Source: an uncultured Bacilli bacterium
Lineage (GTDB): Bacteria; Bacillota_I; Bacilli_A; RF39; UBA660
Direction: 5' to 3'
NCBI GenBank assembly: GCA_947628535.1
Contig: CANRAF010000004.1
Location: 8,566-72,565, forward strand
Length of the DNA stretch: 64,000 bases
The notes below the pieces were generated by a model. It had not been told where the DNA came from and ran no database searches. It saw only the letters and a program-made list of their open reading frames with translations. Below, in pieces: positions 1 to 64,000 of this stretch. The translations under genes and the position numbers were made by a program. How positions within the stretch are numbered: the first letter of the stretch is position 1; the number at the start of each line of letters is the position of its first letter.

Positions 1-139
1 CTTGAGATATTGTATCAAATTTTTTAAATATTATATAATCCTCTACTATGTTAAGCGGGAAAAATACAGTATTTATATCTTTGAGATCATCAAAGGTATT
101 ATATTCTTTTTTTATGAAAACTTCTTTTAATTTTGACAT
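1..139 (-). CDS. Hypothetical protein, N-terminal fragment. The gene starts at 139 and runs off the window start.
   Basis: Minus-strand ATG at 137-139 opens a reading frame (MSKLKEVFIKKEYNTFDDLKDINTVFFPLNIVEDYIIFKKFDTISQ...) that stays open to position 1. It is absent from the ORF track because it is truncated. No recognisable family. Confidence 0.3.
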   Translation of the reverse strand, partial: MSKLKEVFIKKEYNTFDDLKDINTVFFPLNIVEDYIIFKKFDTISQ

Positions 140-151
140 AGAAACACATCC

Positions 152-1267
152 TTATTCAATAAAATCTTTTAAAATGTAATTTGATATATATAAATCATCT
201 TCTGCTATATAAAAATTTTTCTCTGTCTCTTTTAATTTACTTACATCAAATATATCTTTTATTTCTTTGTTGTATCTTTTTTTAAAGTCATTTTTTTCTA
301 CCCCTTTTATCTTTCTAAGTCCTAAAATCATAAAATTTTCCATATCTATTTTTTTGGTTATTATCTCTTCATCTTTTTTATAGCTTCCTTTTAAATAGTT
401 AGTTAAACTTCTGGTATTTGTATATCTTATATTATTTATGTATCCTGAAGCGTTAAGACCAAAACCATAATATTTTTGATTATTCCAGTATGTTAGATTA
501 TGTCTTGATTCAAATCCATCTTTTGAAAAATTACTTATTTCATAATGATTATAGCCATGTTCTTTTAAAGTTTTTACTATTAAGTCATACATATCTCTTG
601 ATAAATCATCATCTATTTCCTGATAATTTTTAACTTTTAAAACTGTATTATTTTCTAAAATGAGTGAGTATATTGAGATATGATTTATATCTAAATCTAG
701 GAACTTTTTTAAATCTTTTTTTAGCATGGCTATGGTTTCTCCATTTATACCATATATTAAATCAATATTTATATTATTAAAGTATTTTTTGGCTAACTTT
801 ATTTTTTTTGTAACAGAGAAATTATAGTTTCTACCAAGGATAGAGAGAAGTTTTTTATTAAATGATTCTACTCCTATACTTAATCTGTTTACTTTACCCT
901 CTTTTAATATTTTTAAAAGATTTTCATTTATATTTTCTATATTACATTCAAAAGTAAATTCGGCATTTTCTGAAAGATTTAAACTATTTGTTATTTCAAA
1001 TAACTTTTTTAATTCATCATTTTTTAAAGAAGAAGGAGTCCCTCCGCCAATATATAAAGTTTCAAGCATTTCTCCTTGATAGAATTCATTTACTTCTTTT
1101 TCTAGCTCATTTAAATAACTTTTTACTAATTTTTCATTATAATACATTTTGCAAAAATCACAATAAGTACAAATTTTTTGACAAAATGGAATATGAATAT
1201 AACACGATTTAACCACGTCTTTTGTGACTTCCTTTAAATTGTCCTGTTTCATTTTTTTCAAAGTCAT
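152..1267 (-). CDS. hemW: Radical SAM heme chaperone HemW (HemN-like, oxygen-independent coproporphyrinogen-III oxidase family).
   Basis: CxxxCxxC radical-SAM motif in YIHIPFCQKICTYCDFC. Length of about 370 aa. Sits directly downstream of lepA, as in Bacillus and Clostridium. The true start may be an internal Met (about 1252). Confidence 0.85.
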   Translation of the reverse strand: MTLKKMKQDNLKEVTKDVVKSCYIHIPFCQKICTYCDFCKMYYNEKLVKSYLNELEKEVNEFYQGEMLETLYIGGGTPSSLKNDELKKLFEITNSLNLSENAEFTFECNIENINENLLKILKEGKVNRLSIGVESFNKKLLSILGRNYNFSVTKKIKLAKKYFNNINIDLIYGINGETIAMLKKDLKKFLDLDINHISIYSLILENNTVLKVKNYQEIDDDLSRDMYDLIVKTLKEHGYNHYEISNFSKDGFESRHNLTYWNNQKYYGFGLNASGYINNIRYTNTRSLTNYLKGSYKKDEEIITKKIDMENFMILGLRKIKGVEKNDFKKRYNKEIKDIFDVSKLKETEKNFYIAEDDLYISNYILKDFIE

Positions 1268-1544
1268 TATTTAAAGCGTAGTTTAAACCTCCTTTTTGGT
1301 TCCCTTTTAATTTATTTTTTTCTCTCATTTGCTTTATTTTTGCGACTTTTTCTTTGCCAATTAAATCTACTGCATAATCGGATGTCAAATCTCTTCCAAC
1401 AGTACTACTTGATGACTTTATATTTTGAAATGCTAGAAGCTGCGCTAGAGCTTCATCACTTATTTCTCCGTCATTTTCCATAAACAGTTCAATTGTCATT
1501 GCAACTCTTTTATATATTTTTTCTTTTTGATTTTCACTTATCAT
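1209..1544 (-). CDS. Hypothetical small protein (111 aa).
   Basis: ORF lying between lepA and hemW, overlapping the 5' end of hemW. No family recognised. Confidence 0.3.
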   Translation of the reverse strand: MISENQKEKIYKRVAMTIELFMENDGEISDEALAQLLAFQNIKSSSSTVGRDLTSDYAVDLIGKEKVAKIKQMREKNKLKGNQKGGLNYALNNDFEKNETGQFKGSHKRRG

Positions 1545-1562
1545 TTTATTTTACTCCTTTTC

Positions 1563-3371
1563 CTATTCATCTACTTTTAAAATTGATAAGAAGGCATCAC
1601 TTGGAAGTTCTACTGATCCTATCGTTTTCATTTTCTTTTTTCCTTCTTTTTGTTTTTCAAGAAGTTTTCTTTTTCTTGATACATCGCCACCATAACATTT
1701 TGCAAGAACATCTTTGCGCATTGCTTTTACTGTTTCACGAGCAATTATTTTTGATCCTATTGCTGCTTGAACTGGTACTTCAAACATTTGTCTTGGAATT
1801 ATTTTCTTTAGATTTTCAGTAATTGTTTTACCACGCTGATAGGCAAAATCTTTATGTACTATTATACTTAAAGCATCGATTACTTCGCCATTTAATAATA
1901 TATCCATTTTTACTAAATCACTTTCTTTGCTATCTATTATTTCGTAGTCAAATGAAGCATAACCTTTAGTTGCACTTTTTAATTTGTTAAAAAAGTCATA
2001 AACTATTTCTGATAAAGGAAGTTCATAGATGATATTTACCCTTGTTTTATCTATGTAATCAAGTCCTATGTAAGTTCCTCTTTTGTTTTGACAAAGTTCC
2101 ATAATTGGACCAATATAAGAGGAAGGTGCAAAAATAGATGCTTTTATATATGGTTCGGTTATTTTTTTGATATTTACTTTATCTGGCATTTTGGACGGAG
2201 AATCTATTTTTATTTTTTCGCCATTAGTTTTCTCAACTTCATAAATAACTGATGGTGATGTTGCAATTAAATCAATTTTAAACTCTCTTTCGATTCTTTC
2301 CTTTGTTATTTCCATATGAAGTAGTCCTAAAAAACCGCATCTGAAACCAAATCCTAATGCTTTTGATACTTCAGGAGTATACTCTAAAGAGGCATCATTT
2401 AATTTTAGTTTTTCTAAGGCTTCTTTTAAATCTTCATATTTTTTTGAATCAATTGGATATAGTCCGCAGTAAACAAATGGTTTTATTTCTTTATAACCTG
2501 ATAGAGCCATTTTACAAGGACTTGATTCGCTTGTTATTGTATCTCCTACCCTAACATCGCTAATACTTTTTATAGAAGCAGTTAAAAAACCAACTTCTCC
2601 TGTTTTTAATTCGTTTATTTCTTTTTCTTTAGGTGTATGGATGGAAAGTGAAACTACTTCGTATGTAGCACCAGTTTTCATCATTTTTATTTTATCTCCA
2701 ACTTTTACTTTCCCATTCATTACTCTTATTGATAGGACAACTCCGCGATATGGGTCAAAAAAACTATCAAAAATTAAAGCACTTAATTCTTCTTCTTGAC
2801 TAATCTTTTTTGGTGCGGGAATTTTTTCTACAACGGCATCTAAAAGCTCTTTTATACCAATTCCTTCTTTAGCAGAACAAAGAATTATATCTTCTTTTTC
2901 AAATCCAAGGGTTTCTGTTATTTCATTTATAACTCTATCTACTTCTGCATTTGGAAGATCAATTTTGTTAATTATAGGGATTATTTCAAGGTTATTATCA
3001 AGCGCTAGATAAAGATTCGCTAAAGTTTGGGCTTCTATTCCTTGCGATGCATCTACCACGAGTATTGCTCCCTCACAGGCTGCTAGAGAACGAGATACTT
3101 CATAAGTAAAATCTACATGTCCTGGAGTATCTATTAAGTTTAAAAGATATTCTTCATTATCATATTTATATTTTAAAGATACAGCATTTAACTTTATAGT
3201 GATTCCACGCTCTCTTTCAAGTTCCATTGTATCAAGAGCTTGGTTTTTCATCTCTCTTTTATCTACTGCATTAGTAATTTCTAAAATTCTATCGGCAATA
3301 GTACTTTTACCATGATCGATGTGAGCAATAATACTAAAATTTCTAATATGGGATAAATCCATTTTGATCAC
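1563..3371 (-). CDS. lepA: Elongation factor 4 (LepA), a translational GTPase.
   Basis: N-terminus [23 protein letters not shown] (G1 motif), DTPGHVDF (G3), and a LepA-specific C-terminal domain. 602 aa. Confidence 0.95.
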
Positions 3372-3495
3372 CTATCTAAATTTTATCATAATTTTTATTA
3401 CTTTACACAATATTTCTTATGGTTTAACATATTTTTACATTTTTTACTTGTTTTATTACTTTTTTTCTTTTATAATTTATTCTAGGAGGGAAGAT

Positions 3496-4200
3496 ATGAA
3501 AAGGGAAAAAAATTTTTATTATATTTTTGTAGCATTTTTATTTGTTACTTGTTATATAACATGCTACATTTTATCTAACAGAGTAATTGAATTTGGGGCT
3601 TTAACAGCAACTGCAAGTGCTCTTATTTATCCACTTACATATTTTATAGCAGTATTATTTTATGAAAGGTACGGAAAAAACAGAGTCTTTGAACTTATTA
3701 ATTTCTCAATCATTTCGCTTATATTCATGGGAATTATGATTGGATTTGCTTCGACATTTACTGTTTATGGCGGCTATGATGGATTAGAAAAAATATTTGA
3801 TATTGATTTTAGAATTCTTTTCTCATCTGTAATTGCCTTTATGGTAGGTCAATATGTAAATATAAAACTTTATGATTTTCTTGGACATAAAAAAGGTTTT
3901 GATTTCTTGGTATCTGGAGTAATTGCTATTACAATTGATAGTTTCTTATTTATTGGACTTTCATATTTTGGAGAGATGACATTTAAAGAATTATTTACTT
4001 TAGCAACTGGTCAATATTCATTAAGTGTAATTGCAATACTTATTTATGCACTTTGCTTTAATTCTCTTATTCCTACTTTAATTGAGACTAGAGATGATGA
4101 TTTAATTAGTGATTATGATTTTGATAAACCTAAAACAAAAAAGAGTACAAGTTCTAAGAAAATTACTAAAGAAGAAACTAAAACAAAAAAGGACCAATAA
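3496..4200 (+). CDS. Queuosine-precursor transporter, YhhQ/DUF165 (VUT) family membrane protein.
   Basis: Start re-assigned to ATG 3496, which is preceded by GGAGGG at 3485-3490. Polytopic membrane protein with the YhhQ-like N-terminus ...ALTATASALIYPLTYF... The basic C-terminal tail is not conserved. Confidence 0.65.
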   Translation: MKREKNFYYIFVAFLFVTCYITCYILSNRVIEFGALTATASALIYPLTYFIAVLFYERYGKNRVFELINFSIISLIFMGIMIGFASTFTVYGGYDGLEKIFDIDFRILFSSVIAFMVGQYVNIKLYDFLGHKKGFDFLVSGVIAITIDSFLFIGLSYFGEMTFKELFTLATGQYSLSVIAILIYALCFNSLIPTLIETRDDDLISDYDFDKPKTKKSTSSKKITKEETKTKKDQ

Positions 4201-4212
4201 TGGTTCTTTTTA
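4187..4212. terminator. Bidirectional rho-independent terminator between the yhhQ-like gene and the yneF-like gene.
   Basis: AAAAGGACCAATAATGGTTCTTTTT: a 7-bp stem (one G-U pair) with an A-run on one side and a T-run on the other. Confidence 0.5.
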
Positions 4213-4422
4213 TTTGTAATTTTTTTGCATTTGTTTCATAACTTGATTTACTTGTTTTTGACTTGGAGTTCTACCCATAGATGACATCATTACTTTTATC
4301 ATATTTTCATCTATAGGGGGATTCTTTTTTAAATACTTTTTCATAAATAATCTTGCACCGAAAAAGCCTATTATAAGACCTGCTACAAGGCCAATTACTA
4401 TCATTAATATATCATGTAACAT
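4210..4422 (-). CDS. UPF0154 (YneF) family small membrane protein.
   Basis: 70 aa with a single N-terminal TM (IVIGLVAGLIIGFFGARLF). The conserved tail KKYLKKNPPIDENMIKVMMSSMGRTPSQKQVNQ is typical of YneF. Confidence 0.8.
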   Translation of the reverse strand: MLHDILMIVIGLVAGLIIGFFGARLFMKKYLKKNPPIDENMIKVMMSSMGRTPSQKQVNQVMKQMQKNYK

Positions 4423-4549
4423 TTTATTACCTCCATATACTTATTGTATAAGATAATTTATGATATTGCAAGTATAAATATTATTAATAATTCTTTTATA
4501 TTTTTCTTTTTTATACCCACTATATTTAAATTAAAAAGTGATTTTATTA

Positions 4550-4981
4550 TTAATTAGATTGTTTTACTTTTTTTCTATCTAAAAAGAAAAAATTTTGCTC
4601 TTTAAAATTACATACAAAAAAATTGTCTTTCATTTCATTTAAAGTTTTAAAAAATGATGGATTTGTAGTATTACTTTCAATTTTTATATTAGAATTTTTA
4701 ACTGTTAATATGGATATTTCGTTTAAAAATAAATTATTTATAATATGTTCATTTCCACTTTTAGAATACATTATTTTGTCTTTATATTTATCTTTTATGT
4801 AACCACTTATTTCATCTTTATCTAAAAAATTACTTATTTGAGAAAATAAGCTATATCCATATTCTTTATCACTTGTTTTCATATTGTAAATTCTATTAAA
4901 AATAAAAAATAATTCACTTGGTTTGTCTTTATATAATTTATAAAACTCTTCTTTTACACTAAAAATATAGAAATTATTCAT
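4550..4981 (-). CDS. Hypothetical protein (143 aa).
   Basis: ORF with a typical codon profile. No family recognised. Confidence 0.35.
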   Translation of the reverse strand: MNNFYIFSVKEEFYKLYKDKPSELFFIFNRIYNMKTSDKEYGYSLFSQISNFLDKDEISGYIKDKYKDKIMYSKSGNEHIINNLFLNEISILTVKNSNIKIESNTTNPSFFKTLNEMKDNFFVCNFKEQNFFFLDRKKVKQSN

Positions 4982-5044
4982 TTATATCACCAAGAGTAGT
5001 ATACAAGGAAATATAATAATTTTTTGTCGAAAAAAGAAAGAGTT

Positions 5045-6403
5045 TTAAAATTTTACTCTTTCTTCAATGTAACTTTCTACTTCATCTAAATTTAAAGTAA
5101 TTTGCTTCATAGTATCTCTATCTCTAATTGTTACAGTATTATTTTTTAATGTTTCATCATCTACTGTTAGAGAAAATACTGTTCCGCTTGCATCTGCTCT
5201 TCTATATCTTTTACCTATTGATCCAGTTTCATCATAACTTGTCATAAATGATTTGGAAAGTTTTTCATAAATTTCTTTGGCTTTTTCACTGTGATATTTT
5301 TTTACAAGTGGTAAAACTGCGAGTTTATAAGGTGCGAGAAATGGGTGAAGTTTTAATACTTCTCTTGTGTCTTCTCCTACTTTTTCTACGTGATAAGCAT
5401 CAAAAAGGAGTGCGAGGACAGTTCTATCAAGACCATATGTTGATTCAATGACATAGGGAATATATTTTTCATTTGTTTCAGGATCTAAATATTCATGACT
5501 TGTTTTACTAAATTTGGTATGGTTTGAAAGATCAAAATCAGTACGATTATGAGTTCCATTAATTTCTCCCCAACCAAATGGAAATTTATATTCAATATCA
5601 GCGGCTTCTTTAGCATAATGAGCAAGTTTTTCGTGATCTTTAAATCTTAGTTTTTCTTTATCAAGTCCTAAATCTTCATAAAATTTAAGTCCATATTCTT
5701 TAAAGTAATTATATAGTTTTTCGTCTTCACCTTTTTTACAAAATGTTTGATATTCCATTTGCTCGAATTCAATTGTTCTAAAAGTAAAGTTACCTGGAGT
5801 TATTTCATTTCTAAAGGCTTTCCCTATTTGACCAATTGAAAATGGAAGTTTTGCTCGCATTGTTCTTTGTACGTTTAAAAAGTTTACGTACTCTCCTTGA
5901 GCGTTTTCTGGTCTTAAATAAATAACGTTTTTACTATCGTCTGTTACTCCACGATATGTTTCAAACATTAAATTAAATTCTCTTATTTTAGTAAAGTTTG
6001 ATTTACCACATTTAGGACAAGGAACTTTTTTTTCGCTTATAAACTTTTCCATTTCTTCTTTTGTCATAGCATCAGCATTAGTATTTTTATCAAAGTCATC
6101 AATTAAATTGTCTGCACGATGACGAGTTTTACATTCTTTGCAGTCTACAAGTGGATCGGAAAATGAAGCTACATGTCCAGATGCTTCCCATACTTTTGGG
6201 TGCATTAGTATATCTGCATCTACTTCATAAGCATTTGCTCTTTCCTGAATAAATCTTTTTCTCCAGGCATCTTTTACATTGTTTTTAAGTCTTGCACCAA
6301 GTGGTCCATAATCCCAAGTATTGGCAAGGCCTCCATATATTTCACTTCCGGGAAAAATAAAACCATAGTTTTTACAAAAATTTACCATTTTTTCCATATT
6401 CAT
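5045..6403 (-). CDS. glyQS: Glycine--tRNA ligase, homodimeric alpha2 type (GlyQS).
   Basis: Class II aaRS of the GlyRS2 type (...GFIFPGSEIYGGLANTWDYGPLG...). Start moved to the ATG at 6403 (MNMEK...), which has AGGAGG 9 nt upstream. The longer ORF in the track begins inside that RBS. Confidence 0.9.
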   Translation of the reverse strand: MNMEKMVNFCKNYGFIFPGSEIYGGLANTWDYGPLGARLKNNVKDAWRKRFIQERANAYEVDADILMHPKVWEASGHVASFSDPLVDCKECKTRHRADNLIDDFDKNTNADAMTKEEMEKFISEKKVPCPKCGKSNFTKIREFNLMFETYRGVTDDSKNVIYLRPENAQGEYVNFLNVQRTMRAKLPFSIGQIGKAFRNEITPGNFTFRTIEFEQMEYQTFCKKGEDEKLYNYFKEYGLKFYEDLGLDKEKLRFKDHEKLAHYAKEAADIEYKFPFGWGEINGTHNRTDFDLSNHTKFSKTSHEYLDPETNEKYIPYVIESTYGLDRTVLALLFDAYHVEKVGEDTREVLKLHPFLAPYKLAVLPLVKKYHSEKAKEIYEKLSKSFMTSYDETGSIGKRYRRADASGTVFSLTVDDETLKNNTVTIRDRDTMKQITLNLDEVESYIEERVKF

Positions 6404-6475
6404 TTTTATGTTCCTCCTTGACATAATTTACTATCTATATTTTATTATAAATTGTTTTTTTTGTAAATATCAATT

Positions 6476-7885
6476 TTAATACCACATAGCAGTATAATTT
6501 CCATCTTTTTTATAATAGCTATCCATTAAATTAACTGTTTCAAAATGTTTATAAAGTTCAGATTTTTTATAAGTATTTACATTTAGTCCAAGTGGCTCTA
6601 TCCATAAAGATTCCGCAACATAATAATTTTTTTCATCTACTCCAATTACAATAGCAGAATGTCCTTCGGAAACTGTTACTTCTCCAAGCAAATCACCTGC
6701 TTTTATTTTATTAGACATGGATAGTTCTTTTGTCAAAACTCTTTCTTCACCAATTCCATTTAAATCATTTGAATTTTCTCCGCCAGAATGTGCTCCAAGA
6801 TCCCCAGGATCAAAGCCACCATTAAAGAGTGCCCATGTAGTAAAACCACTACAGTCAAGACCATTTTTCCTCATACCTTTACTTGGTTTTGAATATATTG
6901 GACATCCCCATGGATTAGGGCCTTCCAAAGAATAACTGATATTATCAAATTTACTATCAGTAAGATATAAGCCTTTGTGATAATACCTTCCCTCTCCATC
7001 TACTTTGTTTTCATTAGAAAGTCTACCATTTTCAGAAAAATAACTTATTCTATATGGAAATTCTAAAGTTAAAAATCTAACAGCCTCTACGACTCCTGCT
7101 CTTGTTTTGTAACCTTTTTCATTAATTCTATATTCAAGTATTTCATCAAGTAATTTTTCTTCGTTATAACTAAACATGTTACATGTTAGATAATCTCGAT
7201 TATAATCATATTCTTTAGGAATTTTTGAAATTAAATCAGTTACTACTACTTTAATTTGTTCTTTGCTATTATAACCACTTAAACTTATAATTGATTTTCC
7301 TGGTTTAAGTCCTGTAATTTTATTATTATTTATTAAAACATTAGAATTATTTGCTTTTAAATTAATATTCTTACTTAAAATACTAGTAACTTTATATTTA
7401 ACAACACAACTATCTTTCAAAGCTAAATAGCATTTTTTTGTGTATAATTCTACATCTAAAATTTTACCTTCGTATTTAAAGTTTAACAATTTATTTTTAT
7501 ATTTTAAGTAAATTTTATAACTATTTCCTTTATCAATATCTGCACTACATTTATTGTTTTTTATCTTATTCCATATGCTTTTATTATTTATATCTATCTG
7601 AACATCTTTTTCGACAACAGAACATAAAACATCATCCTTTAACTCATTAAATGTGATATTTACTGTTCCGTTATCATATGTAATATTATTTACATAAATA
7701 TCTTTAATATCATTAGAATAATAATTATAATAAATATAATAACATCCCCCTAAGCATATAAGAATTGCAAGGGTTAGCAGGGAAATATAAAAAAACATTA
7801 TATTTTTGTCTTTATAATTGTTTCCACTATTTTTGCTTATATAATTACTATTAAATGATTTCGTCTTAAAAATTATTTTCTTCAC
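6476..7885 (-). CDS. Membrane-anchored protein with a C-terminal papain-fold (NlpC/P60- or CHAP-like) cysteine peptidase or amidase domain. Putative cell-wall hydrolase.
   Basis: N-terminal TM (FFYISLLTLAILICLGGCYYIYY). Near the C-terminus there is a Cys (GLDCSGFTTWALFNGG) followed about 65 aa later by a His (EGHSAIVIG), the arrangement typical of NlpC/P60 and CHAP enzymes. Divergent from lexA. Confidence 0.5.
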   Translation of the reverse strand: MKKIIFKTKSFNSNYISKNSGNNYKDKNIMFFYISLLTLAILICLGGCYYIYYNYYSNDIKDIYVNNITYDNGTVNITFNELKDDVLCSVVEKDVQIDINNKSIWNKIKNNKCSADIDKGNSYKIYLKYKNKLLNFKYEGKILDVELYTKKCYLALKDSCVVKYKVTSILSKNINLKANNSNVLINNNKITGLKPGKSIISLSGYNSKEQIKVVVTDLISKIPKEYDYNRDYLTCNMFSYNEEKLLDEILEYRINEKGYKTRAGVVEAVRFLTLEFPYRISYFSENGRLSNENKVDGEGRYYHKGLYLTDSKFDNISYSLEGPNPWGCPIYSKPSKGMRKNGLDCSGFTTWALFNGGFDPGDLGAHSGGENSNDLNGIGEERVLTKELSMSNKIKAGDLLGEVTVSEGHSAIVIGVDEKNYYVAESLWIEPLGLNVNTYKKSELYKHFETVNLMDSYYKKDGNYTAMWY

Positions 7886-7992
7886 TTAAATCACCGCTAC
7901 TGCCTTATTTTGACAATTTTAATTATAAACTAATACCATATTTTTTTCAATTATTTTGTTAAATTTGCTCTTTTGTAAATAGCCAAAATATA

Positions 7993-8004
7993 AAACATTT
8001 GTTT
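7993..8004. promoter_or_regulatory. Candidate LexA (SOS) box in the lexA / hydrolase divergent promoter region.
   Basis: AAACATTTGTTT matches the Firmicute consensus GAAC-N4-GTTC at 10 of 12 positions. It overlaps the TTGACA at 8003-8008 that looks like the lexA -35. Confidence 0.3.
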
Positions 8005-8050
8005 GACAATATATATCTTTTATGCTATTCTAAAATTGGAGGTATAATAT

Positions 8051-8671
8051 ATGGAAAAACTAACTGTTAAACAAGCAAGAGTTTTAGAAGAACTAAAAAA
8101 ATATATCGCTAAAAAGGGATATCCCCCTACTGTAAGAGAGTTATGTGCACTTACTAATTTGAATAGTACTGCAACAATTCATGTTCATCTAGACCATCTT
8201 GCAAGTAAAGGATATATCAAAAAAGATAAAGATAAAAATAGAACAATTGAACTTTTAGTACCTAACGAATATAACCTAAAAGATGAGGGAACTGTTGCTA
8301 TTCCTCTTTTAGGAAAAGTAACTGCTGGAAACCCTATTGAGGCAATTGAAAGACCTGACGAATACTTTGACGTTCCCGCAAGTTTAATTAATCCAAGAAA
8401 AGAAACTTTTTCACTTAATGTAAGTGGTGAGAGTATGATTAATGCCGGAATATACGATAATGATATAGTTCTCGTAGAAAGATTAAATACACCTCAAAAT
8501 GGCGATATTGTTGTTGCTATGAATGAAGATAATGAGGTTACTGTTAAAACTTTTTATAAAGAAAAAGATCATATTAGACTTCAACCTGAAAATGATTCTT
8601 TCGAGCCAATTATTTTAAATAATGTTACTATTTTAGGAAAAGTTGTAGGGTTATACAGAAAAATGAAATAA
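8051..8671 (+). CDS. lexA: LexA repressor (S24 peptidase).
   Basis: N-terminal winged HTH. Ala-Gly cleavage site (KVTAGNP). Catalytic Ser in GESMINAGI and Lys in the C-terminal part. 206 aa. GGAGGT RBS. Confidence 0.95.
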   Translation: MEKLTVKQARVLEELKKYIAKKGYPPTVRELCALTNLNSTATIHVHLDHLASKGYIKKDKDKNRTIELLVPNEYNLKDEGTVAIPLLGKVTAGNPIEAIERPDEYFDVPASLINPRKETFSLNVSGESMINAGIYDNDIVLVERLNTPQNGDIVVAMNEDNEVTVKTFYKEKDHIRLQPENDSFEPIILNNVTILGKVVGLYRKMK

Positions 8672-8674
8672 AAA

Positions 8675-8712
8675 ACAAAAGGAAAGTATTTAAACTTTCC
8701 TTTTTCTATTCC
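8675..8712. terminator. Bidirectional rho-independent terminator.
   Basis: AAAAAACAAAAGGAAAGTATTTAAACTTTCCTTTTT: GGAAAGT/ACTTTCC stem flanked by A- and T-runs. It lies between the convergent lexA and 8719..9153 genes. Confidence 0.6.
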
Positions 8713-8718
8713 CCTTTT

Positions 8719-9153
8719 TTATTCTTTATTATTAATTGCATTTAATAAATTTACTTTAAACATATCTTTTTCTTTATTTGTTTTAGAAATCATTACACCT
8801 TTGTAAGTACTTAATTCACTTCTATGACCTTCATCTAAAATTGAATCAGGTGTTATATTAGTAAGAAGTACTACTCTAGATGATTCATATACTGTATAAT
8901 GAAGAGTTAATTCACCATGCACTTTAGCAAATAAATTATCGGTTGGTAATTTAAGTTCAAATGTTTTGGTGTTTTCCTTTGAATCTGTTGAAACTAACTT
9001 ACCTAGAAATTTACCTTCTCTAATACTTGGATAGTATTCAAAAGTAAGTTTTTTGTAGGCAAGCATGTTGTATTTTCTTACAGATCTTTCTTTTTTTCTA
9101 AACTCATTTTCATTTACATATTCAAAGTGATAATGTAATTTCTTATTTTCCAT
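8719..9153 (-). CDS. Hypothetical protein (144 aa).
   Basis: ORF with no recognised family. Confidence 0.35.
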   Translation of the reverse strand: MENKKLHYHFEYVNENEFRKKERSVRKYNMLAYKKLTFEYYPSIREGKFLGKLVSTDSKENTKTFELKLPTDNLFAKVHGELTLHYTVYESSRVVLLTNITPDSILDEGHRSELSTYKGVMISKTNKEKDMFKVNLLNAINNKE

Positions 9154-9253
9154 ATTACCTAACCCCCTTATATTTTTGGTAATCTTTAATAAGTGCTTAA
9201 ATTATAGCATATTTTGAAAAAAATGTCAAATATTTTGGGAGTTTTTTAAATTT

Positions 9254-10360
9254 TTAAAGTAAATACCAAAGCTTTTTACCATCTTTTCTGACTTCTTTTA
9301 TTATTCCGCTTCCTATACATCTATCACCTATATATAGAGCACATACTTGTCCTGGTGTTACACTTTTTACGTTATTATATTTAATTAAAAGTTCTTTATC
9401 ATTTAAATATTCAATTTCTACAGGGACATCTTTACTTCGATATCTAAATTTGGCACTGCACTTTGTTATTTTTTCATCTGTATTTAAAACTAAGGTATCA
9501 ATTATGCAACTATCTGAGTATAAATATTCGTTATTTTCTCCTTCTGCAACATATAAGATGTTTTTATTTAAATCTTTACCTACTGCAAATAATCTTTCTT
9601 TGGTCCCTCCAATATTTAAGCCTTTTCTTTGTCCTATTGTATAGTGCATTAATCCTATATGCTGTCCTACTACTTTATTTGTTTTTATATTTATAATAGT
9701 TCCTGGTTGATTTGGAAGATAATTAGTTAGAAATTTTCTGAAATTTCTCTCTCCAATAAAGCATATTCCTGTTGAATCTTTTTTGTCTTTTGTTATTAGG
9801 TTATACTCTCTAGCAATTTTTCTAACCTCTTCTTTTTTCATATCCCCTAAAGGGAATAAAACGTTTTCTAATTGTTTTTTATCTAGTTGTGAAAGAAAAT
9901 ATGACTGATCTTTATTTTCATCTATTCCTTTATATAAATTGCCATCTTTTAATATTGCATAATGACCTGTTGCTATGTAGTCAGCATTTAATTTTTTTGC
10001 TTCTTTAATAAATAAATCGAATTTTATATATTTATTGCACATTACATCAGGATTAGGAGTTCTTCCTTTTTTTAGTTCCTCTAAAAAATAAGTGAAAACA
10101 TAGTCCCAATATTCTTTTACGAAATCTACTCTATGCAGTTTTACTCCTAACTTTTCACATACTTTTTTAGCGTCATTATAATCTTGTTCCTGAGTACATA
10201 TATCATTTTCTAGAGTTGGGTTACCATTTATATCATTGTTTATTAAACTATCCCAGTTACGCATGAATAATCCTTCTACTTCATATCCTTGATTTTTCAA
10301 AAGGATTAACGCTACTGATGAATCTACTCCTCCGGAAACTCCTACTATAACTTTTTTCAT
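9254..10360 (-). CDS. mnmA: tRNA-specific 2-thiouridylase MnmA.
   Basis: PP-loop SGGVDSS near the N-terminus. 368 aa. Conserved Cys residues of MnmA (CTQEQ..., ...GICFIGE...). Confidence 0.95.
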   Translation of the reverse strand: MKKVIVGVSGGVDSSVALILLKNQGYEVEGLFMRNWDSLINNDINGNPTLENDICTQEQDYNDAKKVCEKLGVKLHRVDFVKEYWDYVFTYFLEELKKGRTPNPDVMCNKYIKFDLFIKEAKKLNADYIATGHYAILKDGNLYKGIDENKDQSYFLSQLDKKQLENVLFPLGDMKKEEVRKIAREYNLITKDKKDSTGICFIGERNFRKFLTNYLPNQPGTIINIKTNKVVGQHIGLMHYTIGQRKGLNIGGTKERLFAVGKDLNKNILYVAEGENNEYLYSDSCIIDTLVLNTDEKITKCSAKFRYRSKDVPVEIEYLNDKELLIKYNNVKSVTPGQVCALYIGDRCIGSGIIKEVRKDGKKLWYLL

Positions 10361-10434
10361 AATATCACCAACTAACGCTTACATTATAGCATAAAGTTAG
10401 TTATTTGTAAAAATAAAAGGTCAATAATAACCTT

Positions 10435-11073
10435 TTATATCTTTCCAAATAGATTTATTAAAACAGGATCTATAAATACATTCATCATACTTATTGCTAT
10501 TACTGCTATAAAAGAATAAAGTAAAACTTTGAAATATTTTTTTATATTATTTTTAATATCTATTTCTTCTTTAGTGAAGCATAATTTGATTATTTTATAA
10601 GATATTTTTATTGCAAAAAAGGTTAAAATAAATAAAACTGTTATGTAACATATTTTAGTAGGTACAAGATAAAATAATGAACCAATTATACCTTTTGCGC
10701 TATAAGTATTAAAGATACTTGCTATTGAAAAACCAATACTAAATAGTTCACAAAAATAGATAAAAATACATGCTATAACTCCGATTACACTAATACCTAA
10801 AATCCAAATTAAAAAGGTATTAAATGTATTACTTAATATACTTTCTTTTAACAAATTTAAGTAATCATAACTTTCTTTTATCGTAAAATAATTAGTAATA
10901 GATTCATTTACTGTATTTTTATCTTGTCCATTCATTAAAAAGAAAAAAACTACCCCTAATAATAATGAAAAAATAGAAAAAGAAATGAGAAATATAAATA
11001 GATTTTTTGCATTAAATTTTACTTTTTTTAGACTAAATGATTTAATACTTTTATTTTTTAAATTCATTCTCAT
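10435..11073 (-). CDS. Polytopic membrane protein, possibly SpoIIM/DUF95-like.
   Basis: 212 aa with 4-5 predicted TM segments. Resemblance to stage II sporulation protein M is weak. A hairpin terminator overlaps its stop. Confidence 0.35.
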   Translation of the reverse strand: MRMNLKNKSIKSFSLKKVKFNAKNLFIFLISFSIFSLLLGVVFFFLMNGQDKNTVNESITNYFTIKESYDYLNLLKESILSNTFNTFLIWILGISVIGVIACIFIYFCELFSIGFSIASIFNTYSAKGIIGSLFYLVPTKICYITVLFILTFFAIKISYKIIKLCFTKEEIDIKNNIKKYFKVLLYSFIAVIAISMMNVFIDPVLINLFGKI

Positions 11074-11147
11074 ATTATCACCACTAAATTATATTTTTTT
11101 AAATATGTAAATAGTCTATTTTTTATTAGACAAATTTCTTATCATAA

Positions 11148-11176
11148 TTGACTAGAATTTTTCTCTTTGTTATAAT
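11148..11176 (+). promoter_or_regulatory. Sigma-A-type promoter for the small peptide gene.
   Basis: TTGACT, a 17-nt spacer, then TATAAT. The -10 ends 21 nt before the ATG at 11197. Confidence 0.45.
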
Positions 11177-11196
11177 TATTGTAGCGGAGGTGCTTT

Positions 11197-11307
11197 ATGA
11201 ATAAAAAATTTCAAAAAATAGTAATTTTCCTTATGCTTTTTGGACTTTTAGGGTCTTCAGTTGCTGTTTGTATTTATTATATTGTTTCAGCACATGTCTT
11301 AGGTTAA
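11197..11307 (+). CDS. Unannotated 36-aa hydrophobic peptide (MNKKFQKIVIFLMLFGLLGSSVAVCIYYIVSAHVLG).
   Basis: Not in the ORF track because it is too short. GGAGG RBS 7 nt upstream. It has its own consensus promoter and is followed immediately by a perfect-palindrome terminator. One TM helix with a basic N-terminus. Confidence 0.4.
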   Translation: MNKKFQKIVIFLMLFGLLGSSVAVCIYYIVSAHVLG

Positions 11308-11329
11308 GTTAATTAACTTAATTTTTTTT
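11304..11329 (+). terminator. Rho-independent terminator of the small peptide gene.
   Basis: Perfect 18-nt palindrome TTAAGTTAATTAACTTAA followed by T8. Confidence 0.5.
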
Positions 11330-11361
11330 ATAATTGCGGTCATAATAATAATGGTGATATT

Positions 11362-11883
11362 ATGAGCGTTTTATTTTTATGTATAAAAATTTTTCTAGTA
11401 AGAATTGTTGATGTTACTCTTGGTACTTTAAGAACAATTATTACTGTTAAAGATAAAATATTTTTAGCAAGTGTTATAGGTTTTTTTGAAACTTTAGTGT
11501 GGTTTTTAATTGTTAATGAGGCACTTGATACTACTTCTGATAGTGTTTTTATTGGAATATTTTATGCTCTTGGATTTGCCTGTGGAACTTATATTGGTGG
11601 TAAAATATCTGGTAGAGTTATAAAGGGGAATTTATCTGTTCAAGTTATTACTTCAAAGGCCACTAACGGATGGCTTAAAAATTTAAGAGATAATGGTTTT
11701 GCAGTATCAGTTATGGATATTAGACAAAAAGATGAAGATCCTGATAAATATATGTTTTTCTTGGAAATAAATAAAAATGATTTCGATAAATTACACAAAC
11801 TTATAAAAAAATTTGATAAAAATGCTTTTATTGTGGTTAATGAAAGTAAAACTGTTATCAATGGTTATTTTAGTCAAAAATAA
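11362..11883 (+). CDS. UPF0316/DUF2179 family membrane protein (YebE-like).
   Basis: N-terminal membrane domain with ...VDVTLGTLRTIITVKDKIFLASVIGFFETLVWFLIV..., and a C-terminal soluble DUF2179-like domain. 173 aa. Confidence 0.6.
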   Translation: MSVLFLCIKIFLVRIVDVTLGTLRTIITVKDKIFLASVIGFFETLVWFLIVNEALDTTSDSVFIGIFYALGFACGTYIGGKISGRVIKGNLSVQVITSKATNGWLKNLRDNGFAVSVMDIRQKDEDPDKYMFFLEINKNDFDKLHKLIKKFDKNAFIVVNESKTVINGYFSQK

Positions 11884-11889
11884 AAGAAC

Positions 11890-13278
11890 CTACTCTTTTA
11901 TTTTACATTTAAAGTAAAAGCAAGTTCCTTTATTTGTTTTTGACTCTATTCCATATTCAAAATGATGTTTTTCTAAAATTTCCTTTACTATTGAAAGGCC
12001 AAGTCCTGTTCCAACAGTTGTTCTTCGGTGCCTTTTATTAATTCTAAAATATTTATTCCAAACAAGTTTTTTATCTTCTTCGCTGATACCTTTACCAGTA
12101 TCAATTATTTTTACCTTTAAATAGTTATTTTCTTCTTCAAAAGCAACTTTTATTTTCTTATCATCTCCAGTATAATTTATTGCATTATTAATAAGATTAT
12201 ATATTACTCTTTCAATACCTTTTTTATCTGCTTCAATTATATAGTTTTTGGTTTCATTAAATTCAAAAGTGTATCCTTCATTTTTATAAATAGCAAATCT
12301 TTCTAAAATTATTTCTATTTCTTTTTTTATGTTTATTTTTTCAAGTTTTAATTTTGACGTTCCAGATTCCATTTTTGAAAGAAGCAAAATATCATTAACA
12401 AGAGTGTTTAATCTTTCTGCTTCATCTATTATAATATTTAAATCTCTTTCTCTTTTCTTTTTGTTATTATAGTTTAAATCTTTTGCAGATGATGCATATG
12501 CCTCTATCATGGTGAGTGGTGTTTTTAAATCATGGCTAATATTTGCAAGAAATTCTTTTCGAAGTTCTTCGGTTTTTTCAAGTTCTCTTGCAGCTTCATT
12601 TAAGGTACTTGCAAGTTCTTTAAGCTCTAAAACTTCACTATCACAAGTAAATTTTATTTTTTCTCCTTTTTTAGCAAGTTTTTTAGCCGTTAAATTAATT
12701 TTTAAAATTGGATCTGCAATTCTTCTTGAAAAGTAATAAGAGATAATAAGAGATAAAATTAAAACTATTATAGTTACTATAAACAGTTGTCCTTTTAAAA
12801 GATTTATACTTCTATCCATAGGTTTTAATGATAAATTTGCAAGCACATATGTATCATTATTTATTTTTTTACCATAAACTAATGACTTATTATTATATAC
12901 TGTATTTACAAACTCAAGTTTTAAGTATTTTTCATCACTATTTATAAAGTTGTTTCTTATTACTGAAATAGCAGTATTATCTTTACCAGCACAATTTTTA
13001 TAATAATCTGAATAGTATACAAGTTCATTATTTTCTATTATTTGAATGCAAACTTCATTATTTAATGAAATATCGTCAATTATATTTTTGGCATTTTCAT
13101 CTTCAATGTTTTTTTCTATTAAAGTAATAGTTTCTTTTAAAACTTTATTTTGATTCATTTTATAGTAAGTATTAAAAAATAGAACTTGAAAAAAATATAA
13201 AAATCCGAGGATTATAGCAGAGAATATTAGAAAATATATTAAAAGATTTGCTCTTAGACTTCTAGTCTTTAATTTCAA
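11890..13278 (-). CDS. Sensor histidine kinase (HisKA + HATPase_c) with an N-terminal double-TM sensor domain.
   Basis: H-box ISHDLKTPLT. G-boxes (GTGLGLSIVKEIL). Two TM segments flank an extracellular domain of about 130 aa. Its start overlaps the response regulator's stop. Confidence 0.85.
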   Translation of the reverse strand: MKLKTRSLRANLLIYFLIFSAIILGFLYFFQVLFFNTYYKMNQNKVLKETITLIEKNIEDENAKNIIDDISLNNEVCIQIIENNELVYYSDYYKNCAGKDNTAISVIRNNFINSDEKYLKLEFVNTVYNNKSLVYGKKINNDTYVLANLSLKPMDRSINLLKGQLFIVTIIVLILSLIISYYFSRRIADPILKINLTAKKLAKKGEKIKFTCDSEVLELKELASTLNEAARELEKTEELRKEFLANISHDLKTPLTMIEAYASSAKDLNYNNKKKRERDLNIIIDEAERLNTLVNDILLLSKMESGTSKLKLEKINIKKEIEIILERFAIYKNEGYTFEFNETKNYIIEADKKGIERVIYNLINNAINYTGDDKKIKVAFEEENNYLKVKIIDTGKGISEEDKKLVWNKYFRINKRHRRTTVGTGLGLSIVKEILEKHHFEYGIESKTNKGTCFYFKCKIKE

Positions 13279-13927
13279 ATTTATATCCTACTGCTCTTAC
13301 GGTTTTTATTAAATTTCTATATTCTCCAAGATTATTTCTAAGCATTTTTATGTGAGTATCTACTGTTCTATCATCTCCGAAAAAATCAAATCCCCATATT
13401 TTTTTTAAGAGTTGTTCTCTTGATAAGGCAACGTTTTTATTATCAATAAAATATAATAAAAGATTATATTCTTTGGGCGTTAATGCTATTTCTTTGTCAT
13501 TTATAGTTACGCTGTGTCCAATTTTATCTAATTTCAAACCTTTATAAGAAAAAACGTCAGTTTCTTCTTTTTTATTTCTTTTTAGCACTGCTTTTATACG
13601 GGCCATTAACTCTTTAGGAGAAAATGGTTTAGTCATATAATCATCTACCCCTAAATCAAATCCTAAAAGTTTGTCTGCTTCTTCACTTCTCGCCGATAAT
13701 ACTATAGTGGGAATATTTTTAATACTTTTTATTTCACGATATGAAGAATAACCATCAAGTTTTGGCATCATTAAATCAAGAATTATAATATCATAATCAC
13801 TTGTTTTTACTTTTTCAATTGCTTCAATACCATTTTCTGCTTCATCTGTCATATAGCCTTCATTTTGACAGTATTCTCTTATAATATTTCTTATTAGTTC
13901 TTCATCATCTACTATTAAAACTTTCAT
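13262..13927 (-). CDS. OmpR-family response regulator (REC + winged-helix Trans_reg_C).
   Basis: MKVLIVDDEELIRN..., the D-box DIIILDLMMP, and the C-terminal winged helix ...RTVDTHIKMLRNNLG...VRAVGYKF. Confidence 0.9.
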   Translation of the reverse strand: MKVLIVDDEELIRNIIREYCQNEGYMTDEAENGIEAIEKVKTSDYDIIILDLMMPKLDGYSSYREIKSIKNIPTIVLSARSEEADKLLGFDLGVDDYMTKPFSPKELMARIKAVLKRNKKEETDVFSYKGLKLDKIGHSVTINDKEIALTPKEYNLLLYFIDNKNVALSREQLLKKIWGFDFFGDDRTVDTHIKMLRNNLGEYRNLIKTVRAVGYKFEIKD

Positions 13928-14197
13928 ATAGTTTTCTCCTCTCAGGATCTATTATAACATTTATTAAAAAAGACCAAAAGTCTTTATATTTAAGTTTTGA
14001 AAGAGGCAAAGTAAATATATTGATATGGATTTGTTTAATACAGGTTAAGGTTTAAATAAACTAATAATTATAAAAAAATAAAGTGAAAACTAATTTTTTA
14101 ACCTCTTTCATTTTAAATATTAAAATACAACTGTGTAACTTGTTAGTGTAATTTATGAAAGTTTTGTGAAATATAAGAAAAGAGCAATTTAATGCTC

Positions 14198-15172
14198 TTA
14201 TTCAGACTCTTTTAACATATTTGTAATTAAAATACCAAATCCTTTATGTGGGTCATCAACAACTACGTGGGTTACTGCTCCTACTAATTTATTATTTTGA
14301 ATTATTGGAGAACCACTCATTCCTTGCACAATACCATTACCTGTGTTTAAAAGTTTTTCATCAGTTACTTCAAATAAAATATTTTTTGTTTCATGTGTTT
14401 TATCTATATTTAAAATATTTATTTCAAAGTTTTCTTTAGCTGATCCATTAATTACTGTTTTAATGTATGCCTTTCCTTTTTCTATATCATTTGATATTGG
14501 AATGAGGTCATTTTGATTATAACTTTTTTTATAGGTTCCATAAATTCCTGTTTTGTCATTTTTATCTATATTTCCGTATACAATATCATCATTATAGATG
14601 GCATTTTTCTCCCCTACTTGTCCACGATTGGCTTTTTCAATACCTGTTACATCTGATTTAAATATTTTACCATTTGCTATTTCAAATTTAACTCCTGTTG
14701 TAGATTCTAAAATTTCATGTCCTAAGGCTCCGAATCTCTTGGTTGTGGGATCAATAAATGTTAAAGTTCCTATTCCAATTATGCTGTCTTTTACATAAAG
14801 ACCTGTTTTATATATTTGACCATCTTTTTTAAGTTTTAAGGTAGTTGTTTTTTGGTTTTCACCACGTTTATAAGTAATTTTTAGGCTTTCATTGTTATTT
14901 GAATATTTTGATAGATCAGTTATCCCATGAATAACAGTATCATCTACCTTTAAAATAACATCTCCTATTTTAAGTCCGGCATCTCTTCCTGGAGATTTAC
15001 CATTTACGCTATAGAAACCTACAATAAGTACACCATTTGAATTAACTTCTATTCCTACATTTTCTCCTCCAATGATTACTTCATTTGAATAAGCATAAGC
15101 AGAAGTTGGTATAATAATAGTAGTTGCTAAAAGAATCATTAATAGTTTGTTTTTAAAATTTTTAAAAAACAT
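14198..15172 (-). CDS. spoIVB: SpoIVB-family serine peptidase (S55) with a PDZ domain.
   Basis: Signal/TM segment, a PDZ-like segment (GDVILKVDDTVIHGITDL), and the catalytic serine region GNGIVQGMSGSPIIQNNKLVGAVTHV typical of SpoIVB peptidase. Confidence 0.75.
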   Translation of the reverse strand: MFFKNFKNKLLMILLATTIIIPTSAYAYSNEVIIGGENVGIEVNSNGVLIVGFYSVNGKSPGRDAGLKIGDVILKVDDTVIHGITDLSKYSNNNESLKITYKRGENQKTTTLKLKKDGQIYKTGLYVKDSIIGIGTLTFIDPTTKRFGALGHEILESTTGVKFEIANGKIFKSDVTGIEKANRGQVGEKNAIYNDDIVYGNIDKNDKTGIYGTYKKSYNQNDLIPISNDIEKGKAYIKTVINGSAKENFEINILNIDKTHETKNILFEVTDEKLLNTGNGIVQGMSGSPIIQNNKLVGAVTHVVVDDPHKGFGILITNMLKESE

Positions 15173-15253
15173 TTAATCAACTCCTTAAACAAACTACCAT
15201 TATTATTATCTGCAGTGATGTAAAAAATATATGTTTCAATATTTACCAAATAT

Positions 15254-16360
15254 TTAATTCTTTATTATTTTAGTAATATCCTTCATTTTTAAATCATCAT
15301 TTTTTATTTCATAATATAGACTTTCAATTGGTTTTAATAAGAGCATTAATAAAATGAAAATTACTGCAATTGTTTGATATAAAGTTTTTTCTTTTAAATT
15401 TTTTAAAAGTTTGTTTATTAGAGTATTAAATAAATTATTAATTTTAGATGTGCTAAAAATAATTACTAGGATAAGCGTTAAAATTAATGCATATAATACA
15501 TAGATATCATCGTATGTTTTATAAGAAAAGATTTTTTGAAATATTAAAGTAAATGGTCTATGAATTAGATATATTAAAAGGCAGTATTTTCCAGCATTTG
15601 TAATAATTTTAAGTTTTTTATCAGGAATTATTATATAAAGAGTGAATATAGCAATTAAACTTATAATAATTAAACCAATCCTAATAAAGACATCTTCAAA
15701 ATCTTTGTAATGATAATATAAAAGTTTATTAGTAGAAATACCTAATTTTGTAGTTACTAAAAATGTTATTACTATAATGGAGCTTATAAGTAAGCAAATT
15801 AAAAATTTTTTAAAATTTTTAGTGTTTTGAAATTTAATTTTTAAATTTTTAAAATCATATTTGTAACCTATTAGGAAAAATGGAAAAAATGCTATTGTTC
15901 TTACTATTGATAATGTATTTCCAACATCACTCCAATAACCAATTAGTATAGAGATAAAAATACTAATTGGAAGAATGCCTTTTATTTTTGAAAGTGGTCT
16001 TATCATAAGACGCCAAGCTATTACTGAAAGCAAATACCAATATGAATATTGTGCTACTAAAAGATGAAATGAGTTTTCATGAAGATAAAATCTTGTAAAT
16101 AGCATTAAAAAGGTATTAAAAATTAAATATATTACTATTAATTTAGCATATGATTTTGCTTTGAAAACATTTTCACTTCTACTTAAATAACCTGTTGTAA
16201 AAATAAATGCTGGCATGTGAAAAAGATAGATAAATGTAGTTATATCACTTGCTAAAGTATTTGTAAGATGAGTTTTATATGTAAAAAGGAAATGAGCAAA
16301 GACTACAAGTATTATTAGTATTCCTTTATAATTATCCCAAAATGCACTTCTCTGTTTCAT
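15254..16360 (-). CDS. Acyltransferase family 3 (OafA/YrhL-like) membrane O-acyltransferase.
   Basis: N-terminus RSAFWDNYKGILIILVVFAHF matches the acyltransferase-3 signature. About 10 TM helices. First gene of the surface-polymer locus. Confidence 0.75.
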   Translation of the reverse strand: MKQRSAFWDNYKGILIILVVFAHFLFTYKTHLTNTLASDITTFIYLFHMPAFIFTTGYLSRSENVFKAKSYAKLIVIYLIFNTFLMLFTRFYLHENSFHLLVAQYSYWYLLSVIAWRLMIRPLSKIKGILPISIFISILIGYWSDVGNTLSIVRTIAFFPFFLIGYKYDFKNLKIKFQNTKNFKKFLICLLISSIIVITFLVTTKLGISTNKLLYYHYKDFEDVFIRIGLIIISLIAIFTLYIIIPDKKLKIITNAGKYCLLIYLIHRPFTLIFQKIFSYKTYDDIYVLYALILTLILVIIFSTSKINNLFNTLINKLLKNLKEKTLYQTIAVIFILLMLLLKPIESLYYEIKNDDLKMKDITKIIKN

Positions 16361-16420
16361 TTTTTATCCCCCTATGTTATTATAGCATTATTTTATTAAA
16401 TAAAAAAGACATGATTCTTA

Positions 16421-17716
16421 TTATTTTTTCATATCTTTTTCGTTTAACTCTTCAAGCTCTTTTATATATTTTTCATAAATATGGCGTCTTCCAATTTGGT
16501 CTGGGGCCTGTGTTAAATCAAAGTTTGGCATACTATTTCCTTCAATTAGTTCAATTTCTCCTTTTTCTGTTATTGCGATATCCCATCCAATATGCCTTAA
16601 CTCTGGAATAAGCCTACCACATTCTTCAATTGCTTTTATGATTTTATCAAAACATGGTACTTGAAAATCTTTAAATTTTACTTTGCTATCAGGGTGAATA
16701 TCAGAGTATCTGTGATACATATCTATAGCATCAGATATTATTTTTCCTGTTTTTGGATCTACTATAGCTCCCATTCCACCACAATGGAAATTATCTACAT
16801 CTTTTCCTTTTCTACCAAGTCTTGCGCATGCAATTAATATTCTTACTTTATCATCTGCACAACGAAGAGAATATACTCTAATAGTATTTAATGTTGTTCT
16901 ATTGAATTTTGCCATATCTTTATGTTGTTTTACTATTTCTTCAACAATAAAATTATGGTCTTTGCAGTATTCATAAAGTTCATTAGTACTATTAAAATTT
17001 TTAGAATCAATAATGCATGCTCCACCCCCCCCAGTACCTTCTATAGGTTTAGCAAAAAATTTAGGGAATTCTTTTACAAACTTACTAAATTCTTCTTGGG
17101 TCGCAGTATTAGCATTTAAAAATTTTCTTTTAACATATTTTTTAAATGTTTTATTAAATTGTTCTTTATCCTTTAATAAATAGATAAATTCTCTATTATT
17201 TGCGGCTTTATATACTTTATATACCCATCCTCTGTTTAAGAACTTTTCTGATTCTTCAAATGTTCTATTGTATAGTTCAAAATCAAAGAAATCATGATAC
17301 CAGTAACCATTTACTTTATAGGTATATAAAAATTTTATTAATAAATCCACCATGTCTTTATTAGTATTTTTAAAAAGATGGACTTGTCTTTTATAAATTT
17401 TTTTAAATCCTCTCATTTCAAATTTTATTTTATCTAAATACTCATTATCTTTAAAAACTATGTGTTTAACGTTTTTCTTTATGTCAGACTTAAACTCTAA
17501 ACTATCTAATATATAAGTCTTGTGAATAGGAATATTTTGTATTTCACGGTATTCCTCAGGAAGTTTTGTTTTAGTTATAAGACATATTTCTCTAACTGTA
17601 AAAAGAGGAACATTTTTATATACATATGTTTTTTTAGGATTAACTTTCTTATATATTTTCTTTAATTTTCTTTTTACTTTTCTCACTATTTTCATTTGAA
17701 ACCACTCCCTAGTCAA
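16421..17716 (-). CDS. ATP-grasp_ST (sugar-transfer-associated ATP-grasp) amidoligase paralogue A (431 aa). Contains an in-frame G8 tract.
   Basis: Family motifs FAKPIEGTGGGGACIID (Gly loop), VEEIVKQHKDMAKFNRTTLNTIRV, RLGRKGKDVDNFHCGGMGAIVDPKTGKI, HPDSKVKFKDFQVPCFDKI and IGWDIAITEKGEIELIEGN. Confidence 0.7.
   Translation of the reverse strand: MTREWFQMKIVRKVKRKLKKIYKKVNPKKTYVYKNVPLFTVREICLITKTKLPEEYREIQNIPIHKTYILDSLEFKSDIKKNVKHIVFKDNEYLDKIKFEMRGFKKIYKRQVHLFKNTNKDMVDLLIKFLYTYKVNGYWYHDFFDFELYNRTFEESEKFLNRGWVYKVYKAANNREFIYLLKDKEQFNKTFKKYVKRKFLNANTATQEEFSKFVKEFPKFFAKPIEGTGGGGACIIDSKNFNSTNELYEYCKDHNFIVEEIVKQHKDMAKFNRTTLNTIRVYSLRCADDKVRILIACARLGRKGKDVDNFHCGGMGAIVDPKTGKIISDAIDMYHRYSDIHPDSKVKFKDFQVPCFDKIIKAIEECGRLIPELRHIGWDIAITEKGEIELIEGNSMPNFDLTQAPDQIGRRHIYEKYIKELEELNEKDMKK
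17035..17042 (-). repeat. Homopolymeric G8 tract (C8 on the plus strand) encoding the Gly-rich loop of ATP-grasp paralogue A.
   Basis: Plus strand tccaCCCCCCCCagt. On the coding strand it reads GGT ACT GGG GGG GGT GGA = G T G G G G. Confidence 0.9.
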
Positions 17717-18452
17717 GATTTTTCATATATTCTTCATATTTATCTACTACTTCTTGGGCAGGCCCATCACCTTTTATTTCACCTTCGTTAAGCCAAATTA
17801 CTCTATCGCAAAGTGATTTTAAGGTTTTAGAACTATGTGATACTATAATTACTGTTCTATTTTCATCATTTATTAATTCTTTCATTTTGTTGTAACTTTT
17901 TTCTCTAAAATGAATATCTCCTACTGACAATACTTCATCAATTAACATAATATCTGTTTCCAAAATAGCTGTTATTGAAAAAGCAAGTTTTGAATACATT
18001 CCTGATGAATATGAGAGTACAGGTTTATAGATAAAATCCCCAAGTTCGGAAAATTCTATTATTTCGTCTAAACGTTTTTTTATTTCTTCTTCAGTATACC
18101 CGAGAAGAAGTCCTGATAGAAAAATATTTTCGTATCCAGATAATTTTCTTTGGAATCCTACTCCAATTGAAAGTAAAGAAATGCTGTTTCCATGAAGATC
18201 GATTTCTCCACTATCTGCTGAAAATATACCTGCTATTGCTCTTAAAAGAGTAGATTTCCCACTACCATTTTTCCCGCATATTCCTACTATTTCACCTTTA
18301 GGTATTTCAAAAGATACATTTTTTACAGCATGGAAATTGCGAGCATTTACTAAATTATTTAAACCAGATTTAGCTATAGAAAATCTTTTTATTTCCTTAT
18401 AGAAAATATTTAAATTTTTAACTGTTATTGCTATTTTTTCTTTTTTTGCCAT
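17709..18452 (-). CDS. ABC transporter ATP-binding protein, TagH/Wzt-like polysaccharide or teichoic-acid exporter.
   Basis: Walker A GKNGSGKST, ABC signature YSSGMYSKLAF, Walker B IMLIDEVLSVGD. Start overlaps the permease gene. Confidence 0.85.
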   Translation of the reverse strand: MAKKEKIAITVKNLNIFYKEIKRFSIAKSGLNNLVNARNFHAVKNVSFEIPKGEIVGICGKNGSGKSTLLRAIAGIFSADSGEIDLHGNSISLLSIGVGFQRKLSGYENIFLSGLLLGYTEEEIKKRLDEIIEFSELGDFIYKPVLSYSSGMYSKLAFSITAILETDIMLIDEVLSVGDIHFREKSYNKMKELINDENRTVIIVSHSSKTLKSLCDRVIWLNEGEIKGDGPAQEVVDKYEEYMKNLD

Positions 18453-19240
18453 TATCTCATCACCTTTACATAAGTATTTTCATATTTATAGATTGTTCTT
18501 ATTCCAAGTAGTGCAAGTAAAAGCCCAATAACGAACCATGCACCCATCAAGGTGAAATCCATACTCATGCCATATAATAAAACATCACGGCACTGCGTTA
18601 TGATCGCGGCTACTGGATTGGCTACTATTAATATCTCATTGTATGGCTCTGGGACTCTTTTATCTAAGGCAAAGAATACACCTGAAGCGTAAAATACAAG
18701 TCTTAAAGCAATTGTAGTAATGTTAGCTAAATCTTGAACAAATACTCCAAAATGCATAAATATAGCACAAATACCAAATGTAAATATAAATAGTATTATA
18801 AAAATTGGGAAAAAATATAGAACATTCCAAGTTATAGGTACTTGGTAAATAGCCATACAAATTATTACTAATAAGAATGAAATAAAGAATTTTACAGAAT
18901 TTATGGACATTCTAGTAAGTAAAAGAATAAATTTTGGGACATACACTTTTGTTACAGTATCTCTATTTGAAAGGACTAAACGAACACTTGCAAGTAAACT
19001 TTTTTGAAAGAAACTCCAAATTGTAAGTCCAATAAATACGAACACAGGGAAATATTCAACACTTGAATTGAATACAACAATTGCTATAAATGTATAAATA
19101 AGCATAAAGCAAATTGGTTCTAAGAAAAGCCAAATCCAGCTTAAATATGATCCTGCTATTTCAGCTTTTAATCCAGATTTTGTTGCATATGCTATGTATT
19201 TAGAATATTTCTTTAAATCCTTAAAAAATCTTTTTATCAT
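18452..19240 (-). CDS. ABC-2 type permease (TagG/Wzm-like).
   Basis: 262 aa, six TM segments, ABC-2 membrane-domain architecture. Immediately upstream of the ATPase gene. Confidence 0.8.
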   Translation of the reverse strand: MIKRFFKDLKKYSKYIAYATKSGLKAEIAGSYLSWIWLFLEPICFMLIYTFIAIVVFNSSVEYFPVFVFIGLTIWSFFQKSLLASVRLVLSNRDTVTKVYVPKFILLLTRMSINSVKFFISFLLVIICMAIYQVPITWNVLYFFPIFIILFIFTFGICAIFMHFGVFVQDLANITTIALRLVFYASGVFFALDKRVPEPYNEILIVANPVAAIITQCRDVLLYGMSMDFTLMGAWFVIGLLLALLGIRTIYKYENTYVKVMR

Positions 19241-19845
19241 TCTTTATCATCTTCCTTTTGTTTTTTAAAGCTTTCATATTCATCGGGTGTATTATAATCA
19301 ATAGTATTTTTATCTACTATTATAAATTTATCTTTTATTTGTTTTACATCAAATTCAAGGTTTTGAAATGATTGATATATTTGCCAGCCTTTACAGTTTC
19401 TTATTTTGCCTGAATTAAATAAATTTCTTACATTTTCAATGTGTTTTTTAAATAAAGATGAATCTTTTACTTTAATAGCAACAATTGATTTTTCATTTCC
19501 AAAGAATAAAATATCTTCAGGTTCTGTTTCAATTATTCTTTTTATATCTTTATCTGAATAATAAGTATCTCCATAAAGAAAACAAATATTGTTTTCAATA
19601 AGCTCAGCTGTAAATCTATCTAATTCAATTATATTTTGATTTGGTTCATATCTTGTTGCACCTTCAACTTCATATCTTTTGTCATGAGAAGTTATAATTA
19701 TTTCACTATTTTTATCAAACTTTTTAAGTTGTCTTACTATTCTCTCTAAAATAACTTCGCCATTTATTTTCATCAAATGTTTTGGTGTATCTTTATAGTT
19801 GTTCCATCTTTTGCCTTTCCCATCGGCCATTATTATATATTTCAT
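19237..19845 (-). CDS. MobA-like/LicC-like nucleotidyltransferase. Putative phospho-alcohol or sugar cytidylyltransferase.
   Basis: N-terminus MKYIIMADGKGKRW...TPKHLMKINGEVILERIVRQL matches the NTP_transf_3 G-x-G-x-R motif and the following PK(A/H)L motif. Confidence 0.55.
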   Translation of the reverse strand: MKYIIMADGKGKRWNNYKDTPKHLMKINGEVILERIVRQLKKFDKNSEIIITSHDKRYEVEGATRYEPNQNIIELDRFTAELIENNICFLYGDTYYSDKDIKRIIETEPEDILFFGNEKSIVAIKVKDSSLFKKHIENVRNLFNSGKIRNCKGWQIYQSFQNLEFDVKQIKDKFIIVDKNTIDYNTPDEYESFKKQKEDDKE

Positions 19846-19863
19846 AACATCACCTTGATATTT

Positions 19864-20991
19864 TTATTTTTCTTTCATTTTCTTAATAATGTAATCAGTT
19901 ATTAATTCAGTTGATTTACCAAGTTTTTTTGGTAAATATTTTTTTCTAAATTCTTGATAAGCTTTATTATCATAATTGTTCTTTCTTATTATTTCAATTA
20001 AATCTTTAACTCTTTTTGAAGAACATGTTGGAAGCACTTTATAAGCATCTAAGTTTATTCCATTATCTTTCATATATTTATCATAATCATATACGTAGAA
20101 TAACACTTTTTTATTTAAAATAGCAGCCTCTAAACAAATAGATGAGTAATCAGTTATTACGTAATCTGCTACTGTTAAAAGTTCAGTAGATTTAAATTCT
20201 GGGCATTCATATGCTTTACTTTTACTAATATCTATTTTTTGATTAGGATGCCCTCTTACTATTAAAATAAAATCTTCCTTTTCACATTCTTTAAGAAGTT
20301 TTTTAGGACCATCTACTTCATATGTTCTAAATGTTGGAGCGTAATAAACTATTTTTTTGTTTTTAAATTCAGGATATTTTTTATAAATTTCTTTTTTTAG
20401 ATTTTTTTCATTATCTAAAAGATAGTCTATCCTTGGAAGACCAAAATGTAATAAAATATCTTTTTTTACATTAAAGCCAGCCTCATAAAATTCATCAAAG
20501 GACTCTCCTCCTGCTAATATAGCATCATAGTTTTTATGCATACACATAAGATTAGCCATTTGTTTGCTTCTGCCAGATGTAGTATCTAAACTTTGATATC
20601 CTGACTTTTTAATTTTACCAATTGAATGCCATATTTGCAAGACAAATAGTGATTTTTTATGTTTTAGTATACATACTGGTATGCAATAGGAATCTATTAT
20701 AGCAATTTTTGAAGTTGCTAAATGATACATTTGTTTTAAAGTTAGAAAAAAGAATTTAATACTATTAATTATACCTTTTTTCATTCTTCTGCAGATAAAA
20801 ACCATTTTTATATTTTTATCCTTTTTTTCTAAACTTTCCTTTATTAAACGAAAATCAACGTTTATTTCATCAGTTTGTCTACTTATAAATACTACTTTTT
20901 TATTATTAGTAGGTAAAAGTTTTAAAAAGAAATATATTATTTTTAAAACGGCTTTAAATATGTGAATTAACAATACTTTCATAGTTATCAC
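19864..20991 (-). CDS. CDP-glycerol glycerophosphotransferase (TagB/TagF family).
   Basis: C-terminal half carries YYAPTFR, RGHPNQ, and ITDYSSICLEAAILNKKVLFYVYDYDKY, which are characteristic of the TagF-family catalytic domain. Confidence 0.8.
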   Translation of the reverse strand: MITMKVLLIHIFKAVLKIIYFFLKLLPTNNKKVVFISRQTDEINVDFRLIKESLEKKDKNIKMVFICRRMKKGIINSIKFFFLTLKQMYHLATSKIAIIDSYCIPVCILKHKKSLFVLQIWHSIGKIKKSGYQSLDTTSGRSKQMANLMCMHKNYDAILAGGESFDEFYEAGFNVKKDILLHFGLPRIDYLLDNEKNLKKEIYKKYPEFKNKKIVYYAPTFRTYEVDGPKKLLKECEKEDFILIVRGHPNQKIDISKSKAYECPEFKSTELLTVADYVITDYSSICLEAAILNKKVLFYVYDYDKYMKDNGINLDAYKVLPTCSSKRVKDLIEIIRKNNYDNKAYQEFRKKYLPKKLGKSTELITDYIIKKMKEK

Positions 20992-21041
20992 CTCATTAAC
21001 TATTAATAGTTTAATGCATTATTTTAGTGTTTTAAAATAAG

Positions 21042-22091
21042 TTATTTTATAATTTTTTCTTTTCTGTAAAAATCTCCTAAAACGTTATTTCTTTGCCCTC
21101 CAAAAACTTGGATTATATTTACTCCTGATGAATTATTTGCTTCAATTACATATATATCATCATCAGTTGGTAAAACATCCCAGGCTACAAATTTAAATTC
21201 AGGAAGATTTTCAGCAAGTTTAATCATTTTGTTTTTTATTTGATTCCAGTTTGGAACTTTTACTCCTTCTATTTTTTTATTGGAATCAGGATGTTTTGAA
21301 TATTCTTTTTTATTTTGAATTGATTTTGCTTTACTTAATATTCCTGTTTCTAAATCAATTTTTGCAACTAATCCACCTTTACTTCCATTATCCACTGGGA
21401 TAGTTTTTTTACATCCTATTCGCTGAACTGCAAAAGGTATTTTTATATCACCTTCATCTCTTATGGTTATAATGCGAATTGTATTTGATGCTTTGTTATA
21501 TATATTATCTAAATATTTTGCTTGCCTTATGCAAGTAGAAATAAAGTAATTATCATTTTCACTTAATATTTTTTTTATTTCTACTTCAGCCAACTTTTCA
21601 AAATTAACTGAAAATTCATTATTTGAAAAATCAATTCTGAATACCCCAATTCCTTTTCCTACAGAAATTGGTTTAAAAAATGTGCTCTTTTCTTTTTTTA
21701 ATAAGCTTATTGCTTCATCAATTGTTGTCTCTTTATCGTCTTTATTTCTTATAACACCTTTTTCGCATTTTATTATAGTTTTTGGAGTTTTTATAAATTT
21801 TTCAATCATTTTCTCACAAATTAATTTGTTATTTAACATATATGAATTTGGATAATTTATCTTTCTAGATTTATACCAGTCAAACTCTGATAAATACTCT
21901 TTTTGAGTTTGTTTATTTAAATCATACAATGCAATTTGATCGGCTGTAAAACCTCCATTAAAGGCATAATACAAACGTTTATTAAGTGGTACTTTGAAAT
22001 GTTTCTTAGAAAATAATATTCTTACTATAAAAACAGGGATAAGCCAAAGAAATCTTTTTATTTTAAAAATAATTAATCTTATTTTTTTCAC
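21042..22091 (-). CDS. ATP-grasp_ST amidoligase paralogue B (349 aa).
   Basis: KPISVGKGIGVFRID, NTIRIITIRDEGDIKIPFAVQRIGCKKTIPVDNGSKGGLVAKIDLETG, HPDSNKKIEGVKVPNWNQI, VAWDVLPTDDDIYVIEAN. Confidence 0.65.
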   Translation of the reverse strand: MKKIRLIIFKIKRFLWLIPVFIVRILFSKKHFKVPLNKRLYYAFNGGFTADQIALYDLNKQTQKEYLSEFDWYKSRKINYPNSYMLNNKLICEKMIEKFIKTPKTIIKCEKGVIRNKDDKETTIDEAISLLKKEKSTFFKPISVGKGIGVFRIDFSNNEFSVNFEKLAEVEIKKILSENDNYFISTCIRQAKYLDNIYNKASNTIRIITIRDEGDIKIPFAVQRIGCKKTIPVDNGSKGGLVAKIDLETGILSKAKSIQNKKEYSKHPDSNKKIEGVKVPNWNQIKNKMIKLAENLPEFKFVAWDVLPTDDDIYVIEANNSSGVNIIQVFGGQRNNVLGDFYRKEKIIK

Positions 22092-22100
22092 TGTATCACC

Positions 22101-23285
22101 TTACCATTTTAATATTTTAGCTAGGTGCATTACAATAAATCTAGAATAGTTTGCATTTTTTATTTTTCTTTTTAATCTTCTAAATTTTCTAACTATTATA
22201 TTACTACCTTCGAAAACTAATTTTTCGTCTAATCCATCAAAATGATATTTTTGAATTAAATCATCAAATGAAACTAAATTTTCACATTTTGCTTTTTCTA
22301 TTATTAGATTACTTATAGAAAACTGTCTTCTATATTCTTTTAATCTCGTTCTATTTTCTTTAATTTGTGATAATCTTCCTGCTTCTTTTTTCCATTCTTT
22401 TTTCCAAGTTTTTTTAATATCTTTAAAGTGATTGTTTATTGTCGCTACTTTTATTTTTTCTTCGTCTCGTACTATTTTTATTGGAAGAGAATCAAAAGAA
22501 TAATCATCTTTTGTAAATGTAATACTTAGACACATTCCTTCATCTGTCCCCTTTTGTACACGTTGAAACTCTGTATCAAAAATGAAGTTTCCAAGAGAAT
22601 AAAATACAAGTTTTTTATTTATTCTTTCATATCCTTGTACTGTATGGGTATGATGGGCTACTATTACATCAACTCCCCAGGAAAGAAATTTTTTTATTTT
22701 CTTTTTTGTATATGGCATTGGGCTGTTTAAAAACTCTTCCCCACCATGATATACAAGTAAAACCCAATCGGTTTTTTCTTTTAATTCTTTTATTTTTCTT
22801 TTTAGTATTTTTTTATATTTTTCATGGGCTGGTCCCGGTGTTTCCATAGTTGCACTTACTGCATCTTTATATTGAAATGATAAAACTCCTACTTTAACAT
22901 CTTTACCAAGAATTAGATAATCCGTTGCTTCATCAATGTTTTTTCCAGCACCAATATATTTTACATTAGCTTTTTTAGTGTTTTCTAGGGTATCTAATAT
23001 ACCTCTTTCTCCATAATCTAACATGTGATTATTGGCAAATGAAAGTACTGGATTATTTATATACTTTTTAAGAAAACTTATTGTTTCAATATCACTTTTA
23101 TGGGCAAGAGCAGATTTTTTAGTTTTTGAAAAATCAGTTATTGGAGACTCAAAATTTAAAATATTATAGTCATTGCTATTTAAAAAATCATAGATTTTTC
23201 TATCAATATTTTTAGGATTTTTATACAAGTCTTTGGTAAATTCACTAAAAGCTATATCCCCTGTAAAACCAATTGTTGTTTTCAT
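22101..23285 (-). CDS. CapA/PgsA-family protein (capsule or poly-gamma-glutamate biosynthesis, metallophosphatase fold).
   Basis: N-terminus TIGFTGDIAFSEF, ...LSFANNHMLDYGERG..., HGGEEF, and VIVAHHTHTVQGYE are conserved CapA (PGA_cap) motifs. Confidence 0.8.
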   Translation of the reverse strand: MKTTIGFTGDIAFSEFTKDLYKNPKNIDRKIYDFLNSNDYNILNFESPITDFSKTKKSALAHKSDIETISFLKKYINNPVLSFANNHMLDYGERGILDTLENTKKANVKYIGAGKNIDEATDYLILGKDVKVGVLSFQYKDAVSATMETPGPAHEKYKKILKRKIKELKEKTDWVLLVYHGGEEFLNSPMPYTKKKIKKFLSWGVDVIVAHHTHTVQGYERINKKLVFYSLGNFIFDTEFQRVQKGTDEGMCLSITFTKDDYSFDSLPIKIVRDEEKIKVATINNHFKDIKKTWKKEWKKEAGRLSQIKENRTRLKEYRRQFSISNLIIEKAKCENLVSFDDLIQKYHFDGLDEKLVFEGSNIIVRKFRRLKRKIKNANYSRFIVMHLAKILKW

Positions 23286-24388
23286 TAACTATTCGCCTCC
23301 TCTTCTTCTTTTTGTTTTTCAATTAACTTATACATTTTATCGAAATATGATCTATATCCTTTTTTAGTAAATGTTTGAATAGTTACACATTGTGGTCTTG
23401 CATTTCCTTCTACTAAAACCCAGCCATCATTTGTTAAGGCAAGATCCCAACCAACACAGTGCATTTCAGAAAGCTCTGATGCCAAGCTTTTTACTGTTAC
23501 TAAAAGTTCATTCCATTTTGGAATTTGAAATCCTTTAAAAGTAATATTTGAATCAGGATGTACTTTTTCTTTATCACCTTTCCAGTCGAATCCATCACTT
23601 ATTATTTTTCCTGTTTCACTATCTATTAAGGCTCCAAGTCCTGAAGCACCCATATTATCTACACTACTTCCACCTTGGCCTGTTCTAATAAATGCCCAGA
23701 GAATGGATACATCTTCTTTATACTGAAATGTAACAACTCTGATTGTGTTAACTGAATTTTTATGAAAACAACCTAATTCATTTGATTGTTTAATCAATTC
23801 CTCAGCAACATAAGGAGCTTTTTCGATTGTATAGTTAAATAACTCTTTTTTATTTTTAAAATCTTTTACATTTATAATTTCTATTCCTTCGCCACTATGA
23901 CCTGAAAATGGTTTTAAAATAAATTTATCTTTATCTTTAATAAAATTGTTAAATATTTTTTCTTCTGTTTCATCTTTGATACATATTAAATCTCTTTTAT
24001 AGTATTTTTTAAATACTTTGTATGATAAATTTTTCTTATCTAAAACCTTTCTAAATTTTCTAGTATTAATAACTCTGTAATACTTATTAGTTAATTGTCT
24101 AGTTATATATGTGTCTCTTTTATCATATGGAACCTTTTCAAAATCAAATAAATAATATTCGCCTGCACGCAGAAAATATATATATCTATAAACAATAAGT
24201 TTCATATACATTTTTTTAAATTTTAATTTTTTTATATCTTCTCCTTCAAAGTTATATATTTCTGTTATAGTATCTTCTTTTATATTTTTGTATTTGCCAA
24301 ATATTATAAAACAAACTTTTAAAAATAAATAAATTAGTACAACAGACTTATTGTTTTTTTCATATATTTTTCTTAAAGTATTTCTCAT
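23285..24388 (-). CDS. ATP-grasp_ST amidoligase paralogue C (367 aa).
   Basis: KPFSGHSGEGIEIIN, NTIRVVTFQYKEDVSILWAFIRTGQGGSSVDNMGASGLGALIDSETGKI, HPDSNITFKGFQIPKWNEL, VGWDLALTNDGWVLVEGN. Confidence 0.7.
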   Translation of the reverse strand: MRNTLRKIYEKNNKSVVLIYLFLKVCFIIFGKYKNIKEDTITEIYNFEGEDIKKLKFKKMYMKLIVYRYIYFLRAGEYYLFDFEKVPYDKRDTYITRQLTNKYYRVINTRKFRKVLDKKNLSYKVFKKYYKRDLICIKDETEEKIFNNFIKDKDKFILKPFSGHSGEGIEIINVKDFKNKKELFNYTIEKAPYVAEELIKQSNELGCFHKNSVNTIRVVTFQYKEDVSILWAFIRTGQGGSSVDNMGASGLGALIDSETGKIISDGFDWKGDKEKVHPDSNITFKGFQIPKWNELLVTVKSLASELSEMHCVGWDLALTNDGWVLVEGNARPQCVTIQTFTKKGYRSYFDKMYKLIEKQKEEEEANS

Positions 24389-24471
24389 TTTTTCACTCCT
24401 TTTTAATTTTCTATATAATTATATCATGCATAATATAATTTATAAAGAAAATTAGTTTATAAACACTATAA

Positions 24472-26487
24472 TTATTTAATAGGTTCAAATTTTATTTTTT
24501 TATCTTTCGCATATTTATGCGCATAAGAGTTTTTGTTTCCTTTTATAACTACATTATTACTTTTATAAAAAGCATAATTACTTATTTTTTGTACTGAATC
24601 AGGTATTGTTATTTCTTTTAAATTCTTACATTTTGCAAATGAATATTTTCCTATAGTTAGAAGTCCATCAGGTAATTCAATTTCTTTTAAGTTTTTACAA
24701 GAATAAAATGCTTCTTTTCCAATTGCTTTTAAATTTTTATTAAAGTTTATTTTTTCAATTGTACTACCATAAAAACATCTTTTAAAAATACGAGCCAAAT
24801 CATTATTTAAAGTTATTTCTTTTATTACTTTATTATCTTTAAATATTTCTGCTCCAATTTTTTCTACTGGTAAATTATTTATTTCATTAGGTAGTGTTTC
24901 TTTTTCTTCAATTTGCTTTACTTTAGTTATAGTAATCCAAGTTTTATATTGATTAAATGAGTATTTTTTATCTTTTTTAACTTTATATTCCTTATGAGAT
25001 GTTGCAAGTTGTTCTCCAATAATTGTTCCGAATTGTTTGTCTATAATGGCTGCAAAATTCATACCATGAGATGCTTTAAATAGAATAATGTCATCTTTTT
25101 GCAAGTTTTTATTTAAAGCATTTACCAGTTCCTCTTTATCTTTACAATAGATAGAATTTTTCCTTTTTTTACTATATTCTTCATATGCATATTTCATTTT
25201 TTCTCCATTAAATATGATAAGGTCGATATTATGCTCCAAGAGAAGTTTTCCAACATCACGGTGGATTTGTTCAGAAATATTTCCAAGTTCAAAGATATCT
25301 CCAAGTACTGCTACTCTTCTTGCGCTTTCTTTTATTTCTATTAGCTCAAATGTTTTTAAAATATTTTTAATAGCATCATAAGATGAGTTATAACAATCTG
25401 CTAAAATTTTATATTCACCAACATTTATTAAGTTTTGTCTAACGCCTTTTGTTTTATATTTAGTAATACCTCTTATTATTTTTTCTTCACTAATATTTAA
25501 ATATTTTCCAATTATATAAGCAGTTAAAGCATTTAATATATGATGTTCTCCTATTACTTTTAATTCAACTGGAATTTCTTTGTTTTCAATACTATCTACT
25601 ATAATAAATCTTGTTCCTTTGCTAGTTACTTTAATATATTTAGCATAATAGTCTGCTTTTTTATTATTTAAGGAAAAAGATAGTCTTTTTTGAACAAATT
25701 TATGTTTTCTTAAAATATCATCATCATAATTAATAATTGCAAGTCCATCTTTTTTGCCATAATCTGAAAGAGTAAATTTTTCTTTTGCTATATTTTCTCT
25801 TGACCCATACCATTCAATATGTGAATCTTTTATATTAGTATAAACTGCAATATCAGCTTCGAGAAGAAGCGCAGATCTTTTTACAATATCATAGGCTCCA
25901 TTTCCAGCTCCTGCTTCTTGGAGTAATATTTTGTCATTATAATTTAATTTTTTTACATTTTCAGCAGCTTTGAATGCAGAATTACTATTACCAGCAGATG
26001 CCACCATTTTGTTTTTATATTCTTCTTTTAAGCATGCTTCTATCATATCTTTAGTTGAAGTTTTACCAATAGAACCTGTTACTGCAATTACTTTTGCTTT
26101 TGATTGGTTTCTTATATAGTTTAAAGTTTTTAGTCCTGCGGATACCGGATCTTTACATATTAAACATCTCGCATTTTCTATTTTTTCGGGTGTTACAACA
26201 AACATGGCATTTTTACTAATTTTTTCTTTCATTTTGTCAGTTAAATTAAGATATCTAAATGTATAATAAATACATCCTGGTTTTATATTTTTGTATGATA
26301 TAGTTGGTTCTTTTATTTTTTTTCTTTTTAAAGATTCATATTCTTTTGGCACTTCTATTCCAGTTATTTCAGAAATTTTCTCTAAAGTTAATCTTTTTTT
26401 ATTTGCAAAAATTACTTTAAAAAATAATCTTTCTATTTTTCTATAAATTATTGCCAATTTTCTTATTATTTTTTTCATTTTTTTCAC
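24472..26487 (-). CDS. Mur-ligase-family protein (MurF-like amide ligase) fused to C-terminal BspA-type leucine-rich repeats (LRR_5).
   Basis: Mur ligase P-loop VIAVTGSIGKTSTKDMIEA. MurF-like NIKDSHIEWYGSRENIAKEK. C-terminal 120 aa carry repeats of the pattern IGKEAFYSCKNLKEIELP / IGKYSFAKCKNLKEITIP. The start abuts the xseB stop (RBS GGTGA inside xseB). Confidence 0.7.
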   Translation of the reverse strand: MKKMKKIIRKLAIIYRKIERLFFKVIFANKKRLTLEKISEITGIEVPKEYESLKRKKIKEPTISYKNIKPGCIYYTFRYLNLTDKMKEKISKNAMFVVTPEKIENARCLICKDPVSAGLKTLNYIRNQSKAKVIAVTGSIGKTSTKDMIEACLKEEYKNKMVASAGNSNSAFKAAENVKKLNYNDKILLQEAGAGNGAYDIVKRSALLLEADIAVYTNIKDSHIEWYGSRENIAKEKFTLSDYGKKDGLAIINYDDDILRKHKFVQKRLSFSLNNKKADYYAKYIKVTSKGTRFIIVDSIENKEIPVELKVIGEHHILNALTAYIIGKYLNISEEKIIRGITKYKTKGVRQNLINVGEYKILADCYNSSYDAIKNILKTFELIEIKESARRVAVLGDIFELGNISEQIHRDVGKLLLEHNIDLIIFNGEKMKYAYEEYSKKRKNSIYCKDKEELVNALNKNLQKDDIILFKASHGMNFAAIIDKQFGTIIGEQLATSHKEYKVKKDKKYSFNQYKTWITITKVKQIEEKETLPNEINNLPVEKIGAEIFKDNKVIKEITLNNDLARIFKRCFYGSTIEKINFNKNLKAIGKEAFYSCKNLKEIELPDGLLTIGKYSFAKCKNLKEITIPDSVQKISNYAFYKSNNVVIKGNKNSYAHKYAKDKKIKFEPIK

Positions 26488-26715
26488 CTATTCATCAATT
26501 TTAAAATCTTCTAAAGTATTGTCTTTATTTAGAGATTTAGTAATAGTTTCATTTGCATCTTCTAAAATTTTATTACATTTGTTTGCTAGAACCATTCCTT
26601 CGTTAAATTTTTCTATAGCATCATCTAAAGGAATGTCCCCATTTTCGAGTTTGGTTACAATATTTTCTAACTCTTCTAAATTTTCTTCAAAACTTTTTTC
26701 TTTTTTAGTTTCCAT
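26488..26715 (-). CDS. xseB: Exodeoxyribonuclease VII small subunit.
   Basis: 75 aa. FEENLEELENIVTKLENGDIPLDDAIEKFNEGMVLANKC is the canonical XseB sequence. Overlaps xseA. Confidence 0.9.
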   Translation of the reverse strand: METKKEKSFEENLEELENIVTKLENGDIPLDDAIEKFNEGMVLANKCNKILEDANETITKSLNKDNTLEDFKIDE

Positions 26716-27916
26716 CTTTTACCTCCATTACCTTTGAAATAATTTTTCCGTTTTCTAAACTTGTTTCAAGTATCATTTCTTTTTTTACATTTTTAACACT
26801 ATTTAAAACTTTTCCATTAAATCTAGTTATAGTATAACCTCTTTTTAATGTTTTTACAGGATTTAAGGCTTCTAGTTTATCTAAGACTGATGTGAATCTA
26901 AAACACTTTGCCTCAAAAAGGTTATTTATAATAAGTGAAAGTTTATCTATTTGAGTATCTAATTTTTGAGCTTTAACTTCATACATACTTTCGGGATTTT
27001 TAAAAATGTATGAATTAAGTAATTTTTTAAGTTTAGTTTTAGATAGATCTAATTTATTTAATACTTCTCTTCCTAAACGAATTTCAAGCTGTTTGATATT
27101 ATTTATTAAATCAATAGTATTTGGGACCGCAAGCTCTGCGGCTGCTGTTGGAGTTGGTGCACGAAGGTCAGATACAAAATCACTAATCGTAAAATCTATT
27201 TCATGCCCTACTGCACTTATAATTGGCGTTTTCATTTTAAATATTTGCTCTGCTACTATTTCTTCGTTAAAGGCCCATAAATCTTCGATTGAGCCTCCTC
27301 CTCTTCCAAGAATAATTACATCTAAATCAAGATCTTCTGCTCTTTGTAAATTTAAAACAATATCAGCTCCTGCTTTTTCTCCTTGAACAAGAGTTGGAAT
27401 TAATATTACTTCTGCGAGACGATAACGTCTATTTATTGTTGTAATTATATCTCTTATAGCAGCTCCTGTTGATGCTGTTATAACCCCTATTCGTTTTGGA
27501 AAACGTGGTATTGGTTTTTTATATTTTTCATCGAAATAGCCTTTCTCACCAAGTTTTTTCTTTAACTTTTCAAATTCAACATAGAGATTCCCAATACCAT
27601 CTTCTATCATTTCTTCAACATAGATTTGGTAGTTGCCATTTGCTTCGTAACAACTTATTCTCCCGACTACTAAAACGTTCATTCCATCTGTAGGTGTAAA
27701 ATTTATTTTTTGTGCCTCTCTTTTAAACATAACTGCAGAAATTCTAGATGTTTCATCTTTTAAAGTAAAATAAAAGTGCCCAGAAGTGTGATTTTTAAAG
27801 TTACTTATTTCTCCTCTTAAATAAACAACTCTTAAATTTTCGTCATTATCTATTTTATATTTTATATAGCGATTTATTTGGGTTACCGTTAGATATTTAT
27901 CATTCATGTTTTTCAC
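26705..27916 (-). CDS. xseA: Exodeoxyribonuclease VII large subunit.
   Basis: N-terminal OB fold (LRGEISNFKNHTSGHFYFTLKD), catalytic domain, C-terminal coiled-coil. 403 aa. Confidence 0.9.
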   Translation of the reverse strand: MKNMNDKYLTVTQINRYIKYKIDNDENLRVVYLRGEISNFKNHTSGHFYFTLKDETSRISAVMFKREAQKINFTPTDGMNVLVVGRISCYEANGNYQIYVEEMIEDGIGNLYVEFEKLKKKLGEKGYFDEKYKKPIPRFPKRIGVITASTGAAIRDIITTINRRYRLAEVILIPTLVQGEKAGADIVLNLQRAEDLDLDVIILGRGGGSIEDLWAFNEEIVAEQIFKMKTPIISAVGHEIDFTISDFVSDLRAPTPTAAAELAVPNTIDLINNIKQLEIRLGREVLNKLDLSKTKLKKLLNSYIFKNPESMYEVKAQKLDTQIDKLSLIINNLFEAKCFRFTSVLDKLEALNPVKTLKRGYTITRFNGKVLNSVKNVKKEMILETSLENGKIISKVMEVKDGN

Positions 27917-28301
27917 CTTTCATAATGCTATCTAACATCCCATTTATTAATTTTACTACTTTTTCATCACTATATTTTTTCGAAAGTTCTATTGCTTCAT
28001 TTATTGCAACAATATCTGGAGTATCAGTATAAAGAAGTTCATAAATAGCAAGTGAAATTATGGCCTTATCAACTTTACTTACTCTATCAATGCTCCAGTC
28101 TTTCATATATTTATTAGCTATACTGTTTAATTTTTCTTCACGCTTTATTACTTCTTTTATAGAAGTGGTTACAAATTCGTTTTCTGCCTCTAAATTTTCC
28201 TTAATAATATCTTTTAATTCATATGATAGGTTTTTTTCTTTATAAATATATACTTGATATAAAACTTTAATAATTATTTCTCTAAGGGCACTTCTATTCA
28301 T
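27900..28301 (-). CDS. nusB: Transcription antitermination factor NusB.
   Basis: 133 aa. NusB family helices (...AIISLAIYELLYTDTPDIVAINEAIELSKKY...). Overlaps the xseA start. Confidence 0.9.
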   Translation of the reverse strand: MNRSALREIIIKVLYQVYIYKEKNLSYELKDIIKENLEAENEFVTTSIKEVIKREEKLNSIANKYMKDWSIDRVSKVDKAIISLAIYELLYTDTPDIVAINEAIELSKKYSDEKVVKLINGMLDSIMKGEKHE

Positions 28302-28319
28302 AATAATTCCTCCTATTTA

Positions 28320-28348
28320 ATTATAAATGAAAAGGACTTTTTTGTAAA
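28320..28348 (-). promoter_or_regulatory. Sigma-A-type promoter for the nusB-xseAB operon.
   Basis: Minus strand reads TTTACA, a 17-nt spacer, then TATAAT. It ends about 18 nt upstream of the nusB ATG and sits just downstream of the sRNA terminator. Confidence 0.4.
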
Positions 28349-28349
28349 T

Positions 28350-28509
28350 AAAAAAGCCAGAGAATAAATAACGAAAACCTGTTTAAGTACAGGTGGTAAA
28401 TCACATAATGCTTTTAGGATTCTTAAAATAAAATTTTAAGCCTTCAACACGAGCATTAATTAGATCCCCTTATCGTTGCTTGTACGGTTTTAACTTAATA
28501 TTCTCTGAC
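28350..28509 (-). ncRNA. Candidate structured sRNA of about 160 nt with its own promoter and terminator. Family unknown (a 6S-like RNA is one possibility).
   Basis: Minus-strand transcript begins ...GUCAGAGAAUA and ends UAUUCUCUG-GC-UUUUUU, so the 5' and 3' ends form a perfect 9-bp closing helix followed by a U-run. Internal complementary segments (AAAACCGUAC with GUAC...GGUUUU; CCUGUACUUAAACAGG hairpin) are present. No ORF longer than 6 codons. Confidence 0.35.
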
Positions 28510-28515
28510 AATTAT

Positions 28516-28544
28516 ATTGTATCAAAATCTTTTTTTTATTTCAA
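28516..28544 (-). promoter_or_regulatory. Sigma-A-type promoter driving the candidate sRNA.
   Basis: Minus strand reads TTGAAA, a 17-nt spacer, then TACAAT. The predicted +1 falls at the start of the closing helix (about 28509). Confidence 0.4.
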
Positions 28545-28581
28545 TATTTTTACTACTTATTTTACAGATTAATTTACTAAT

Positions 28582-30168
28582 TTAAACTGTTTTTTCATCT
28601 TCATCAAACCAAATGTATTTATCTATTGTATCTCTTATTCCTTTTCCTTTAGCTATAGCCCAGTAGTATTGCTGTAAAGTTGCATCTCCATCATGATTTC
28701 CTTCAATTAGTTGAACGCTCCCATCTTCGTTTATTACAGCGTCCCAACCAACATATGAAACAGTTTTAACAACTTTTGCAGCCTCTTCAACCATTTTTAA
28801 TACTTTATCCCATGATGGAACTTGAAAGCCTTTAAACTTTACATTTGAAATTGGATGTTTTTCTACAAGCTCTCCAAATTTTGTACTACCATCACCTATT
28901 ATTTTACCAGTTTTAACATCAACTGGAGCAATTACTCCGCCGGCAGACCAATTATCAATAAAGCTTCCTCTTGAGGCGCCGAATCGCACTGTTGCATTTA
29001 TTATATCTACTTTGCCATCCTTATAATATGTATGAATTCTTATAGTGTTTACTGTTTCAGAGTTAAATTTTGCCATATCTTTATGCTGAATTATTATTTG
29101 TTCTACTATTCCCTTTTTATAATGTTTTATCTTTTTATATGTTATATAGTTGATAATTTCATATTTACTGACTTTATATTTTCTTATACCTACACCACAT
29201 GCAGTATCTAGTGGTTTAAATATAAATTCTTTTTCTCCGTTTATTAATTTTTTGTACTCATTATAATTTAATGTTTCTACAGAATACCACTTTCTTTTTA
29301 TCCATTTTTTAAATTTGTTATTAAATAAAATTTTTTTCTTGAAATATTTCCAAGTATCTGCATAATCAGTTGACCTTAAATATAGCTTTCTCCAAACTTC
29401 AGTTGTGATAAATTCTTTTTGTTTTTGAGGATTCATTTTATATAGGTTATATACATCAAATTCATGAAAATTGCTGCCACAATTTATTCTTGATTTTAAT
29501 ATTTCAAGATTAAGTTTAGCTTCGTTCCAATTCATTTCTTCCATTATTCTTCTTCTGTCTTTATCTTCTTGTTCATGAATTATCTTGTTTGCTAAAGGAA
29601 TTCTTTTTGATCTTATTTTTTTGTATTGTTCTATGTTTTTTAATTCTTTAGATGAAAGACTATATTTTCCGCTTACAATAAATTTTAATTCATTATAGTT
29701 TTTTTCTTTAGCAATTTTTAATCGTTCTTCTGCTTCCTCTTTAGAACAATTTGTTTTCTCACTTATGATGTTTATATACCATTTTTTATTTAAATTTCTT
29801 TTTTCAATTGATTTTTTAATAGTTTCTTTAAGTGATTCTTTATCTTTTTCAGTAAGGTCCCATACTTTATATTTATAATATTGCCATAATTTTAAATCAT
29901 ATTTTTTTGCATCATTTAAAATTTGTTTTTCGGATAAACTAGACTCTTTATTTATTTTTTTTATGTACTCTTTTTTCTTTTTTTCATTTTCTCCAATCAT
30001 TTTTAACTTATTTTTATTTAAACAATAGTATTTATACTTTACATAATCATTGATGCTTATTCCACATATTTTGGCATAAATTATTTTACTGGTTGATTTT
30101 ATAACTCCTTCTCCGGTATTTTTCTTAACTTTTCTTATACATCTTATTAGTTGTTTTAATTTTTTCAT
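28582..30168 (-). CDS. Long ATP-grasp_ST amidoligase paralogue P1 (528 aa). N-terminal triple-repeat domain plus C-terminal ATP-grasp.
   Basis: C-terminal motifs KPLDTACGVGIRKYK, NTIRIHTYYKDGKVDIINATVRFGASRGSFIDNWSAGGVIAPVDVKTGKI, HPISNVKFKGFQVPSWDKV, VGWDAVINEDGSVQLIEGN. The N-terminal 250 aa carry three repeats of about 30 aa (AKICGISINDYVKYKYY / AKKYDLKLWQYYKYKVW / AKEKNYNELKFIVSGKY). Confidence 0.7.
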   Translation of the reverse strand: MKKLKQLIRCIRKVKKNTGEGVIKSTSKIIYAKICGISINDYVKYKYYCLNKNKLKMIGENEKKKKEYIKKINKESSLSEKQILNDAKKYDLKLWQYYKYKVWDLTEKDKESLKETIKKSIEKRNLNKKWYINIISEKTNCSKEEAEERLKIAKEKNYNELKFIVSGKYSLSSKELKNIEQYKKIRSKRIPLANKIIHEQEDKDRRRIMEEMNWNEAKLNLEILKSRINCGSNFHEFDVYNLYKMNPQKQKEFITTEVWRKLYLRSTDYADTWKYFKKKILFNNKFKKWIKRKWYSVETLNYNEYKKLINGEKEFIFKPLDTACGVGIRKYKVSKYEIINYITYKKIKHYKKGIVEQIIIQHKDMAKFNSETVNTIRIHTYYKDGKVDIINATVRFGASRGSFIDNWSAGGVIAPVDVKTGKIIGDGSTKFGELVEKHPISNVKFKGFQVPSWDKVLKMVEEAAKVVKTVSYVGWDAVINEDGSVQLIEGNHDGDATLQQYYWAIAKGKGIRDTIDKYIWFDEDEKTV

Positions 30169-30181
30169 TATATACTTCCTT

Positions 30182-31756
30182 TCACTTGATATATGGCTTT
30201 ATTATATTTAAAATTCCTTTTTCTTCTGTGATTCCATAAATAGATTGGAATACACGCATTGCATGATTATGGTTTCCTTCGATTAATTCGATTTTGTTAT
30301 CATTAGTAATAGCGATATCCCATCCAACATATACTACATCTTCAATTTTTTTTGCTACCTCATTTATTGTTTTTATTACTTTATCCCAATTAGGTATTTG
30401 GAAACCTTTAAATTTTATATTTGAGATTGGATGAGTTTTATAAATATTTCCTTTTTTATCTGCACCATCAGTATCAATTTTACCTGTTTTAGTGTTGATG
30501 CCCGCGATTATTCCGCCTGCCGACCAGTTATCATAATTATTTTTTACACCTGTCCTAAAAACAGCTGCTAATATATTTACTTTCCCGTCAACTTTAATTG
30601 TTGCTATACGAATAGAATTACATGATTCTTCATGAAACTTTGCAGTGTCTTTATGTTGAATTATAAATTCTTCAATTAATCCGGGTCCGCTTTGCATTAT
30701 ACATTCGTAAACATTTCTATTTTTCTTTTCGTTTTCGTTTACCTTAAATTTTTGAAAACCCTTGCCTTCCTGCATATCTAATGGCTTATAGGCAATTAAA
30801 TTTAATCCTTTTATATTTTTTTCGAAATCTTCAAATGTTAGATTTTCTGTTAAAAACCATTTTCTATTTATCCATTTTTTAAAGGTTTTATTAAATAAAG
30901 ATTTGTCTTTAAAATATTTATACTTTTCTTTTGGAACCCAATACTTTATTTTCATTTTAAAATGATTATCTTCTGTCATGAATTTACGTTGTTCTTCTTT
31001 TGATTTATTATATAGTTTATAAAGATAATATTCATCTCCATTACAACCACAATTTATTCTGGCATTAATATAGTTTATACGATATCTTCCAATACTAATC
31101 CCCATTTCATTAGAAGCTTTTAATCTTTGATTTTGTTTTTCTTTTTGTTTTTCTTCAAAACTTTTTTCTTCCTCTTTTGAAAGAATTGGATTCTCTTTTT
31201 CTTTTAAATTTTCTAAGTCTTTTTTACTTAATAAATATAAATCTTCTGTTATGAATTTTTTGTATGAATATCCTTTTTTTCTAGCAATATCCATTCTTTC
31301 TATTGCTTCTTGCTCCTTTAAATTAGTTTTTTCCATTACAACTTTTGCATACCATAATTTGTTCTTTTCATTTTTTTCTTGTAACTTATCAAGTGCTTGT
31401 TTGTATTCCTTTAACTCCTCTAGTGTGAATTCCCACATCCTGTCTTTTATAAACATTTTATAAGTTATTCCAAGTTTTTGAGAAGTTTTAACTAGCTTTA
31501 TTGCTTCGCTTTTACTAACCCCCCCCCCAGCATATTTTTGGGTCTTTTTTATTGCTTCTTTTTTTAGTTTTAGTATTTCTCCAAGTTCAATCAATTCTTC
31601 TTTTTTCTTTTTATAACTTTTATTTTTTGCATAATCATTTAGACTTATTCCATATTTATGTGCCTTTATTAGCCTTTTTATTATTTTAAAACTATTCCAT
31701 CCTGTTTCTCGTTTTATCTTATTAAAGTTTTTTATCTTTTTCTTCATGTTTTTCAT
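30182..31756 (-). CDS. Long ATP-grasp_ST amidoligase paralogue P2 (524 aa). Contains an in-frame G10 tract.
   Basis: KPLDMQEGKGFQKFK, NSIRIATIKVDGKVNILAAVFRTGVKNNYDNWSAGGIIAGINTKTGKI, HPISNIKFKGFQIPNWDKV, VGWDIAITNDNKIELIEGN. N-terminal repeats AHKYGISLNDYAKNKSY / SQKLGITYKMFIKDRMW / ARKKGYSYKKFITEDLY. Confidence 0.7.
   Translation of the reverse strand: MKNMKKKIKNFNKIKRETGWNSFKIIKRLIKAHKYGISLNDYAKNKSYKKKKEELIELGEILKLKKEAIKKTQKYAGGGVSKSEAIKLVKTSQKLGITYKMFIKDRMWEFTLEELKEYKQALDKLQEKNEKNKLWYAKVVMEKTNLKEQEAIERMDIARKKGYSYKKFITEDLYLLSKKDLENLKEKENPILSKEEEKSFEEKQKEKQNQRLKASNEMGISIGRYRINYINARINCGCNGDEYYLYKLYNKSKEEQRKFMTEDNHFKMKIKYWVPKEKYKYFKDKSLFNKTFKKWINRKWFLTENLTFEDFEKNIKGLNLIAYKPLDMQEGKGFQKFKVNENEKKNRNVYECIMQSGPGLIEEFIIQHKDTAKFHEESCNSIRIATIKVDGKVNILAAVFRTGVKNNYDNWSAGGIIAGINTKTGKIDTDGADKKGNIYKTHPISNIKFKGFQIPNWDKVIKTINEVAKKIEDVVYVGWDIAITNDNKIELIEGNHNHAMRVFQSIYGITEEKGILNIIKPYIK
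31480..31640. repeat. Near-identical DNA segment of about 160 bp shared with 34780..34940 (paralogues P2 and P4).
   Basis: By eye the two stretches are almost identical, for example ...cttttactaaCCCCCCCCCCagcatatttttggg(t/c)ttttttattgcttctttttttagttttagtatttctccaagttcaatcaattctt... Confidence 0.7.
31519..31528 (-). repeat. Homopolymeric G10 tract (C10 on the plus strand) within paralogue P2 (codons about 76-79, ...KYAGGGVSKS...).
   Basis: Plus strand ctaaCCCCCCCCCCagc. The coding strand reads GCT GGG GGG GGG GTT = A G G G V. Confidence 0.9.
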
Positions 31757-31817
31757 ATCAAAATCTCTCCTTAATTATGTCTATATTTTAATTACAAATA
31801 TATTTTCTATATTAAGT

Positions 31818-33371
31818 CTATTTATCATTAAGATATTTTTCTACTAATGGCCTAACGCCTTTGTTTTCTATTACAGCATATGGATACTGAAATATTCTAA
31901 TTCCAGGATTATGATTTCCTTCAATTAATTCAATTTCACCATTTTTAGTTATTGCTATATCCCATCCTATATATGGCATTTTCGGCACTTCTTTTGATGC
32001 GTCTTTTAATTTTTTTATTATTTCATTCCATTTTGGAATTTGAAATCCTTTTATTTTTGTATTAGTATCTGGATGTAGCTCATAAATGTTCCCTTTTTTG
32101 TCTACTGCATCTGTTATAACGATTCCTGTTTTAGGATTAATTGATGCTACAAGACCTCCGGCAGTAAAATTATCTATGGTTTTTGTTTTATTACATCCCA
32201 TGCGAAGGGCTGCCATAATAATTTCAAATTTTCCATTTCTAATTATAGTCATAATTCTTATTGTATTTAAAGAGCCTGGATATATTTTACCTATATTTTC
32301 ATCTTGCTCTATAACTTCTTCTATTATATAATCTTTATTTTTAATTTTTTTATATGTAAAATAATCGCTAAAAATATTTCTATTTACTTTGTATATATTT
32401 ATTCCACTTCCACCATAATCATATAATGGTTTTACAATTATTTTATTAAGATTAGAAATTTTTTCTTTAAAATCATAATAATCTTCAAAATCTGATGCAA
32501 TAAACCATTTTCTATGTAAATAATTTTTAAATTTTTCATTGAATAGTGCTTTACTATCAAAAAATTTATAATTTCCTCCATAATCACAGTATTTTATACT
32601 CATTTTTAAACAAACTTCATTAGTCATAAATTCTTTTTGCTTATCCATATCATACTTGTATAACATTAATTGATAATAATCATTTAATTTCGCTTGGGAA
32701 ATTGCTCTTGATTTTAAAAATTCTATTTTAAATCTTGGCTCTGACCAATTCATTTCCTTTCTAATTTTTTGTTCATATTCTTTATTTTCTTTTTTTATCT
32801 GCTTAACATTTTTTTTCTTAAATACTGGTTTTGGATAAACTTTAATTTCTTCAACAGTTAATTTTTCTAATCCATTTAACATAAAATTAACTGTTGAATA
32901 TCCTCTTTCTCTAGCAATATTTAGTTTTTCAAGTACTTCATCTTTAGATTGGCCTGTTTTATCCATTGCTACTTTTATATACCATTCTTTGTCTTCTTTT
33001 GTTTTTTTATGTTTCTTGTTTAGTGCTTCACCATATTCAACTAGTTCATCTAAAGAAAAATTCCACATCTTGCCAAGTGTATACATTTTGTATGTTATTC
33101 CATATGATTGCGCTACATTCAATCGTTCCTTTCCCTCTTTTTTAGATAATTTTTGTTTCTTTATTGTTTTATTAAGGGCATTCTTTTTATATTTTAATGT
33201 TTTGCTAAGTTTTTTTAATTCTTTTATTGTCATATTATAACATCGATTTTTTATATATGGAGTCATAGTAATTCCATACATTTTAGCCATCATCAATTTT
33301 TTTATTATTTTAATATTGCTCCATTTTGTTGCTCTTTTTATTACCCTTAAATTTTTTCTAATTCGTTTCAT
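31818..33371 (-). CDS. Long ATP-grasp_ST amidoligase paralogue P3 (517 aa).
   Basis: KPLYDYGGSGINIYK, NTIRIMTIIRNGKFEIIMAALRMGCNKTKTIDNFTAGGLVASINPKTGIV, HPDTNTKIKGFQIPKWNEI, IGWDIAITKNGEIELIEGN. N-terminal repeats AKMYGITMTPYIKNRCY / AQSYGITYKMYTLGKMW / ARERGYSTVNFMLNGL. Confidence 0.7.
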   Translation of the reverse strand: MKRIRKNLRVIKRATKWSNIKIIKKLMMAKMYGITMTPYIKNRCYNMTIKELKKLSKTLKYKKNALNKTIKKQKLSKKEGKERLNVAQSYGITYKMYTLGKMWNFSLDELVEYGEALNKKHKKTKEDKEWYIKVAMDKTGQSKDEVLEKLNIARERGYSTVNFMLNGLEKLTVEEIKVYPKPVFKKKNVKQIKKENKEYEQKIRKEMNWSEPRFKIEFLKSRAISQAKLNDYYQLMLYKYDMDKQKEFMTNEVCLKMSIKYCDYGGNYKFFDSKALFNEKFKNYLHRKWFIASDFEDYYDFKEKISNLNKIIVKPLYDYGGSGINIYKVNRNIFSDYFTYKKIKNKDYIIEEVIEQDENIGKIYPGSLNTIRIMTIIRNGKFEIIMAALRMGCNKTKTIDNFTAGGLVASINPKTGIVITDAVDKKGNIYELHPDTNTKIKGFQIPKWNEIIKKLKDASKEVPKMPYIGWDIAITKNGEIELIEGNHNPGIRIFQYPYAVIENKGVRPLVEKYLNDK

Positions 33372-33486
33372 TTTTTACTCCTTAATTATTTTCACTATAT
33401 TCATTATAATTAGTTTTAAAAATATAGTCAAATAAAAAACATAGCATTTATCTCACAAAATATATGTATTACTATGTTTTTTTGTT

Positions 33487-35049
33487 TTATTTTAAATAGG
33501 GTTTTATGACATTACCTATACCTTTATCTTCTAAAAGAGCATACGCTGATTGAAAAACGCAGACATCATGATCATGATTTCCTTCAATTAGCTCAATATC
33601 GCCATTTTTGGTAATTGCAACATCCCAACCAATATATGGCATATTTTCTACAACAGTAGATGCTTCTTTTAATACTTTTACTATCTCTTTCCACTTAGAT
33701 ATTTGCTCGCCTTTAAATTTTTGATTTGTTATAGGGTGTTTTTTGTAGATATGTCCTTTTTTATCTGAAGCATCAGATATTATTTTTCCTGTTTTTGGAT
33801 CTATTATAGTTATTATTCCTCCAGTTGACCAATTATCATATTCATTATTTACTCCAATTCTAAGAACAGATCCAAGAATTGTAAATTTTCCATCTATATT
33901 CATAGTAGCAATTCTTAAAGTATTACAGGATTTATTATTAAATTTAGCAGTGTCTTTATGTTGAATTATAAACTCTTCAACAATTCCATTTGGTTGTTTT
34001 TTTATGTAATTATAAACTCTTTTATTTTGTTTTTTACTTTCATTTACTTCAAATTTTTTAAATCCTTTCCCCTGAAGACTACTAATTGGTTTATAAGCAA
34101 TTAAATTTAATCCCTTTATATTTTTTTCGAAATTTTCAAATGATAAATTTTCAGTTACAAACCATTTTCTTTTTACCCATTTCTCAAATGTCTTATTAAA
34201 CAATTCTTTATTTTTAAAATAAATATAATTTTTTTGATAATCACAATATGTAAATATCATTCTCCAATGCTTGTCTACAGTTATATAATTCCTTTGTTGT
34301 TTTTCGCTTTTATTATATAGTTTATATACTAAAAATTCTCGTTCACAACAACCACAGTTAAGCTTTGCCTTTTCACATTCAATTCTGTATCTGCTGTTAG
34401 TCCAGTTCATCTCTTCCATTACTTTTTTCTTATCTTGATTTATTCTTTTTCTTAGCTGCTTATTTTTTTTCTTATCAGTTTTTGATTTTGTATTGTCTTT
34501 TTTATTTAAACAATCTATTTCATTATTTGATAAAAGATACATATTTCGTATTATTATATCAGAATACGAATATCCTTTACTTGATAGTTTATTTATTGCT
34601 TCTAAAGCTTCTTCATTAGTAAGTTTAGATTTTTCACTAATTAATTTTACATAATATTCTTTTCTCTCTTTATAATTTATCTTTTTTAAATCTAATATTT
34701 CTTTATACTCTTTTAATTCTTCTTTAGTAAATTCAAAGCATTTATTATTTAAATATTTTTTATATGTTATACCAAGTTTCTGGGCAGTTTTAACTATTTC
34801 TATTGCTTTGCTTTTACTAACCCCCCCCCCAGCATATTTTTGGGCTTTTTTTATTGCTTCTTTTTTTAGTTTTAGTATTTCTCCAAGTTCAATCAATTCT
34901 TTATTTTTCTTTTTATAACCCTTGTTTTTTATATAATCGTCTAAATTTATTCCGTATTCTCTTGCTCTTACTAATCTTTTTATTATCTTTATATTATTCC
35001 ATTTTGTTTGTTTTTTTAGCTCTTTTAGATTTTCTGATGTCCTTCTCAT
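33487..35049 (-). CDS. Long ATP-grasp_ST amidoligase paralogue P4 (520 aa). Contains an in-frame G10 tract. Closest paralogue of P2.
   Basis: KPISSLQGKGFKKFE, NTLRIATMNIDGKFTILGSVLRIGVNNEYDNWSTGGIITIIDPKTGKI, HPITNQKFKGEQISKWKEI, IGWDVAITKNGDIELIEGN. N-terminal repeats AREYGINLDDYIKNKGY / AQKLGITYKKYLNNKCF / SSKGYSYSDIIIRNMY. Confidence 0.7.
   Translation of the reverse strand: MRRTSENLKELKKQTKWNNIKIIKRLVRAREYGINLDDYIKNKGYKKKNKELIELGEILKLKKEAIKKAQKYAGGGVSKSKAIEIVKTAQKLGITYKKYLNNKCFEFTKEELKEYKEILDLKKINYKERKEYYVKLISEKSKLTNEEALEAINKLSSKGYSYSDIIIRNMYLLSNNEIDCLNKKDNTKSKTDKKKNKQLRKRINQDKKKVMEEMNWTNSRYRIECEKAKLNCGCCEREFLVYKLYNKSEKQQRNYITVDKHWRMIFTYCDYQKNYIYFKNKELFNKTFEKWVKRKWFVTENLSFENFEKNIKGLNLIAYKPISSLQGKGFKKFEVNESKKQNKRVYNYIKKQPNGIVEEFIIQHKDTAKFNNKSCNTLRIATMNIDGKFTILGSVLRIGVNNEYDNWSTGGIITIIDPKTGKIISDASDKKGHIYKKHPITNQKFKGEQISKWKEIVKVLKEASTVVENMPYIGWDVAITKNGDIELIEGNHDHDVCVFQSAYALLEDKGIGNVIKPYLK
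34780..34940. repeat. Near-identical DNA segment of about 160 bp shared with 31480..31640 (paralogues P4 and P2).
   Basis: See the partner repeat. It includes the poly-G tract and encodes ELIELGEILKLKKEAIKK(A/T)QKYAGGGVSKS...QKLGITYK. Confidence 0.7.
34821..34830 (-). repeat. Homopolymeric G10 tract (C10 on the plus strand) within paralogue P4 (...KYAGGGVSKS...).
   Basis: Plus strand ctaaCCCCCCCCCCagc. Same codon context as the P2 tract. Confidence 0.9.
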
Positions 35050-35121
35050 TTATATTCACTCCTTAACTATTTTCACTTTACATCTATTATAGTTTTTTCT
35101 ACAAATATAGTCAAATTGCTC

Positions 35122-35150
35122 CATAAAAAAATTATGCTTTTTAGCATAAC
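35122..35150 (-). terminator. Rho-independent terminator after the ttcA-like gene.
   Basis: Minus strand reads UUAUGCU-AAAAA-AGCAUAA followed by UUUUUUU. Confidence 0.5.
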
Positions 35151-35151
35151 T

Positions 35152-35946
35152 TTAATATTTATCTAAAAATGTATATGTTTTATTTTCGTCTTTGTATCCA
35201 AGTACTTGTTGAAGTATTACATTTTCACTACTTTTCATTATATGAATATCTATGTTTTTATCAATTTTTCTTAAAGATTCTATTAATTCTTTTATCTCTT
35301 TTCTTTTTCCTTCTTCTTTTTTTGTAACTGTACAGGCACAATCTAAAAATGATAAGTTACAGTAGTTTTTAAAGGCAATTATATCTTTTTCTTTTACAAA
35401 ATAAAGTGGTCTTATAAGTTCCATGTTATGAAAGTTAACACTTTTTAATTTTGGCATCATTGTTTTATATTCACCAGTATAAAATATATTTAGTAGAATT
35501 GTTTCTATTACATCATCAAAGTGATGTCCAAGGGCAATCTTATTACATCCAAGTTCTTGGGCTTTTGCATATAAAGATCCTCTTCTTTTTCTGGCACATA
35601 AATAACACATTGATTTTTGATTTTCTATTTCTTTAAAAATATTACTTTCATATATTGTTGCATTTATATTTAATTTTTTTAAATTTTCTTTTATTTTTTC
35701 TAGATTTTCTTTTTTATACCCTGGATCCATTACTATAAATTTTAAACTGAATTTAAATTTGCTATGTTTTTCTAATTCCTGCATACATTTTGCTAAGATG
35801 AATGAATCTTTTCCCCCAGAGATACAAACTGCTATTTTATCTCCATCTTCTACTAAAGAATATTCTTTAACTGCCCTTAAAAACTTGGAATATATTTTTC
35901 TTTTAAATGTTTTAATTAGACATCTTTCAATTTCATTTGCTTCCAC
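35152..35946 (-). CDS. ttcA: TtcA-family PP-loop ATPase (tRNA 2-thiocytidine synthase-like tRNA thiolation enzyme).
   Basis: PP-loop CISGGKDS. Conserved cysteine pairs (CYLC ... CACT). 264 aa. Confidence 0.7.
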   Translation of the reverse strand: MEANEIERCLIKTFKRKIYSKFLRAVKEYSLVEDGDKIAVCISGGKDSFILAKCMQELEKHSKFKFSLKFIVMDPGYKKENLEKIKENLKKLNINATIYESNIFKEIENQKSMCYLCARKRRGSLYAKAQELGCNKIALGHHFDDVIETILLNIFYTGEYKTMMPKLKSVNFHNMELIRPLYFVKEKDIIAFKNYCNLSFLDCACTVTKKEEGKRKEIKELIESLRKIDKNIDIHIMKSSENVILQQVLGYKDENKTYTFLDKY

Positions 35947-35999
35947 TTATACCACCTTGTTTTATTATACTATTTTTAAAAGTAAAAACAAGATTTAAA

Positions 36000-37322
36000 T
36001 TAATCTCGTTTCAGATCTTCGACTATCTTTTCAATACTTTTTGTGGTCTGCTCTCCAGTTTCCATATTTTTTATAGTTACCTCATTTTGCTTCTCTTCAT
36101 TTTCTCCGATTATACATACATAAGGTATTTTTGCTCTATTAGCATATTTTAATTTTGATTTAAAACTTTTGTCTTCAAGGAAAGTATCAGTATTTATTTC
36201 ATTTTCTCTTAAAATTTTAGCAACTTTTAAAGAATATGGAATATTTTCAATACTAAATGGAACTACTAAAACTTTAGTTAATGTTTTTACTTTAGAATTT
36301 ATTATTCCTGCTTCTTTTAGTTTATAAAATAATCTGGTAATTCCTATTGAAATACCTATACCACTTAAATTTTCATCAAGATAGTATTTGGTTAAATTAT
36401 CATATCTTCCTCCAGAACAAATACTTCCAAGTTCTGGATAATCATCAAGTACTGTTTCGTATACTGTTCCTGTATAATAATCAAGTCCACGTGCTATAGT
36501 TAAATCAATTTTATAAAAAGTGTTATCACTGTTAAATTTTCCAATATTACTTATTACATATTCAAGTTCATTTACTCCACTATTAAAATTTTCATTTTCT
36601 ATATTTAGTTTCTTTAGCTTTGATATTATTTCTTCGTTTGTTCCAGTAATAGTAATGAAGTTTAATATTTCTTCTATTTTTTCGTTATCGATATTAATTT
36701 TTCTTAACTCTTCTATTATTTTTTCTTTTCCTATTTTTTCAAGTTTATCAATTATTCTTAAAATATCACTTGTTTTATCAGAAATAGAAAGTTCATTAAA
36801 AAATCCTAAGAGAATTTTTCTATTATTTATTTTTATTGTAAATTTACCAAAGTTTAACTTTTTAAATATTTCATAGATAATTGAAGGAACTTCTACATCA
36901 TAATTTAAACTTAAATTTTCATCTATAACATCTATGTCACATTGATAAAACTCTCTATACCTTCCCTTTTGAGGCCTTTCACCGCGATATACTTTTCCTA
37001 TTTGATATCTTTTAAATGGGAATGCTAAATTATAATAATTTTTAGATACATATCTTGCAAATGGAACAGTCAAATCAAATCTTAAAGATATATCGTTTTC
37101 ACCTTTTTTAAATCTATATATTTGTTTTTCAGTTTCACCTTTAGCTTTCGCCAAGAGAATAGATGAATACTCAAGTAATGGTGTATCAATTGGTAAAAAT
37201 CCGAAACTTTCATAAGTTTTTCTAATTGTATCAATCATTTCATTAAATAATATTTGGTCTTCTGGGAGAAGTTCCATAAAACCTGGCATTATTTTTGGAG
37301 TTATTTTATCCATTGTAATCAC
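36000..37322 (-). CDS. hisS: Histidine--tRNA ligase.
   Basis: Class II aaRS with HisRS motifs (...RFDLTVPFARYV..., YRGERPQKGRYREFYQCD) and a C-terminal anticodon-binding domain. 440 aa. Confidence 0.85.
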   Translation of the reverse strand: MITMDKITPKIMPGFMELLPEDQILFNEMIDTIRKTYESFGFLPIDTPLLEYSSILLAKAKGETEKQIYRFKKGENDISLRFDLTVPFARYVSKNYYNLAFPFKRYQIGKVYRGERPQKGRYREFYQCDIDVIDENLSLNYDVEVPSIIYEIFKKLNFGKFTIKINNRKILLGFFNELSISDKTSDILRIIDKLEKIGKEKIIEELRKINIDNEKIEEILNFITITGTNEEIISKLKKLNIENENFNSGVNELEYVISNIGKFNSDNTFYKIDLTIARGLDYYTGTVYETVLDDYPELGSICSGGRYDNLTKYYLDENLSGIGISIGITRLFYKLKEAGIINSKVKTLTKVLVVPFSIENIPYSLKVAKILRENEINTDTFLEDKSFKSKLKYANRAKIPYVCIIGENEEKQNEVTIKNMETGEQTTKSIEKIVEDLKRD

Positions 37323-37376
37323 TCTCCTTATTTTAATTGTAGCATTTTTACTTTAATAATAAAAGTAAAAGTATGA

Positions 37377-37943
37377 TTAATTATCATACTTTATTCTTGT
37401 TCTTTGACGTTTTCCATCATAAGGTTCTTCTACCATTTTAATTGTTTCTTTTACAGCATTTTCTACACTTAATGGTACAAATCTTTCATTTTCATTTTCT
37501 TTTGAAGATTTTAAATAATTGTAATCTTCTATATAAGATATTTCTGGCTTTTTATCAAAACTTTTTCTTATATCATTATAATCAATAATTGCTTCCACTA
37601 AAGTATTTCTATATCCGTCAATTACTGGTTTTTTCGGATCTTGATTAGTACTAAGTTTATTATTAATTTGATTAAATTTCTCACAAGTTTCATTTATTTT
37701 TGGATCTAATCCTTGCAATGAAGTTAAGTGCAAAAATGCATCATGAGAAAATTTATGTAAAGCTTTCTTTTCATCTAAACCATGAATTTCTACAAACATA
37801 TCAGCACTGAAAACTACTGGATCAGTTTTATCATAGTAAACATTATATATAGGTGCTTTGCTTTTATCAACTTTACCCTCTACTAAATAATGTTCGATAT
37901 CGTTTCTGTTTAAAACAAATGTACTTGGTCTTTGTGTTTTCAT
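37377..37943 (-). CDS. Hypothetical protein (188 aa).
   Basis: ORF preceded by GGGGGA RBS. No recognised family. Sits downstream of the palindromic promoter region. Confidence 0.4.
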   Translation of the reverse strand: MKTQRPSTFVLNRNDIEHYLVEGKVDKSKAPIYNVYYDKTDPVVFSADMFVEIHGLDEKKALHKFSHDAFLHLTSLQGLDPKINETCEKFNQINNKLSTNQDPKKPVIDGYRNTLVEAIIDYNDIRKSFDKKPEISYIEDYNYLKSSKENENERFVPLSVENAVKETIKMVEEPYDGKRQRTRIKYDN

Positions 37944-38009
37944 ATTAATTCCCCCAGTCGTAAACGCATTTCTTTAACTGCTTTTGTATTTTATCACTTT
38001 TTTACTAAT

Positions 38010-38026
38010 TTGTCAATATTTGACAA
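38010..38026. promoter_or_regulatory. Perfect inverted repeat TTGTCAA-N3-TTGACAA overlapping the -35 of the promoter for 37377..37943 (and hisS).
   Basis: Plus strand TTGTCAATATTTGACAA. Reading the minus strand, the TTGACA within the repeat, a 17-nt spacer and TAAAAT (37988-37993) form a near-consensus promoter. Confidence 0.4.
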
Positions 38027-38116
38027 TATATTGTGATTTAAACGGCAGAATAAAGTTGTTACGAAGGGAACAAAATAGTAATTTTTTAATTTATTTTGTA
38101 TAAAACAAATATATAA

Positions 38117-39628
38117 TTATTTTCTTACAAATTTAGCAATGTATGTAAATGATTGAGTCTTACATGGTGCAATATGAGAATATTTACTTATTCTTTTACC
38201 ATTTACGTACCAACCTTTAAATTTATATCCTTTTTTAGCTACTGCTTTCATATCGTGTTTATATTTTCCAGCAGTAGTTTTGCCATAACGAACTGAAACT
38301 GTACCACCTGTTCCCGCTTTTATTAGAGCGGTTCTTTTGGTTTTACCAAAGTTATATTTTACATATGTTGCTGGATTATTTTGAACTTGGAGCAATGTAA
38401 ATTGTGCGCTCCCTGTAACAATTATTTTAGTCATTTTATTTCCTGATGCGTTAACTGTTGCGATAGATGAACAATTTTGCAAGTATAAACTTGACACTTT
38501 ATTATTCGGTAAATATAGATTTTGCAGTTTTGTGAACCCACTAAGGTCAAGATTCCCATATAAACTATTTTTAGGCCAGTAAATTTTATAAAATTTACCT
38601 TCTCCATCTCCTAAAGATCTTGTTTCTCCTTTAGCAAAAAATGTTGCTGGACTAATTTTGTTATAAGATGAATTTACTCTTTTTCCATTGGTTTTTTTAG
38701 CATAAATTTTATTTAAAAATGTATACATTTTTTTGAGTTCTGTTTGGTCAGATATGTATTTTACTTCTCTTGAACCTGGTCTAAATTTAAATATTATATG
38801 AGTGTTTGATAAATCTTCTGCAGAAATATCAAAATATTTCATTTCCATATTAGCTTCTTTTTCAATTTCTGCTATTGTTTTGCCTTTTACATATGTTTTT
38901 CTGCAGTCAGCATTTGGATCAAGAGTTATCCATCTTTTTTCATCTTTTATGTATGCTTGAGCCCAAACGTGAGTTACATTTGAACTTGTTACTTTTGATC
39001 CCCATTGTAAATCATTTCTATCACGAGCAGCAGGATAATAGTATCCTGAGATTGCTCTTGCTGCAATGCCTTCATTTCTTGCTAAAGCTACAAACATTGA
39101 TGTAAATCCATTACATCTAGCAATTGTATAATTGGAAGCTGTACCATTAACAGTTTTCCCTTTGTGATTGTTGTAATAAAGCAATATATAATATGGATTA
39201 TCACTATTTTGACCATAACCTGAATGAGAGGTTACACTGGCATCGTAATAAAACTTTTGTCTTATCCAGTCATTAAATGCTTGTAATTTTTCATAATCTG
39301 TTAAATCAGTTACTTCCTTTTCATTTGTTAAAGCATAATCACTTAAAATAGTACTTGCAAGATTAGCTATTTTCTTTTGCTGAGTTGTGGTCATTCCCTT
39401 ATAATTAGTTTCGAACATATCTTTTAAATATTTATCATAATATCTAGATAATGATGATGCGGGCATATCATTTGTTTTTTGATACATTTTCTCATTTTGC
39501 TCTATTCTATTTTCTTTTAATCCATAATTTGGAGAGGCTGCTTTAACTGCTTGCAGGGGCATACAAATTGTTATAATTAAAATTATTCCTATCAATATTT
39601 TTAATTTTCTTTTCATTTTTTTATTCAC
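38117..39628 (-). CDS. Secreted transglutaminase-like cysteine peptidase-fold protein with C-terminal LRR and Listeria-Bacteroides-type repeat.
   Basis: Signal peptide (KLKILIGIILIITICMPLQAVKA). Transglutaminase-core Cys in ARCNGFTSMFVALARNEG, with downstream His/Asp (HVWAQAY... WITLDPN). C-terminal LRR-like segment and KGYKFKGWYVNGKRI. Confidence 0.55.
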   Translation of the reverse strand: MNKKMKRKLKILIGIILIITICMPLQAVKAASPNYGLKENRIEQNEKMYQKTNDMPASSLSRYYDKYLKDMFETNYKGMTTTQQKKIANLASTILSDYALTNEKEVTDLTDYEKLQAFNDWIRQKFYYDASVTSHSGYGQNSDNPYYILLYYNNHKGKTVNGTASNYTIARCNGFTSMFVALARNEGIAARAISGYYYPAARDRNDLQWGSKVTSSNVTHVWAQAYIKDEKRWITLDPNADCRKTYVKGKTIAEIEKEANMEMKYFDISAEDLSNTHIIFKFRPGSREVKYISDQTELKKMYTFLNKIYAKKTNGKRVNSSYNKISPATFFAKGETRSLGDGEGKFYKIYWPKNSLYGNLDLSGFTKLQNLYLPNNKVSSLYLQNCSSIATVNASGNKMTKIIVTGSAQFTLLQVQNNPATYVKYNFGKTKRTALIKAGTGGTVSVRYGKTTAGKYKHDMKAVAKKGYKFKGWYVNGKRISKYSHIAPCKTQSFTYIAKFVRK

Positions 39629-39714
39629 TTCCTATTATAAATATAACACTTATTATGTTTTATATAAATATATTTAATATGTGTTATACAAAAACTTGAC
39701 ATTATTTAGTAATT

Positions 39715-41394
39715 TTAGCGGCCTCCGCCACCGCCGAAGCCTCCGCCTCCGAATGAGCCAAAACCTCCGCCACCAGAAGAGAATCCTCCTCCACCAGAGT
39801 TATAACTTTCAGCTTTTGTTTTCGCAGATGATGCACTGTTCATGCCACTATAAGAAACAAAATAGATGAAAGAAAAATCATTTAAATATTCTTCTTCTAT
39901 AACATCTGGATAAATATCTTTAAAATCTTTAGCGACTTTTTCTGCAATTCCAAACATTTGTGCAAATACTAGATACTCTTTCCATAAATGAACTTCTAAA
40001 GGTTCCTTTTCATATATTCTTGAAAAATCTAACAAATATTTTTTCAAACCTTTAAGTTCTATTGCATCGTTATAAATACTTTCAGTTGTTTCATATTTTG
40101 TTGATGATATTTTAGTTAATTTATTTTCTTTTGCTAAAGATTCTGTTATGAAATCTAAAACTTTTTCATACCAGTTATAAATCTCAGTATAATTTTCACT
40201 TGCCCAGTATTTAAATTCAGTGGCCTCTAAAACACCATCAATGCTTGCCTCATATAGCATTGAATATAAATCTTTTTCAAAATTATAATCAAAGGTTAAA
40301 TCATTTTTTAATATAAGTTTTGATTTTTCTTTTTTGAATACCCCATTTTTTATTTCTTTTTCGACTTCTATCTTATTTTCATTTATCCATTTTAGGAGAA
40401 TTGCTCCGAGAAAATCTGTATCTTTTTTATTAATTTTATACGTTTTAGATATCCAGTAAGCTTTATATAAGTCTTTATTACATGGAATATCTCTTATATA
40501 ATGTATTTCTTTTGGGATACGATTAGTACCTTTTTTAAATTTTATTTTATAGCTACCTGTTATATTTATTTTTCTTTTTATTGTTATAAATGAACTAATT
40601 ACTATTGCTAAAAATATTATTATAGGAAATATTTGATTAAAGCTAAAATCACTTTCATTATAATCAGTTGCACCTTGTTCCGCTAAATCATAATAATAAT
40701 CAAAATCTTCATCAAGAACATTTTCATCTATGTTAAATGTTCCAAGAGGAAATTTAACTAAAACAGTCATATATTCATCGCTTTGTAGTGTTCCATTTGA
40801 TTTTAGAGAAATAACACCATCAGATACATAAGCATATCCTCCGTAATTTCCATAACCCCAAACAGGAAGTTCATCATTGTAATTAAAGTTACTATATATT
40901 TTTATATCAACATTTTCTGGTTCATCATTTAAATTGTGTGGAATTAGGGTCCAATAAACCATATCTGCATCTTCTACTCTATAGACAAAATTTGTTATAT
41001 CGTAACTCATTTTATAAGTATTTTCTTTACCTTTTTCACTTATTCCAAAGCATAGTTCAATACCATCATCAATTTTATGAAAACCATTTTTATAACTTTT
41101 CCATTCGAATGATTCATTTATATTCCAATTATTAGTAAAGGTATAATTTTTACCATTTAAACTTACTTTAAAGTTTTCAAATGATGAATTTTCATAGTTA
41201 TAGTATGGTTTATATACTTCTGTTAAATCTTCATTTTCTTCAAAGAAAATAGTCCAATATTCTGTAATATGGGCAGTACCATTTTCATCAATATTTATAT
41301 CCATACTTATATTTTTTATATCTTGAGCATTTACATTTAAGGTAAGAAAAAATGAAAACGATAATGCTATTACAAAAAGAAATATTTTTTTCAT
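39715..41394 (-). CDS. DUF2207-family membrane protein with a C-terminal glycine-rich tail.
   Basis: Signal peptide, large extracellular domain, a TM segment (FPIIIFLAIVISSFITI), a cytoplasmic domain, and the tail GGGGFSSGGGGFGSFGGGGFGGGGGR. Paired with LemA upstream, as is typical. Confidence 0.6.
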   Translation of the reverse strand: MKKIFLFVIALSFSFFLTLNVNAQDIKNISMDINIDENGTAHITEYWTIFFEENEDLTEVYKPYYNYENSSFENFKVSLNGKNYTFTNNWNINESFEWKSYKNGFHKIDDGIELCFGISEKGKENTYKMSYDITNFVYRVEDADMVYWTLIPHNLNDEPENVDIKIYSNFNYNDELPVWGYGNYGGYAYVSDGVISLKSNGTLQSDEYMTVLVKFPLGTFNIDENVLDEDFDYYYDLAEQGATDYNESDFSFNQIFPIIIFLAIVISSFITIKRKINITGSYKIKFKKGTNRIPKEIHYIRDIPCNKDLYKAYWISKTYKINKKDTDFLGAILLKWINENKIEVEKEIKNGVFKKEKSKLILKNDLTFDYNFEKDLYSMLYEASIDGVLEATEFKYWASENYTEIYNWYEKVLDFITESLAKENKLTKISSTKYETTESIYNDAIELKGLKKYLLDFSRIYEKEPLEVHLWKEYLVFAQMFGIAEKVAKDFKDIYPDVIEEEYLNDFSFIYFVSYSGMNSASSAKTKAESYNSGGGGFSSGGGGFGSFGGGGFGGGGGR

Positions 41395-41439
41395 ATTTAC
41401 CTCCTTATTTCAAAAAAGACTTACAAACTAGTAAGTCTT

Positions 41440-42000
41440 TTAAAAACTAACTTTTGGCGCTTCTTTATCTTTTTCTTCTGTCTCAAAGAAAACTGCTTTT
41501 TCAAATTTAAACATGCTTGCAACGATGTTTGAGGGCACCATTTGTATTTTATTGTTATAACTAAGTACTGAATCATTATAGAACTGTCTAGCATATGAAA
41601 TTTTATCTTCAGTTTCTTTTAAATCATTTTGAAGTGATAAGAAATTTTCATTTGCTTTTAACTCAGGATAATTTTCTGCTAAAGCAAAAAGTTTTGATAA
41701 TGCTTCAGTCATTAATCCACTTGCTTTCATTTCATCTTCTACAGATTTTGAAGATGTATAAGCACTTCTTGCTTTTATTACTTCTTCAAATGTTTCCTTT
41801 TCATGTTTAGCATAACCTTTTACTGTTTCTACCAAATTAGGTATTAAATCTGCTCTTCTTTTTAGTTGTACTTCTATTTGAGACCATTGTTCATCTTTTT
41901 TATTTCTTAAATTAACAAGTCCGTTATAAGTTCCTATTAGCCAAATAACTAATATTAAAATTATGGCAATTATAATTCCTACTATAATACCTGCATTCAT
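41440..42000 (-). CDS. lemA: LemA family protein.
   Basis: N-terminal TM, then [54 protein letters not shown], which is the canonical LemA sequence. Confidence 0.85.
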
Positions 42001-42057
42001 TTTATCATCTCCTATAATAAAAGTATACTATAGCTAAAAGTTTAATTCAATATTTTT

Positions 42058-42086
42058 GTATAATTTTAAATTTTTTTTTCATAATA
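42058..42086 (+). promoter_or_regulatory. Putative forespore sigma-G/F-type promoter of sspI.
   Basis: GTATA, a 17-nt spacer, then CATAATA. This matches the sigma-G consensus: -35 G-H-A-T-R, -10 CAT-NN-TA. Confidence 0.3.
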
Positions 42087-42101
42087 ATAAGGGTGATAAA
42101 A

Positions 42102-42311
42102 ATGGATTTAGATATAAGACGTAATGTCATTGAGAAAATTAAGAATGACGATGAAAAAACAATTGTTGACACAATAAATGAGTCTGTTGTTACGGGAGAT
42201 GAACTTGTTTTACCAGGCCTTGGAGTGCTTTTGGAACTATGCTGGAATGGCCTTAGTGAAAATGAAAAGATGAATATTGCCAATATTATAAAAAATAATA
42301 TACATAAATAA
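42102..42311 (+). CDS. sspI: Small acid-soluble spore protein SspI.
   Basis: MDLDIRRNVIEKIKN...TIVDTINESVVTGDELVLPGLGVLLELCWNGLSENEKMNIANII closely parallels B. subtilis SspI (MDLNLRHAV...MLPGLGVLFEVIW...SEKNEM). Start set at ATG 42102 (the track ORF begins at an upstream GTG). RBS AGGGTGA. Confidence 0.8.
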   Translation: MDLDIRRNVIEKIKNDDEKTIVDTINESVVTGDELVLPGLGVLLELCWNGLSENEKMNIANIIKNNIHK

Positions 42312-42328
42312 AAGAAAGTAAATTTAAT

Positions 42329-42607
42329 CTAATTTTTACTTTCTTTTTTTATAAGTTCAACTATAGTTGCACCTTTATTATACATATCAATTTTATAATC
42401 TATTACTTCTTTTTTGGTCTTTAAATATTTATGTATTTCTTTTTTTAATATACCTTCTCCAATGCCATGAACTATTATAATTAAATTATTACCAAGTTTT
42501 AAATTATCATTTATGAATTCATCTGTTAAAATAATGGCACTAAATCTGTCCTCGCCATGTAAATCTAAAGTGGGTAAATTTTTATAAAGAATATAATTTG
42601 AAATCAT
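42329..42607 (-). CDS. Smr-domain-like small protein.
   Basis: 92 aa. LDLHGEDRFSAI resembles the Smr LDLHG motif. Overlaps the nrdG stop. Confidence 0.4.
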   Translation of the reverse strand: MISNYILYKNLPTLDLHGEDRFSAIILTDEFINDNLKLGNNLIIIVHGIGEGILKKEIHKYLKTKKEVIDYKIDMYNKGATIVELIKKESKN

Positions 42608-43137
42608 ATAACTGATTTTTTTACTTCTTTCTTTTTATAATCATATTTTTTAATTTGTCTTACTTTGCCATCTTTTAAAGATTTAGCAACATTAATGATA
42701 CGTTGATTAGATGATCCACGAAATTTTAAATTTAAACTTTTCTTTTCAAGTTCAAATTTTCCATCCACTAAAACATCAATTTGTTTTAAAAGTTCTACAG
42801 CATCTTTATTTTTTAAAAGATCTTCAAAAGTAAATCCTGTATAGGCCCAGACATTTAAACCTTGCTTTTTAGCAAACTTTGCTATTTCAAGACATGGTTT
42901 TATTTGGAAAAAAGGATCTCCTCCTGATAAGGTTATGCCATCTTGTAAATTTAGATTTTTTATTTTTTCTTTCACAAACTCTACATCTTTTAAAACTCCT
43001 TTATTGAAATCATGAGTTTCAGGATTATGGCAGCCTTTACAGTTGTGAGAACAGCCTTGAGTCCAAATTACTGATCTTAAGCCTTCTCCATCTACTATGC
43101 TATCGGTTAGAATATCATCTGCTAATCTAATCTTCAT
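42604..43137 (-). CDS. nrdG: Anaerobic ribonucleoside-triphosphate reductase activating protein (radical SAM).
   Basis: CSHNCKGCHNPETHDF cluster. 177 aa. Immediately downstream of nrdD, overlapping it. Confidence 0.85.
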   Translation of the reverse strand: MKIRLADDILTDSIVDGEGLRSVIWTQGCSHNCKGCHNPETHDFNKGVLKDVEFVKEKIKNLNLQDGITLSGGDPFFQIKPCLEIAKFAKKQGLNVWAYTGFTFEDLLKNKDAVELLKQIDVLVDGKFELEKKSLNLKFRGSSNQRIINVAKSLKDGKVRQIKKYDYKKKEVKKSVI

Positions 43138-45484
43138 GAACTTTATTATGTTTTATTCTATCTTTTTCTTCTGCACGTTTACTATCGTTAAAGCGATCAA
43201 TTGTTCCAACCAAATAACCTGTTATTCTTCTGATTCTTTCAAAATTTACTCCATCTTTTTCAGTTCTTCCACATCCTGGGCAAATATCGTTTATAACCCC
43301 TGTGAAACCACAGACTGGATCTCTATCTACTGGATGGTTTATAGCACCATACCCTATTCCTTCTTCCTTCATTTTTCTAACTATTTTTTCAAAGGCTTTA
43401 ACATTAGTTGTTGGATCACCATCTAATTCAACATATGTTATATGGCCTGCATTTGTTAGAGCATGGAAAGGTGCTTCAAGTTTTATTTTCTTATCAATAG
43501 TTATTTTATAATAAACAGGGATATGGAATGAATTAGTGTAATATTTTCTATCAGTAATTCCTTTTAATTTCCCATAAATACTTCTATCAATGCTAGTAAA
43601 TCTTCCAGATAGTCCTTCAGCAGGAGTTGCAAGAAGAGTGAAATTTAATTTGTATTCTTTTGAGTATTCATCACATTTATCACGCATGAATTTAATTATT
43701 TCATAACCTTTATCCCAAGCTTTTTTACTTTCTCCGTGATGTTCGCCAATTAAAGCTTTTAAGCATTCTGCAAGTCCTATAAAACCAATACTTAAAGTAC
43801 CATGTTTTAATACTCTTTTTATTCGGTCATTTGTTTTAAGAGATTTAGAATCTATCCAAACACCTTGTCCTAAAAGGAAAGGAAAGTTATAAATCTTTTT
43901 CTTGCATTGTAAATCAAATCTTTCTAAAAGTTGATCTTTTACTAAATCCATAGCACTACTAAGTTCTTTATAGAATCCATCAAAATCTGGTTTTGCTGAT
44001 TTTAATATTCCGTGTTTTATTCCTAATCTAACTAGGTTAATAGATGTAAATGAAAGATTACCTCTACCTGGTGTAATTGCTTTGTTTTCATCAACTACGT
44101 TTCCAAGAACCCTAGTACGGCATCCCATATAACCAACTTCAGTTTTATAATCTCCTTGTTTATAATAGGCTTTATTAAATGGAGCATCAATAAAAGAGAA
44201 GTTTGGAAATAACCTTTTGGCAGATACTTCACATGCTAAATGAAATAAATCATAGTTAGGGTCTCCTTTATTAAAGTTTACTCCTTCTTTTACTTTAAAT
44301 ATTGATACAGGGAAAATTGGAGTTTCTCCCTTTCCTAAACCGGCATTTATTGAATTAAGTAAATTTTTTGTAACCATTCTACCTTCACTTGAAGTGTCAG
44401 TTCCAAAATTTATTGAAGAAAATGGAACTTGAGCTCCAGCACGAGAATGCATAGTATTTAAATTATGAATAAAACTTTCCATAGCTTGATAAGTTAATCT
44501 ATCAGTTTTTTTAATTGCTTTTTGGTTAGCAAGTCTAAATATTTTTAATAGTTTTTCTTCCTCTTTAGCATATTTATCTAAAACACTTATATCAAAATCA
44601 ATAGTTGTTATTTTGTCAATATCTTTTTCTATTTGATTAAATTTTATGAAACTTTTAAAACCTTCGAGTTCTAAGTAATCATAAATTGTTTGTTTTAATT
44701 CTTTCTTATATGTTTTTACAACTCCAGGAGCCATGTAATAGTCAAAAGCTGGTATTGATTGCCCCCCATGTTGATCATTTTGATTTGACTGAATTGCTAT
44801 GGCTGCTAAAGCGGCATAAGACATAATGCTATTTGGAGTTCTCAAATGACCATGTCCTGTTGAAAAACCATCTTTGAATAACTCAAGCAAGTCAATTTGA
44901 CAACAAGTTGTTGTACCCATAGGTAAAAAATCCATATCATGAATATGAATTAAACCTTTATCATGAGCTTCTGCAAATTTTGGATTCATTAAGTAACTTT
45001 TAGCAAATTCCTTAGTTAACGTACTACCAAATTGTAACATTGTCCCCATGGCAGTATCACCATCAACATTAGCATTTTCTCTTTTGGCATCATTATCTTT
45101 AGCATCACTCATTCCAAGAGCTTCAATTGATTTTAAAAATTTGTGTTCTTTTGAGCGAAATACTTCTCTAGATTTATTACGTGAAGCACGGTAACTAGAA
45201 AAATTATCATAGACATCCATATATTCATATCTTTTTAACTTATCTTCAATTAAGTCCTGAATATCCTCAATTTTTATTGCAGGTTTACCTTGATAATTTT
45301 TAGTTATATCATTTATAACTGCTTCATAAATTTTAGTTATGTCTTTGGCAGTATATGGGGAATTTTCTACACTGTCAAATCCTTTTTTGATAGCTATTGC
45401 TATTTTTTCTTCTTCGAAATCTACTTTTTTGCCATCTCTTTTGATGACTTTTAATTTAGCGATTTCTTCACTTAAAGTGATCAT
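43127..45484 (-). CDS. nrdD: Anaerobic ribonucleoside-triphosphate reductase (class III RNR).
   Basis: N-terminal ATP-cone (KVIKRDGKKVDFEEEKIAIAIKKG). C-terminal glycyl-radical and Zn-ribbon region (RITGYLVG..., CPGCG). Start set at the ATG at 45482-45484 (MITLSEE), which has GGGAGG 7 nt upstream. Confidence 0.9.
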   Translation of the reverse strand: MITLSEEIAKLKVIKRDGKKVDFEEEKIAIAIKKGFDSVENSPYTAKDITKIYEAVINDITKNYQGKPAIKIEDIQDLIEDKLKRYEYMDVYDNFSSYRASRNKSREVFRSKEHKFLKSIEALGMSDAKDNDAKRENANVDGDTAMGTMLQFGSTLTKEFAKSYLMNPKFAEAHDKGLIHIHDMDFLPMGTTTCCQIDLLELFKDGFSTGHGHLRTPNSIMSYAALAAIAIQSNQNDQHGGQSIPAFDYYMAPGVVKTYKKELKQTIYDYLELEGFKSFIKFNQIEKDIDKITTIDFDISVLDKYAKEEEKLLKIFRLANQKAIKKTDRLTYQAMESFIHNLNTMHSRAGAQVPFSSINFGTDTSSEGRMVTKNLLNSINAGLGKGETPIFPVSIFKVKEGVNFNKGDPNYDLFHLACEVSAKRLFPNFSFIDAPFNKAYYKQGDYKTEVGYMGCRTRVLGNVVDENKAITPGRGNLSFTSINLVRLGIKHGILKSAKPDFDGFYKELSSAMDLVKDQLLERFDLQCKKKIYNFPFLLGQGVWIDSKSLKTNDRIKRVLKHGTLSIGFIGLAECLKALIGEHHGESKKAWDKGYEIIKFMRDKCDEYSKEYKLNFTLLATPAEGLSGRFTSIDRSIYGKLKGITDRKYYTNSFHIPVYYKITIDKKIKLEAPFHALTNAGHITYVELDGDPTTNVKAFEKIVRKMKEEGIGYGAINHPVDRDPVCGFTGVINDICPGCGRTEKDGVNFERIRRITGYLVGTIDRFNDSKRAEEKDRIKHNKVHED

Positions 45485-45572
45485 TAATTTTACCTCCCTT
45501 TTACCTTTAATAGTTTCCAACTTGATATTACTACTTGAACTTATAAAAAGTCAATATAGGAAGATGGGAAAA

Positions 45573-45603
45573 TAAACAAAAAAAGAACATTTTGTGTTCT
45601 TTT
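45573..45603 (-). terminator. Rho-independent terminator of the 45604..46425 gene.
   Basis: Minus strand reads AGAACACAAAAUGUUCU followed by UUUUUUU. Confidence 0.55.
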
Positions 45604-46425
45604 CTATTCTTTTTCTATATTTTTCGCAAGAATATAACCCCAGAGAAAAGTTAAAATTGATGTAAATACATTTACAAAATTAAATGTAAACTCTCCTACT
45701 TGTAATAAAATGATTATAATGTTTGAAATTATTAAACTGGATATTACTGTAAATGATATATCCTTATATTTTTTTAGAAGCCTATAAATTATTTTAGCAC
45801 CAAATATTAAAACTATTAGAAAACTTATAACAAATATTAAAATCATTAATACTTCTTTAAATACACTCATAGCAGCTATTTTTTCAATTATATAACTTGG
45901 TGTATTAAAAATTAAACTTAAATTTGATAAAGAAACAAATGGAATTAATAGAGAAAGTGCTCCTAAAACGCCATATGATATAGAACCAAAAATAGTTACT
46001 TCAGTTAGACTTTCTATGTTTTGTAAAAAGATTGTATAACAAATAGTTACAGCTATAACTACTAATAAAAATAGAAGTGTTTTTCCTTTAGTAGCTTTTA
46101 ATTTTTGCTTTCTAATAATTAAAGTATAACCTCCTGTAATTATTCCTATAAATAGCATAACTGTTTGAATTTTAAATTTAGGATAAATATAATTTATTAA
46201 AGGAACTCCTGTTATTAAACCAATAATTATACCAATTATGATAGGAATACTTACTAAAATTAGGGCTTTATTTTTCTTTTTGAAAATGTCTGCTAGCCCT
46301 TTAATAAAATTATCATATGCAGAAAGTGAAAGAATAAGGGCTCCAGAACTTATTCCCGAAATTAATGAAGCAATTCCAGTTATTACTCCCTTTATAAGCG
46401 ATAAAAAACCATCTTTTGCCTTCAT
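45604..46425 (-). CDS. Polytopic membrane protein, possibly DUF368 family (PopT-like putative undecaprenyl-phosphate translocase).
   Basis: 273 aa with about 8 TM segments. The N-terminal segment KGVITGIASLISGISSGALILSLSAYDNFI resembles the DUF368 G-x-AD-x-IPGVSGG-T-x-A-lil-G-x-Y motif. Assignment is tentative. Confidence 0.35.
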   Translation of the reverse strand: MKAKDGFLSLIKGVITGIASLISGISSGALILSLSAYDNFIKGLADIFKKKNKALILVSIPIIIGIIIGLITGVPLINYIYPKFKIQTVMLFIGIITGGYTLIIRKQKLKATKGKTLLFLLVVIAVTICYTIFLQNIESLTEVTIFGSISYGVLGALSLLIPFVSLSNLSLIFNTPSYIIEKIAAMSVFKEVLMILIFVISFLIVLIFGAKIIYRLLKKYKDISFTVISSLIISNIIIILLQVGEFTFNFVNVFTSILTFLWGYILAKNIEKE

Positions 46426-46428
46426 AAA

Positions 46429-46701
46429 TTACTTAACATCTTCCATAAACCAGAGTTTCATACTATATGAAATGTTTTGATCTGGTATTTCATATTCTAC
46501 AATTTTATATAGTGTATAGTTATGAACAGTTACTGTTCCATTACCTCTTTCATATGATGTGTCTTTTCCTTCAAAAATTGGTTTTTGTTCTCTACTTATT
46601 TTAAAGAAATTAAGATAACCAATGATAAAATAAATAACTATTAGTACTATTATTACGTCAATTATTAGCCAAATAATATTTTTTTTCTTGCTTTTTTTCA
46701 T
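46429..46701 (-). CDS. Small membrane-anchored hypothetical protein (90 aa).
   Basis: N-terminal TM (IIWLIIDVIIVLIVIYFIIGYL) followed by a soluble domain of about 60 aa. Confidence 0.35.
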   Translation of the reverse strand: MKKSKKKNIIWLIIDVIIVLIVIYFIIGYLNFFKISREQKPIFEGKDTSYERGNGTVTVHNYTLYKIVEYEIPDQNISYSMKLWFMEDVK

Positions 46702-46776
46702 TTTACAATTCCTCCTATAGTAACATTATATAATAATATATAAATTTTTCAAAGTTTTTTTGCAAAATAAAAGAGG

Positions 46777-47037
46777 TTATCTAGCCTCTACTATAAGTTT
46801 GATAGCAGTCCTTTCTTCGCCATCAATAGTTATATCACTAAATGCAGGAATACATACAAGGTTTTTCCCACTTGGAGCTACAAACCCTCTTGATATTGCA
46901 ATAGCCTTTATAGCTTGATTTAATGCTCCAGCTCCTATTGCTTGTATTTCCACTGTTCCTTTATCTCTAAATACGTTAGTTAAAGCTCCTGCTACTTTAT
47001 TGGGATTTGATTTAGATGATACTTTTAATATATCCAT
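46777..47037 (-). CDS. spoVS: Stage V sporulation protein S.
   Basis: MDILKVSSKSNPNKVAGALTNVFRDKGTVEIQAIGAGALNQAIKAIAISRGFVAPSGKNLVCIPAFSDITIDGEERTAIKLIVEAR is nearly co-linear with B. subtilis SpoVS. Start set at the ATG at 47037 (the track ORF begins at an upstream GTG). Confidence 0.85.
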   Translation of the reverse strand: MDILKVSSKSNPNKVAGALTNVFRDKGTVEIQAIGAGALNQAIKAIAISRGFVAPSGKNLVCIPAFSDITIDGEERTAIKLIVEAR

Positions 47038-47094
47038 AATTTTTATCACTTTCCTTCCTACAATTAATTATACTTATAAGCAAATAAAAAAGAA

Positions 47095-47859
47095 CTATAA
47101 AAGTTCTATTTCTTCCTCTTCTTCTTTTTTTATTTGATCTATAAATGATGTTTCTGGTTCTTTTTTTGGCTCAGGTTCACTTTCTCTTAATTTATCAAAT
47201 ATATTATTTTTATAACTATTTGTCACTGTATGTTTTGGTGATTCTTCTAAATATGGTCTATCATAAATAACATTGCTTTTTGGCGTTTCGTCTTTATATG
47301 GTCCAAATTCTTGTTCAAATACATCTATGGTTGGTTCGGTTTCTTCTTCTTTTTCCATAAAGTTTTGTTTTGGCATATTTTGATTTATATCTTGTTTATT
47401 ATAATTATTATGAATTGGGGATTCTACATAATTTGAGTTGAAATTTGGAATAGTTCTATTATAAACACTATTTACATCATTATTTAAATTATTGGCATTG
47501 TTATCTAGATTATTAAATATAGTATTGTTATTTATATTACTATTTTCATTTCTATTACCATAATTATTTATACCAGAAATTACATTATTAACATTTTTAT
47601 TTTCAGAGTTTGTATTAGTATTTACAGGTGCTTGATAATCATTAAGTCCTACATCAAAATTATTTGTTAAAGTAGGTCCATTATTCCCAGTTATATCGGT
47701 TTTAACATTATTATTTTTTCCTTTTTTACTTGCCTTTATTACAACTTTTTTATCTGCAGTTGCATAAGCAATAATAACAATAATTATTGATAAAAGAAGT
47801 AATGCTACACCAATTGTTATAAGCACCCCAGGAAATTCTAAAAACATACTAAGTTCCAT
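47095..47859 (-). CDS. Membrane-anchored hypothetical protein with an Asn-rich low-complexity region.
   Basis: N-terminal TM (VLITIGVALLLLSIIIVIIAYA). The central part is Asn-rich (NNVNSVYN..., NINNNTIFNNLDNNANNLNN). The C-terminus is acidic. Confidence 0.4.
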   Translation of the reverse strand: MELSMFLEFPGVLITIGVALLLLSIIIVIIAYATADKKVVIKASKKGKNNNVKTDITGNNGPTLTNNFDVGLNDYQAPVNTNTNSENKNVNNVISGINNYGNRNENSNINNNTIFNNLDNNANNLNNDVNSVYNRTIPNFNSNYVESPIHNNYNKQDINQNMPKQNFMEKEEETEPTIDVFEQEFGPYKDETPKSNVIYDRPYLEESPKHTVTNSYKNNIFDKLRESEPEPKKEPETSFIDQIKKEEEEEIELL

Positions 47860-47941
47860 TACAACCCACTCCTTACTCTACTTAATAATATCAAAAAAAA
47901 AATAGATATGCAAGAAAATTTTTAAGTTTTCTTATAATCTA

Positions 47942-49219
47942 TCATTTTTTATTTGGAAGTATTTTAACAATTGCTTCATTTTCAAACAGATTTTTTGCTT
48001 TTAATTTTTCTAATATTTGAAAATCAAGGCTTTTTATTTTACTTATTTTATCAGTTATATAATCACCATAATCTAATACATCATCTAAAATAGAATATAA
48101 AATGTTTAATGGGCTATCAACTAATTTTACTTCTCCTGCTATCCATAGTTTTTTCTCTCTTTCAAACGAATCTTCATCTATTTGTAAATCTTTTAAATAT
48201 GCCTCTAAATTTTTAATTAGTTCTTTTTCTTTGTTAGTTGTTGCATAAAACTCTATTGTATAATGAGATTCTGTTTCAGAAATACGATAAAAACTACTGG
48301 TAAATAATCCTTTTTTTAGCCACTTTTCTCTTATTTTAGAAGTAGACCCAAGACTTATATTTATTAAACTATGAAGATAGACATCTAATTCAAAAGAAGA
48401 AATATTTAAATCTTTAAATTTATTTTTATTTATTTTATAAGATACTGCAACTTTTGGTGTTTCAACATTCATTCTTATCTCTTCATACTCTTTAGCTACT
48501 TCATCTGGTTCTTTTTCAGTAACTTTTTCTACCTTGTTTTTATTTTTTTTAAGTTTTGATAAATTTTCTTTTGCTATTTCAAAAACTTTTTTAGGCTTTA
48601 CATTACCTGTCACAATTAAAGTCATATTATCAGGTGTATAAAAATTATTAAAACATAATTCTAAATCATCTTTACTAATTGTTTTTATATCCTCATCTGT
48701 TCCAATTACCTTGTTTTTATATGGATCTACTTTAAATGTATTTTCTTTTACTTTATTATATAAAACTCTATCAGGATTATCTTTATACATACTTGCTTCT
48801 TCTAAAATTATACCGCGTTCTTTTTCTACTTGTTTATCGTTAATATCTAATGTTTCTATCCAGTTCAGAAGATACTTTAAACTTTTTTCAAAACTTTTAT
48901 TACCTATAAAATAGTACCCTGTATAATCATTTGATGTTGAAGCGTTAACATCTGTTCCAAATTTTTGATAGAATTTAAATGGATCATCTTTTCTTTCAAA
49001 CATTTTATGTTCAAGAAAATGAGCAATTCCTGTTTTTAATTTGTATTCTTTATTATTTATTTTTACTTTTTCAAAACAACCTCCAAATTTTACTGAAAGC
49101 ATTGCAGAGAAATTATGTTTATTTTTTACTTCAACTACATATATTTTTAGACCATTTTTAAGTTTTTCATAGTAAACATTTTCTTTAAAATTATTAATTT
49201 GATATTTCTTCATTTCCAT
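47942..49219 (-). CDS. M16-family zinc peptidase (insulinase-like), catalytic type.
   Basis: Inverted zinc motif HxxEH in GIAHFLEHKMFE. 425 aa. Paired with a second M16 gene upstream. Confidence 0.8.
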   Translation of the reverse strand: MEMKKYQINNFKENVYYEKLKNGLKIYVVEVKNKHNFSAMLSVKFGGCFEKVKINNKEYKLKTGIAHFLEHKMFERKDDPFKFYQKFGTDVNASTSNDYTGYYFIGNKSFEKSLKYLLNWIETLDINDKQVEKERGIILEEASMYKDNPDRVLYNKVKENTFKVDPYKNKVIGTDEDIKTISKDDLELCFNNFYTPDNMTLIVTGNVKPKKVFEIAKENLSKLKKNKNKVEKVTEKEPDEVAKEYEEIRMNVETPKVAVSYKINKNKFKDLNISSFELDVYLHSLINISLGSTSKIREKWLKKGLFTSSFYRISETESHYTIEFYATTNKEKELIKNLEAYLKDLQIDEDSFEREKKLWIAGEVKLVDSPLNILYSILDDVLDYGDYITDKISKIKSLDFQILEKLKAKNLFENEAIVKILPNKK

Positions 49220-50462
49220 CTTCCTTTAATAAAAATATTGTATCTATATTTATTTTTTTAGCTAGCTTTATTATATCTTCTTTGGTTACTTTTTTTATTT
49301 CCTCTTTTTGTACTTTTAAAGTTTCATTTCCTAAATATAGATGATTAAAATAATGGTCTAAAATTGCTCTAGGGAAGTCTTCTACTTCTTTTATAACACT
49401 TAATACTACTTCTTTAGCATCTTTTACTTCTTTTTTTGTAAATTTTCCTTTTTTCATATTTTCTATTTGCTTTAAAATTTCTTCTTTGGTTTTTTCATAG
49501 TTTTTTAAAGATATTCCTGCATGTATTACAAACATTCCATCTAATCTATTAATACTTGATGAAATGCTATAAGCAAAAGAATTTTTCTCTCTTACATTTT
49601 GAAATAATTTTGAGTTTGGAGAATTTCCTAAAATTATGTTATAAATTATTCCTTCATAAAGTTTTTCATGATTAGTTAATTTTTTTATACTAGCACCCAT
49701 AATCAGTTTACTTTGATTAAATTTAGACTCTTCGCTTTTTTCGTTAAATTCTTTTTCATATGATGAAGATGCCTCAGGAAAATTAGAAATATTACTTTTA
49801 GGATTAAAACAAGAACTTATTTGATTTTCTATTTGTTGATTATTAATATCTCCAATTACAAAAATATCAATTTTATTATTTTTGAAAAAATTCTTATAAT
49901 AAGTATATAAATTATCTCTAGTTATTTTATTTAACATCTCTTCTGTTCCCATGATAGATGTAGTAAATATTTTATCTTTTCCAATTAATTCTTTAAATTT
50001 ACTATAACAGACAAAGTTTGGATCTTCTTTTTCACTTATGATTGCAGTCTTTAAATTTTCATAATTTATTTTAAATGCAGATTTATCAAACATATTATTT
50101 TCAACATTAGGATTTGTTAAAACATCAAATAAAAATTTTATTGATTCGTTTATTATTCCCTTTTCAGAAAATTTATCATGAACTGTTACTAAATTTACTT
50201 CTGTTATAATGGCTTTTCCGCGTCTATAATTTCTGCTGTATAGTTCTGCACTAAAAAGTTCTTCTTTTTTTATTGCCATTTCTCTAGCAGTTTTATAATT
50301 TTTAGATGAAAAAAGAAGATTATTTATTAGCATGTTTCTAATTGCCAATTCTTCTTCTTTTATTTTACTTGAAAAAACGACTTTCACTAAAACAGTCTTA
50401 AATTTTGTAGTATTAATTAAATGAAGTGTGTAGTAGTTTTTATTTATTCTCTTTAGTTCCAT
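49194..50462 (-). CDS. M16-family peptidase-like protein, probably the non-catalytic partner.
   Basis: M16 fold length (422 aa) and position. No HxxEH motif seen near the N-terminus. Overlaps the downstream M16 gene by 26 nt. Confidence 0.6.
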   Translation of the reverse strand: MELKRINKNYYTLHLINTTKFKTVLVKVVFSSKIKEEELAIRNMLINNLLFSSKNYKTAREMAIKKEELFSAELYSRNYRRGKAIITEVNLVTVHDKFSEKGIINESIKFLFDVLTNPNVENNMFDKSAFKINYENLKTAIISEKEDPNFVCYSKFKELIGKDKIFTTSIMGTEEMLNKITRDNLYTYYKNFFKNNKIDIFVIGDINNQQIENQISSCFNPKSNISNFPEASSSYEKEFNEKSEESKFNQSKLIMGASIKKLTNHEKLYEGIIYNIILGNSPNSKLFQNVREKNSFAYSISSSINRLDGMFVIHAGISLKNYEKTKEEILKQIENMKKGKFTKKEVKDAKEVVLSVIKEVEDFPRAILDHYFNHLYLGNETLKVQKEEIKKVTKEDIIKLAKKINIDTIFLLKEDGNEEISN

Positions 50463-50499
50463 AGGCCCTCCCTTTATATTATAAGCTGTTTTTTATATT

Positions 50500-51189
50500 T
50501 TATAACGTTTCTAATGCAAGGTTAATGGCCATATCTAAATTTTTTTCTCTTTCAATGGCGCTGATACTTTCATTTGTTATTATATTATCACTTACTGTTA
50601 GAATAGAAGTCGCATTTTTACCAAAGTGATTTGCTAGATAGAAAAGAGCAAAACTTTCCATTTCTACTGCGAGAAGATCATATTTATCACTTGATAACTT
50701 TTTTTCCTTATAAAATAAATCACTTGTGTTTATTGTACCAATAGTTAAATCTATGTCAAGTTTTTTTGCAGCTTCTTTTACTTTTTCGTTTAAATTTGGC
50801 GATGAATATTCTATATCTTTATATTTTCCATTAAACTCTTTAGAGAAGTTTGATAAAGTATAAGAAGAAGATGCAAGAATTATTTTTTTTATAGGTATTT
50901 CTTTTTTTAAAGATCCACATGTTCCTATACGGATAATATTATCTACATCGTAAAAATTAAATAGTTCATAAGCATATATACCCATGCTGGGCATTCCCAT
51001 TCCTGAGGGCATAATTGTTACTTCTTTTCCCTTATATGTTCCGGTATAAGTATTCATACCACGAACATCATTAACTAGTTTTACATTTTCTAGAAATTTG
51101 TCTGCTATATATTTTGCCCTTTTAGGATCTCCCGGCATAATTACTGTTTTCTTTATATTCTCTTTTTTAGCACTATTATGAGGTGTCAT
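50500..51189 (-). CDS. deoD: Purine nucleoside phosphorylase, DeoD type.
   Basis: VIMPGDPKRAKYIADKFL, ...RIGTCGSL..., and ...LAVEMES... are conserved PNP/UDP-1 family motifs. 229 aa. Confidence 0.85.
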   Translation of the reverse strand: MTPHNSAKKENIKKTVIMPGDPKRAKYIADKFLENVKLVNDVRGMNTYTGTYKGKEVTIMPSGMGMPSMGIYAYELFNFYDVDNIIRIGTCGSLKKEIPIKKIILASSSYTLSNFSKEFNGKYKDIEYSSPNLNEKVKEAAKKLDIDLTIGTINTSDLFYKEKKLSSDKYDLLAVEMESFALFYLANHFGKNATSILTVSDNIITNESISAIEREKNLDMAINLALETL

Positions 51190-51200
51190 TTTATCACTCC

Positions 51201-53423
51201 TTATTCATCACTATCTTCAAGTTTTACTAATACTTCACGTGGTTTTGAACCATTTTGTGGTCCTACTATACCACGTTCTTCTAAAAGATCAATTATTCTC
51301 GCAGCTCTGTTATAACCAAGTTTGAATCTTCTTTGAAGTAGTGAAGCGCTTGCTTTTCCCTGCTCGATAACAAACTCTACTATATCATTATATAGTGGAT
51401 CGTCATATTCTTCTTTATCATGAGAAATAGTATTTTCTTTTGCTTCTGCATCAACGTTTTCTAAATTAGCAAAGTTAGGGTCAAATGATGCTTTTTGTTG
51501 TGATACAGTATAATCTACTACTTTTTTAATTTCTTGTTCTGTTACGAAAGCTCCTTGAATTCTCTCAGGTTGATTTTCACCCATTGGTAAGAATAACATA
51601 TCTCCTTTTCCAAGAAGCTTTTCAGCTCCAACCATATCAAGGATAGTACGTGAATCAATACTTGATGATACAGCAAATGAAATTCTCGAAGGAATATTTG
51701 CTTTTATTAAACCTGTTATAACGTCTGTTGATGGACGTTGTGTTGCAATTATTAAATGAATACCTGCTGCACGAGCCATTTGGGTTATACGCATAATTGA
51801 ATCTTCTACTTCTTTCCCAGCAACTAACATAAGGTCTGCAAGTTCATCTACAATGACTACAATGTAAGGCATTCTTGGAAGTTTATCTTCATCTTTTAAT
51901 TTAGCGTTCTTATCATCAATCATTTTATTGTAACCTGCTATATTTTTAGTTTTAGATTCTTCAAATAAATCATATCTTCTTTCCATTTCAGATACGGCAC
52001 GTTTTAAAGCAATAGATGCCTTTTTAGGATCTGTTACTACAGGTGTTAAAAGATGAGGTATTCCATTGTAGATAGAAAGTTCTACTTTTTTAGGGTCTAC
52101 TAAAACAAGTTTTACTTCATCTGGTCTTGCTTTCATTAAAATTGAAATTATAATGTCATTTATACAAACTGATTTACCAGAACCAGTTGCTCCTGCTACT
52201 AAAAGATGAGGAGTTCTATCTATCTCACACCATTTTACTTTTCCCATAATATCTTTACCAAGGGCAACTGCTAAAGGCTCTTGGTTTGTTTTTTTAGGCA
52301 TAAGTTCTAATGTTTCTTTTAAAGTTACCATTTGAGGAGTTTCATTTGGCATTTCAATTCCTACTGTACTTTTACCAGGAATTGGAGCCTGTATACGAAC
52401 ATCTTTTTTAGCTAAGGCTAAAGAGATTTCTTTATTAATTGTAAGAAGTTTTGATACCCTGGTACCTGATGAAAGTGATAATTCATATTGAGTTACGGTT
52501 GGCCCAATATTTACTTCAACTACTTTTCCATTTATACCAAAATCTTTTAAAACTTGTTCAAGAATATCAATATTTTTTTCAATTAAAGTATGATCTGTAC
52601 CCTTTTTGCCTTTCTTACCTTCTTCAAGTAAATCCATTGGTGGAAGAATATAATTAAAATTAACTGCATTTTTTACTGGTTCTTCTTTTGGCTTTGTTTC
52701 GTTTACACTTGTTAATTCTTTTATATCGTGAACTACTAATTTATCATCGTTATGATCAACAATTTTAAATTTAGATTCAGGCTCATCTTCTTTAGCTTCT
52801 TTTTCTTTTGAATTCCTCTTCTTAATATTTTTAGCAGCACTTTTTCCTTTATCAAGAACATCTTTAATAGATAAACCAGTGAAAATCATAAATCCTGCAA
52901 TTATTAAAATTGGTGTTACAACTTTTGTACCTTGAATATCAAAAAGAGAATAGAAAAGTGATGCAAAAATAGCTCCTAAAAGTCCTCCTCCAGTATTAGA
53001 AAGAGCACTATTAAATATTCCAACTTGAACACTTTTATTCATTATTTTTTCTATTCCAAGCATTATATAATCAATTGTTTCAGTAAAGATTTTATCAGTT
53101 TTAATATTATCAAGTACATAATTTTGATGCATAAGTACAACAACACCTATAGTAAACAGGTAAACTCCTACCATTTTTGAAGATAAAAGATTTACCCCTT
53201 TTCTTTTTATAATAATGTAACATCCTACTATTAAAACTATTAAAAGTAAGATGACATATAAATTACCTACTAAAAATAGTGCAAATGAGGCTATACTTCT
53301 TCCAAATATCCCGTATTTACCAATACCTAAAATTGATATTAAAATTAATGCAAATCCATATAATTCTACTAAATAAGTTGGTTTTTCTTTTGTCCCTTTT
53401 CCGCGTGATTTTTTCTTAGCCAC
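51201..53423 (-). CDS. ftsK: DNA translocase FtsK/SpoIIIE.
   Basis: N-terminal 4-TM domain, linker, motor domain with Walker A GATGSGKS and Walker B VIVVDELADL, and a C-terminal gamma winged-helix domain. 740 aa. Confidence 0.9.
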   Translation of the reverse strand: MAKKKSRGKGTKEKPTYLVELYGFALILISILGIGKYGIFGRSIASFALFLVGNLYVILLLIVLIVGCYIIIKRKGVNLLSSKMVGVYLFTIGVVVLMHQNYVLDNIKTDKIFTETIDYIMLGIEKIMNKSVQVGIFNSALSNTGGGLLGAIFASLFYSLFDIQGTKVVTPILIIAGFMIFTGLSIKDVLDKGKSAAKNIKKRNSKEKEAKEDEPESKFKIVDHNDDKLVVHDIKELTSVNETKPKEEPVKNAVNFNYILPPMDLLEEGKKGKKGTDHTLIEKNIDILEQVLKDFGINGKVVEVNIGPTVTQYELSLSSGTRVSKLLTINKEISLALAKKDVRIQAPIPGKSTVGIEMPNETPQMVTLKETLELMPKKTNQEPLAVALGKDIMGKVKWCEIDRTPHLLVAGATGSGKSVCINDIIISILMKARPDEVKLVLVDPKKVELSIYNGIPHLLTPVVTDPKKASIALKRAVSEMERRYDLFEESKTKNIAGYNKMIDDKNAKLKDEDKLPRMPYIVVIVDELADLMLVAGKEVEDSIMRITQMARAAGIHLIIATQRPSTDVITGLIKANIPSRISFAVSSSIDSRTILDMVGAEKLLGKGDMLFLPMGENQPERIQGAFVTEQEIKKVVDYTVSQQKASFDPNFANLENVDAEAKENTISHDKEEYDDPLYNDIVEFVIEQGKASASLLQRRFKLGYNRAARIIDLLEERGIVGPQNGSKPREVLVKLEDSDE

Positions 53424-53547
53424 ATTATCACTCCTACTCTAAAAATTATTATAACACAACTAAAACTAGTAAACAATTTTTTTAATTTTATTTTACTAAA
53501 CTTTTACAAAAAAGAAAAAGAAGTTTTATTTATCTTTATTCTTCCTC

Positions 53548-55299
53548 TTAATCATTTTCCTTTAAAAACTTTAATAAACTTTCTGCTACTTCTCTTGGTA
53601 TTACTTCTGCAAGTTCATCTATACTTGCACTTTTTATTTTATTTAAAGATGTATATTTTTTTAAGAGAATTTTTCTTCTTTTTTCTCCAATACCAGGAAC
53701 ATCTTCTAAAACACTTCTTAACATTCCTTTATTTTTTATATTTCTATGATAAGTAATGGCAAAACGGTGTACTTCTTCTTGCATTTTATATAAGTAAACA
53801 AATAGATTTTTATTTTTTATATCTATTTCCATTAAATTTTCTAAAACAAGTTTTGAAGTTTTATGACTTTTATCTTTTTTTAAACCTATTAAAGGAATAT
53901 CTAATTTTAAACTATTTAATATTTCTTTTGTAGCATTAATTTGTAGGATTCCACCATCTACAATTATTAAGTCTGGCAAAACAGTTTTTTCAACCAAGGC
54001 TTTTTGATATCTTCTATAAATTACTTCTTTCATGGCTGTTAAATCATCTTTAGTTTTAGCATCTATTTTGTATTTACGATACTCATTTTTATCAGGTAAA
54101 AAGTCTTTAAATACAACCATAGCACCAACATAATATGTTCCAAAAAGATGAGAGTTATCAAATAGTTCTATTCTTTCTAATTTATTAAGTCCAAGAATAT
54201 TTTTAAGTTCATTTATACTTTCCATTCTAATATTATCATCTTTTCTTATGCGTTCTATTTTTTCTTTAGAAGATACCTCAGCATTAACATTAGCCATATT
54301 AAGAATTTTTTTTATGTCCCCTTTCTGTGGAACTTGAACTGGTACTGATAAAATGTTTTCTAATCCATCAATTCCCTCGATATCATTAGTTATAATCTTT
54401 TTGGGAAGAGGAAATTTGTCATAAAAATCAATTATATATCTTAAATAAGTATCATTTTTATCTACATAATCAGTTATTATTTTATTCATCTGTCCAATTA
54501 CTACACCATCACGAATAAAGACTGTTTCAATTGCTAAAAAGTTTTCTTTTTCATAGAAACCAAATACATCAAAATTATATTTTATGTTAGATACAATAAT
54601 TTGTTTACTTATTGTATTTTCAATATCACTTATTAAATTTTTAAATTCAAGTGCTTTTTCATATTCAAGATTTTGACTAGCAATATTCATTTTTTCTTCA
54701 AGTTCTTTAGTTAAAAATTTATAATCACCATTTAAAATTTTAGTTATATCGGTAATCATTTCATCTATTTGTGCATTACTAATTTCTTTTTCACAATATC
54801 CAAGACATTCCCCAATATGATAGTATAAGCATACCTTCTTTTTTAATTTTTCACACTTTTTAAGTGGATAAATTCTATTTATTAAGTTAACTGTATTTTT
54901 AGCACTATAGACTCCGGGGAAGGGACCAAATACTTTACCTTTTATTTTTTTTCTCGATTTACTTCTTATTATTTTTAAACTAGGATATTTATCGTTTGTT
55001 AAAACTATATAAGGATAGGTTTTATCGTCTTTTAAGAGAATATTATATTTAGGGTTATATCTTTTTATTAAATTTATTTCAAGTATTAAAGATTCTGTTT
55101 CGCTATTAGTTATCATATATTCAAAATCAGTTATTTGACTTACTAAAACTTTTGTTTTTCCTGTATGGATTTTATTAAAATAAGAATTTACTCTTCTTTT
55201 TAAGTTTTTAGCTTTTCCAACGTAGATTATTACTCCATCTTTGTTTTTCATAAGATAGCACCCTGGTTTATCTGGCAAAAGTTTAAGTTTCTCCTTCAT
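53548..55299 (-). CDS. uvrC: Excinuclease ABC subunit C.
   Basis: N-terminal GIY-YIG (GCYLMKNKDGVIIYVGKAKNLKRRVNSY), UvrBC-interaction, EndoV-like and C-terminal HhH domains (...GIGEKRRKILLKKYTS...). Confidence 0.9.
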   Translation of the reverse strand: MKEKLKLLPDKPGCYLMKNKDGVIIYVGKAKNLKRRVNSYFNKIHTGKTKVLVSQITDFEYMITNSETESLILEINLIKRYNPKYNILLKDDKTYPYIVLTNDKYPSLKIIRSKSRKKIKGKVFGPFPGVYSAKNTVNLINRIYPLKKCEKLKKKVCLYYHIGECLGYCEKEISNAQIDEMITDITKILNGDYKFLTKELEEKMNIASQNLEYEKALEFKNLISDIENTISKQIIVSNIKYNFDVFGFYEKENFLAIETVFIRDGVVIGQMNKIITDYVDKNDTYLRYIIDFYDKFPLPKKIITNDIEGIDGLENILSVPVQVPQKGDIKKILNMANVNAEVSSKEKIERIRKDDNIRMESINELKNILGLNKLERIELFDNSHLFGTYYVGAMVVFKDFLPDKNEYRKYKIDAKTKDDLTAMKEVIYRRYQKALVEKTVLPDLIIVDGGILQINATKEILNSLKLDIPLIGLKKDKSHKTSKLVLENLMEIDIKNKNLFVYLYKMQEEVHRFAITYHRNIKNKGMLRSVLEDVPGIGEKRRKILLKKYTSLNKIKSASIDELAEVIPREVAESLLKFLKEND

Positions 55300-55387
55300 A
55301 ATATTTCTCCTTTTTAAGATTTATCTATATTTATTATACCTAATCTTTAATTTGTTGTAAAATATTTAGAATAAGTTTATAATTAAA

Positions 55388-55975
55388 GTGGTGATTATCT
55401 TGAATATTATTGAAAATAGTGTTAGTAACGAAATTGTTATTAAAAATTCTAGATTTATTTGTTATTTATATAACGTTGAAAGTGAAGATGACGTAAAAAA
55501 ATATTTAAATGATATTTCTATAAAACACAAAGACTCAACTCATGTTACTTATGCTTATAGACTTCTTAATAAACAAAAATATTTTGATGATGGAGAGCCT
55601 GGTGGAACTGCTGGTGCTCCAATTATGGAAGTTATTTTAAAAAATGATTTAGTAAATGTTTTAGCTGTTGTTGTTAGATATTTTGGAGGCATAAAGCTTG
55701 GAGCTGGTGGCCTTATTAGAGCTTATTCTAAAGCTGTGAAAGAAGCTTTAATTCTTACTAATATTAAACTTTATGAAATTTATAATTTGTATGAAATAAA
55801 AGCAAATTATGAAAACTTAAAACTTTTAAATAATATGACTAGTAAATATAAAATAAAAAGTAAAGATTTTAGTGATGATATTGTTTATGTTATTGAAGTG
55901 AAAAATGAAGATGATGATGTTTTAGAAACATTTAAAAATACTTCATTAAATGTAAAAAAAACTATAAAGATTTAA
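55388..55975 (+). CDS. IMPACT/YigZ family protein (UPF0029).
   Basis: ...VIKNSRFICYL...HVTYAYRL...DDGEPGGTAGAPIMEVI... matches the YigZ N-terminal domain signature. 195 aa. Confidence 0.8.
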   Translation: MVIILNIIENSVSNEIVIKNSRFICYLYNVESEDDVKKYLNDISIKHKDSTHVTYAYRLLNKQKYFDDGEPGGTAGAPIMEVILKNDLVNVLAVVVRYFGGIKLGAGGLIRAYSKAVKEALILTNIKLYEIYNLYEIKANYENLKLLNNMTSKYKIKSKDFSDDIVYVIEVKNEDDDVLETFKNTSLNVKKTIKI

Positions 55976-56008
55976 TTCCTTATAGTTTTTTTGTATAAAG
56001 TATGAATA

Positions 56009-56039
56009 AAAAAACAATAACGTTTTTGTTATTGTTTAA
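56009..56039. terminator. Bidirectional rho-independent terminator between the convergent yigZ-like and 56040..56666 genes.
   Basis: AAAAAAACAATAACGTTTTTGTTATTGTTT: 9-bp stem AACAATAAC/GTTATTGTT flanked by A- and T-runs. Confidence 0.55.
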
Positions 56040-56666
56040 TTACTTCATTGAATAAATTTCAAGTTTCTTATCTGTATGAAGAAGTTTAATTTCTACTTCA
56101 TTAGGATATCCTAAATCTTTTTTATATTCTAGATTTACTATTACTTTATAAGCATCATCATCTTTAATATTTTTATAGCTATAAGGTTCTTTTGTTATTT
56201 CTTTTACTTCAGATTTAGTAACTACAGGAAGTTTTTGATCTCTTTTTTTATATATATCTTGCTCAATATATTTATAAACTGTTTCTGATGCTTCGAGAAC
56301 AAAGTTTTGAGCATTTTTTGCTCTTATAAACTGTACTCCTCCAACATCATTTTTTGATACTTTATTGTCTAAATTATAAAAATCTATAGCAGCCATTTGT
56401 GATATAAGTCTTGCATATTCTTCTTCATTAACATTTTCTTCTTTTAAAACACTAACTAATTTTTTAAATAAGTCTTTATATATTTTAGGTTGATCTGCCT
56501 CTAAAGTATAACCATATTCAGGAATTTCATCTATAATTTTTGATTTATTATCATCGCTTTTAAAATATGTTTTATAAACGATAAAACCAGAAACTGCTAA
56601 AGCTAAAACTATTATTAGAATTATTAATATTACTACTTTCTTTTTTAGTTTTTTTCTTTTTCTCAT
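56040..56666 (-). CDS. Membrane-anchored hypothetical protein (208 aa), co-transcribed with ltaS.
   Basis: Lys-rich N-terminus, then a TM (VVILIILIIVLALAVSGFIVY) and an extracytoplasmic domain. Its start overlaps the ltaS stop by 4 nt. Confidence 0.4.
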   Translation of the reverse strand: MRKRKKLKKKVVILIILIIVLALAVSGFIVYKTYFKSDDNKSKIIDEIPEYGYTLEADQPKIYKDLFKKLVSVLKEENVNEEEYARLISQMAAIDFYNLDNKVSKNDVGGVQFIRAKNAQNFVLEASETVYKYIEQDIYKKRDQKLPVVTKSEVKEITKEPYSYKNIKDDDAYKVIVNLEYKKDLGYPNEVEIKLLHTDKKLEIYSMK

Positions 56667-58717
56667 TTTTCCTCCTTATAATTGGTTGAAAATTTATTAC
56701 CAAAATAATCATAGACAATTATATCATTTGAAATATCAATATATTCTTCTGTTTTTAATTTGTTTTTTTCTATATAATTTTCTGAAAGTGGTACATTTTT
56801 TAATAATTTATATTCTTCTTTATTGTCATTATAATAGACATAATTTGTAACGAAATTACCATTTGGGAATGCTACTAAATTATCTTTTTTATTCATGATG
56901 TCACTACCTAAAGCATATTTATTTTTAATTCCAAGCATATTGGAAATAGTTGGCCCTACATCATACATTCCCATTGCAGTAGATATAGTTTTACTATATT
57001 TTTCTTGAAACTCATCATCGCTTGACCAGATTATTAATGGCACTTTTCTATTTAATTCTTGCCAGTAATAATCAAGCTCTTTATATCTTGGATCATCTTC
57101 TGAATAAACATCATCAGTTAAATAATTATAATTATAAAATCTGTTCCACTGTGAAGTAGATATTCTGGCATCATGATCTCCATATATCATAATTACTGTG
57201 TCTTTTAACATTCCTTTTTCTTTTAATAGTTTTACTAAAAGTCCAAGTTGTTTATCAGCATAGTGCGCTGAAACTATATAATTACCAAGTTTAGTATCTT
57301 TTAAATATGGATAAACTACTCCATTTTTCTTTAAAGTAACATCAAATTTTCCAAATAAATCATTATAATCAAATGGTGTATGATTACTTAAAGTTATTAA
57401 AGTGCCATAAAATTTATCGTGTTCTTTATTTATTTCACTTATATAATCGACAGACTGAGTAATAAAAGATCTATCACTAAGGCCAAATCCTATTTCTTCA
57501 TCAATTTTATAAGTGGATTTGTCATAAAATTTATCATAACCTAAATTTTTATGCATTATATTTCTATTCCAAAAATCCCCAGTGTTAGCATGCATACTAA
57601 AAGTATAATAGCCTTTTTCTTTTAATTTTTGATAGAAAGAAACATATTTTTTATCAGAGTGATTAATAAATACTGTTCCACTTGATACTGGGAGAAGTGA
57701 AGTTGCTAAAGTAAATTCTGTGTCACTACTGGTACCAAAACTTACTTGAGAATAAAAATTGTCAAAATAAAGTCCTTCTTTTGTTAATTTATTTAAATTT
57801 GGTGTAACCTCTTTACCATTTATTTTCATTCCTATCAGTACTTGTTGCATACTTTCAGCATGAATTGCTATAACATTTTTATCTTTTAAAATATTGGTGT
57901 AGTCATTTTTAATAGATTTGTCATTTTTTTCTTTTTGATCATAAAAATCATTTATTTCTTTATAAGCTTTATCTTTACCAAATAATGTTGCCATTTTTGG
58001 TTCAATACTTTTTACAATGTCATTAATTTGATATAGATATACTCCAAATCTTGAAACTAAGTATTCCCTATTCCACTGACTATAAAGTCTTGAATAGTCT
58101 ACTGGTTTTAGAGTTGCTAAAAATACTACTAAAATTACTATAAGCCAAGCATAAATTGTATGAATAGTTATTTTTTTTGTTAAATGAATATGTTCTTCTT
58201 TCTTTTTTAATTTTCTACTTGCAATATAAATTGCAATTGGAAGCCAAATGAGGATTAAAAATTTTGGAGATAATAAATTACCTACTACATTAGCTTCACC
58301 AGTGTCATGATTTGCAAGAGCAAATGAGAAAAATGTAATTGAAATAAATGAACTATAGTAAAAATAATATATTGCATTAGCGAAGCATACAAGAACACTT
58401 ATAATCGAAATTAAGATTAAATAAAAAGTTCTATATTTCTTCTTAACAAAGAAATAAAAGGATGCAAAAAGTAAAGAAACTACTAAATCAGCGAGAATTG
58501 GCCTAATGCTAAAAGGATTCCCAATAGTAAATCCTCTTAAAATCATACCATTTATTACTGCTCCAAACACATATATAAATACAATTATATTGTCACATAC
58601 TATATATTTAGAGCTAATAAGTGCTTTTTTAGTGTTTTCTCTAATATTTTCTTTAGTCAGTTGTTCCTTTAGTTTCTTTTTTAATGATTTCTTTTTTTTG
58701 TTTTTTGTCTTTTTCAT
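56663..58717 (-). CDS. ltaS: LTA synthase family protein (LtaS-like phosphoglycerol transferase, sulfatase fold).
   Basis: Five N-terminal TM helices followed by an extracellular sulfatase-like domain (...HAESMQQV..., ...TSDTEF..., ...GDHD...). 684 aa. Confidence 0.85.
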   Translation of the reverse strand: MKKTKNKKKKSLKKKLKEQLTKENIRENTKKALISSKYIVCDNIIVFIYVFGAVINGMILRGFTIGNPFSIRPILADLVVSLLFASFYFFVKKKYRTFYLILISIISVLVCFANAIYYFYYSSFISITFFSFALANHDTGEANVVGNLLSPKFLILIWLPIAIYIASRKLKKKEEHIHLTKKITIHTIYAWLIVILVVFLATLKPVDYSRLYSQWNREYLVSRFGVYLYQINDIVKSIEPKMATLFGKDKAYKEINDFYDQKEKNDKSIKNDYTNILKDKNVIAIHAESMQQVLIGMKINGKEVTPNLNKLTKEGLYFDNFYSQVSFGTSSDTEFTLATSLLPVSSGTVFINHSDKKYVSFYQKLKEKGYYTFSMHANTGDFWNRNIMHKNLGYDKFYDKSTYKIDEEIGFGLSDRSFITQSVDYISEINKEHDKFYGTLITLSNHTPFDYNDLFGKFDVTLKKNGVVYPYLKDTKLGNYIVSAHYADKQLGLLVKLLKEKGMLKDTVIMIYGDHDARISTSQWNRFYNYNYLTDDVYSEDDPRYKELDYYWQELNRKVPLIIWSSDDEFQEKYSKTISTAMGMYDVGPTISNMLGIKNKYALGSDIMNKKDNLVAFPNGNFVTNYVYYNDNKEEYKLLKNVPLSENYIEKNKLKTEEYIDISNDIIVYDYFGNKFSTNYKEEK

Positions 58718-59537
58718 CAGTTACACACCTGCCTTGTTTTTGATAATTATCAACATTTAAAGCAATGCCTACAACGAATAGATATGCTAGAATATATACC
58801 CAAAGTAGTAAAATTAATATGTTTGCAAAGTTTCCATATAATACATCATAAGATGCAATTTTGGTTATATAAAAAGCAAATATATAAGTTGCAGTAACCC
58901 ATCCAATTGTTGTAAATATTGCCCCCTTACTAGTAGTTTTTCTATCTATTTTTTTACTTGGTGCTGTAGTATATATAAGTTTTATAATAAAGTACATTAT
59001 AAGGAATGATGCTAATACTTTAACTACTATATAAATTAGTTTGTAATTGTATAAAAATTTGGCATTTAATATTTCTATTGAATATTTTACAATTGTATCT
59101 CCAAGAAGTGGAATGAATACTACAAAAAGAAGTAAAATAACAATCATAAATGTCATTAAAAATGATTTAAGTTTTAATTTGATATAACTTGGTTGTTTTA
59201 TATCATAAAGCATATTTGATGCTGTTATGATTGATGTTGGAGCATTGGAACCAAGTAAAAGGTATAATATAAGGACAAATGCAACTCCATGGAATTTAAT
59301 ATCTGTTGTAAAAGATGTAAGAATGTTTCCAAGAACATTTGGAAGAACTGATGTTATTCTATCTATAAAATCAAAGTTTTTAGTAATTAAGGATGTTAAA
59401 ATTGCTCCTATAGCGGCAATTGGTACAATTGACATTATGAAATAGAAAGCAATTTGTCCAGGAAGAATTTGCATCTCTGGTTTATTTAGAATACCTAAAA
59501 AACCATTTAATATTTTTTTAGCTTTTGTCTTAGGCAT
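58653..59537 (-). CDS. YihY/BrkB family membrane protein.
   Basis: ...QILPGQIAFYFIMSIVPIAAIGAIL... signature with six TM helices. Overlaps the 5' end of ltaS by 65 nt. Confidence 0.7.
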   Translation of the reverse strand: MPKTKAKKILNGFLGILNKPEMQILPGQIAFYFIMSIVPIAAIGAILTSLITKNFDFIDRITSVLPNVLGNILTSFTTDIKFHGVAFVLILYLLLGSNAPTSIITASNMLYDIKQPSYIKLKLKSFLMTFMIVILLLFVVFIPLLGDTIVKYSIEILNAKFLYNYKLIYIVVKVLASFLIMYFIIKLIYTTAPSKKIDRKTTSKGAIFTTIGWVTATYIFAFYITKIASYDVLYGNFANILILLLWVYILAYLFVVGIALNVDNYQKQGRCVTDEKDKKQKKEIIKKETKGTTD

Positions 59538-61606
59538 TATTTATAATTTTGCTCCTTGTCCATACGCATTTCAATACTTGCTTCATTGATTGCATCATCA
59601 ATTGTTTTTATGTCATCTTCAATCATACTATATCCTATGGCTGCTCCAAAACCATGAGGAAGTTTCTCAAATTCACGAGAAAGTTTATTAATATAAGTAT
59701 TTACTTGAGTTTTATTATAGCCGATTAAGTAAATTAAGAATTCATTACCATCTGTTCTTATAATTTCACTTTTTTCAAGTTGGTTATTAATTAAAATTGC
59801 TGCAGCTTTTTTTATTAAATTATTTCCCTCTTCTTGACCATAATTATCATTTATATATTTTAAATTATTAAGATCAGTTATAATTACTGTTCTAGGATTA
59901 ACTTTTACTTCATCCCATTTATCTATATTGGCATTTAAATAATTTCTGTTTTTTAAAGATGTCAACATATCATTATATTTAAGAACATCTTCCTTATGAA
60001 GTAATTTTATATTTTTTCTATTTCTAGAAAGGGCAATTAAAGCAAATAGAATTATTACAGGAATTATTATGATTAATATTACCATTAAATATAGACTCGC
60101 AAAACCTACTTTATTGGCAGATGTTTCAAGTAAAGTATCAATTCCTTTTATTTTTACATCACTACTATCAGTGTACATAAGCATGAAGTTAATAAAGTTG
60201 TACATTACATCTTCATCATTTTTTACAAAGAATTTGTACTCACCACTGTAACTATCTTTTAATAATAAATAGTAATCTTCAAAATTCTTATCATTTTTAT
60301 AATAGTAATAATCTGCTTCATCTAATACTAGAACTCCATCATCAGCTATTTTATCAGTTACATCTTTTATAGGTTTTACAACTGATTTAAAATTATCTTT
60401 TAAATAACTATCAAGGTATGTATTTTCTTTTGTATAAAGTTTTCTATTTTCTAATCCCTCTTTATTTGTTATACGATAATTTGTATTACTAAGGGCTACT
60501 AATTGAGGATTTAAAGCACTTATTGTATATAAACCTTTTTCATTTTTATAATCAAAGTCTATAAATGCTATATCTACTTCGCCTTTTTTAATAGCGTCAT
60601 CTAATCTTTTACTTGAGGAATATTCTTTATATTCTAAATCAATATTAGCCATGTCTGAAAGTAAATTTATATATTCACCAGCATAACCAAATAAATTCTT
60701 TTTATTTAAAATGTTATAGGTACTTCCTTTGACAAATCCATACGTATAAACTTTACTTGATAGAGATGTTACTTCAAGATCTGTAGCATCTGTATTAGCA
60801 AGATAAAATTCCATGAATTCATCTTCATAACTATTCATATAATTATTTTTCTTGAATAAATTTAAATATTTTTTCATAATACTAGATAATCTTGAGTTAT
60901 CTGAAGGACGAAGAACTATTTTATTAGATAAATTATTAAAGTCATAATTTATATATATATCATTATTTACAACTTCCTCTAAAGTATAGTATCTAGGTAC
61001 TATGGCATAACTTACGTCATTTTTATTAATTGCACTAATAAGACGTGATACATTTTCGTATTCTTTATAATTATAGTTTGAATTTATATAATTACTTACT
61101 TTTTCTTTATCAGATTCTAAAACTGCTATATTTTTTGTGTATAAATCATTAAGATTTGTTTTATATCCTTCCTTTTTACTTATTAAAACATAATCATCTT
61201 CTGTAATTAATACATCATTTTCATTTAATTTATCTTCATTTGATAAAACCATTATTGAAAGTCCAGTAAGACTACTATTTTTCTCACCATAATTATAGGA
61301 CTTTTTATTAAAATCAAGGTCAGTATCTTTTTCTATTTTATTTAAATAATCAAAGACTACTCCTTCTCCATTGTCCGCTAAAATACTAAGATTATTTGGT
61401 ACATTTATATCAATTAAAGTCTTTTTATTTCTAGCAATCCATTGTTTTTCTAAGATAGTAAGGTCTGTTTTATTATCTGGAGCTGTTAAAAAGAAGTAAA
61501 TACCTGTTATAATGGCAATTACAATAATTATTATAATAGCATATTTTAAATAATTAGTTTTGCTGTTCTTTTTTTTATTTTTTCTTTTTTTATCTTTTTT
61601 CATCAT
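59537..61606 (-). CDS. Membrane sensor protein with a tandem periplasmic solute-binding-like domain and a C-terminal degenerate GGDEF domain.
   Basis: N-terminal TM, an extracytoplasmic domain of about 480 aa, a second TM (ASLYLMVILIIIIPVIILFALIAL), then a GGDEF fold in which the signature reads RTDGNEF instead of RxGG(D/E)EF. Confidence 0.7.
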   Translation of the reverse strand: MMKKDKKRKNKKKNSKTNYLKYAIIIIIVIAIITGIYFFLTAPDNKTDLTILEKQWIARNKKTLIDINVPNNLSILADNGEGVVFDYLNKIEKDTDLDFNKKSYNYGEKNSSLTGLSIMVLSNEDKLNENDVLITEDDYVLISKKEGYKTNLNDLYTKNIAVLESDKEKVSNYINSNYNYKEYENVSRLISAINKNDVSYAIVPRYYTLEEVVNNDIYINYDFNNLSNKIVLRPSDNSRLSSIMKKYLNLFKKNNYMNSYEDEFMEFYLANTDATDLEVTSLSSKVYTYGFVKGSTYNILNKKNLFGYAGEYINLLSDMANIDLEYKEYSSSKRLDDAIKKGEVDIAFIDFDYKNEKGLYTISALNPQLVALSNTNYRITNKEGLENRKLYTKENTYLDSYLKDNFKSVVKPIKDVTDKIADDGVLVLDEADYYYYKNDKNFEDYYLLLKDSYSGEYKFFVKNDEDVMYNFINFMLMYTDSSDVKIKGIDTLLETSANKVGFASLYLMVILIIIIPVIILFALIALSRNRKNIKLLHKEDVLKYNDMLTSLKNRNYLNANIDKWDEVKVNPRTVIITDLNNLKYINDNYGQEEGNNLIKKAAAILINNQLEKSEIIRTDGNEFLIYLIGYNKTQVNTYINKLSREFEKLPHGFGAAIGYSMIEDDIKTIDDAINEASIEMRMDKEQNYK

Positions 61607-61612
61607 TTTCTC

Positions 61613-62080
61613 CTAAAAAGTAAAATTATTATCATTTGAATTTTTATAACCAATTGCTGGGTATCCTTTAGCGGTACTTATTTCATTTGTTAAAAATAAT
61701 TGAATGTCATAAAAGCTTAATTGATCTTTAGAAAAGCCTTCTAAAACAACTTTTTTTAACGTTTTAGCAGTACCTACTTTAGTACCATTTGTTGTTTCTA
61801 CTAGTACGTTTATTATTTTACCATTAACATGAACACTTGCTTTATTTACATATTTACGTTTTTCAAGTTCTGTTACAAGTTTATCCTTTTCATCATTTGT
61901 TACTTTTACTTCTTCAATTCCATCTAAACGATTACCATAAACTGGTTCTCCATTTTTTGGCATTACAAGTCCAAAAATTAACCACCCTATTAAAAATAGA
62001 AATAAAAATATGAAAAATACAATTGTTGTGTATTTGTTTTGTTTAAGTTCATTTACAAGTTTATTAAACACACTAATCAC
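61613..62080 (-). CDS. Membrane-anchored hypothetical protein (155 aa).
   Basis: N-terminal TM (IVFFIFLFLFLIGWLIFGLV). No recognised family. Confidence 0.35.
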   Translation of the reverse strand: MISVFNKLVNELKQNKYTTIVFFIFLFLFLIGWLIFGLVMPKNGEPVYGNRLDGIEEVKVTNDEKDKLVTELEKRKYVNKASVHVNGKIINVLVETTNGTKVGTAKTLKKVVLEGFSKDQLSFYDIQLFLTNEISTAKGYPAIGYKNSNDNNFTF

Positions 62081-62120
62081 TCCTTATCTTAATTAATTAT
62101 AACTTATATTATTGTAATAA

Positions 62121-63548
62121 TCAATTACTATTATCTAAAAAATCTTTTAAAATTTCTGAGGCAATTTTAGGATTTATTTTACCTTTTGACTCTTTCATAA
62201 CCATTCCCATTAAAAATTTGAAGTTTCCTTCTTTTCCTTTTTTATATTCTTCAAAAGATTCTTTATATGTTTCTGTAACTTTCTTTATTATTTTTAATAT
62301 TTCATCTTTAGAAGATATTTGTTTAGTGTTTTCTAAAAGGTTATTAAGGTCTATATCTTTTGTTAAAACATCTTCTATTATATCTTTAAATATTTTTGAA
62401 GAAATTTCTTCATTTTTTAGACTATTTACTAAAGTAATAAATTTATCTTTAGTAAGTTTAGTTTCAAAAATGCTTACTTTCTCTTTATTTAAATAAGATG
62501 CAATATCTCCGAGTAAAATGTTACTAGCAATTTGAAAATCAATATCATCATCTAAAAACTGATTAAGATAATCTGATAGTTCTTTATGAGAAATTAATTT
62601 ATCAATATTTATATTAGAGATGTTTTTACTTTTATAAATATTTCTTCTTTCATTTGGAAGAAGTTCTAAAGAATTTTCTATTTCTTTAATTAAATCATCA
62701 GTAAGGTAAAGATATGGAAGGTCTGGTTCAGGAAAATAGCGATAGTCTTTATCTGGTTCTTTTCTTCGCATAAATACTGTTTCTTTTTTTGTTTCATCGT
62801 ATTTTCTAGTATCTTCTTTTAATATTTCACCATTTTCTAAAGCGTTTATTTGTCTTTTTACTTCATAATCTATAGCATCTTTAATATTAGAAATTGAACC
62901 GATGTTTTTTATTTCCGATCTTACTCCTAAAGTGTTATCTTTACTTACAGAAACGTTTACATCAAAACGCATTCTTCCCTCTTCTATTTTGCAATCTGAA
63001 ACTCCAAGATAAACCATTAATTCACGAAGTCTTGATGCGTATTCGGCAGCTTCTTCTTTACTTTTCATGTCAGGTTTTGAAACTATTTCAATTAAAGGTA
63101 CGCCACTTCTATTGTAATTAAGTAATGTTTTTCCTGAGTGGTGAAGACTTTTACAAGTATCTTCTTCTATATGAATATCGGATATACCAATTTTTTTGCT
63201 TTTTGTTTCTCCCTCTATTTCAAGATAACCATCTCTTCCAATTGGTGTTTTTGCTTGGGTTATTTGATAGCCTTTTGCTAAATCAGGATAGTAATAATTT
63301 TTACGATCAAAATGCATTTTTTTTGTTATATTCATATTTAATCCAAGACAAGCTGCTATTGCTTTTTCTACTACTTCTTTATTTAAGGCTGGAAGAGTTC
63401 CAGGATATCCTAAATCGATTTCATTAATATTGGTATTTGCTATTTTAGTAGGGCCATTTAAAGATTTAGAAAATACTTTGGCATTTGTTTTTAACTCTAA
63501 ATGAACTTCAATACCAATTGTTGGAGTGTAATTATTCATCTTTTTCAC
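62121..63548 (-). CDS. gatB: Aspartyl/glutamyl-tRNA(Asn/Gln) amidotransferase subunit B.
   Basis: N-terminus PTIGIEVHLELKTNAKVFS plus a C-terminal GatB/YqeY domain. 475 aa. Confidence 0.9.
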   Translation of the reverse strand: MKKMNNYTPTIGIEVHLELKTNAKVFSKSLNGPTKIANTNINEIDLGYPGTLPALNKEVVEKAIAACLGLNMNITKKMHFDRKNYYYPDLAKGYQITQAKTPIGRDGYLEIEGETKSKKIGISDIHIEEDTCKSLHHSGKTLLNYNRSGVPLIEIVSKPDMKSKEEAAEYASRLRELMVYLGVSDCKIEEGRMRFDVNVSVSKDNTLGVRSEIKNIGSISNIKDAIDYEVKRQINALENGEILKEDTRKYDETKKETVFMRRKEPDKDYRYFPEPDLPYLYLTDDLIKEIENSLELLPNERRNIYKSKNISNINIDKLISHKELSDYLNQFLDDDIDFQIASNILLGDIASYLNKEKVSIFETKLTKDKFITLVNSLKNEEISSKIFKDIIEDVLTKDIDLNNLLENTKQISSKDEILKIIKKVTETYKESFEEYKKGKEGNFKFLMGMVMKESKGKINPKIASEILKDFLDNSN

Positions 63549-64000
63549 CTCCAGGATTAAGGTCTAAATTTAATTTATTTTCAATAAATGATGCTAATCT
63601 GTAAATGTTTTTTTCATCCCATTTTTTCCCTATTATTTGCATACCTATAGGAAGATTAGTTTTAGAAAAACCTATAGGAAGTGAAAGACTTGGAAGACCA
63701 GACATGTTTACAGGAATACTTAAGATATCGTCGATGAATGATTTATTAGGATCATCTAAATTGCTATCTATTTCATAAGGAAGACAGGTAGTTGTAGGCC
63801 CAATTATTAAATCGTATTTTTCAAATGCTTTTTCAAACTCTAAAGTCATACTTTTTCTTATTTTAAGAGCTTTTTCATAATATTCTTTAGCATTTTCTCC
63901 ACTTAGCATAAATGAACCAACCATAATACGACGTTTTACTTCATCTCCAAAACCTTCACTTCTAGTTTTGTAGTAAAGTTCATCAATATTTTTAACATTA
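63532..64000 (-). CDS. gatA: Glutamyl-tRNA(Gln) amidotransferase subunit A, C-terminal part. The gene continues beyond the window end.
   Basis: The frame stays open to position 64000 (...NVKNIDELYYKTRSEGFGDEVKRRIMVGSFMLSGENAKEYY...). The GatA amidase C-terminus (...GLPSLSLPIGF...) overlaps the gatB start. Confidence 0.85.
   Translation of the reverse strand, partial: NVKNIDELYYKTRSEGFGDEVKRRIMVGSFMLSGENAKEYYEKALKIRKSMTLEFEKAFEKYDLIIGPTTTCLPYEIDSNLDDPNKSFIDDILSIPVNMSGLPSLSLPIGFSKTNLPIGMQIIGKKWDEKNIYRLASFIENKLNLDLNPGGEKDE

Follow-up and report, generated by a model that had tools for sequence, protein, structure and literature searches.

Gene content and features of the locus

The window (the whole stretch of DNA that was analysed, 64,000 nt) corresponds to positions 8,566-72,565 of the forward strand of contig CANRAF010000004.1 (GCA_947628535.1), from an uncultured Bacilli bacterium of UBA660. 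It contains, in this order, hisS (36000-37322), a PP-loop ttcA-like gene (35152-35946), four ATP-grasp paralogues, the small RNA gene studied here, nusB, xseA and xseB. The RNA gene occupies the spacer between a 528-aa ATP-grasp gene (28582-30168; PF14397) and nusB (28301-27900). Its features are listed below, in which R1 denotes a covariance model made from the window RNA and three homologues; labels such as L076 denote related genome or metagenome loci, 13 of which carry an orthologue of the RNA.

28561-28566, minus strand: TGTAAA core of a GTGTAAA(A/G)TT block (block noted at 28561-28567), about 55-62 nt upstream of the RNA start
28516-28544, minus strand: predicted promoter of the RNA gene, sigma-A/sigma-70-type; -35 TTGAAA 28544-28539, 17-nt spacer, -10 TACAAT 28521-28516
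28350-28509, minus strand: probable 6S RNA gene, about 160 nt; RF00013 match 28356-28509, model positions 18-170 of 187; R1 score 192.6 bits
28499-28509, minus strand: closing stem, 5' strand GUCAGAGAAUA; pairs with 28366-28356
28486-28491, minus strand: helix P2, 5' strand AAAACC; pairs with GGUUUU 28379-28374, adjoins the central bubble and lies within the predicted pRNA template
28470-28485, minus strand: central bubble, 5' side GUACAAGCAACGAUAA, 16 nt; unpaired in the Rfam 6S alignment
28395-28469, minus strand: apical (internal) arm with GGGGAUC/GAUUUACC, UAAUGCU/AGCAUUA and CUUAAA/UUUAAG; internal loops GUGUUGAAnGCUU and AAGAAUCCUAA
28377-28394, minus strand: 3'-bubble hairpin ACCUGU-ACUUAA-ACAGGU; includes CCACCUG...CAGG, a widely conserved motif of 6S, and overlaps the P2 3' strand at its 3' end
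28356-28366, minus strand: closing stem, 3' strand UAUUCUCUGGC; pairs with 28509-28499
28350-28355, minus strand: U6 run adjoining the closing stem; with that stem as hairpin, probably the intrinsic terminator and the 3' end of the RNA
28320-28348, minus strand: separate nusB promoter TTTACA-17-TATAAT, promoter scan 11/12; a neighbour, not part of the RNA

A preliminary description of this DNA had proposed that it encodes a structured, non-coding sRNA about 160 nt long, with a promoter of its own and a terminator-like end. All the sequence features it named are present where it had placed them, and covariation in orthologues can now be added. The near-consensus promoter on the minus strand (TTGAAA-17-TACAAT, 28544-28516) moreover carries a TG at 28524-28523, giving an extended -10 TGaTACAAT (28524-28516), and scores 10/12 with TG in the promoter scan. 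An extended -10 (TGnTAnAAT or TGnTATAtT) at a constant distance from the RNA start recurs in nearly all of 13 loci compared for it, 12 of which are orthologues. Promoter-like sites as such are common in the AT-rich DNA of the window, where the scan found 9 compared to 7.1 expected in shuffles. The GTGTAAA(A/G)TT block also stands before the orthologous promoters in L001, L075, L076, L078, L080 and L081, whatever the upstream gene, and is possibly an upstream promoter element, of UP type or a regulator site.

From these signals we infer that the RNA starts at G28509, 7 nt past the -10, and ends within U6 (28355-28350), the terminator-like end that had been described and that adjoins the closing stem. 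Most orthologues likewise carry 5-9 T after this stem; L087 does not. Termination at U6 with the closing stem as hairpin is likely; because the U-run comes directly after it, the stem itself probably acts as terminator hairpin, and the ends would perhaps need hardly any processing, or none. The second consensus promoter noted for nusB just downstream is indeed found after the U-run (TTTACA-17-TATAAT, 11/12), followed by AGGAGG (28314-28309), an ATG at 28301 and the nusB ORF (28301-27900, minus strand; PF01029, E=1.3e-30). The strand of the RNA holds no ORF of at least 30 aa; a small-ORF reading was considered and dropped. The RNA has a GC content of 30% and is thus very AT-rich.

Two other regions of the window drew attention. 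At 28582-35049 (minus strand), four tandem paralogues of 528, 524, 517 and 520 aa stand between the ttcA-like gene and the RNA gene; the first carries at its C-terminus a 'sugar-transfer associated ATP-grasp' domain (PF14397), to judge by eye the other three are similar. Since L078-L080 have the ttcA-like gene, the RNA and nusB without genes between, this array is a lineage-specific insertion or expansion. At 24472-26487 (minus strand), a 671-aa protein joins Mur ligase middle and C-terminal domains to a BspA-type LRR_5 region, an unusual fusion.

Match to the Rfam 6S family

A default Rfam scan of the whole 64-kb window returned no family at gathering score, including no tRNA, riboswitch or leader. 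The 6S match surfaced only under an E-value threshold: RF00013 (6S/SsrS) aligns to 28356-28509 on the minus strand over model positions 18-170 of 187 with 33.8 bits, against a gathering score of 46.4, so that the window copy falls short of the family by score only. Its E-value is 3e-5 when 501 nt are searched and 0.0038 for the window in full, in which it is the sole Rfam match at E<=0.05, and it falls on the strand and coordinates predicted from the promoter and the U-run. The cmscan comparison that had been suggested for this RNA thus points to a single family, and the suspicion that it was 6S-like has gained ground through three orthologues that score above the family's gathering score.

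In the RF00013 alignment, AAAACC/GGUUUU is the helix adjoining the central bubble, whose strands are GUACAAGCAACGAUAA and ACCUGUACUUAAACA, and the consensus CCCACCUGg..CaGGuU is matched by CCACCUG...CAGGUU on the 3' side of the window RNA. The paired positions flanking the bubble and this motif are thus shared with the family, whereas the closing stem is in another register than that of the model, because of which this part of the alignment earns little score.

The orthologues L083 (62.3 bits), L080 (52.6 bits) and L077 (48.0 bits) all lie above the 46.4 bits required for gathering; synteny and R1 matches of 70-123 bits connect them with the window copy. The remaining orthologues anchored on the PP-loop gene reach 38-40 bits and the close homologues 29.9-39.3 bits, 6S being the only family matched by each; in every orthologous locus it is the only Rfam family that matches at the position of the RNA. 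The orthologues therefore form an unbroken series, with the window RNA at one end and, at the other, sequences that the gathering score recognises as 6S. R1 finds one sense copy within the 64-kb window.

Secondary structure and covariation

The 166-nt segment folds with a minimum free energy of -36.5 kcal/mol (z=-2.71 compared to dinucleotide shuffles, 1 of 200 of which folds as well). This fold energy is only moderately unusual and as such suggestive, not decisive; what decides is the covariation among orthologues. Folding of the RNA, one of the checks proposed beforehand, gives together with the Rfam alignment a rod made up of closing stem, large central bubble and apical arm.

Covariation was assessed in alignment A4, a model-guided alignment of 14 distinct sequences (the window and 13 loci) that replaces alignment A3, which held an antisense window match. 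In A4, 96.0% of cells pair, compared to 35-47% in controls with partners shifted by 1-3 columns, and the proposed search for compensatory pairs found changes on both sides in 26 of the 36 pairs; none of 500 shuffles reaches any of five measures. As A4 was fitted to the model, these counts are biased towards its structure. MAFFT with RNAalifold, whose alignment does not depend on the model, nevertheless recovered part of this architecture: the closing stem (with covariation), together with the apical and 3'-bubble hairpins. Helices that are kept by compensatory change imply selection on the structure.

The closing stem GUCAGAGAAUA/UAUUCUCUGGC comprises 11 pairs, one of them G-U. The first 9 nt had been described as complementary to the last 9, and CAGAGAAUA (28507-28499) does match UAUUCUCUG (28366-28358) perfectly, within a stem that reaches 11 pairs. 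All 10 modelled pairs of this stem change on both sides among the 14 sequences, with 97% of cells pairing (for instance GUCAGAGAAU/AUUCUCUGGC, ACCAGAGGUUAC/GUAACCUUUGGU and ACCAGAGGAUAC/GUAACCCUGGU). In the apical arm, both-side changes occur in 4 of 7, 7 of 7 and 4 of 6 pairs of helices 3, 4 and 5 respectively, and the loops are near-invariant. Instead of helix 3, MAFFT with RNAalifold paired GGGA with UCCU; both of these strands are invariant, and the 6S-type helix 3, which covaries, was preferred.

Around the bubble the sequence itself is kept. On the 5' side, ACCGUACAAG and CGAUAAGG are near-invariant in the orthologues; CCACCUG and the GG/CC pairs that close the bubble (alignment columns 62-63/152-153) do not vary in any of the 14 sequences. 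P2, which corresponds to paired positions of the Rfam 6S consensus, pairs in 95% of cells, its pairs being mostly invariant with one compensatory change among the 14 sequences. The 3'-bubble hairpin is kept in 12 of 14 sequences with G-U variation only. Covariation neither supports nor refutes these two nearly invariant elements, which compete for the same GG. The bubble measures about 15 nt on its 3' side, including the small hairpin, compared to 16 nt on its 5' side. Of the internal pairings in the preliminary description, AAAACC/GGUUUU (28491-28486 with 28379-28374; 95% of cells) and ACCUGU...ACAGGU (28394-28377) hold, whereas the GUAC/GUAC pairing across the bubble does not: orthologues keep GUAC on the 5' side but have GUAA or GUUC in place of the 3' copy.

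A scan for terminators flagged the 3'-bubble hairpin (28377-28394), followed by UUUUCGUUAUUU, as resembling an intrinsic terminator within the RNA. Any transcripts that ended there would be about 135 nt long and without the closing stem.

Orthologous loci and gene neighbourhood

In 65 genome loci centred on nusB, nhmmer and R1 detected the RNA within 2.5 kb in L001-L003 only; there a 612-aa gene separates it from nusB, which is about 2 kb downstream. Because L075 has hisS, the ttcA-like gene and then directly the RNA, the PP-loop (ttcA-like) gene was used as anchor, and it is a better one than nusB, which is a poor anchor for this RNA. R1 matches of 37-123 bits were obtained downstream of the ttcA-like gene, directly or with one gene between, in L077, L078/79, L080, L081/82, L083, L087, L088 and L090. 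A stricter core DNA pattern applied to metagenomes added 3 true homologues. The loose pattern ACCACCTGTN{4,9}ACAGGTTTT gave 8 matches on viral contigs, none of which is the RNA according to R1, and these were discarded as chance. Across the 13 other loci the RNA is 52-90% identical, in differing gene surroundings.

The metagenome-assembled genomes (MAGs) of this lineage found through loci anchored on NusB are uncultured, from gut, and labelled variously Bacilli, Mollicutes or Tenericutes; the literature as searched gave nothing specific on 6S RNA in the Mollicutes or the Tenericutes. A NusB identical to that of the window is encoded in the ENA assemblies ERZ27249519 and ERZ27249283. One locus (L009, from a related rabbit-gut 'uncultured Bacilli' MAG) carries at 1236-1846 a full-length OLE RNA (RF01071, 391 bits) just upstream of nusB; the 64-kb window has no OLE match in either the gathering scan or the scan at E<=0.05.

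Upstream of the RNA lies hisS or aspS, and downstream a ThiF-family gene is found in two relatives: directly in L083 (2339-3025), and after one small TM2 gene in L087 (4663-5364). We take yrvM of B. subtilis to be a ThiF-family gene as well. The title of Suzuma 2002, as cited in PMC10578484, places the B. subtilis 6S-1 gene in the aspS-yrvM spacer. The neighbourhood thus resembles that of 6S-1 (bsrA), with hisS/aspS before the RNA and, in some relatives, a ThiF/yrvM-like gene after it; the lineage of the window differs in having the PP-loop (ttcA-like) gene between hisS and the RNA, and usually nusB next.

Comparison with known 6S RNAs

A length of 180-200 nt is usual for 6S RNAs. The window RNA, at about 160 nt, is below this, which counts against the 6S reading; compared to the 190 nt of B. 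subtilis 6S-1 it is shorter because its closing stem is shorter. It further differs from 6S-1 in being very AT-rich and under the Rfam cut-off, and from the textbook 6S RNA in that it has no separate terminator hairpin and that the GTGTAAA block around -60 travels with its promoter. The architecture is the same as that of 6S-1: a rod with closing stem, helix P2, large central bubble and apical arm. Truncated 6S-1 with only the bubble and short arms runs through the full functional cycle in vitro (PMC8876501).

Free 6S-1 forms a hairpin of 5-7 bp in the 3' half of its bubble (PMC8876501), and the ACCUGU/ACAGGU hairpin of the window RNA sits at the equivalent place. The 6S-1 subtype is characterised by such a pre-formed hairpin and by a G-initiated pRNA from a ...ACCGnAC template; the window RNA, with a conserved but nearly invariant hairpin and the template motif ACCGUAC, may belong to it. 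The product RNA (pRNA) of 6S-1 is 5'-GUUCGGUCAAAACU (PMC3923129); the predicted window template AGUUAAAACCGUAC would yield 5'-GUACGGUUUUAACU, antisense to 28495-28482 and identical to the 6S-1 pRNA at 10 of 14 positions, and by analogy its synthesis would start opposite C28482. After pRNA synthesis 6S-1 forms a 'central bubble collapse helix' (PMC8876501). When the RNAs were folded with the template blocked, an AACGA/UCGUU helix appeared in 7 of 14 sequences, with variants AUCGAUAA/UUAUCGAU and UAACGAU/AUCGUUA; these predicted folds are only suggestive of a bubble-collapse helix in the window RNA.

The 6S genes of Weissella, too, are hardly found by covariance search, and were recognised by synteny, a TATAAT -10 and a 3' terminator (PMC8414754). 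These non-canonical or weak candidates resemble the window copy in being scarcely detected, yet lack the canonical rod and central bubble, whereas the window RNA keeps a rod supported by covariation.

Identity of the RNA and alternative explanations

The RNA is homologous to 6S in sequence and structure and is independent of its neighbouring genes. We consider it very probable (around 0.9) that 28350-28509 on the minus strand is the 6S RNA gene (ssrS/bsrA-type) of an uncultured, AT-rich gut Bacilli lineage. It is ordinary biology, a newly recognised and unannotated member of a known family. One alternative, a chance hairpin in AT-rich intergenic DNA between promoter-like hexamers and no gene at all, could appeal to the frequency of promoter-like sites and to a folding z-score of only -2.71, but has next to no probability left: conservation in 13 other loci with differing flanks, compensatory changes and R1 E-values down to 1e-43 refute it. 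A leader or attenuator acting in cis on nusB, such as a NusB/NusE-responsive or other terminator/antiterminator element governing read-through into nusB-xseA-xseB, would account for the terminator-like end and for the position directly upstream of nusB in the window, L076 and L078-L080, an order that looks ancestral. A constant association with nusB was not found, the downstream gene being another in 8 of the 13 orthologous loci: a 610-612-aa SH3/deacetylase gene in L001 and L074, an unrelated 415-aa gene in L075, LRR_5 in L077, HTH in L081, ThiF in L083, TM2 then ThiF in L087 and GH25 in L088. Because the downstream gene varies in this way the RNA is not a nusB-specific leader, in line with the earlier remark that it is not simply the nusB leader. 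In addition, nusB has its own 11/12 promoter past the U-run, orthologues exceed the 6S gathering score, and an alternative antiterminator pairing was not found, which together make a leader very improbable.

It is somewhat less far-fetched, though still improbable, that this is a rod-shaped sRNA descended from or resembling 6S that has no action on RNA polymerase, being perhaps a base-pairing sRNA, or a remnant that serves as terminator and promoter spacer. The window copy is sub-threshold for 6S and its closing stem is shortened, and reduced genomes often lose conserved ncRNAs (PMC4779614), all of which would fit this alternative. Against this, the parts most conserved are those of 6S function, namely both bubble strands, the CCACCUG...CAGG motif and the loops of the apical arm; the compensatory changes imply that the structure is under selection, and B. 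subtilis 6S-1 cut down to bubble and short arms completes its functional cycle in vitro (PMC8876501).

Proposed mode of action

As established in E. coli and B. subtilis, 6S RNAs mimic an open promoter and bind RNA polymerase holoenzyme. Applied to the window RNA, transcription would proceed from its own sigma-A-type extended -10 promoter to the U-run after the closing stem, and the primary transcript of about 160 nt would probably be near the mature RNA. It would fold into the 6S rod with closing stem, short P2, large central bubble and apical arm and, as in those two species, mimic an open promoter and occupy the active site of the housekeeping sigma-A holoenzyme, which would be sequestered when nutrients are scarce or in stationary phase. 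On outgrowth, the polymerase would copy the 5' bubble strand and P2 into the predicted G-initiated pRNA; its synthesis would unwind P2, refold the RNA, possibly through the AACGA/UCGUU helix, and release the enzyme.

A more specific proposal, which we regard as rather unlikely, is that of a minimal 6S peculiar to this clade, in which the short stem doubles as terminator without nuclease processing, the GTGTAAA block around -60 provides a lineage-specific regulatory input, and read-through from 6S into nusB couples NusB levels to it. If true, terminator read-through from the strong 6S promoter, made possible by a close ancestral linkage between 6S and nusB, would link the level of NusB, an antitermination factor, to 6S transcription.

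Conclusions

Knowledge of how 6S RNA works is unchanged by this gene. It is a concrete case of a true 6S member that is missed by the Rfam gathering score, and a clade-specific model made from alignment A4 would recover 6S genes in related MAGs. The finding adds a 6S RNA annotation for little-known uncultured gut Bacilli with small, AT-rich genomes, and indicates that 6S, a global regulator of RNA polymerase, is kept in a shortened form in these reduced genomes.

Follow-up and report, generated by a model that had tools for sequence, protein, structure and literature searches.

What is known about phase variation by way of poly-G tracts comes for the most part from a few Gram-negative pathogens. 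In Neisseria and Haemophilus, for instance, the lipooligosaccharide glycosyltransferases lgtA, lgtC and lgtG carry poly-G/C tracts with measured switching rates, and several such biosynthetic enzymes switch independently of one another, giving rise to combinatorial surface glycans. In Campylobacter, where poly-G runs of at least 7 nt are counted, lengths of 9-10 are modal, and 5% of the tracts within open reading frames (ORFs) have C on the coding strand; the core phasome of C. fetus includes a phase-variable ATP-grasp gene, CFT03427_1510 (PMC6321876). Within the Bacillota, the 5' poly(A) tract of inlA in Listeria monocytogenes reverts at about 1000 times the frequency of point mutation (Orsi et al. 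2010, PMC2831843). As a general pattern, such tracts are located at the 5' ends of genes, where frameshifts act most strongly (PMC3315296).

The locus described here lies in a 64-kb stretch of DNA (the window, which refers to the whole stretch that we analyzed) from an uncultured member of the Bacillota, whose lineage carries the sporulation genes SpoIVB, SpoIIM and SirA. The GC content of the window, 25.8%, agrees with the approximately 25% that the original prediction had given for the genome. On the minus strand, at 30182-31756, it encodes P2, a protein of 524 residues that matches the Pfam family PF14397 (ATPgrasp_ST) with an E-value of 2e-43. The P2 tract is found 15% into this gene, i.e. 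proximal to its 5' end, and consists of ten G on the coding strand, corresponding to ten C on the plus strand (31519-31528). Codons 77-79 are GGG GGG GGG, and the first G of a GTT codon completes the run. The coding sequence at this point, AAA TAT GCT GGG GGG GGG GTT AGT, translates to K-Y-A-G77-G78-G79-V-S, so that both the run of ten C inside the P2 reading frame and its placement in a QKYAGGGVSKS segment, about 76 codons into a 524-codon gene, had been predicted correctly.

While the prediction was right about the P2 tract, it overlooked two further ones. The same G10 run recurs in frame at 34821-34830 (minus strand) in the paralogue P4 (33487-35049, minus strand; 520 residues, PF14397), which is 55% identical to P2; there, it comprises codons 74-76 and the G of GTT. 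A third tract, G8 (17025-17032, minus strand; ACT GGG GGG GGT), encodes a Gly-rich loop in a fifth PF14397 gene (16421-17695, minus strand), for which the form on record has 424 residues and starts with MKIVRK. In all three tracts, it is the coding strand of a PF14397 gene that carries the G; the next-longest G/C run in the 64 kb has a length of 6. With 10, 10 and 8 nt, they reach the lengths of at least 7-8 that serve as cut-offs for hypermutable poly-G/C tracts, and in length and type the G10 tracts conform to the criteria that, for Campylobacter, rest on experiments (PMC6321876).

Could such runs arise by chance? The original prediction held that this was effectively impossible for G10, and both of our randomizations agree. 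In 100 dinucleotide-preserving shuffles, C8/G8 matches had a mean of 0.12, and no shuffle reached the seven matches observed. Resampling of synonymous codons in the 51 long ORFs of the window (3000 rounds) led to an expectation of 0.089 G/C runs of at least 8 nt and 0.004 runs of at least 10 nt, and the observed numbers (3 and 2, respectively) were never reached. GGG accounts for 8% of the Gly codons. Wherever three Gly follow one another outside the ATP-grasp genes, at most one of them is encoded by GGG, and there is no long G run. The tracts are explained neither by chance nor by codon usage; taken alone, the G8 tract is insignificant at the 0.089 runs expected per window.

As the original prediction had stated, slippage by a single nucleotide truncates P2 ahead of its catalytic domain. 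With one G lost or gained, a stop codon follows 0-6 codons on, at residue 80-85 of 524, about 190 codons upstream of this domain: the Pfam match begins at residue 275, and the ATP-grasp strands of the structural model at about residue 300. The G9 and G11 products of P2 and P4 have lengths of 77-85 residues. For the G8 tract, a change to G7 or G9 cuts the protein off inside the ATP-grasp domain.

P2 and P4 are part of an array of four paralogues, of which P1 (28582-30168, minus strand) and P3 (31818-33371, minus strand) have no tract; the homologous site in P3 reads KKQKLSKKEG. Together with three other genes of the window, P1-P4 bring the number of PF14397 members to seven, with scores of 143-179 bits at a cut-off of 31.4. 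In P2, the N-terminal part is made up of four helical modules, each about 60 residues long, and the C-terminal part of the ATP-grasp ligase domain. The AlphaFold2 model of P2 has a pLDDT of 91.6 and comprises the ATP-grasp domain with high confidence, and its top PDB matches in Foldseek are YwfE/BacD, Ddl, RimK and LysX/ArgX, with a probability of 1.00; in this model, P2 has an ATP-grasp fold. The three Gly residues are modeled at the end of a helix (52-78) and in the subsequent turn (79-81), between two helices of the second repeat module.

Three of the seven PF14397 genes are found within a cluster encoding TagF-like, ABC-2 exporter, cytidylyltransferase, PGA_cap and acyltransferase proteins. 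P1-P4 are located outside this wall-polymer cluster proper, flanked by a ttcA-like gene and nusB. The family name and the adjoining wall-polymer genes suggest that these putative ligases take part in polymer decoration. The PP-loop gene beside P4 was considered as a member of the system and rejected, as it is TtcA-like and related to tRNA thiolation. Promoter-like sequences (TTGACT-17-TATAAT, 11/12) are found upstream of P4 (35086-35114, minus strand) and of P3 (33403-33431, minus strand), both of them consensus matches only, in a region where the number of such sites is no higher than in shuffles. No comparable site was found ahead of P2 or of P1, which starts 13 nt past the P2 stop codon, and this suggests that P3, P2 and P1 form a single transcription unit. 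P1 may consequently suffer from polarity when P2 is OFF.

The original prediction had called for a comparison of tract lengths across isolates, which we approximated via ENA assemblies, and these contain both G9 and G10. The P2 tract is G10 in the window and in contigs L001 and L002, and G9 in L093 (ENA sample ERZ27249541). For the P4 tract, the window has G10 and L094 (ERZ27249519) has G9; in this sample, P2 has G10 (L002). Look-ups with the predicted G9 truncation products of P2 and P4 returned exact matches in independent ENA assemblies. The flanks of the length variants are 99.8-100% identical to the window, and G9 in L093 and L094 is linked to paralogue-specific bases; positions that tell the two paralogues apart are, for P2, 31507 (C/T) and 31543-31544 (TC/CT), with equivalents in P4. 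We also considered that the tract might be an artefact of this particular assembly and rejected this idea, given its presence in four independent ENA contigs. Products of G7, G8, G11, G12 and G13 tracts, as well as C-terminal restart fragments, were not on record in the same type of look-up, and no contig with the G8 tract in other samples was found via the neighbouring ABC ATPase.

The reliability of the G9 calls can be gauged from the contigs themselves. Across 21.4 kb of these contigs, nine in all, not one of 190 observations of A/T runs of 6-8 nt, i.e. of control runs shorter than the 10 nt of the tracts, had a changed length, compared with two of four observations of the G10 tracts. Long G runs are, however, prone to error in Illumina data, and at k-mer coverages of about 2.2-2.6 (2.25 and 2.6 in L093 and L094), the G9 calls, made from ~2-3x coverage, may be homopolymer errors. 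Furthermore, L094 has an A4-to-A3 change in the adjoining ttcA-like gene, which points to indel noise in these assemblies.

Some lesions in these genes are unrelated to tract length. In L002, a 17-nt frameshifting replacement at 31282-31288 splits P2 into parts of 174 and 307 residues; we rejected this form as a tract OFF variant, since its tract is G10 and it is the replacement that splits the gene. In L087, P4 has a W291* mutation and a 21-nt insertion. These non-tract lesions are compatible with both relaxed and fluctuating selection. The notion that P2 and P4 are missing from the NCBI proteins and hence pseudogenes proved wrong, as both are on record from a 76,120-bp contig.

The two G10 tracts are each surrounded by a patch of 118 nt (P2, 31500-31617; P4, 34802-34919; both on the minus strand), and these patches agree in 113 of 118 positions (96%). 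Elsewhere, the DNA of P2 and P4 is only 55-70% identical, and this discrepancy indicates a probable gene conversion between the two, with the P4 patch as the putative partner of the P2 patch. The tract segment itself is variable, with a two-residue insertion in P2 and P4, and homologues at 47-53% identity (P0002-P0007) have no Gly run at this site; the protein thus does not require the tract. Likewise, there is no poly-G at the homologous site in L007 or in L088, where the syntenic site of a related species contains seven PF14397 paralogues in tandem, as compared to four in the array of the window, and no G/C run of 6 nt or longer occurs in 21.6 kb of this paralogue array. Judging from these sequences, the trait is not conserved. 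In the JGI metagenomes, a pattern scan for the sequences on either side of the tract, allowing any 4-18 nt between them, returned zero matches, and the best match of a protein-based scan was only 53% identical; the species is not in that collection.

How does this locus compare to the known systems? It resembles those of Campylobacter in that the genome is AT-rich, in that G9-G10 tracts on the coding strand lie within genes and act ON/OFF via frameshifts, and in that the tract is the only place where variant alleles differ from one another. The presence of several paralogues, each with its own tract, is reminiscent of the capsule, lipooligosaccharide and flagellar-glycan loci of Campylobacter. 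However, the host is not a pathogen of the Campylobacterota but an uncultured spore-gene-bearing member of the Bacillota, only three tracts are visible in 64 kb, the PF14397 proteins with their four-module helical N-terminus are outside the characterized phase-variable families of Campylobacter, and a converted 118-nt switch patch is common to two paralogues. With inlA of Listeria, the locus shares the phylum, the 5'-proximal homopolymer and the very short product of a frameshift in what is, in Listeria, a surface-related gene. Yet the inlA tract is a poly(A) at the very start of a surface-protein gene, in its first few codons, whereas here we find codon-improbable poly(G) in genes for cytoplasmic ligases. 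The parallel to Neisseria and Haemophilus would be the independent switching of several biosynthetic enzymes, although these Gram-negative mucosal pathogens switch glycosyltransferases, and the proteins described here are predicted ATP-grasp amidoligases. With respect to protein families, the match to PF14397, the ‘sugar-transfer associated ATP-grasp’ family, scores 149 bits (cut-off 31.4), and the best structural matches are amino-acid ligases, such as the RimK-like alpha-L-glutamate ligases, to which a weak TIGR02291 (rimK_rel_E_lig) match also points. A full-text literature search for the PF14397 family name found no paper.

Based on these observations, we propose that the G10 tracts of P2 and P4 are probably hypermutable translational ON/OFF switches, i.e. 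contingency loci. For P2, this reading had been put forward in the original prediction, and it gains support from the effect on the reading frame and from the G9 alleles in other assemblies. In the course of replication, the nascent strand would slip out of register with its template in the G run, and one G would be gained or lost. G10, like G7 and G13, would be in frame and yield the full ligase of about 520 residues, whereas G9 and G11 would shift the frame, and the product, ending after 77-85 residues, would lack the ATP-grasp domain and all helical modules but the first. Since the same type of mutation restores the frame, one would expect this process to be reversible. With a switch of its own for each of two diverged ATP-grasp carboxylate-amine ligases, independent of the other, four states of expression would result; most likely, the two enzymes decorate a cell-wall polymer with different substituents, be they amino acids or amines. 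In this way, a clonal population would keep mixed surface chemistries, and gene conversion would have copied the switch module from one paralogue to the other. We infer a high switching rate, its reversibility, the substrate and a selective agent, which may be phage, host immunity or competitors. The G8 tract is a possible third, weaker switch.

The low coverage of the G9 contigs raises the question of whether there is any switching at all. The G10 runs might be stable and just encode Gly-Gly-Gly, with sequencing or assembly errors accounting for G9 in L093 and L094. The indel noise in L094, a noisy contig end in L093, the presence of G10 in three of the four P2 records and the restriction to -1 variants, the typical direction of homopolymer under-calling, are all in favour of this explanation. 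We nevertheless consider it unlikely, as it explains neither why, at 25.8% GC, the rare codon GGG is used three times in succession at two sites, nor why homologues have no Gly at this site, and as the A/T runs in the very same contigs are unchanged. Moreover, to our knowledge, G10 tracts of this kind are mutable in all organisms in which this has been measured (PMC6321876). Even if the tracts are hypermutable, they might not be adaptive: P2 and P4 could be redundant genes under relaxed selection, the G run a source of harmful mutation that neutral gene conversion has spread, and the G9 alleles steps towards pseudogenes. Such a scenario would accommodate the inactivating lesions outside the tracts in P2 of L002 and P4 of L087, the size of the family with its species-dependent copy number, and the relatives without a tract. 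Decaying tracts, however, would be expected to become interrupted, yet the MAG has both of them unbroken and in frame, and no other DNA of P2 and P4 is as well conserved as the flanking patch. Outside the patch, the genes have diverged but are intact, and the ATP-grasp domain of P2 is modeled with confidence. Together with the 5' placement of the tracts, where a frameshift is most effective (PMC3315296), this makes non-adaptive decay rather improbable.

Alternatively, the tract could be a recoding signal that gives rise to two products by transcriptional slippage or programmed ribosomal frameshifting, while the DNA remains unchanged. In the G11 frame, there is indeed an ATG directly before the tract (TAT GCT, read as ATG CTG), which is in frame with the body of the gene and opens an ORF of 450/449 residues, and the tract overlaps with a short hairpin (CCC...GGG); we treat this terminator-like structure, with its 5-pair stem on the antisense strand, as incidental. 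The internal ATG, however, is not preceded by a Shine-Dalgarno sequence, both alternative frames stop within 0-6 codons without an extended product, and recoding would be needless in the first place, since the full protein is already in frame at G10. Considering also that slippage is usually known from runs of A or T and that the tract differs in length at the DNA level, we regard recoding as highly improbable.

Returning to the proposed ON/OFF switches, it is conceivable, though less likely than not, that the 118-nt G10 patch constitutes a portable switch cassette. It would have been moved by gene conversion across an expanding ATP-grasp array and would have put newly diverged ligases under stochastic ON/OFF control, resulting in a combinatorial, Campylobacter-style phasome for the decoration of wall polymers in a gut member of the Bacillota. 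We know of no description of such a strategy for this group, in which the known routes are invertible promoters and poly-A/T tracts.

The switch is likely of a known kind, a simple-sequence contingency locus, and what is new is its unusual host: the same poly-G device is seen in a lineage of the Bacillota that is uncultured, very rich in AT and known from metagenomes only, with both ON and OFF alleles visible across samples in two, perhaps three, members of an ATP-grasp family. It also holds a lesson for the annotation of MAGs, as such tracts break assemblies (contigs L005 and L006 break off within the shared patch) and yield apparent pseudogenes. If the switch is confirmed, the G9 or G10 state of two anchored sites would be an easily scored marker for following surface variation in metagenomic reads, and it would single out the array of PF14397 paralogues as the likely variable, selected part of the envelope of its host.

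The tract at 31519–31528, a C10 run on the plus strand, forms a coding-strand G10 in P2 (30182–31756, minus strand, 524 codons), one of the tandem ATP-grasp paralogues P1–P4. The gene reads AAA TAT GCT GGG GGG GGG GTT AGT at this point, the run comprising the codons for Gly77–Gly79 and the first base of Val80; on re-reading the ORF, the coordinates, frame, peptide context and codon position of the original prediction proved right. A run scan of the whole 64-kb window, whose GC content is 25.8%, yielded only four G/C runs of at least 6 nt. Beyond the predicted tract, these are a second C10 at 34821–34830 in P4 (33487–35049, minus strand, 520 codons), a C8 at 17025–17032 in a fifth PF14397 gene and a C6 at 44762–44767, all on the plus strand. 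The P4 run occupies codons 74–76 and gives the same K-Y-A-G-G-G-V-S-K-S peptide as in P2, while the G8 reads ACT GGG GGG GGT within EGTGGGGAC. In each of the three tracts the coding strand carries the G, and each of the three host genes belongs to PF14397 (ATPgrasp_ST).

Such a run had been called effectively impossible by chance at about 25% GC, and both null models bear this out. Seven C8/G8 matches were observed versus 0.12 in dinucleotide-preserving shuffles. When synonymous codons were resampled in 51 long ORFs (3000 rounds), 0.089 G/C runs of at least 8 nt and 0.004 of at least 10 nt were expected; the observed values, three and two, were reached in 0 of 3000 resamplings each. Given the patch shared by P2 and P4, the two G10 tracts do not count as independent events, and the G8 by itself would not reach significance. 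GGG makes up 8% of glycine codons, and where Gly-Gly-Gly occurs elsewhere than in the ATP-grasp genes, it is encoded with no more than one GGG codon and without a long G run.

P1–P4 (28582–35049, minus strand) are four tandem, co-directional paralogues of 517–528 aa, each with a C-terminal PF14397 domain in profile searches (E 1e-42 to 1e-51). In an AlphaFold2 model of P2 (14 homologues as input, mean pLDDT 91.6), residues 1 to ~260 form four repeats of a ~60-aa helical module, for which no covering family was found in Pfam or NCBIfam. In P1–P4, this module opens with a long helix and continues through a turn, often T-G-W, to a 13-residue helix and then short helices; the module part of the P2 model has a pLDDT of about 95, and the more distant homologues P0016, P0017, P0019 and P0023 have three to six modules. 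The rest of P2 is the ATP-grasp domain, and because its best PDB matches are YwfE/BacD (L-amino-acid ligase), D-Ala-D-Ala ligases, RimK and LysX/ArgX, the P1–P4 products are predicted to be ATP-dependent carboxylate-amine ligases.

Three further PF14397 genes (16421–17695, 21042–22091 and 23285–24388) were found by profile match within a wall-polymer-like cluster (15254–26487), together with a TagF-like glycerophosphotransferase, an ABC-2 exporter pair, a nucleotidyltransferase, a PGA_cap protein, an acyltransferase-3 and a MurF-like ligase fused to BspA-type leucine-rich repeats (24472–26487). The latter gene differs from contig L003 by an 18-nt in-frame deletion (25282–25299) flanked by the direct repeat CTTGGA...CTTGGA. 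In a related species, the syntenic site is occupied by seven PF14397 genes in tandem, adjoining ttcA-like, nusB and xseAB as well as the same TagF/ABC genes. Given this polymer-type cluster and the syntenic array beside TagF/ABC genes, it is a reasonable inference, but no more, that the ligases decorate a wall polymer. The host belongs to an uncultured Bacillota lineage and encodes SpoIVB, SpoIIM and SirA; the window is part of a MAG contig of 76,120 bp at NCBI.

Within the P2 model, Gly77–79 lie at the end of helix 52–78 and in the turn 79–81 of module 2, corresponding to the turns 19–21, 145–147 and 219–221 of the other modules. In the family alignment, this site is a variable segment with a two-residue insertion in P2 and P4; P1, P3 and homologues at 47–53% identity have no glycine run there and are K/N/S-rich instead. 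Since the segment varies in this way, the three glycines are dispensable for the protein, and the three GGG codons even more so.

The consequences of slippage follow from conceptual translation. G9 would shorten the P2 product to 85 aa and the P4 product to 82 aa, both with YAGGGLVKAKQ at the end, and G11 would shorten them to 80 and 77 aa, because GGT TAG lies directly 3' of the run; G8 and G12 have the same kind of outcome. As predicted for single-base slippage, all truncated products stop before the catalytic domain, ~190 codons ahead of the Pfam ATP-grasp match. In the G8 gene, G7 or G9 would truncate the protein within the ATP-grasp domain. As P1 starts 13 nt past the P2 stop, and consensus matches place strong promoter-like sites upstream of P4 and P3 only, switching P2 OFF might also lower P1 expression.

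Two further features adjoin the tracts. In G11, the ATG within the preceding TAT GCT (31529–31534 and 34831–34836) comes into frame with the gene body, opening ORFs of 450 and 449 aa that start MLGGGVSKS; the ATG lacks a preceding Shine-Dalgarno sequence, and the restart product was not found in the protein collection. On the plus strand, a hairpin of five pairs, CCCAGCATATTTTTGGG, followed by a T run (31526–31542 and 34828–34844), takes in the final C bases of either tract and was scored terminator-like, on the antisense strand, by a terminator scan; it is conserved because it lies inside the patch shared by P2 and P4.

For tract lengths in other samples, exact protein look-ups and ENA contigs of the same organism served as a proxy. 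P2 is G10 in L001 (ERZ27249530; 100% identical) and in L002 (ERZ27249519). We built the predicted G9 and G11 products and sought them as exact sequences in the protein collection: both G9 products are on record (P0251, 85 aa, from P2; P0252, 82 aa, from P4), while those of G7, G8, G11, G12 and G13 had no exact match there. The source contigs are L093 (ERZ27249541, coverage 2.25; window 30435–31981), with a G9 tract in P2, and L094 (ERZ27249519, coverage 2.6; window 34264–36013), with a G9 tract in P4, each G9 being linked to paralogue-specific bases 12–15 nt away. Sample ERZ27249519 thus combines a G10 P2 with a G9 P4, and the comparison of tract length proposed with the original prediction, approximated in this way, reveals both G9 and G10 at each tract when the window is counted along with these contigs. 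Among nine conspecific ENA contigs aligned to the window as an internal control (21.4 kb), length changed in 0 of 190 A/T runs of 6–8 nt versus 2 of 4 G10 tract observations.

That the tract is stable and the G9 calls erroneous nevertheless deserves consideration, although we regard it as unlikely. Coverage is very low, L093 has a noisy contig end, and in L094 an A4 run beside a G5 run became A3 (35809) in the ttcA-like gene (35152–35946), so that the TtcA-like PP-loop protein of sample ERZ27249519 is shortened to 210 aa; hence the G9 calls may be homopolymer errors. One-base homopolymer changes, be they errors or real variants, do occur outside the G10 tracts in these assemblies. It is equally unlikely that the tract is truly mutable but a neutral hazard in decaying paralogues. 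P2 and P4 carry other lesions: in L002, a 17-nt frameshifting replacement at codons 157–159 of P2 (window 31282–31288 versus L002 1729–1751) splits the protein into 174 + 307 aa and either truly inactivates the gene or is a chimera of low-coverage assembly; in L087 (ERZ27249283), which does not span the P4 tract, P4 has a TGG to TGA change (W291*, 34177) and a 21-nt in-frame insertion (33672) duplicating KVL.... These lesions may reflect errors, recurrent selection against expression, or relaxed selection. Recoding by slippage or programmed frameshifting is very improbable, since G10 itself keeps the gene in frame, either of the other frames terminates at once and the tract differs at the DNA level between samples.

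P2 and P4 share 55% protein identity and 55–70% DNA identity in 60-nt windows, except at gene nt 140–270, where identity rises to 97%. This patch, their best-conserved DNA (31500–31617 versus 34802–34919), matches at 113 of 118 positions and has no third copy in the window. Near-identity amid such divergence indicates that gene conversion copied the tract from one paralogue to the other, or that it was homogenised later. The independent assemblies L005 and L006 stop at the same base within it (34847), as the repeat interrupts k-mer assembly; the P4 tract is therefore seldom covered in the samples. Not one G/C run of at least 6 nt occurs in 21.6 kb of the relative that has seven paralogues, and on this comparison the tract is lineage-specific.

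Two other low-GC genomes contain long G runs. In an uncultured Bacilli MAG (24.6% GC), an intergenic G11 (L022, 14504–14514) immediately precedes a TATAAAT box and lies ~150 nt ahead of a 576-aa gene, the product of which begins with a hydrophobic stretch; the run could be a promoter-level poly-G switch. The Bacillota MAG UBA11492 (24.4% GC) has a short ORF, METKYTLKPSMGGGYIKTNN*, with a G10 after eleven codons (L058, 9876–9885), 30 nt away from where the contig ends; it may be the OFF form of a phase-variable gene, or else an artefact of the contig end.

In Campylobacter phasomes, poly-G/C tracts of at least 7 nt are counted, with 9–10 modal; 77% lie in ORFs, where the coding strand carries the C in only 5% of cases, and an ATP-grasp gene is among the core set catalogued for C. 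fetus (PMC6321876). The P2 and P4 tracts fall within this operational definition. Bacillota, too, have documented homopolymer switches at the 5' ends of genes, such as the one in L. monocytogenes inlA, a poly(A) tract with a frameshift frequency ~1000x that of point mutation (PMC2831843), and repeat enrichment near N-termini has been interpreted as tuning for phase variation (PMC3315296). Because of these matches, the candidate switch in P2 and P4 is of a known type; new are its host lineage, its enzyme family and the converted patch that the two genes share. As a candidate, the original reading as phase variation is thus supported, and both tracts now show length polymorphism across samples. 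We consider it probable that slipped-strand mispairing at a hypermutable G10 drives stochastic, presumably reversible ON/OFF switching of two diverged ligases: slippage within the run would change its length and thereby toggle expression, so that P2 and P4 together could adopt four states, a number that rises to eight if the G8 gene switches as well.

Follow-up and report, generated by a model that had tools for sequence, protein, structure and literature searches.

How did two genes of one tandem array come to carry the same run of ten G residues within their coding sequences, and does this run act as a genetic switch? The question is raised by a metagenome-derived contig, of which a stretch of 64 kb (hereafter the window) was analyzed. 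Four tandem paralogues, designated P1 to P4, are located at positions 28582–35049, and the G10 tract is present in P2 and P4 (Table 1). The host genome features a GC content of approx. 25% and encodes SpoIVB and SpoIIM, and its HisS has its best named relative, at 69% identity, in a ‘Bacilli bacterium’ metagenome-assembled genome; the host was therefore placed among the uncultured spore-forming Bacilli. Based on sequence comparison within the window and on screening of further assemblies and protein collections, the locus is interpreted, with moderate confidence, as a probable poly-G phase-variation switch that was homogenized between P2 and P4.

Table 1. Genes, tracts, block copies and promoter-like sites of the locus, and contigs carrying tract variants. 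Positions refer to the window.
Feature	Position	Strand	Description
P4	33487..35049	-	ORF, 520 aa; PF14397, E=9e-42
P3	31818..33371	-	Divergent 517-aa paralogue between P4 and P2, without tract
P2	30182..31756	-	524-aa paralogue; ORF, Pfam
P1	28582..30168	-	528-aa paralogue without tract
G10 tract of P4	34821..34830	-	C10 on the + strand; codons 74-77, GGG GGG GGG G
G10 tract of P2	31519..31528	-	C10 on the + strand; codons 77-80
Third long G run (G8)	17025..17032	-	ACT GGG GGG GGT GGA; KP..G.G.G loop
P4 copy of the 119-bp high-identity block	34801..34919	-	Maximal-scoring segment vs P2
P2 copy of the 119-bp high-identity block	31499..31617	-	Maximal-scoring segment vs P4
Promoter-like site upstream of P4	35086..35114	-	TTGACT-17-TATAAT; putative, consensus match only
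Promoter-like site upstream of P3	33403..33431	-	TTGACT-17-TATAAT; putative, consensus match only
Contig L058 (ENA ERZ27249519)	34264-36013		1748 bp; 99.9%; G9 in P4
Contig L059 (ENA ERZ27249541)	30435-31981		1585 bp; 99.8%; G9 in P2

The paralogue array and the high-identity block of P2 and P4

Within the array, the start of P1 follows the stop of P2 after 13 bp, and the promoter-like site of P4 is located inside a 38-nt motif common to the regions upstream of P4 and P3. An Rfam scan of the 64-kb window returned nothing. P1 is the orthologue of the ‘b’ gene in related metagenome-assembled genomes (MAGs), and P2 and P4 together correspond, as co-orthologues, to the one ‘a’ gene in the a–b pairs found there. 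Over the whole gene, P2 and P4 are mutual closest relatives, sharing 55% amino acid identity with each other and 49–51% with the orthologues. Lineage-specific duplication of one ATP-grasp carboxylate-amine ligase gene is the best explanation for this pair. At the nucleotide level, P2 and P4 are 68% identical in a codon-aware alignment.

An earlier note had claimed a nearly identical block of about 160 bp around the tract. Divergence between the two genes is indeed not uniform, and 60-nt windows across coding nucleotides 121–300 show P2/P4 identities of 88–97%. The length and the degree of identity, however, had to be corrected: the claimed range, 34780–34940 vs 31478–31638 (offset 3302), contains 17 mismatches in 161 bp (89.4% identity), and the near-identical core comprises 119 bp. 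Within this core, 114 of 119 bases are identical (95.8%, compared with about 66% outside the block), with uninterrupted identity over stretches of 55 and 35 bp, and its score was not reached when the match vector was shuffled 20000 times. Third codon positions match in 38 of 40 cases against a background of 56% (0/20000 permutations). Likewise, pS amounts to 0–0.07 in codons 51–80 and to 0.4–0.9 almost everywhere else in the comparison of P2 with P4. Identity falls off gradually at both edges of the block.

Since synonymous sites are homogenized only inside the block, protein constraint does not explain it. An exchange between P2 and P4 by ectopic gene conversion is the most economical explanation and, as judged from the DNA alignment, is well supported, in agreement with the segmental exchange suggested beforehand. 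This call rests on the contrast in identity and not on tree conflict, because P2 and P4, as sister paralogues, are already each other's closest relatives and no topological conflict can occur.

Among the other paralogue pairs of P1–P4, no comparable block was found, with best segments of at most 23 nt. Two further P2/P4 segments were marginal, namely alignment nucleotides 920–965 (44 of 46 identical; 3/2000 permutations) and 1082–1115 (33 of 34 identical; 12/2000 permutations), and both coincide with conserved peptide motifs. Similarly, short patches shared between the gene at about 16421–17716 and P3 or P4 are located within conserved motifs. The block as such occurs in the window in two copies only, in P2 and in P4, which is why neither a dispersed repeat nor a mobile element was accepted as its interpretation. 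On the antisense strand, a small CCC...GGG hairpin followed by a T-run was scored as terminator-like in both copies; it was taken as a by-product of CCC...GGG together with the T-rich complement.

The block had also been proposed as a substrate for recombination that would delete or duplicate the intervening 3.3 kb, an idea for which no support was obtained. Neither loss of P3 nor a P2/P4 chimera was detected in the four contigs L052, L056, L059 and L060, originating from four samples, which are colinear with the window across the P4–P3–P2–P1 junctions. The block represents a weak recombination substrate, since its longest perfect identity spans only 55 bp.

The poly-G tracts and their length variants

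The C10 run in P4 and the KYAGGGVSKS segment shared with P2 are exactly as described in the earlier note. At both tracts the coding strand reads GCT GGG GGG GGG GTT, within the peptide ...QKYAGGGVSKS.... Such runs are exceptional for the window, in which G/C runs of 5, 6, 8 and 10 nucleotides were counted eight times, once, once and twice, respectively. An i.i.d. model predicts 0.0003 G/C runs of at least 10 nucleotides per 64 kb, and GGG is the rarest Gly codon (7–8% of Gly codons). Only three G/C runs of at least 8 nucleotides are present in the 64 kb, each of them inside an ATPgrasp_ST gene. The third one, G8, lies in a Gly-rich loop encoded by the ATPgrasp_ST gene at 16421–17695, which belongs to a teichoic-acid-like locus.

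The tract, the two extra codons and the corresponding Gly residues are missing from P1, from P3 and from the ‘a’ orthologues of related MAGs; at the tract position, the orthologues L053a and L054a read K-NGKLS and K-NTSLS, respectively. Accordingly, the protein sequence does not need the G run, and the tract represents a derived insertion confined to P2 and P4. The P4 model (AF2, pLDDT 94) comprises an N-terminal part of approx. 270 amino acids consisting of four tandem three-helix repeats. The GGG residues encoded by the tract occupy the end of the long helix and the loop that connects repeat 1 to repeat 2, and the other three repeats feature no insertion at the corresponding point.

Changes in tract length are predicted to alter the products. 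With G10, proteins of 520 (P4) and 524 (P2) amino acids are predicted, compared to 82 and 85 amino acids with G9, and 77 and 80 amino acids with G11. In general, G8, G9, G11 and G12 variants are predicted to run into a stop within 1–6 codons, leaving a stub of 76–86 amino acids. When the N-terminal 140 residues of P4 were used as query, two short proteins equalling the predicted G9 products were retrieved. P0332 (82 aa) consists of the P4 N-terminus followed by ...GGGLVKAKQ and a stop, and P0333 (85 aa) of the P2 N-terminus followed by the tail of P0332. Predicted G8, G11 and G12 products were absent from the protein collection, so that −1 variants only were observed; the predicted G7 and G9 products of the third, G8-carrying gene were likewise absent from it.

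At the nucleotide level, G9 alleles of both tracts were found on contigs nearly identical to the window, namely L058 for P4 and L059 for P2, with the predicted truncations. These findings favour the contingency-tract reading of the earlier note, at a contig coverage of only 2.3–2.6x. G10 is kept in P2 on L052 (99.4% identity) and L056 (100%); hence the P2 tract was recorded as G10 in three of four observations (window, L052 and L056 vs G9 in L059). Overall, the tract differs in two of four independent G10 observations, compared with none of 55 A/T runs of 7–8 nucleotides in 13.9 kb compared. Contig L058 additionally lacks 1 bp in the sequence for the conserved PP-loop of a ttcA-like gene, which looks like an error. 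Because of the 2–3x coverage and this indel, PCR or sequencing slippage at G10 is a possible source of the differences. The G9/G10 variation is regarded as probably biological.

Further differences in the related contigs are clustered in the genes of the array. In L052, a net insertion of 17 bp splits P2, and 33 bp are deleted in frame in the P3 linker. In L060, P4 carries a TGG to TGA nonsense change and an in-frame insertion of 21 bp. If real, these changes in P2, P3 and P4 would fit dispensable, often inactivated genes; if artefactual, they would stress the low quality of these assemblies.

Frameshifting at a G run was also encountered outside the closely related contigs. In L021, a distant Bacteroidales MAG, a G9 run marks the exact point at which an ATPgrasp_ST gene is split, and homology resumes in another frame past this run, which is located in the same Gly-rich loop as the G8 run of the window. 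The G-run observations in L021, L019 and L013 originate from a profile scan of genome contigs with the P1–P4 alignment, in which the matches listed were distant ATPgrasp_ST loci only, with at most 34% identity. In JGI metagenomes, a pattern scan for the tract with its flanks gave 0 matches, and a protein-guided scan gave one locus, which is distant.

The proposed switch and its alternatives

According to the proposed mechanism, the G10 run would go back to an insertion of two codons at about codon 75, where the protein forms a loop between helical repeats of its N-terminus, and this run would operate as a slipped-strand switch: in the G10 state the gene would be ON and the full enzyme of 520 or 524 amino acids would be synthesized, and gain or loss of one G would turn it OFF, with a stub of 77–86 amino acids as product. 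The segment of approx. 120 bp carrying the run was most likely copied between P2 and P4 by ectopic gene conversion, and both genes therefore hold the same tract, which would be switchable independently in each of them. Differences between G9 and G10 are presumed to arise in vivo at high and reversible rates. It is tentatively considered, with more doubt than conviction, that the block of approx. 120 bp represents a portable switch cassette, with conversion installing the poly-G tract into successive paralogues. This idea would extend to a seven-member family of ATP-grasp ligases, three members of which already possess long G runs.

Gene conversion may, on the other hand, have taken place in the absence of an adaptive switch. 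The G10 run would then be a tolerated loop insertion, and the G9 alleles would reflect slippage during sequencing, PCR or assembly of the 2–3x contigs, or occasional deleterious mutations. The low coverage of the G9 contigs, the probably erroneous 1-bp indel elsewhere in L058 and the restriction of both variants to −1 changes are compatible with this explanation; moreover, the tract resides in an interhelix loop corresponding to a gap in P1 and P3, and is therefore structurally tolerated. However, a tolerated insertion does not readily account for a G10 run that consists of the least used Gly codon and has such a low expectation, nor for the restriction of all three long G runs to one enzyme family and the recurrence of a G-run frameshift in the distant ATPgrasp_ST gene of L021. 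Furthermore, half of the tract observations differ but none of the A/T runs of 7–8 nucleotides does, and the run is positioned early in the gene, where slippage leads to a clean null. Taken together, conversion without a switch is regarded as unlikely, though it is the most probable of the alternatives.

Two other explanations address the block itself. Preservation since the duplication by constraint at the nucleotide level, i.e., a function of the block DNA or RNA, for instance as an internal regulatory element, an RNA structure or a protein-binding site, would also produce identity at synonymous sites, and the terminator-like antisense hairpin with its T-run, present in both copies, could be cited in its favour. 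It is nonetheless very improbable: the sense-strand RNA in the region of the tract folded no better than shuffled sequences (z = +0.9 and +2.6), P1, P3 and the orthologues do without the block, none occurs elsewhere in the window, and the gradual decay of identity at both edges corresponds to the expectation for conversion tracts. Least credible of all is an assembly artefact, in which collapse or chimeric joining of P2 reads would have generated the similarity and the tract of P4. The metagenomic origin of the contig and the perfect run of 55 bp, which is in the range of de Bruijn tangles, speak for this possibility; yet the two copies differ at five block positions and possess distinct flanks on both sides, the P2 copy recurs in L052, L056 and L059, which are independent assemblies, and the P4 copy was reproduced in L058 with its own flanks and block SNPs. 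An artefactual origin of block and tract is thus largely refuted. A phase-variation switch shared by P2 and P4 through conversion remains the preferred reading, at the moderate confidence given above.

Predicted function and comparison with known systems

All four proteins combine a helical N-terminus of four repeats with a C-terminal domain of PF14397 (ATPgrasp_ST, ‘sugar-transfer associated ATP-grasp’), with E-values of 1e-42 to 1e-51 and 143–175 bits at a cut-off of 31.4. Apart from a weak GSH-S_ATP match, PF14397 was the only family assigned to P1–P4 in the Pfam scan. The C-terminal half of P4 matched the ATP-grasp amino-acid ligases LysX/ArgX, RimK, Ddl and PsnB with a Foldseek probability of 1.0. 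In the literature search, no biochemical literature on PF14397/ATPgrasp_ST was found. Three further ATPgrasp_ST genes scoring above the gathering threshold are encoded at 15254–26487, 2 kb from P1. The same region encodes a TagF-like glycerophosphotransferase, a TagG/H-like ABC transporter, an acyltransferase, a CapA-like protein and a MurF-like–LRR fusion. Furthermore, long-form paralogues are encoded inside a similar teichoic-acid-like locus of a relative (L055). Based on the Tag-like genes in the neighbourhood and on the relative's locus, P2 and P4 most likely decorate a wall teichoic-acid-like or other surface polymer.

If the switch is real, stochastic heterogeneity is to be expected in a Gram-positive wall polymer, and P2/P4 would provide a concrete case of a switch spreading between paralogues via a very short conversion tract; the homogenized segment comprises essentially the switch and its immediate flanks. 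For MAG annotation, such genes bear the risk of being mislabelled as pseudogenes or split ORFs, as is already the case in the ENA assemblies found. Should the block indeed act as a portable cassette, combinatorial and stochastic decoration of the wall polymer with amino acids would be expected in this spore-forming Bacilli commensal, possibly serving as defence against phage or antibody. The locus would then represent a Gram-positive, teichoic-acid counterpart of the Campylobacter flagellin/capsule phasome.

Homopolymer contingency loci are textbook knowledge for Campylobacter, Helicobacter, Neisseria and Haemophilus. To our knowledge, they are poorly documented in uncultured low-GC Firmicutes/Bacilli, and we know of no description for PF14397 ligases. 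Within the class Bacilli, the swrA gene of B. subtilis, reportedly studied by Kearns and colleagues, is said to carry a frameshift switch in a poly-A run (A8/A9) of its coding region. Switches of this kind therefore do function in the class, here in a host whose mismatch repair is intact. It resembles P2/P4 in class and in being a homopolymer frameshift within a coding region, but swrA is a single-copy swarming regulator with a poly-A run and shows no paralogue conversion.

Repeats in combination with conversion between paralogues are known for surface-related genes, such as opa and pilE/pilS of Neisseria. For babA/babB and homA/homB of H. pylori, frame switching at simple sequence repeats (SSRs) and gene conversion between paralogues were described (PMC5483490, PMC3960876, PMC2795765). 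The H. pylori bab/hom and Neisseria opa/pil genes encode outer-membrane adhesins or pilins and contain CT dinucleotide or CTCTT pentamer repeats, whereas P2 and P4 are cytoplasmic ligases with G runs. Moreover, conversion tracts in H. pylori and Neisseria are usually longer and generate antigenic chimeras, unlike the block described here. P1–P4 are homologous to none of maf, bab, hom, opa and pil, as deduced from their exclusive assignment to PF14397.

The closest known analogue of the predicted P2/P4 switch is maf1/maf4 with the poly-G phasome of Campylobacter. Poly-G phasomes of this genus include paralogous maf genes, and the core phasome lists a C. fetus ATP-grasp protein with a G(9-10) tract (PMC6321876). 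In C. jejuni NCTC 11168, maf1 and maf4 share an identical sequence, and each of them is phase-variable (PMC13130089, PMC6321876). Common to both systems are a low-GC genome, several tract-bearing paralogues per locus, and homogenized paralogues with independent tracts. In addition, the maf genes feature intragenic G runs of approx. 8–11 nucleotides mediating translational ON/OFF control of surface-decorating enzymes, a behaviour that is predicted for P2 and P4. The analogy is functional only, since the families are unrelated: P1–P4 belong to PF14397 and showed no homology to Maf. Further differences concern the extent of homogenization, which is limited to approx. 120 bp including the tract, in contrast to the entire gene in maf1/maf4, and the target, which is probably a teichoic-acid-like polymer and not the flagellin glycan. 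Finally, the host of P2/P4 belongs to the Gram-positive spore-forming Bacilli. While the homopolymer contingency mechanism is classical, the novelty in comparison with these systems lies in the uncultured Gram-positive spore-forming host, in the enzyme family and in how short the homogenized segment is.

Variation among the P1-P4 paralogues

Among the tandem ATPgrasp_ST paralogues P1-P4, variation was recorded for P2, P3 and P4 in contigs colinear with the window. L052 (ENA ERZ27249519) represents a strain that shares 99.4% identity with the window. Here, P2 is split into 174 + 307 aa by a net 17-bp insertion (versus window ~31283-31290), and the Lys-rich linker of P3 has lost 33 bp, in frame, from a stretch flanked by short direct repeats (versus window ~32766-32798). 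The low-coverage contig L060 (ENA ERZ27249283; 2.2x) features a nonsense change (TGG to TGA) and a 21-bp in-frame insertion in P4 as well as AAGGAA instead of AAGGAG at the P3 ribosome-binding site.

Regarding the reliability of the 2-3x contigs, a gauge is provided by L058, in which a 1-bp deletion (G5A4 to G5A3, versus window ~35809) falls in the conserved SGGKDS PP-loop codons of the ttcA-like gene 35152-35946; it probably represents an assembly or sequencing error. Furthermore, the opening 55 bases of contig L056 (1-55) correspond to window 33827-33881 in inverted orientation, adjacent to the contig's own end, and are most likely a hairpin-type assembly artefact.

Alignment of P2 and P4 also revealed two further patches of high identity, namely nt 920-965 (window ~30792-30837 / 34094-34139; 44/46 identical; 3/2000 permutations) and nt 1082-1115 (window ~30642-30675 / 33944-33977; 33/34 identical; 12/2000 permutations). 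Both coincide with conserved peptide motifs, FEKNIKGLNLIAYKP and EEFIIQHKDTAKF, and could reflect either constraint or older micro-conversions.

Putative transcript layout and neighbouring genes

The motif found upstream of P3 and P4 includes a sigma-70-like TTGACT-17-TATAAT element (11/12 consensus match). Since P2 and P1 lack this motif and are preceded by gaps of 61 bp and 13 bp, respectively, P3-P2-P1 may form a single transcript. If these genes are co-transcribed, a frameshift in P2 could have a polar effect on P1. At the edge of the teichoic-acid-like locus, the fusion of a MurF-like Mur ligase to a leucine-rich-repeat region is an uncommon arrangement; further ATP-grasp ligases and a gene of the CapA-like (PGA_cap) type lie beside it.

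Features located in the window and in related contigs
Feature	Position	Strand	Remarks
38-nt motif, two copies	window 33396-33433 and 35079-35116		upstream of P3 and P4; 79% identical between copies
Third long G run, G8 (ACT GGG GGG GGT GGA)	window 17025-17032	minus	in ATPgrasp_ST gene 16421-17695
MurF-like Mur ligase fused to BspA-type leucine-rich-repeat region	window 24472-26487		edge of teichoic-acid-like locus
L060 differences (P4 nonsense, P4 insertion, P3 ribosome-binding site)	window 34177, ~33673 and 33378		2.2x coverage
Short ORF with G10 run at codons 8-11	L053:20287-20356		contig end; MAG GCA_030525225.1

G runs in ATPgrasp_ST genes and related lineages

Besides the tracts of P2 and P4, the G8 run lies within the Gly-rich KP..G.G.G loop of an ATPgrasp_ST gene adjoining a TagGH-like transporter. 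In paralogues, this loop is encoded by GGT, GGA or GGC codons with interspersed residues. A ±1 change at G8 would cut the product to 229-253 aa, and the run may constitute a third switch.

In the related MAG L053, the short ORF reads ATG AAA ACC GAA AGA ATG TTC G10 TT ATT TAA. With G10, a stop codon directly follows the run, whereas G9 or G11 leaves the frame open as far as the contig end; another 5'-proximal switch may be present in this related lineage.

Moreover, a Bacteroidales MAG (SFCY01000125.1; L021:161-1022) contains an ATPgrasp_ST homologue whose break coincides exactly with a run of G9 (458-466), with homology in frame 2 upstream and frame 3 downstream. In-frame runs occur within the ATPgrasp_ST ORFs of Prevotella (G9, L019:2378-2386) and Phocaeicola (G8, L013:7948-7955). 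Together, these three cases suggest that G runs are recurrent in the ATPgrasp_ST family across phyla.
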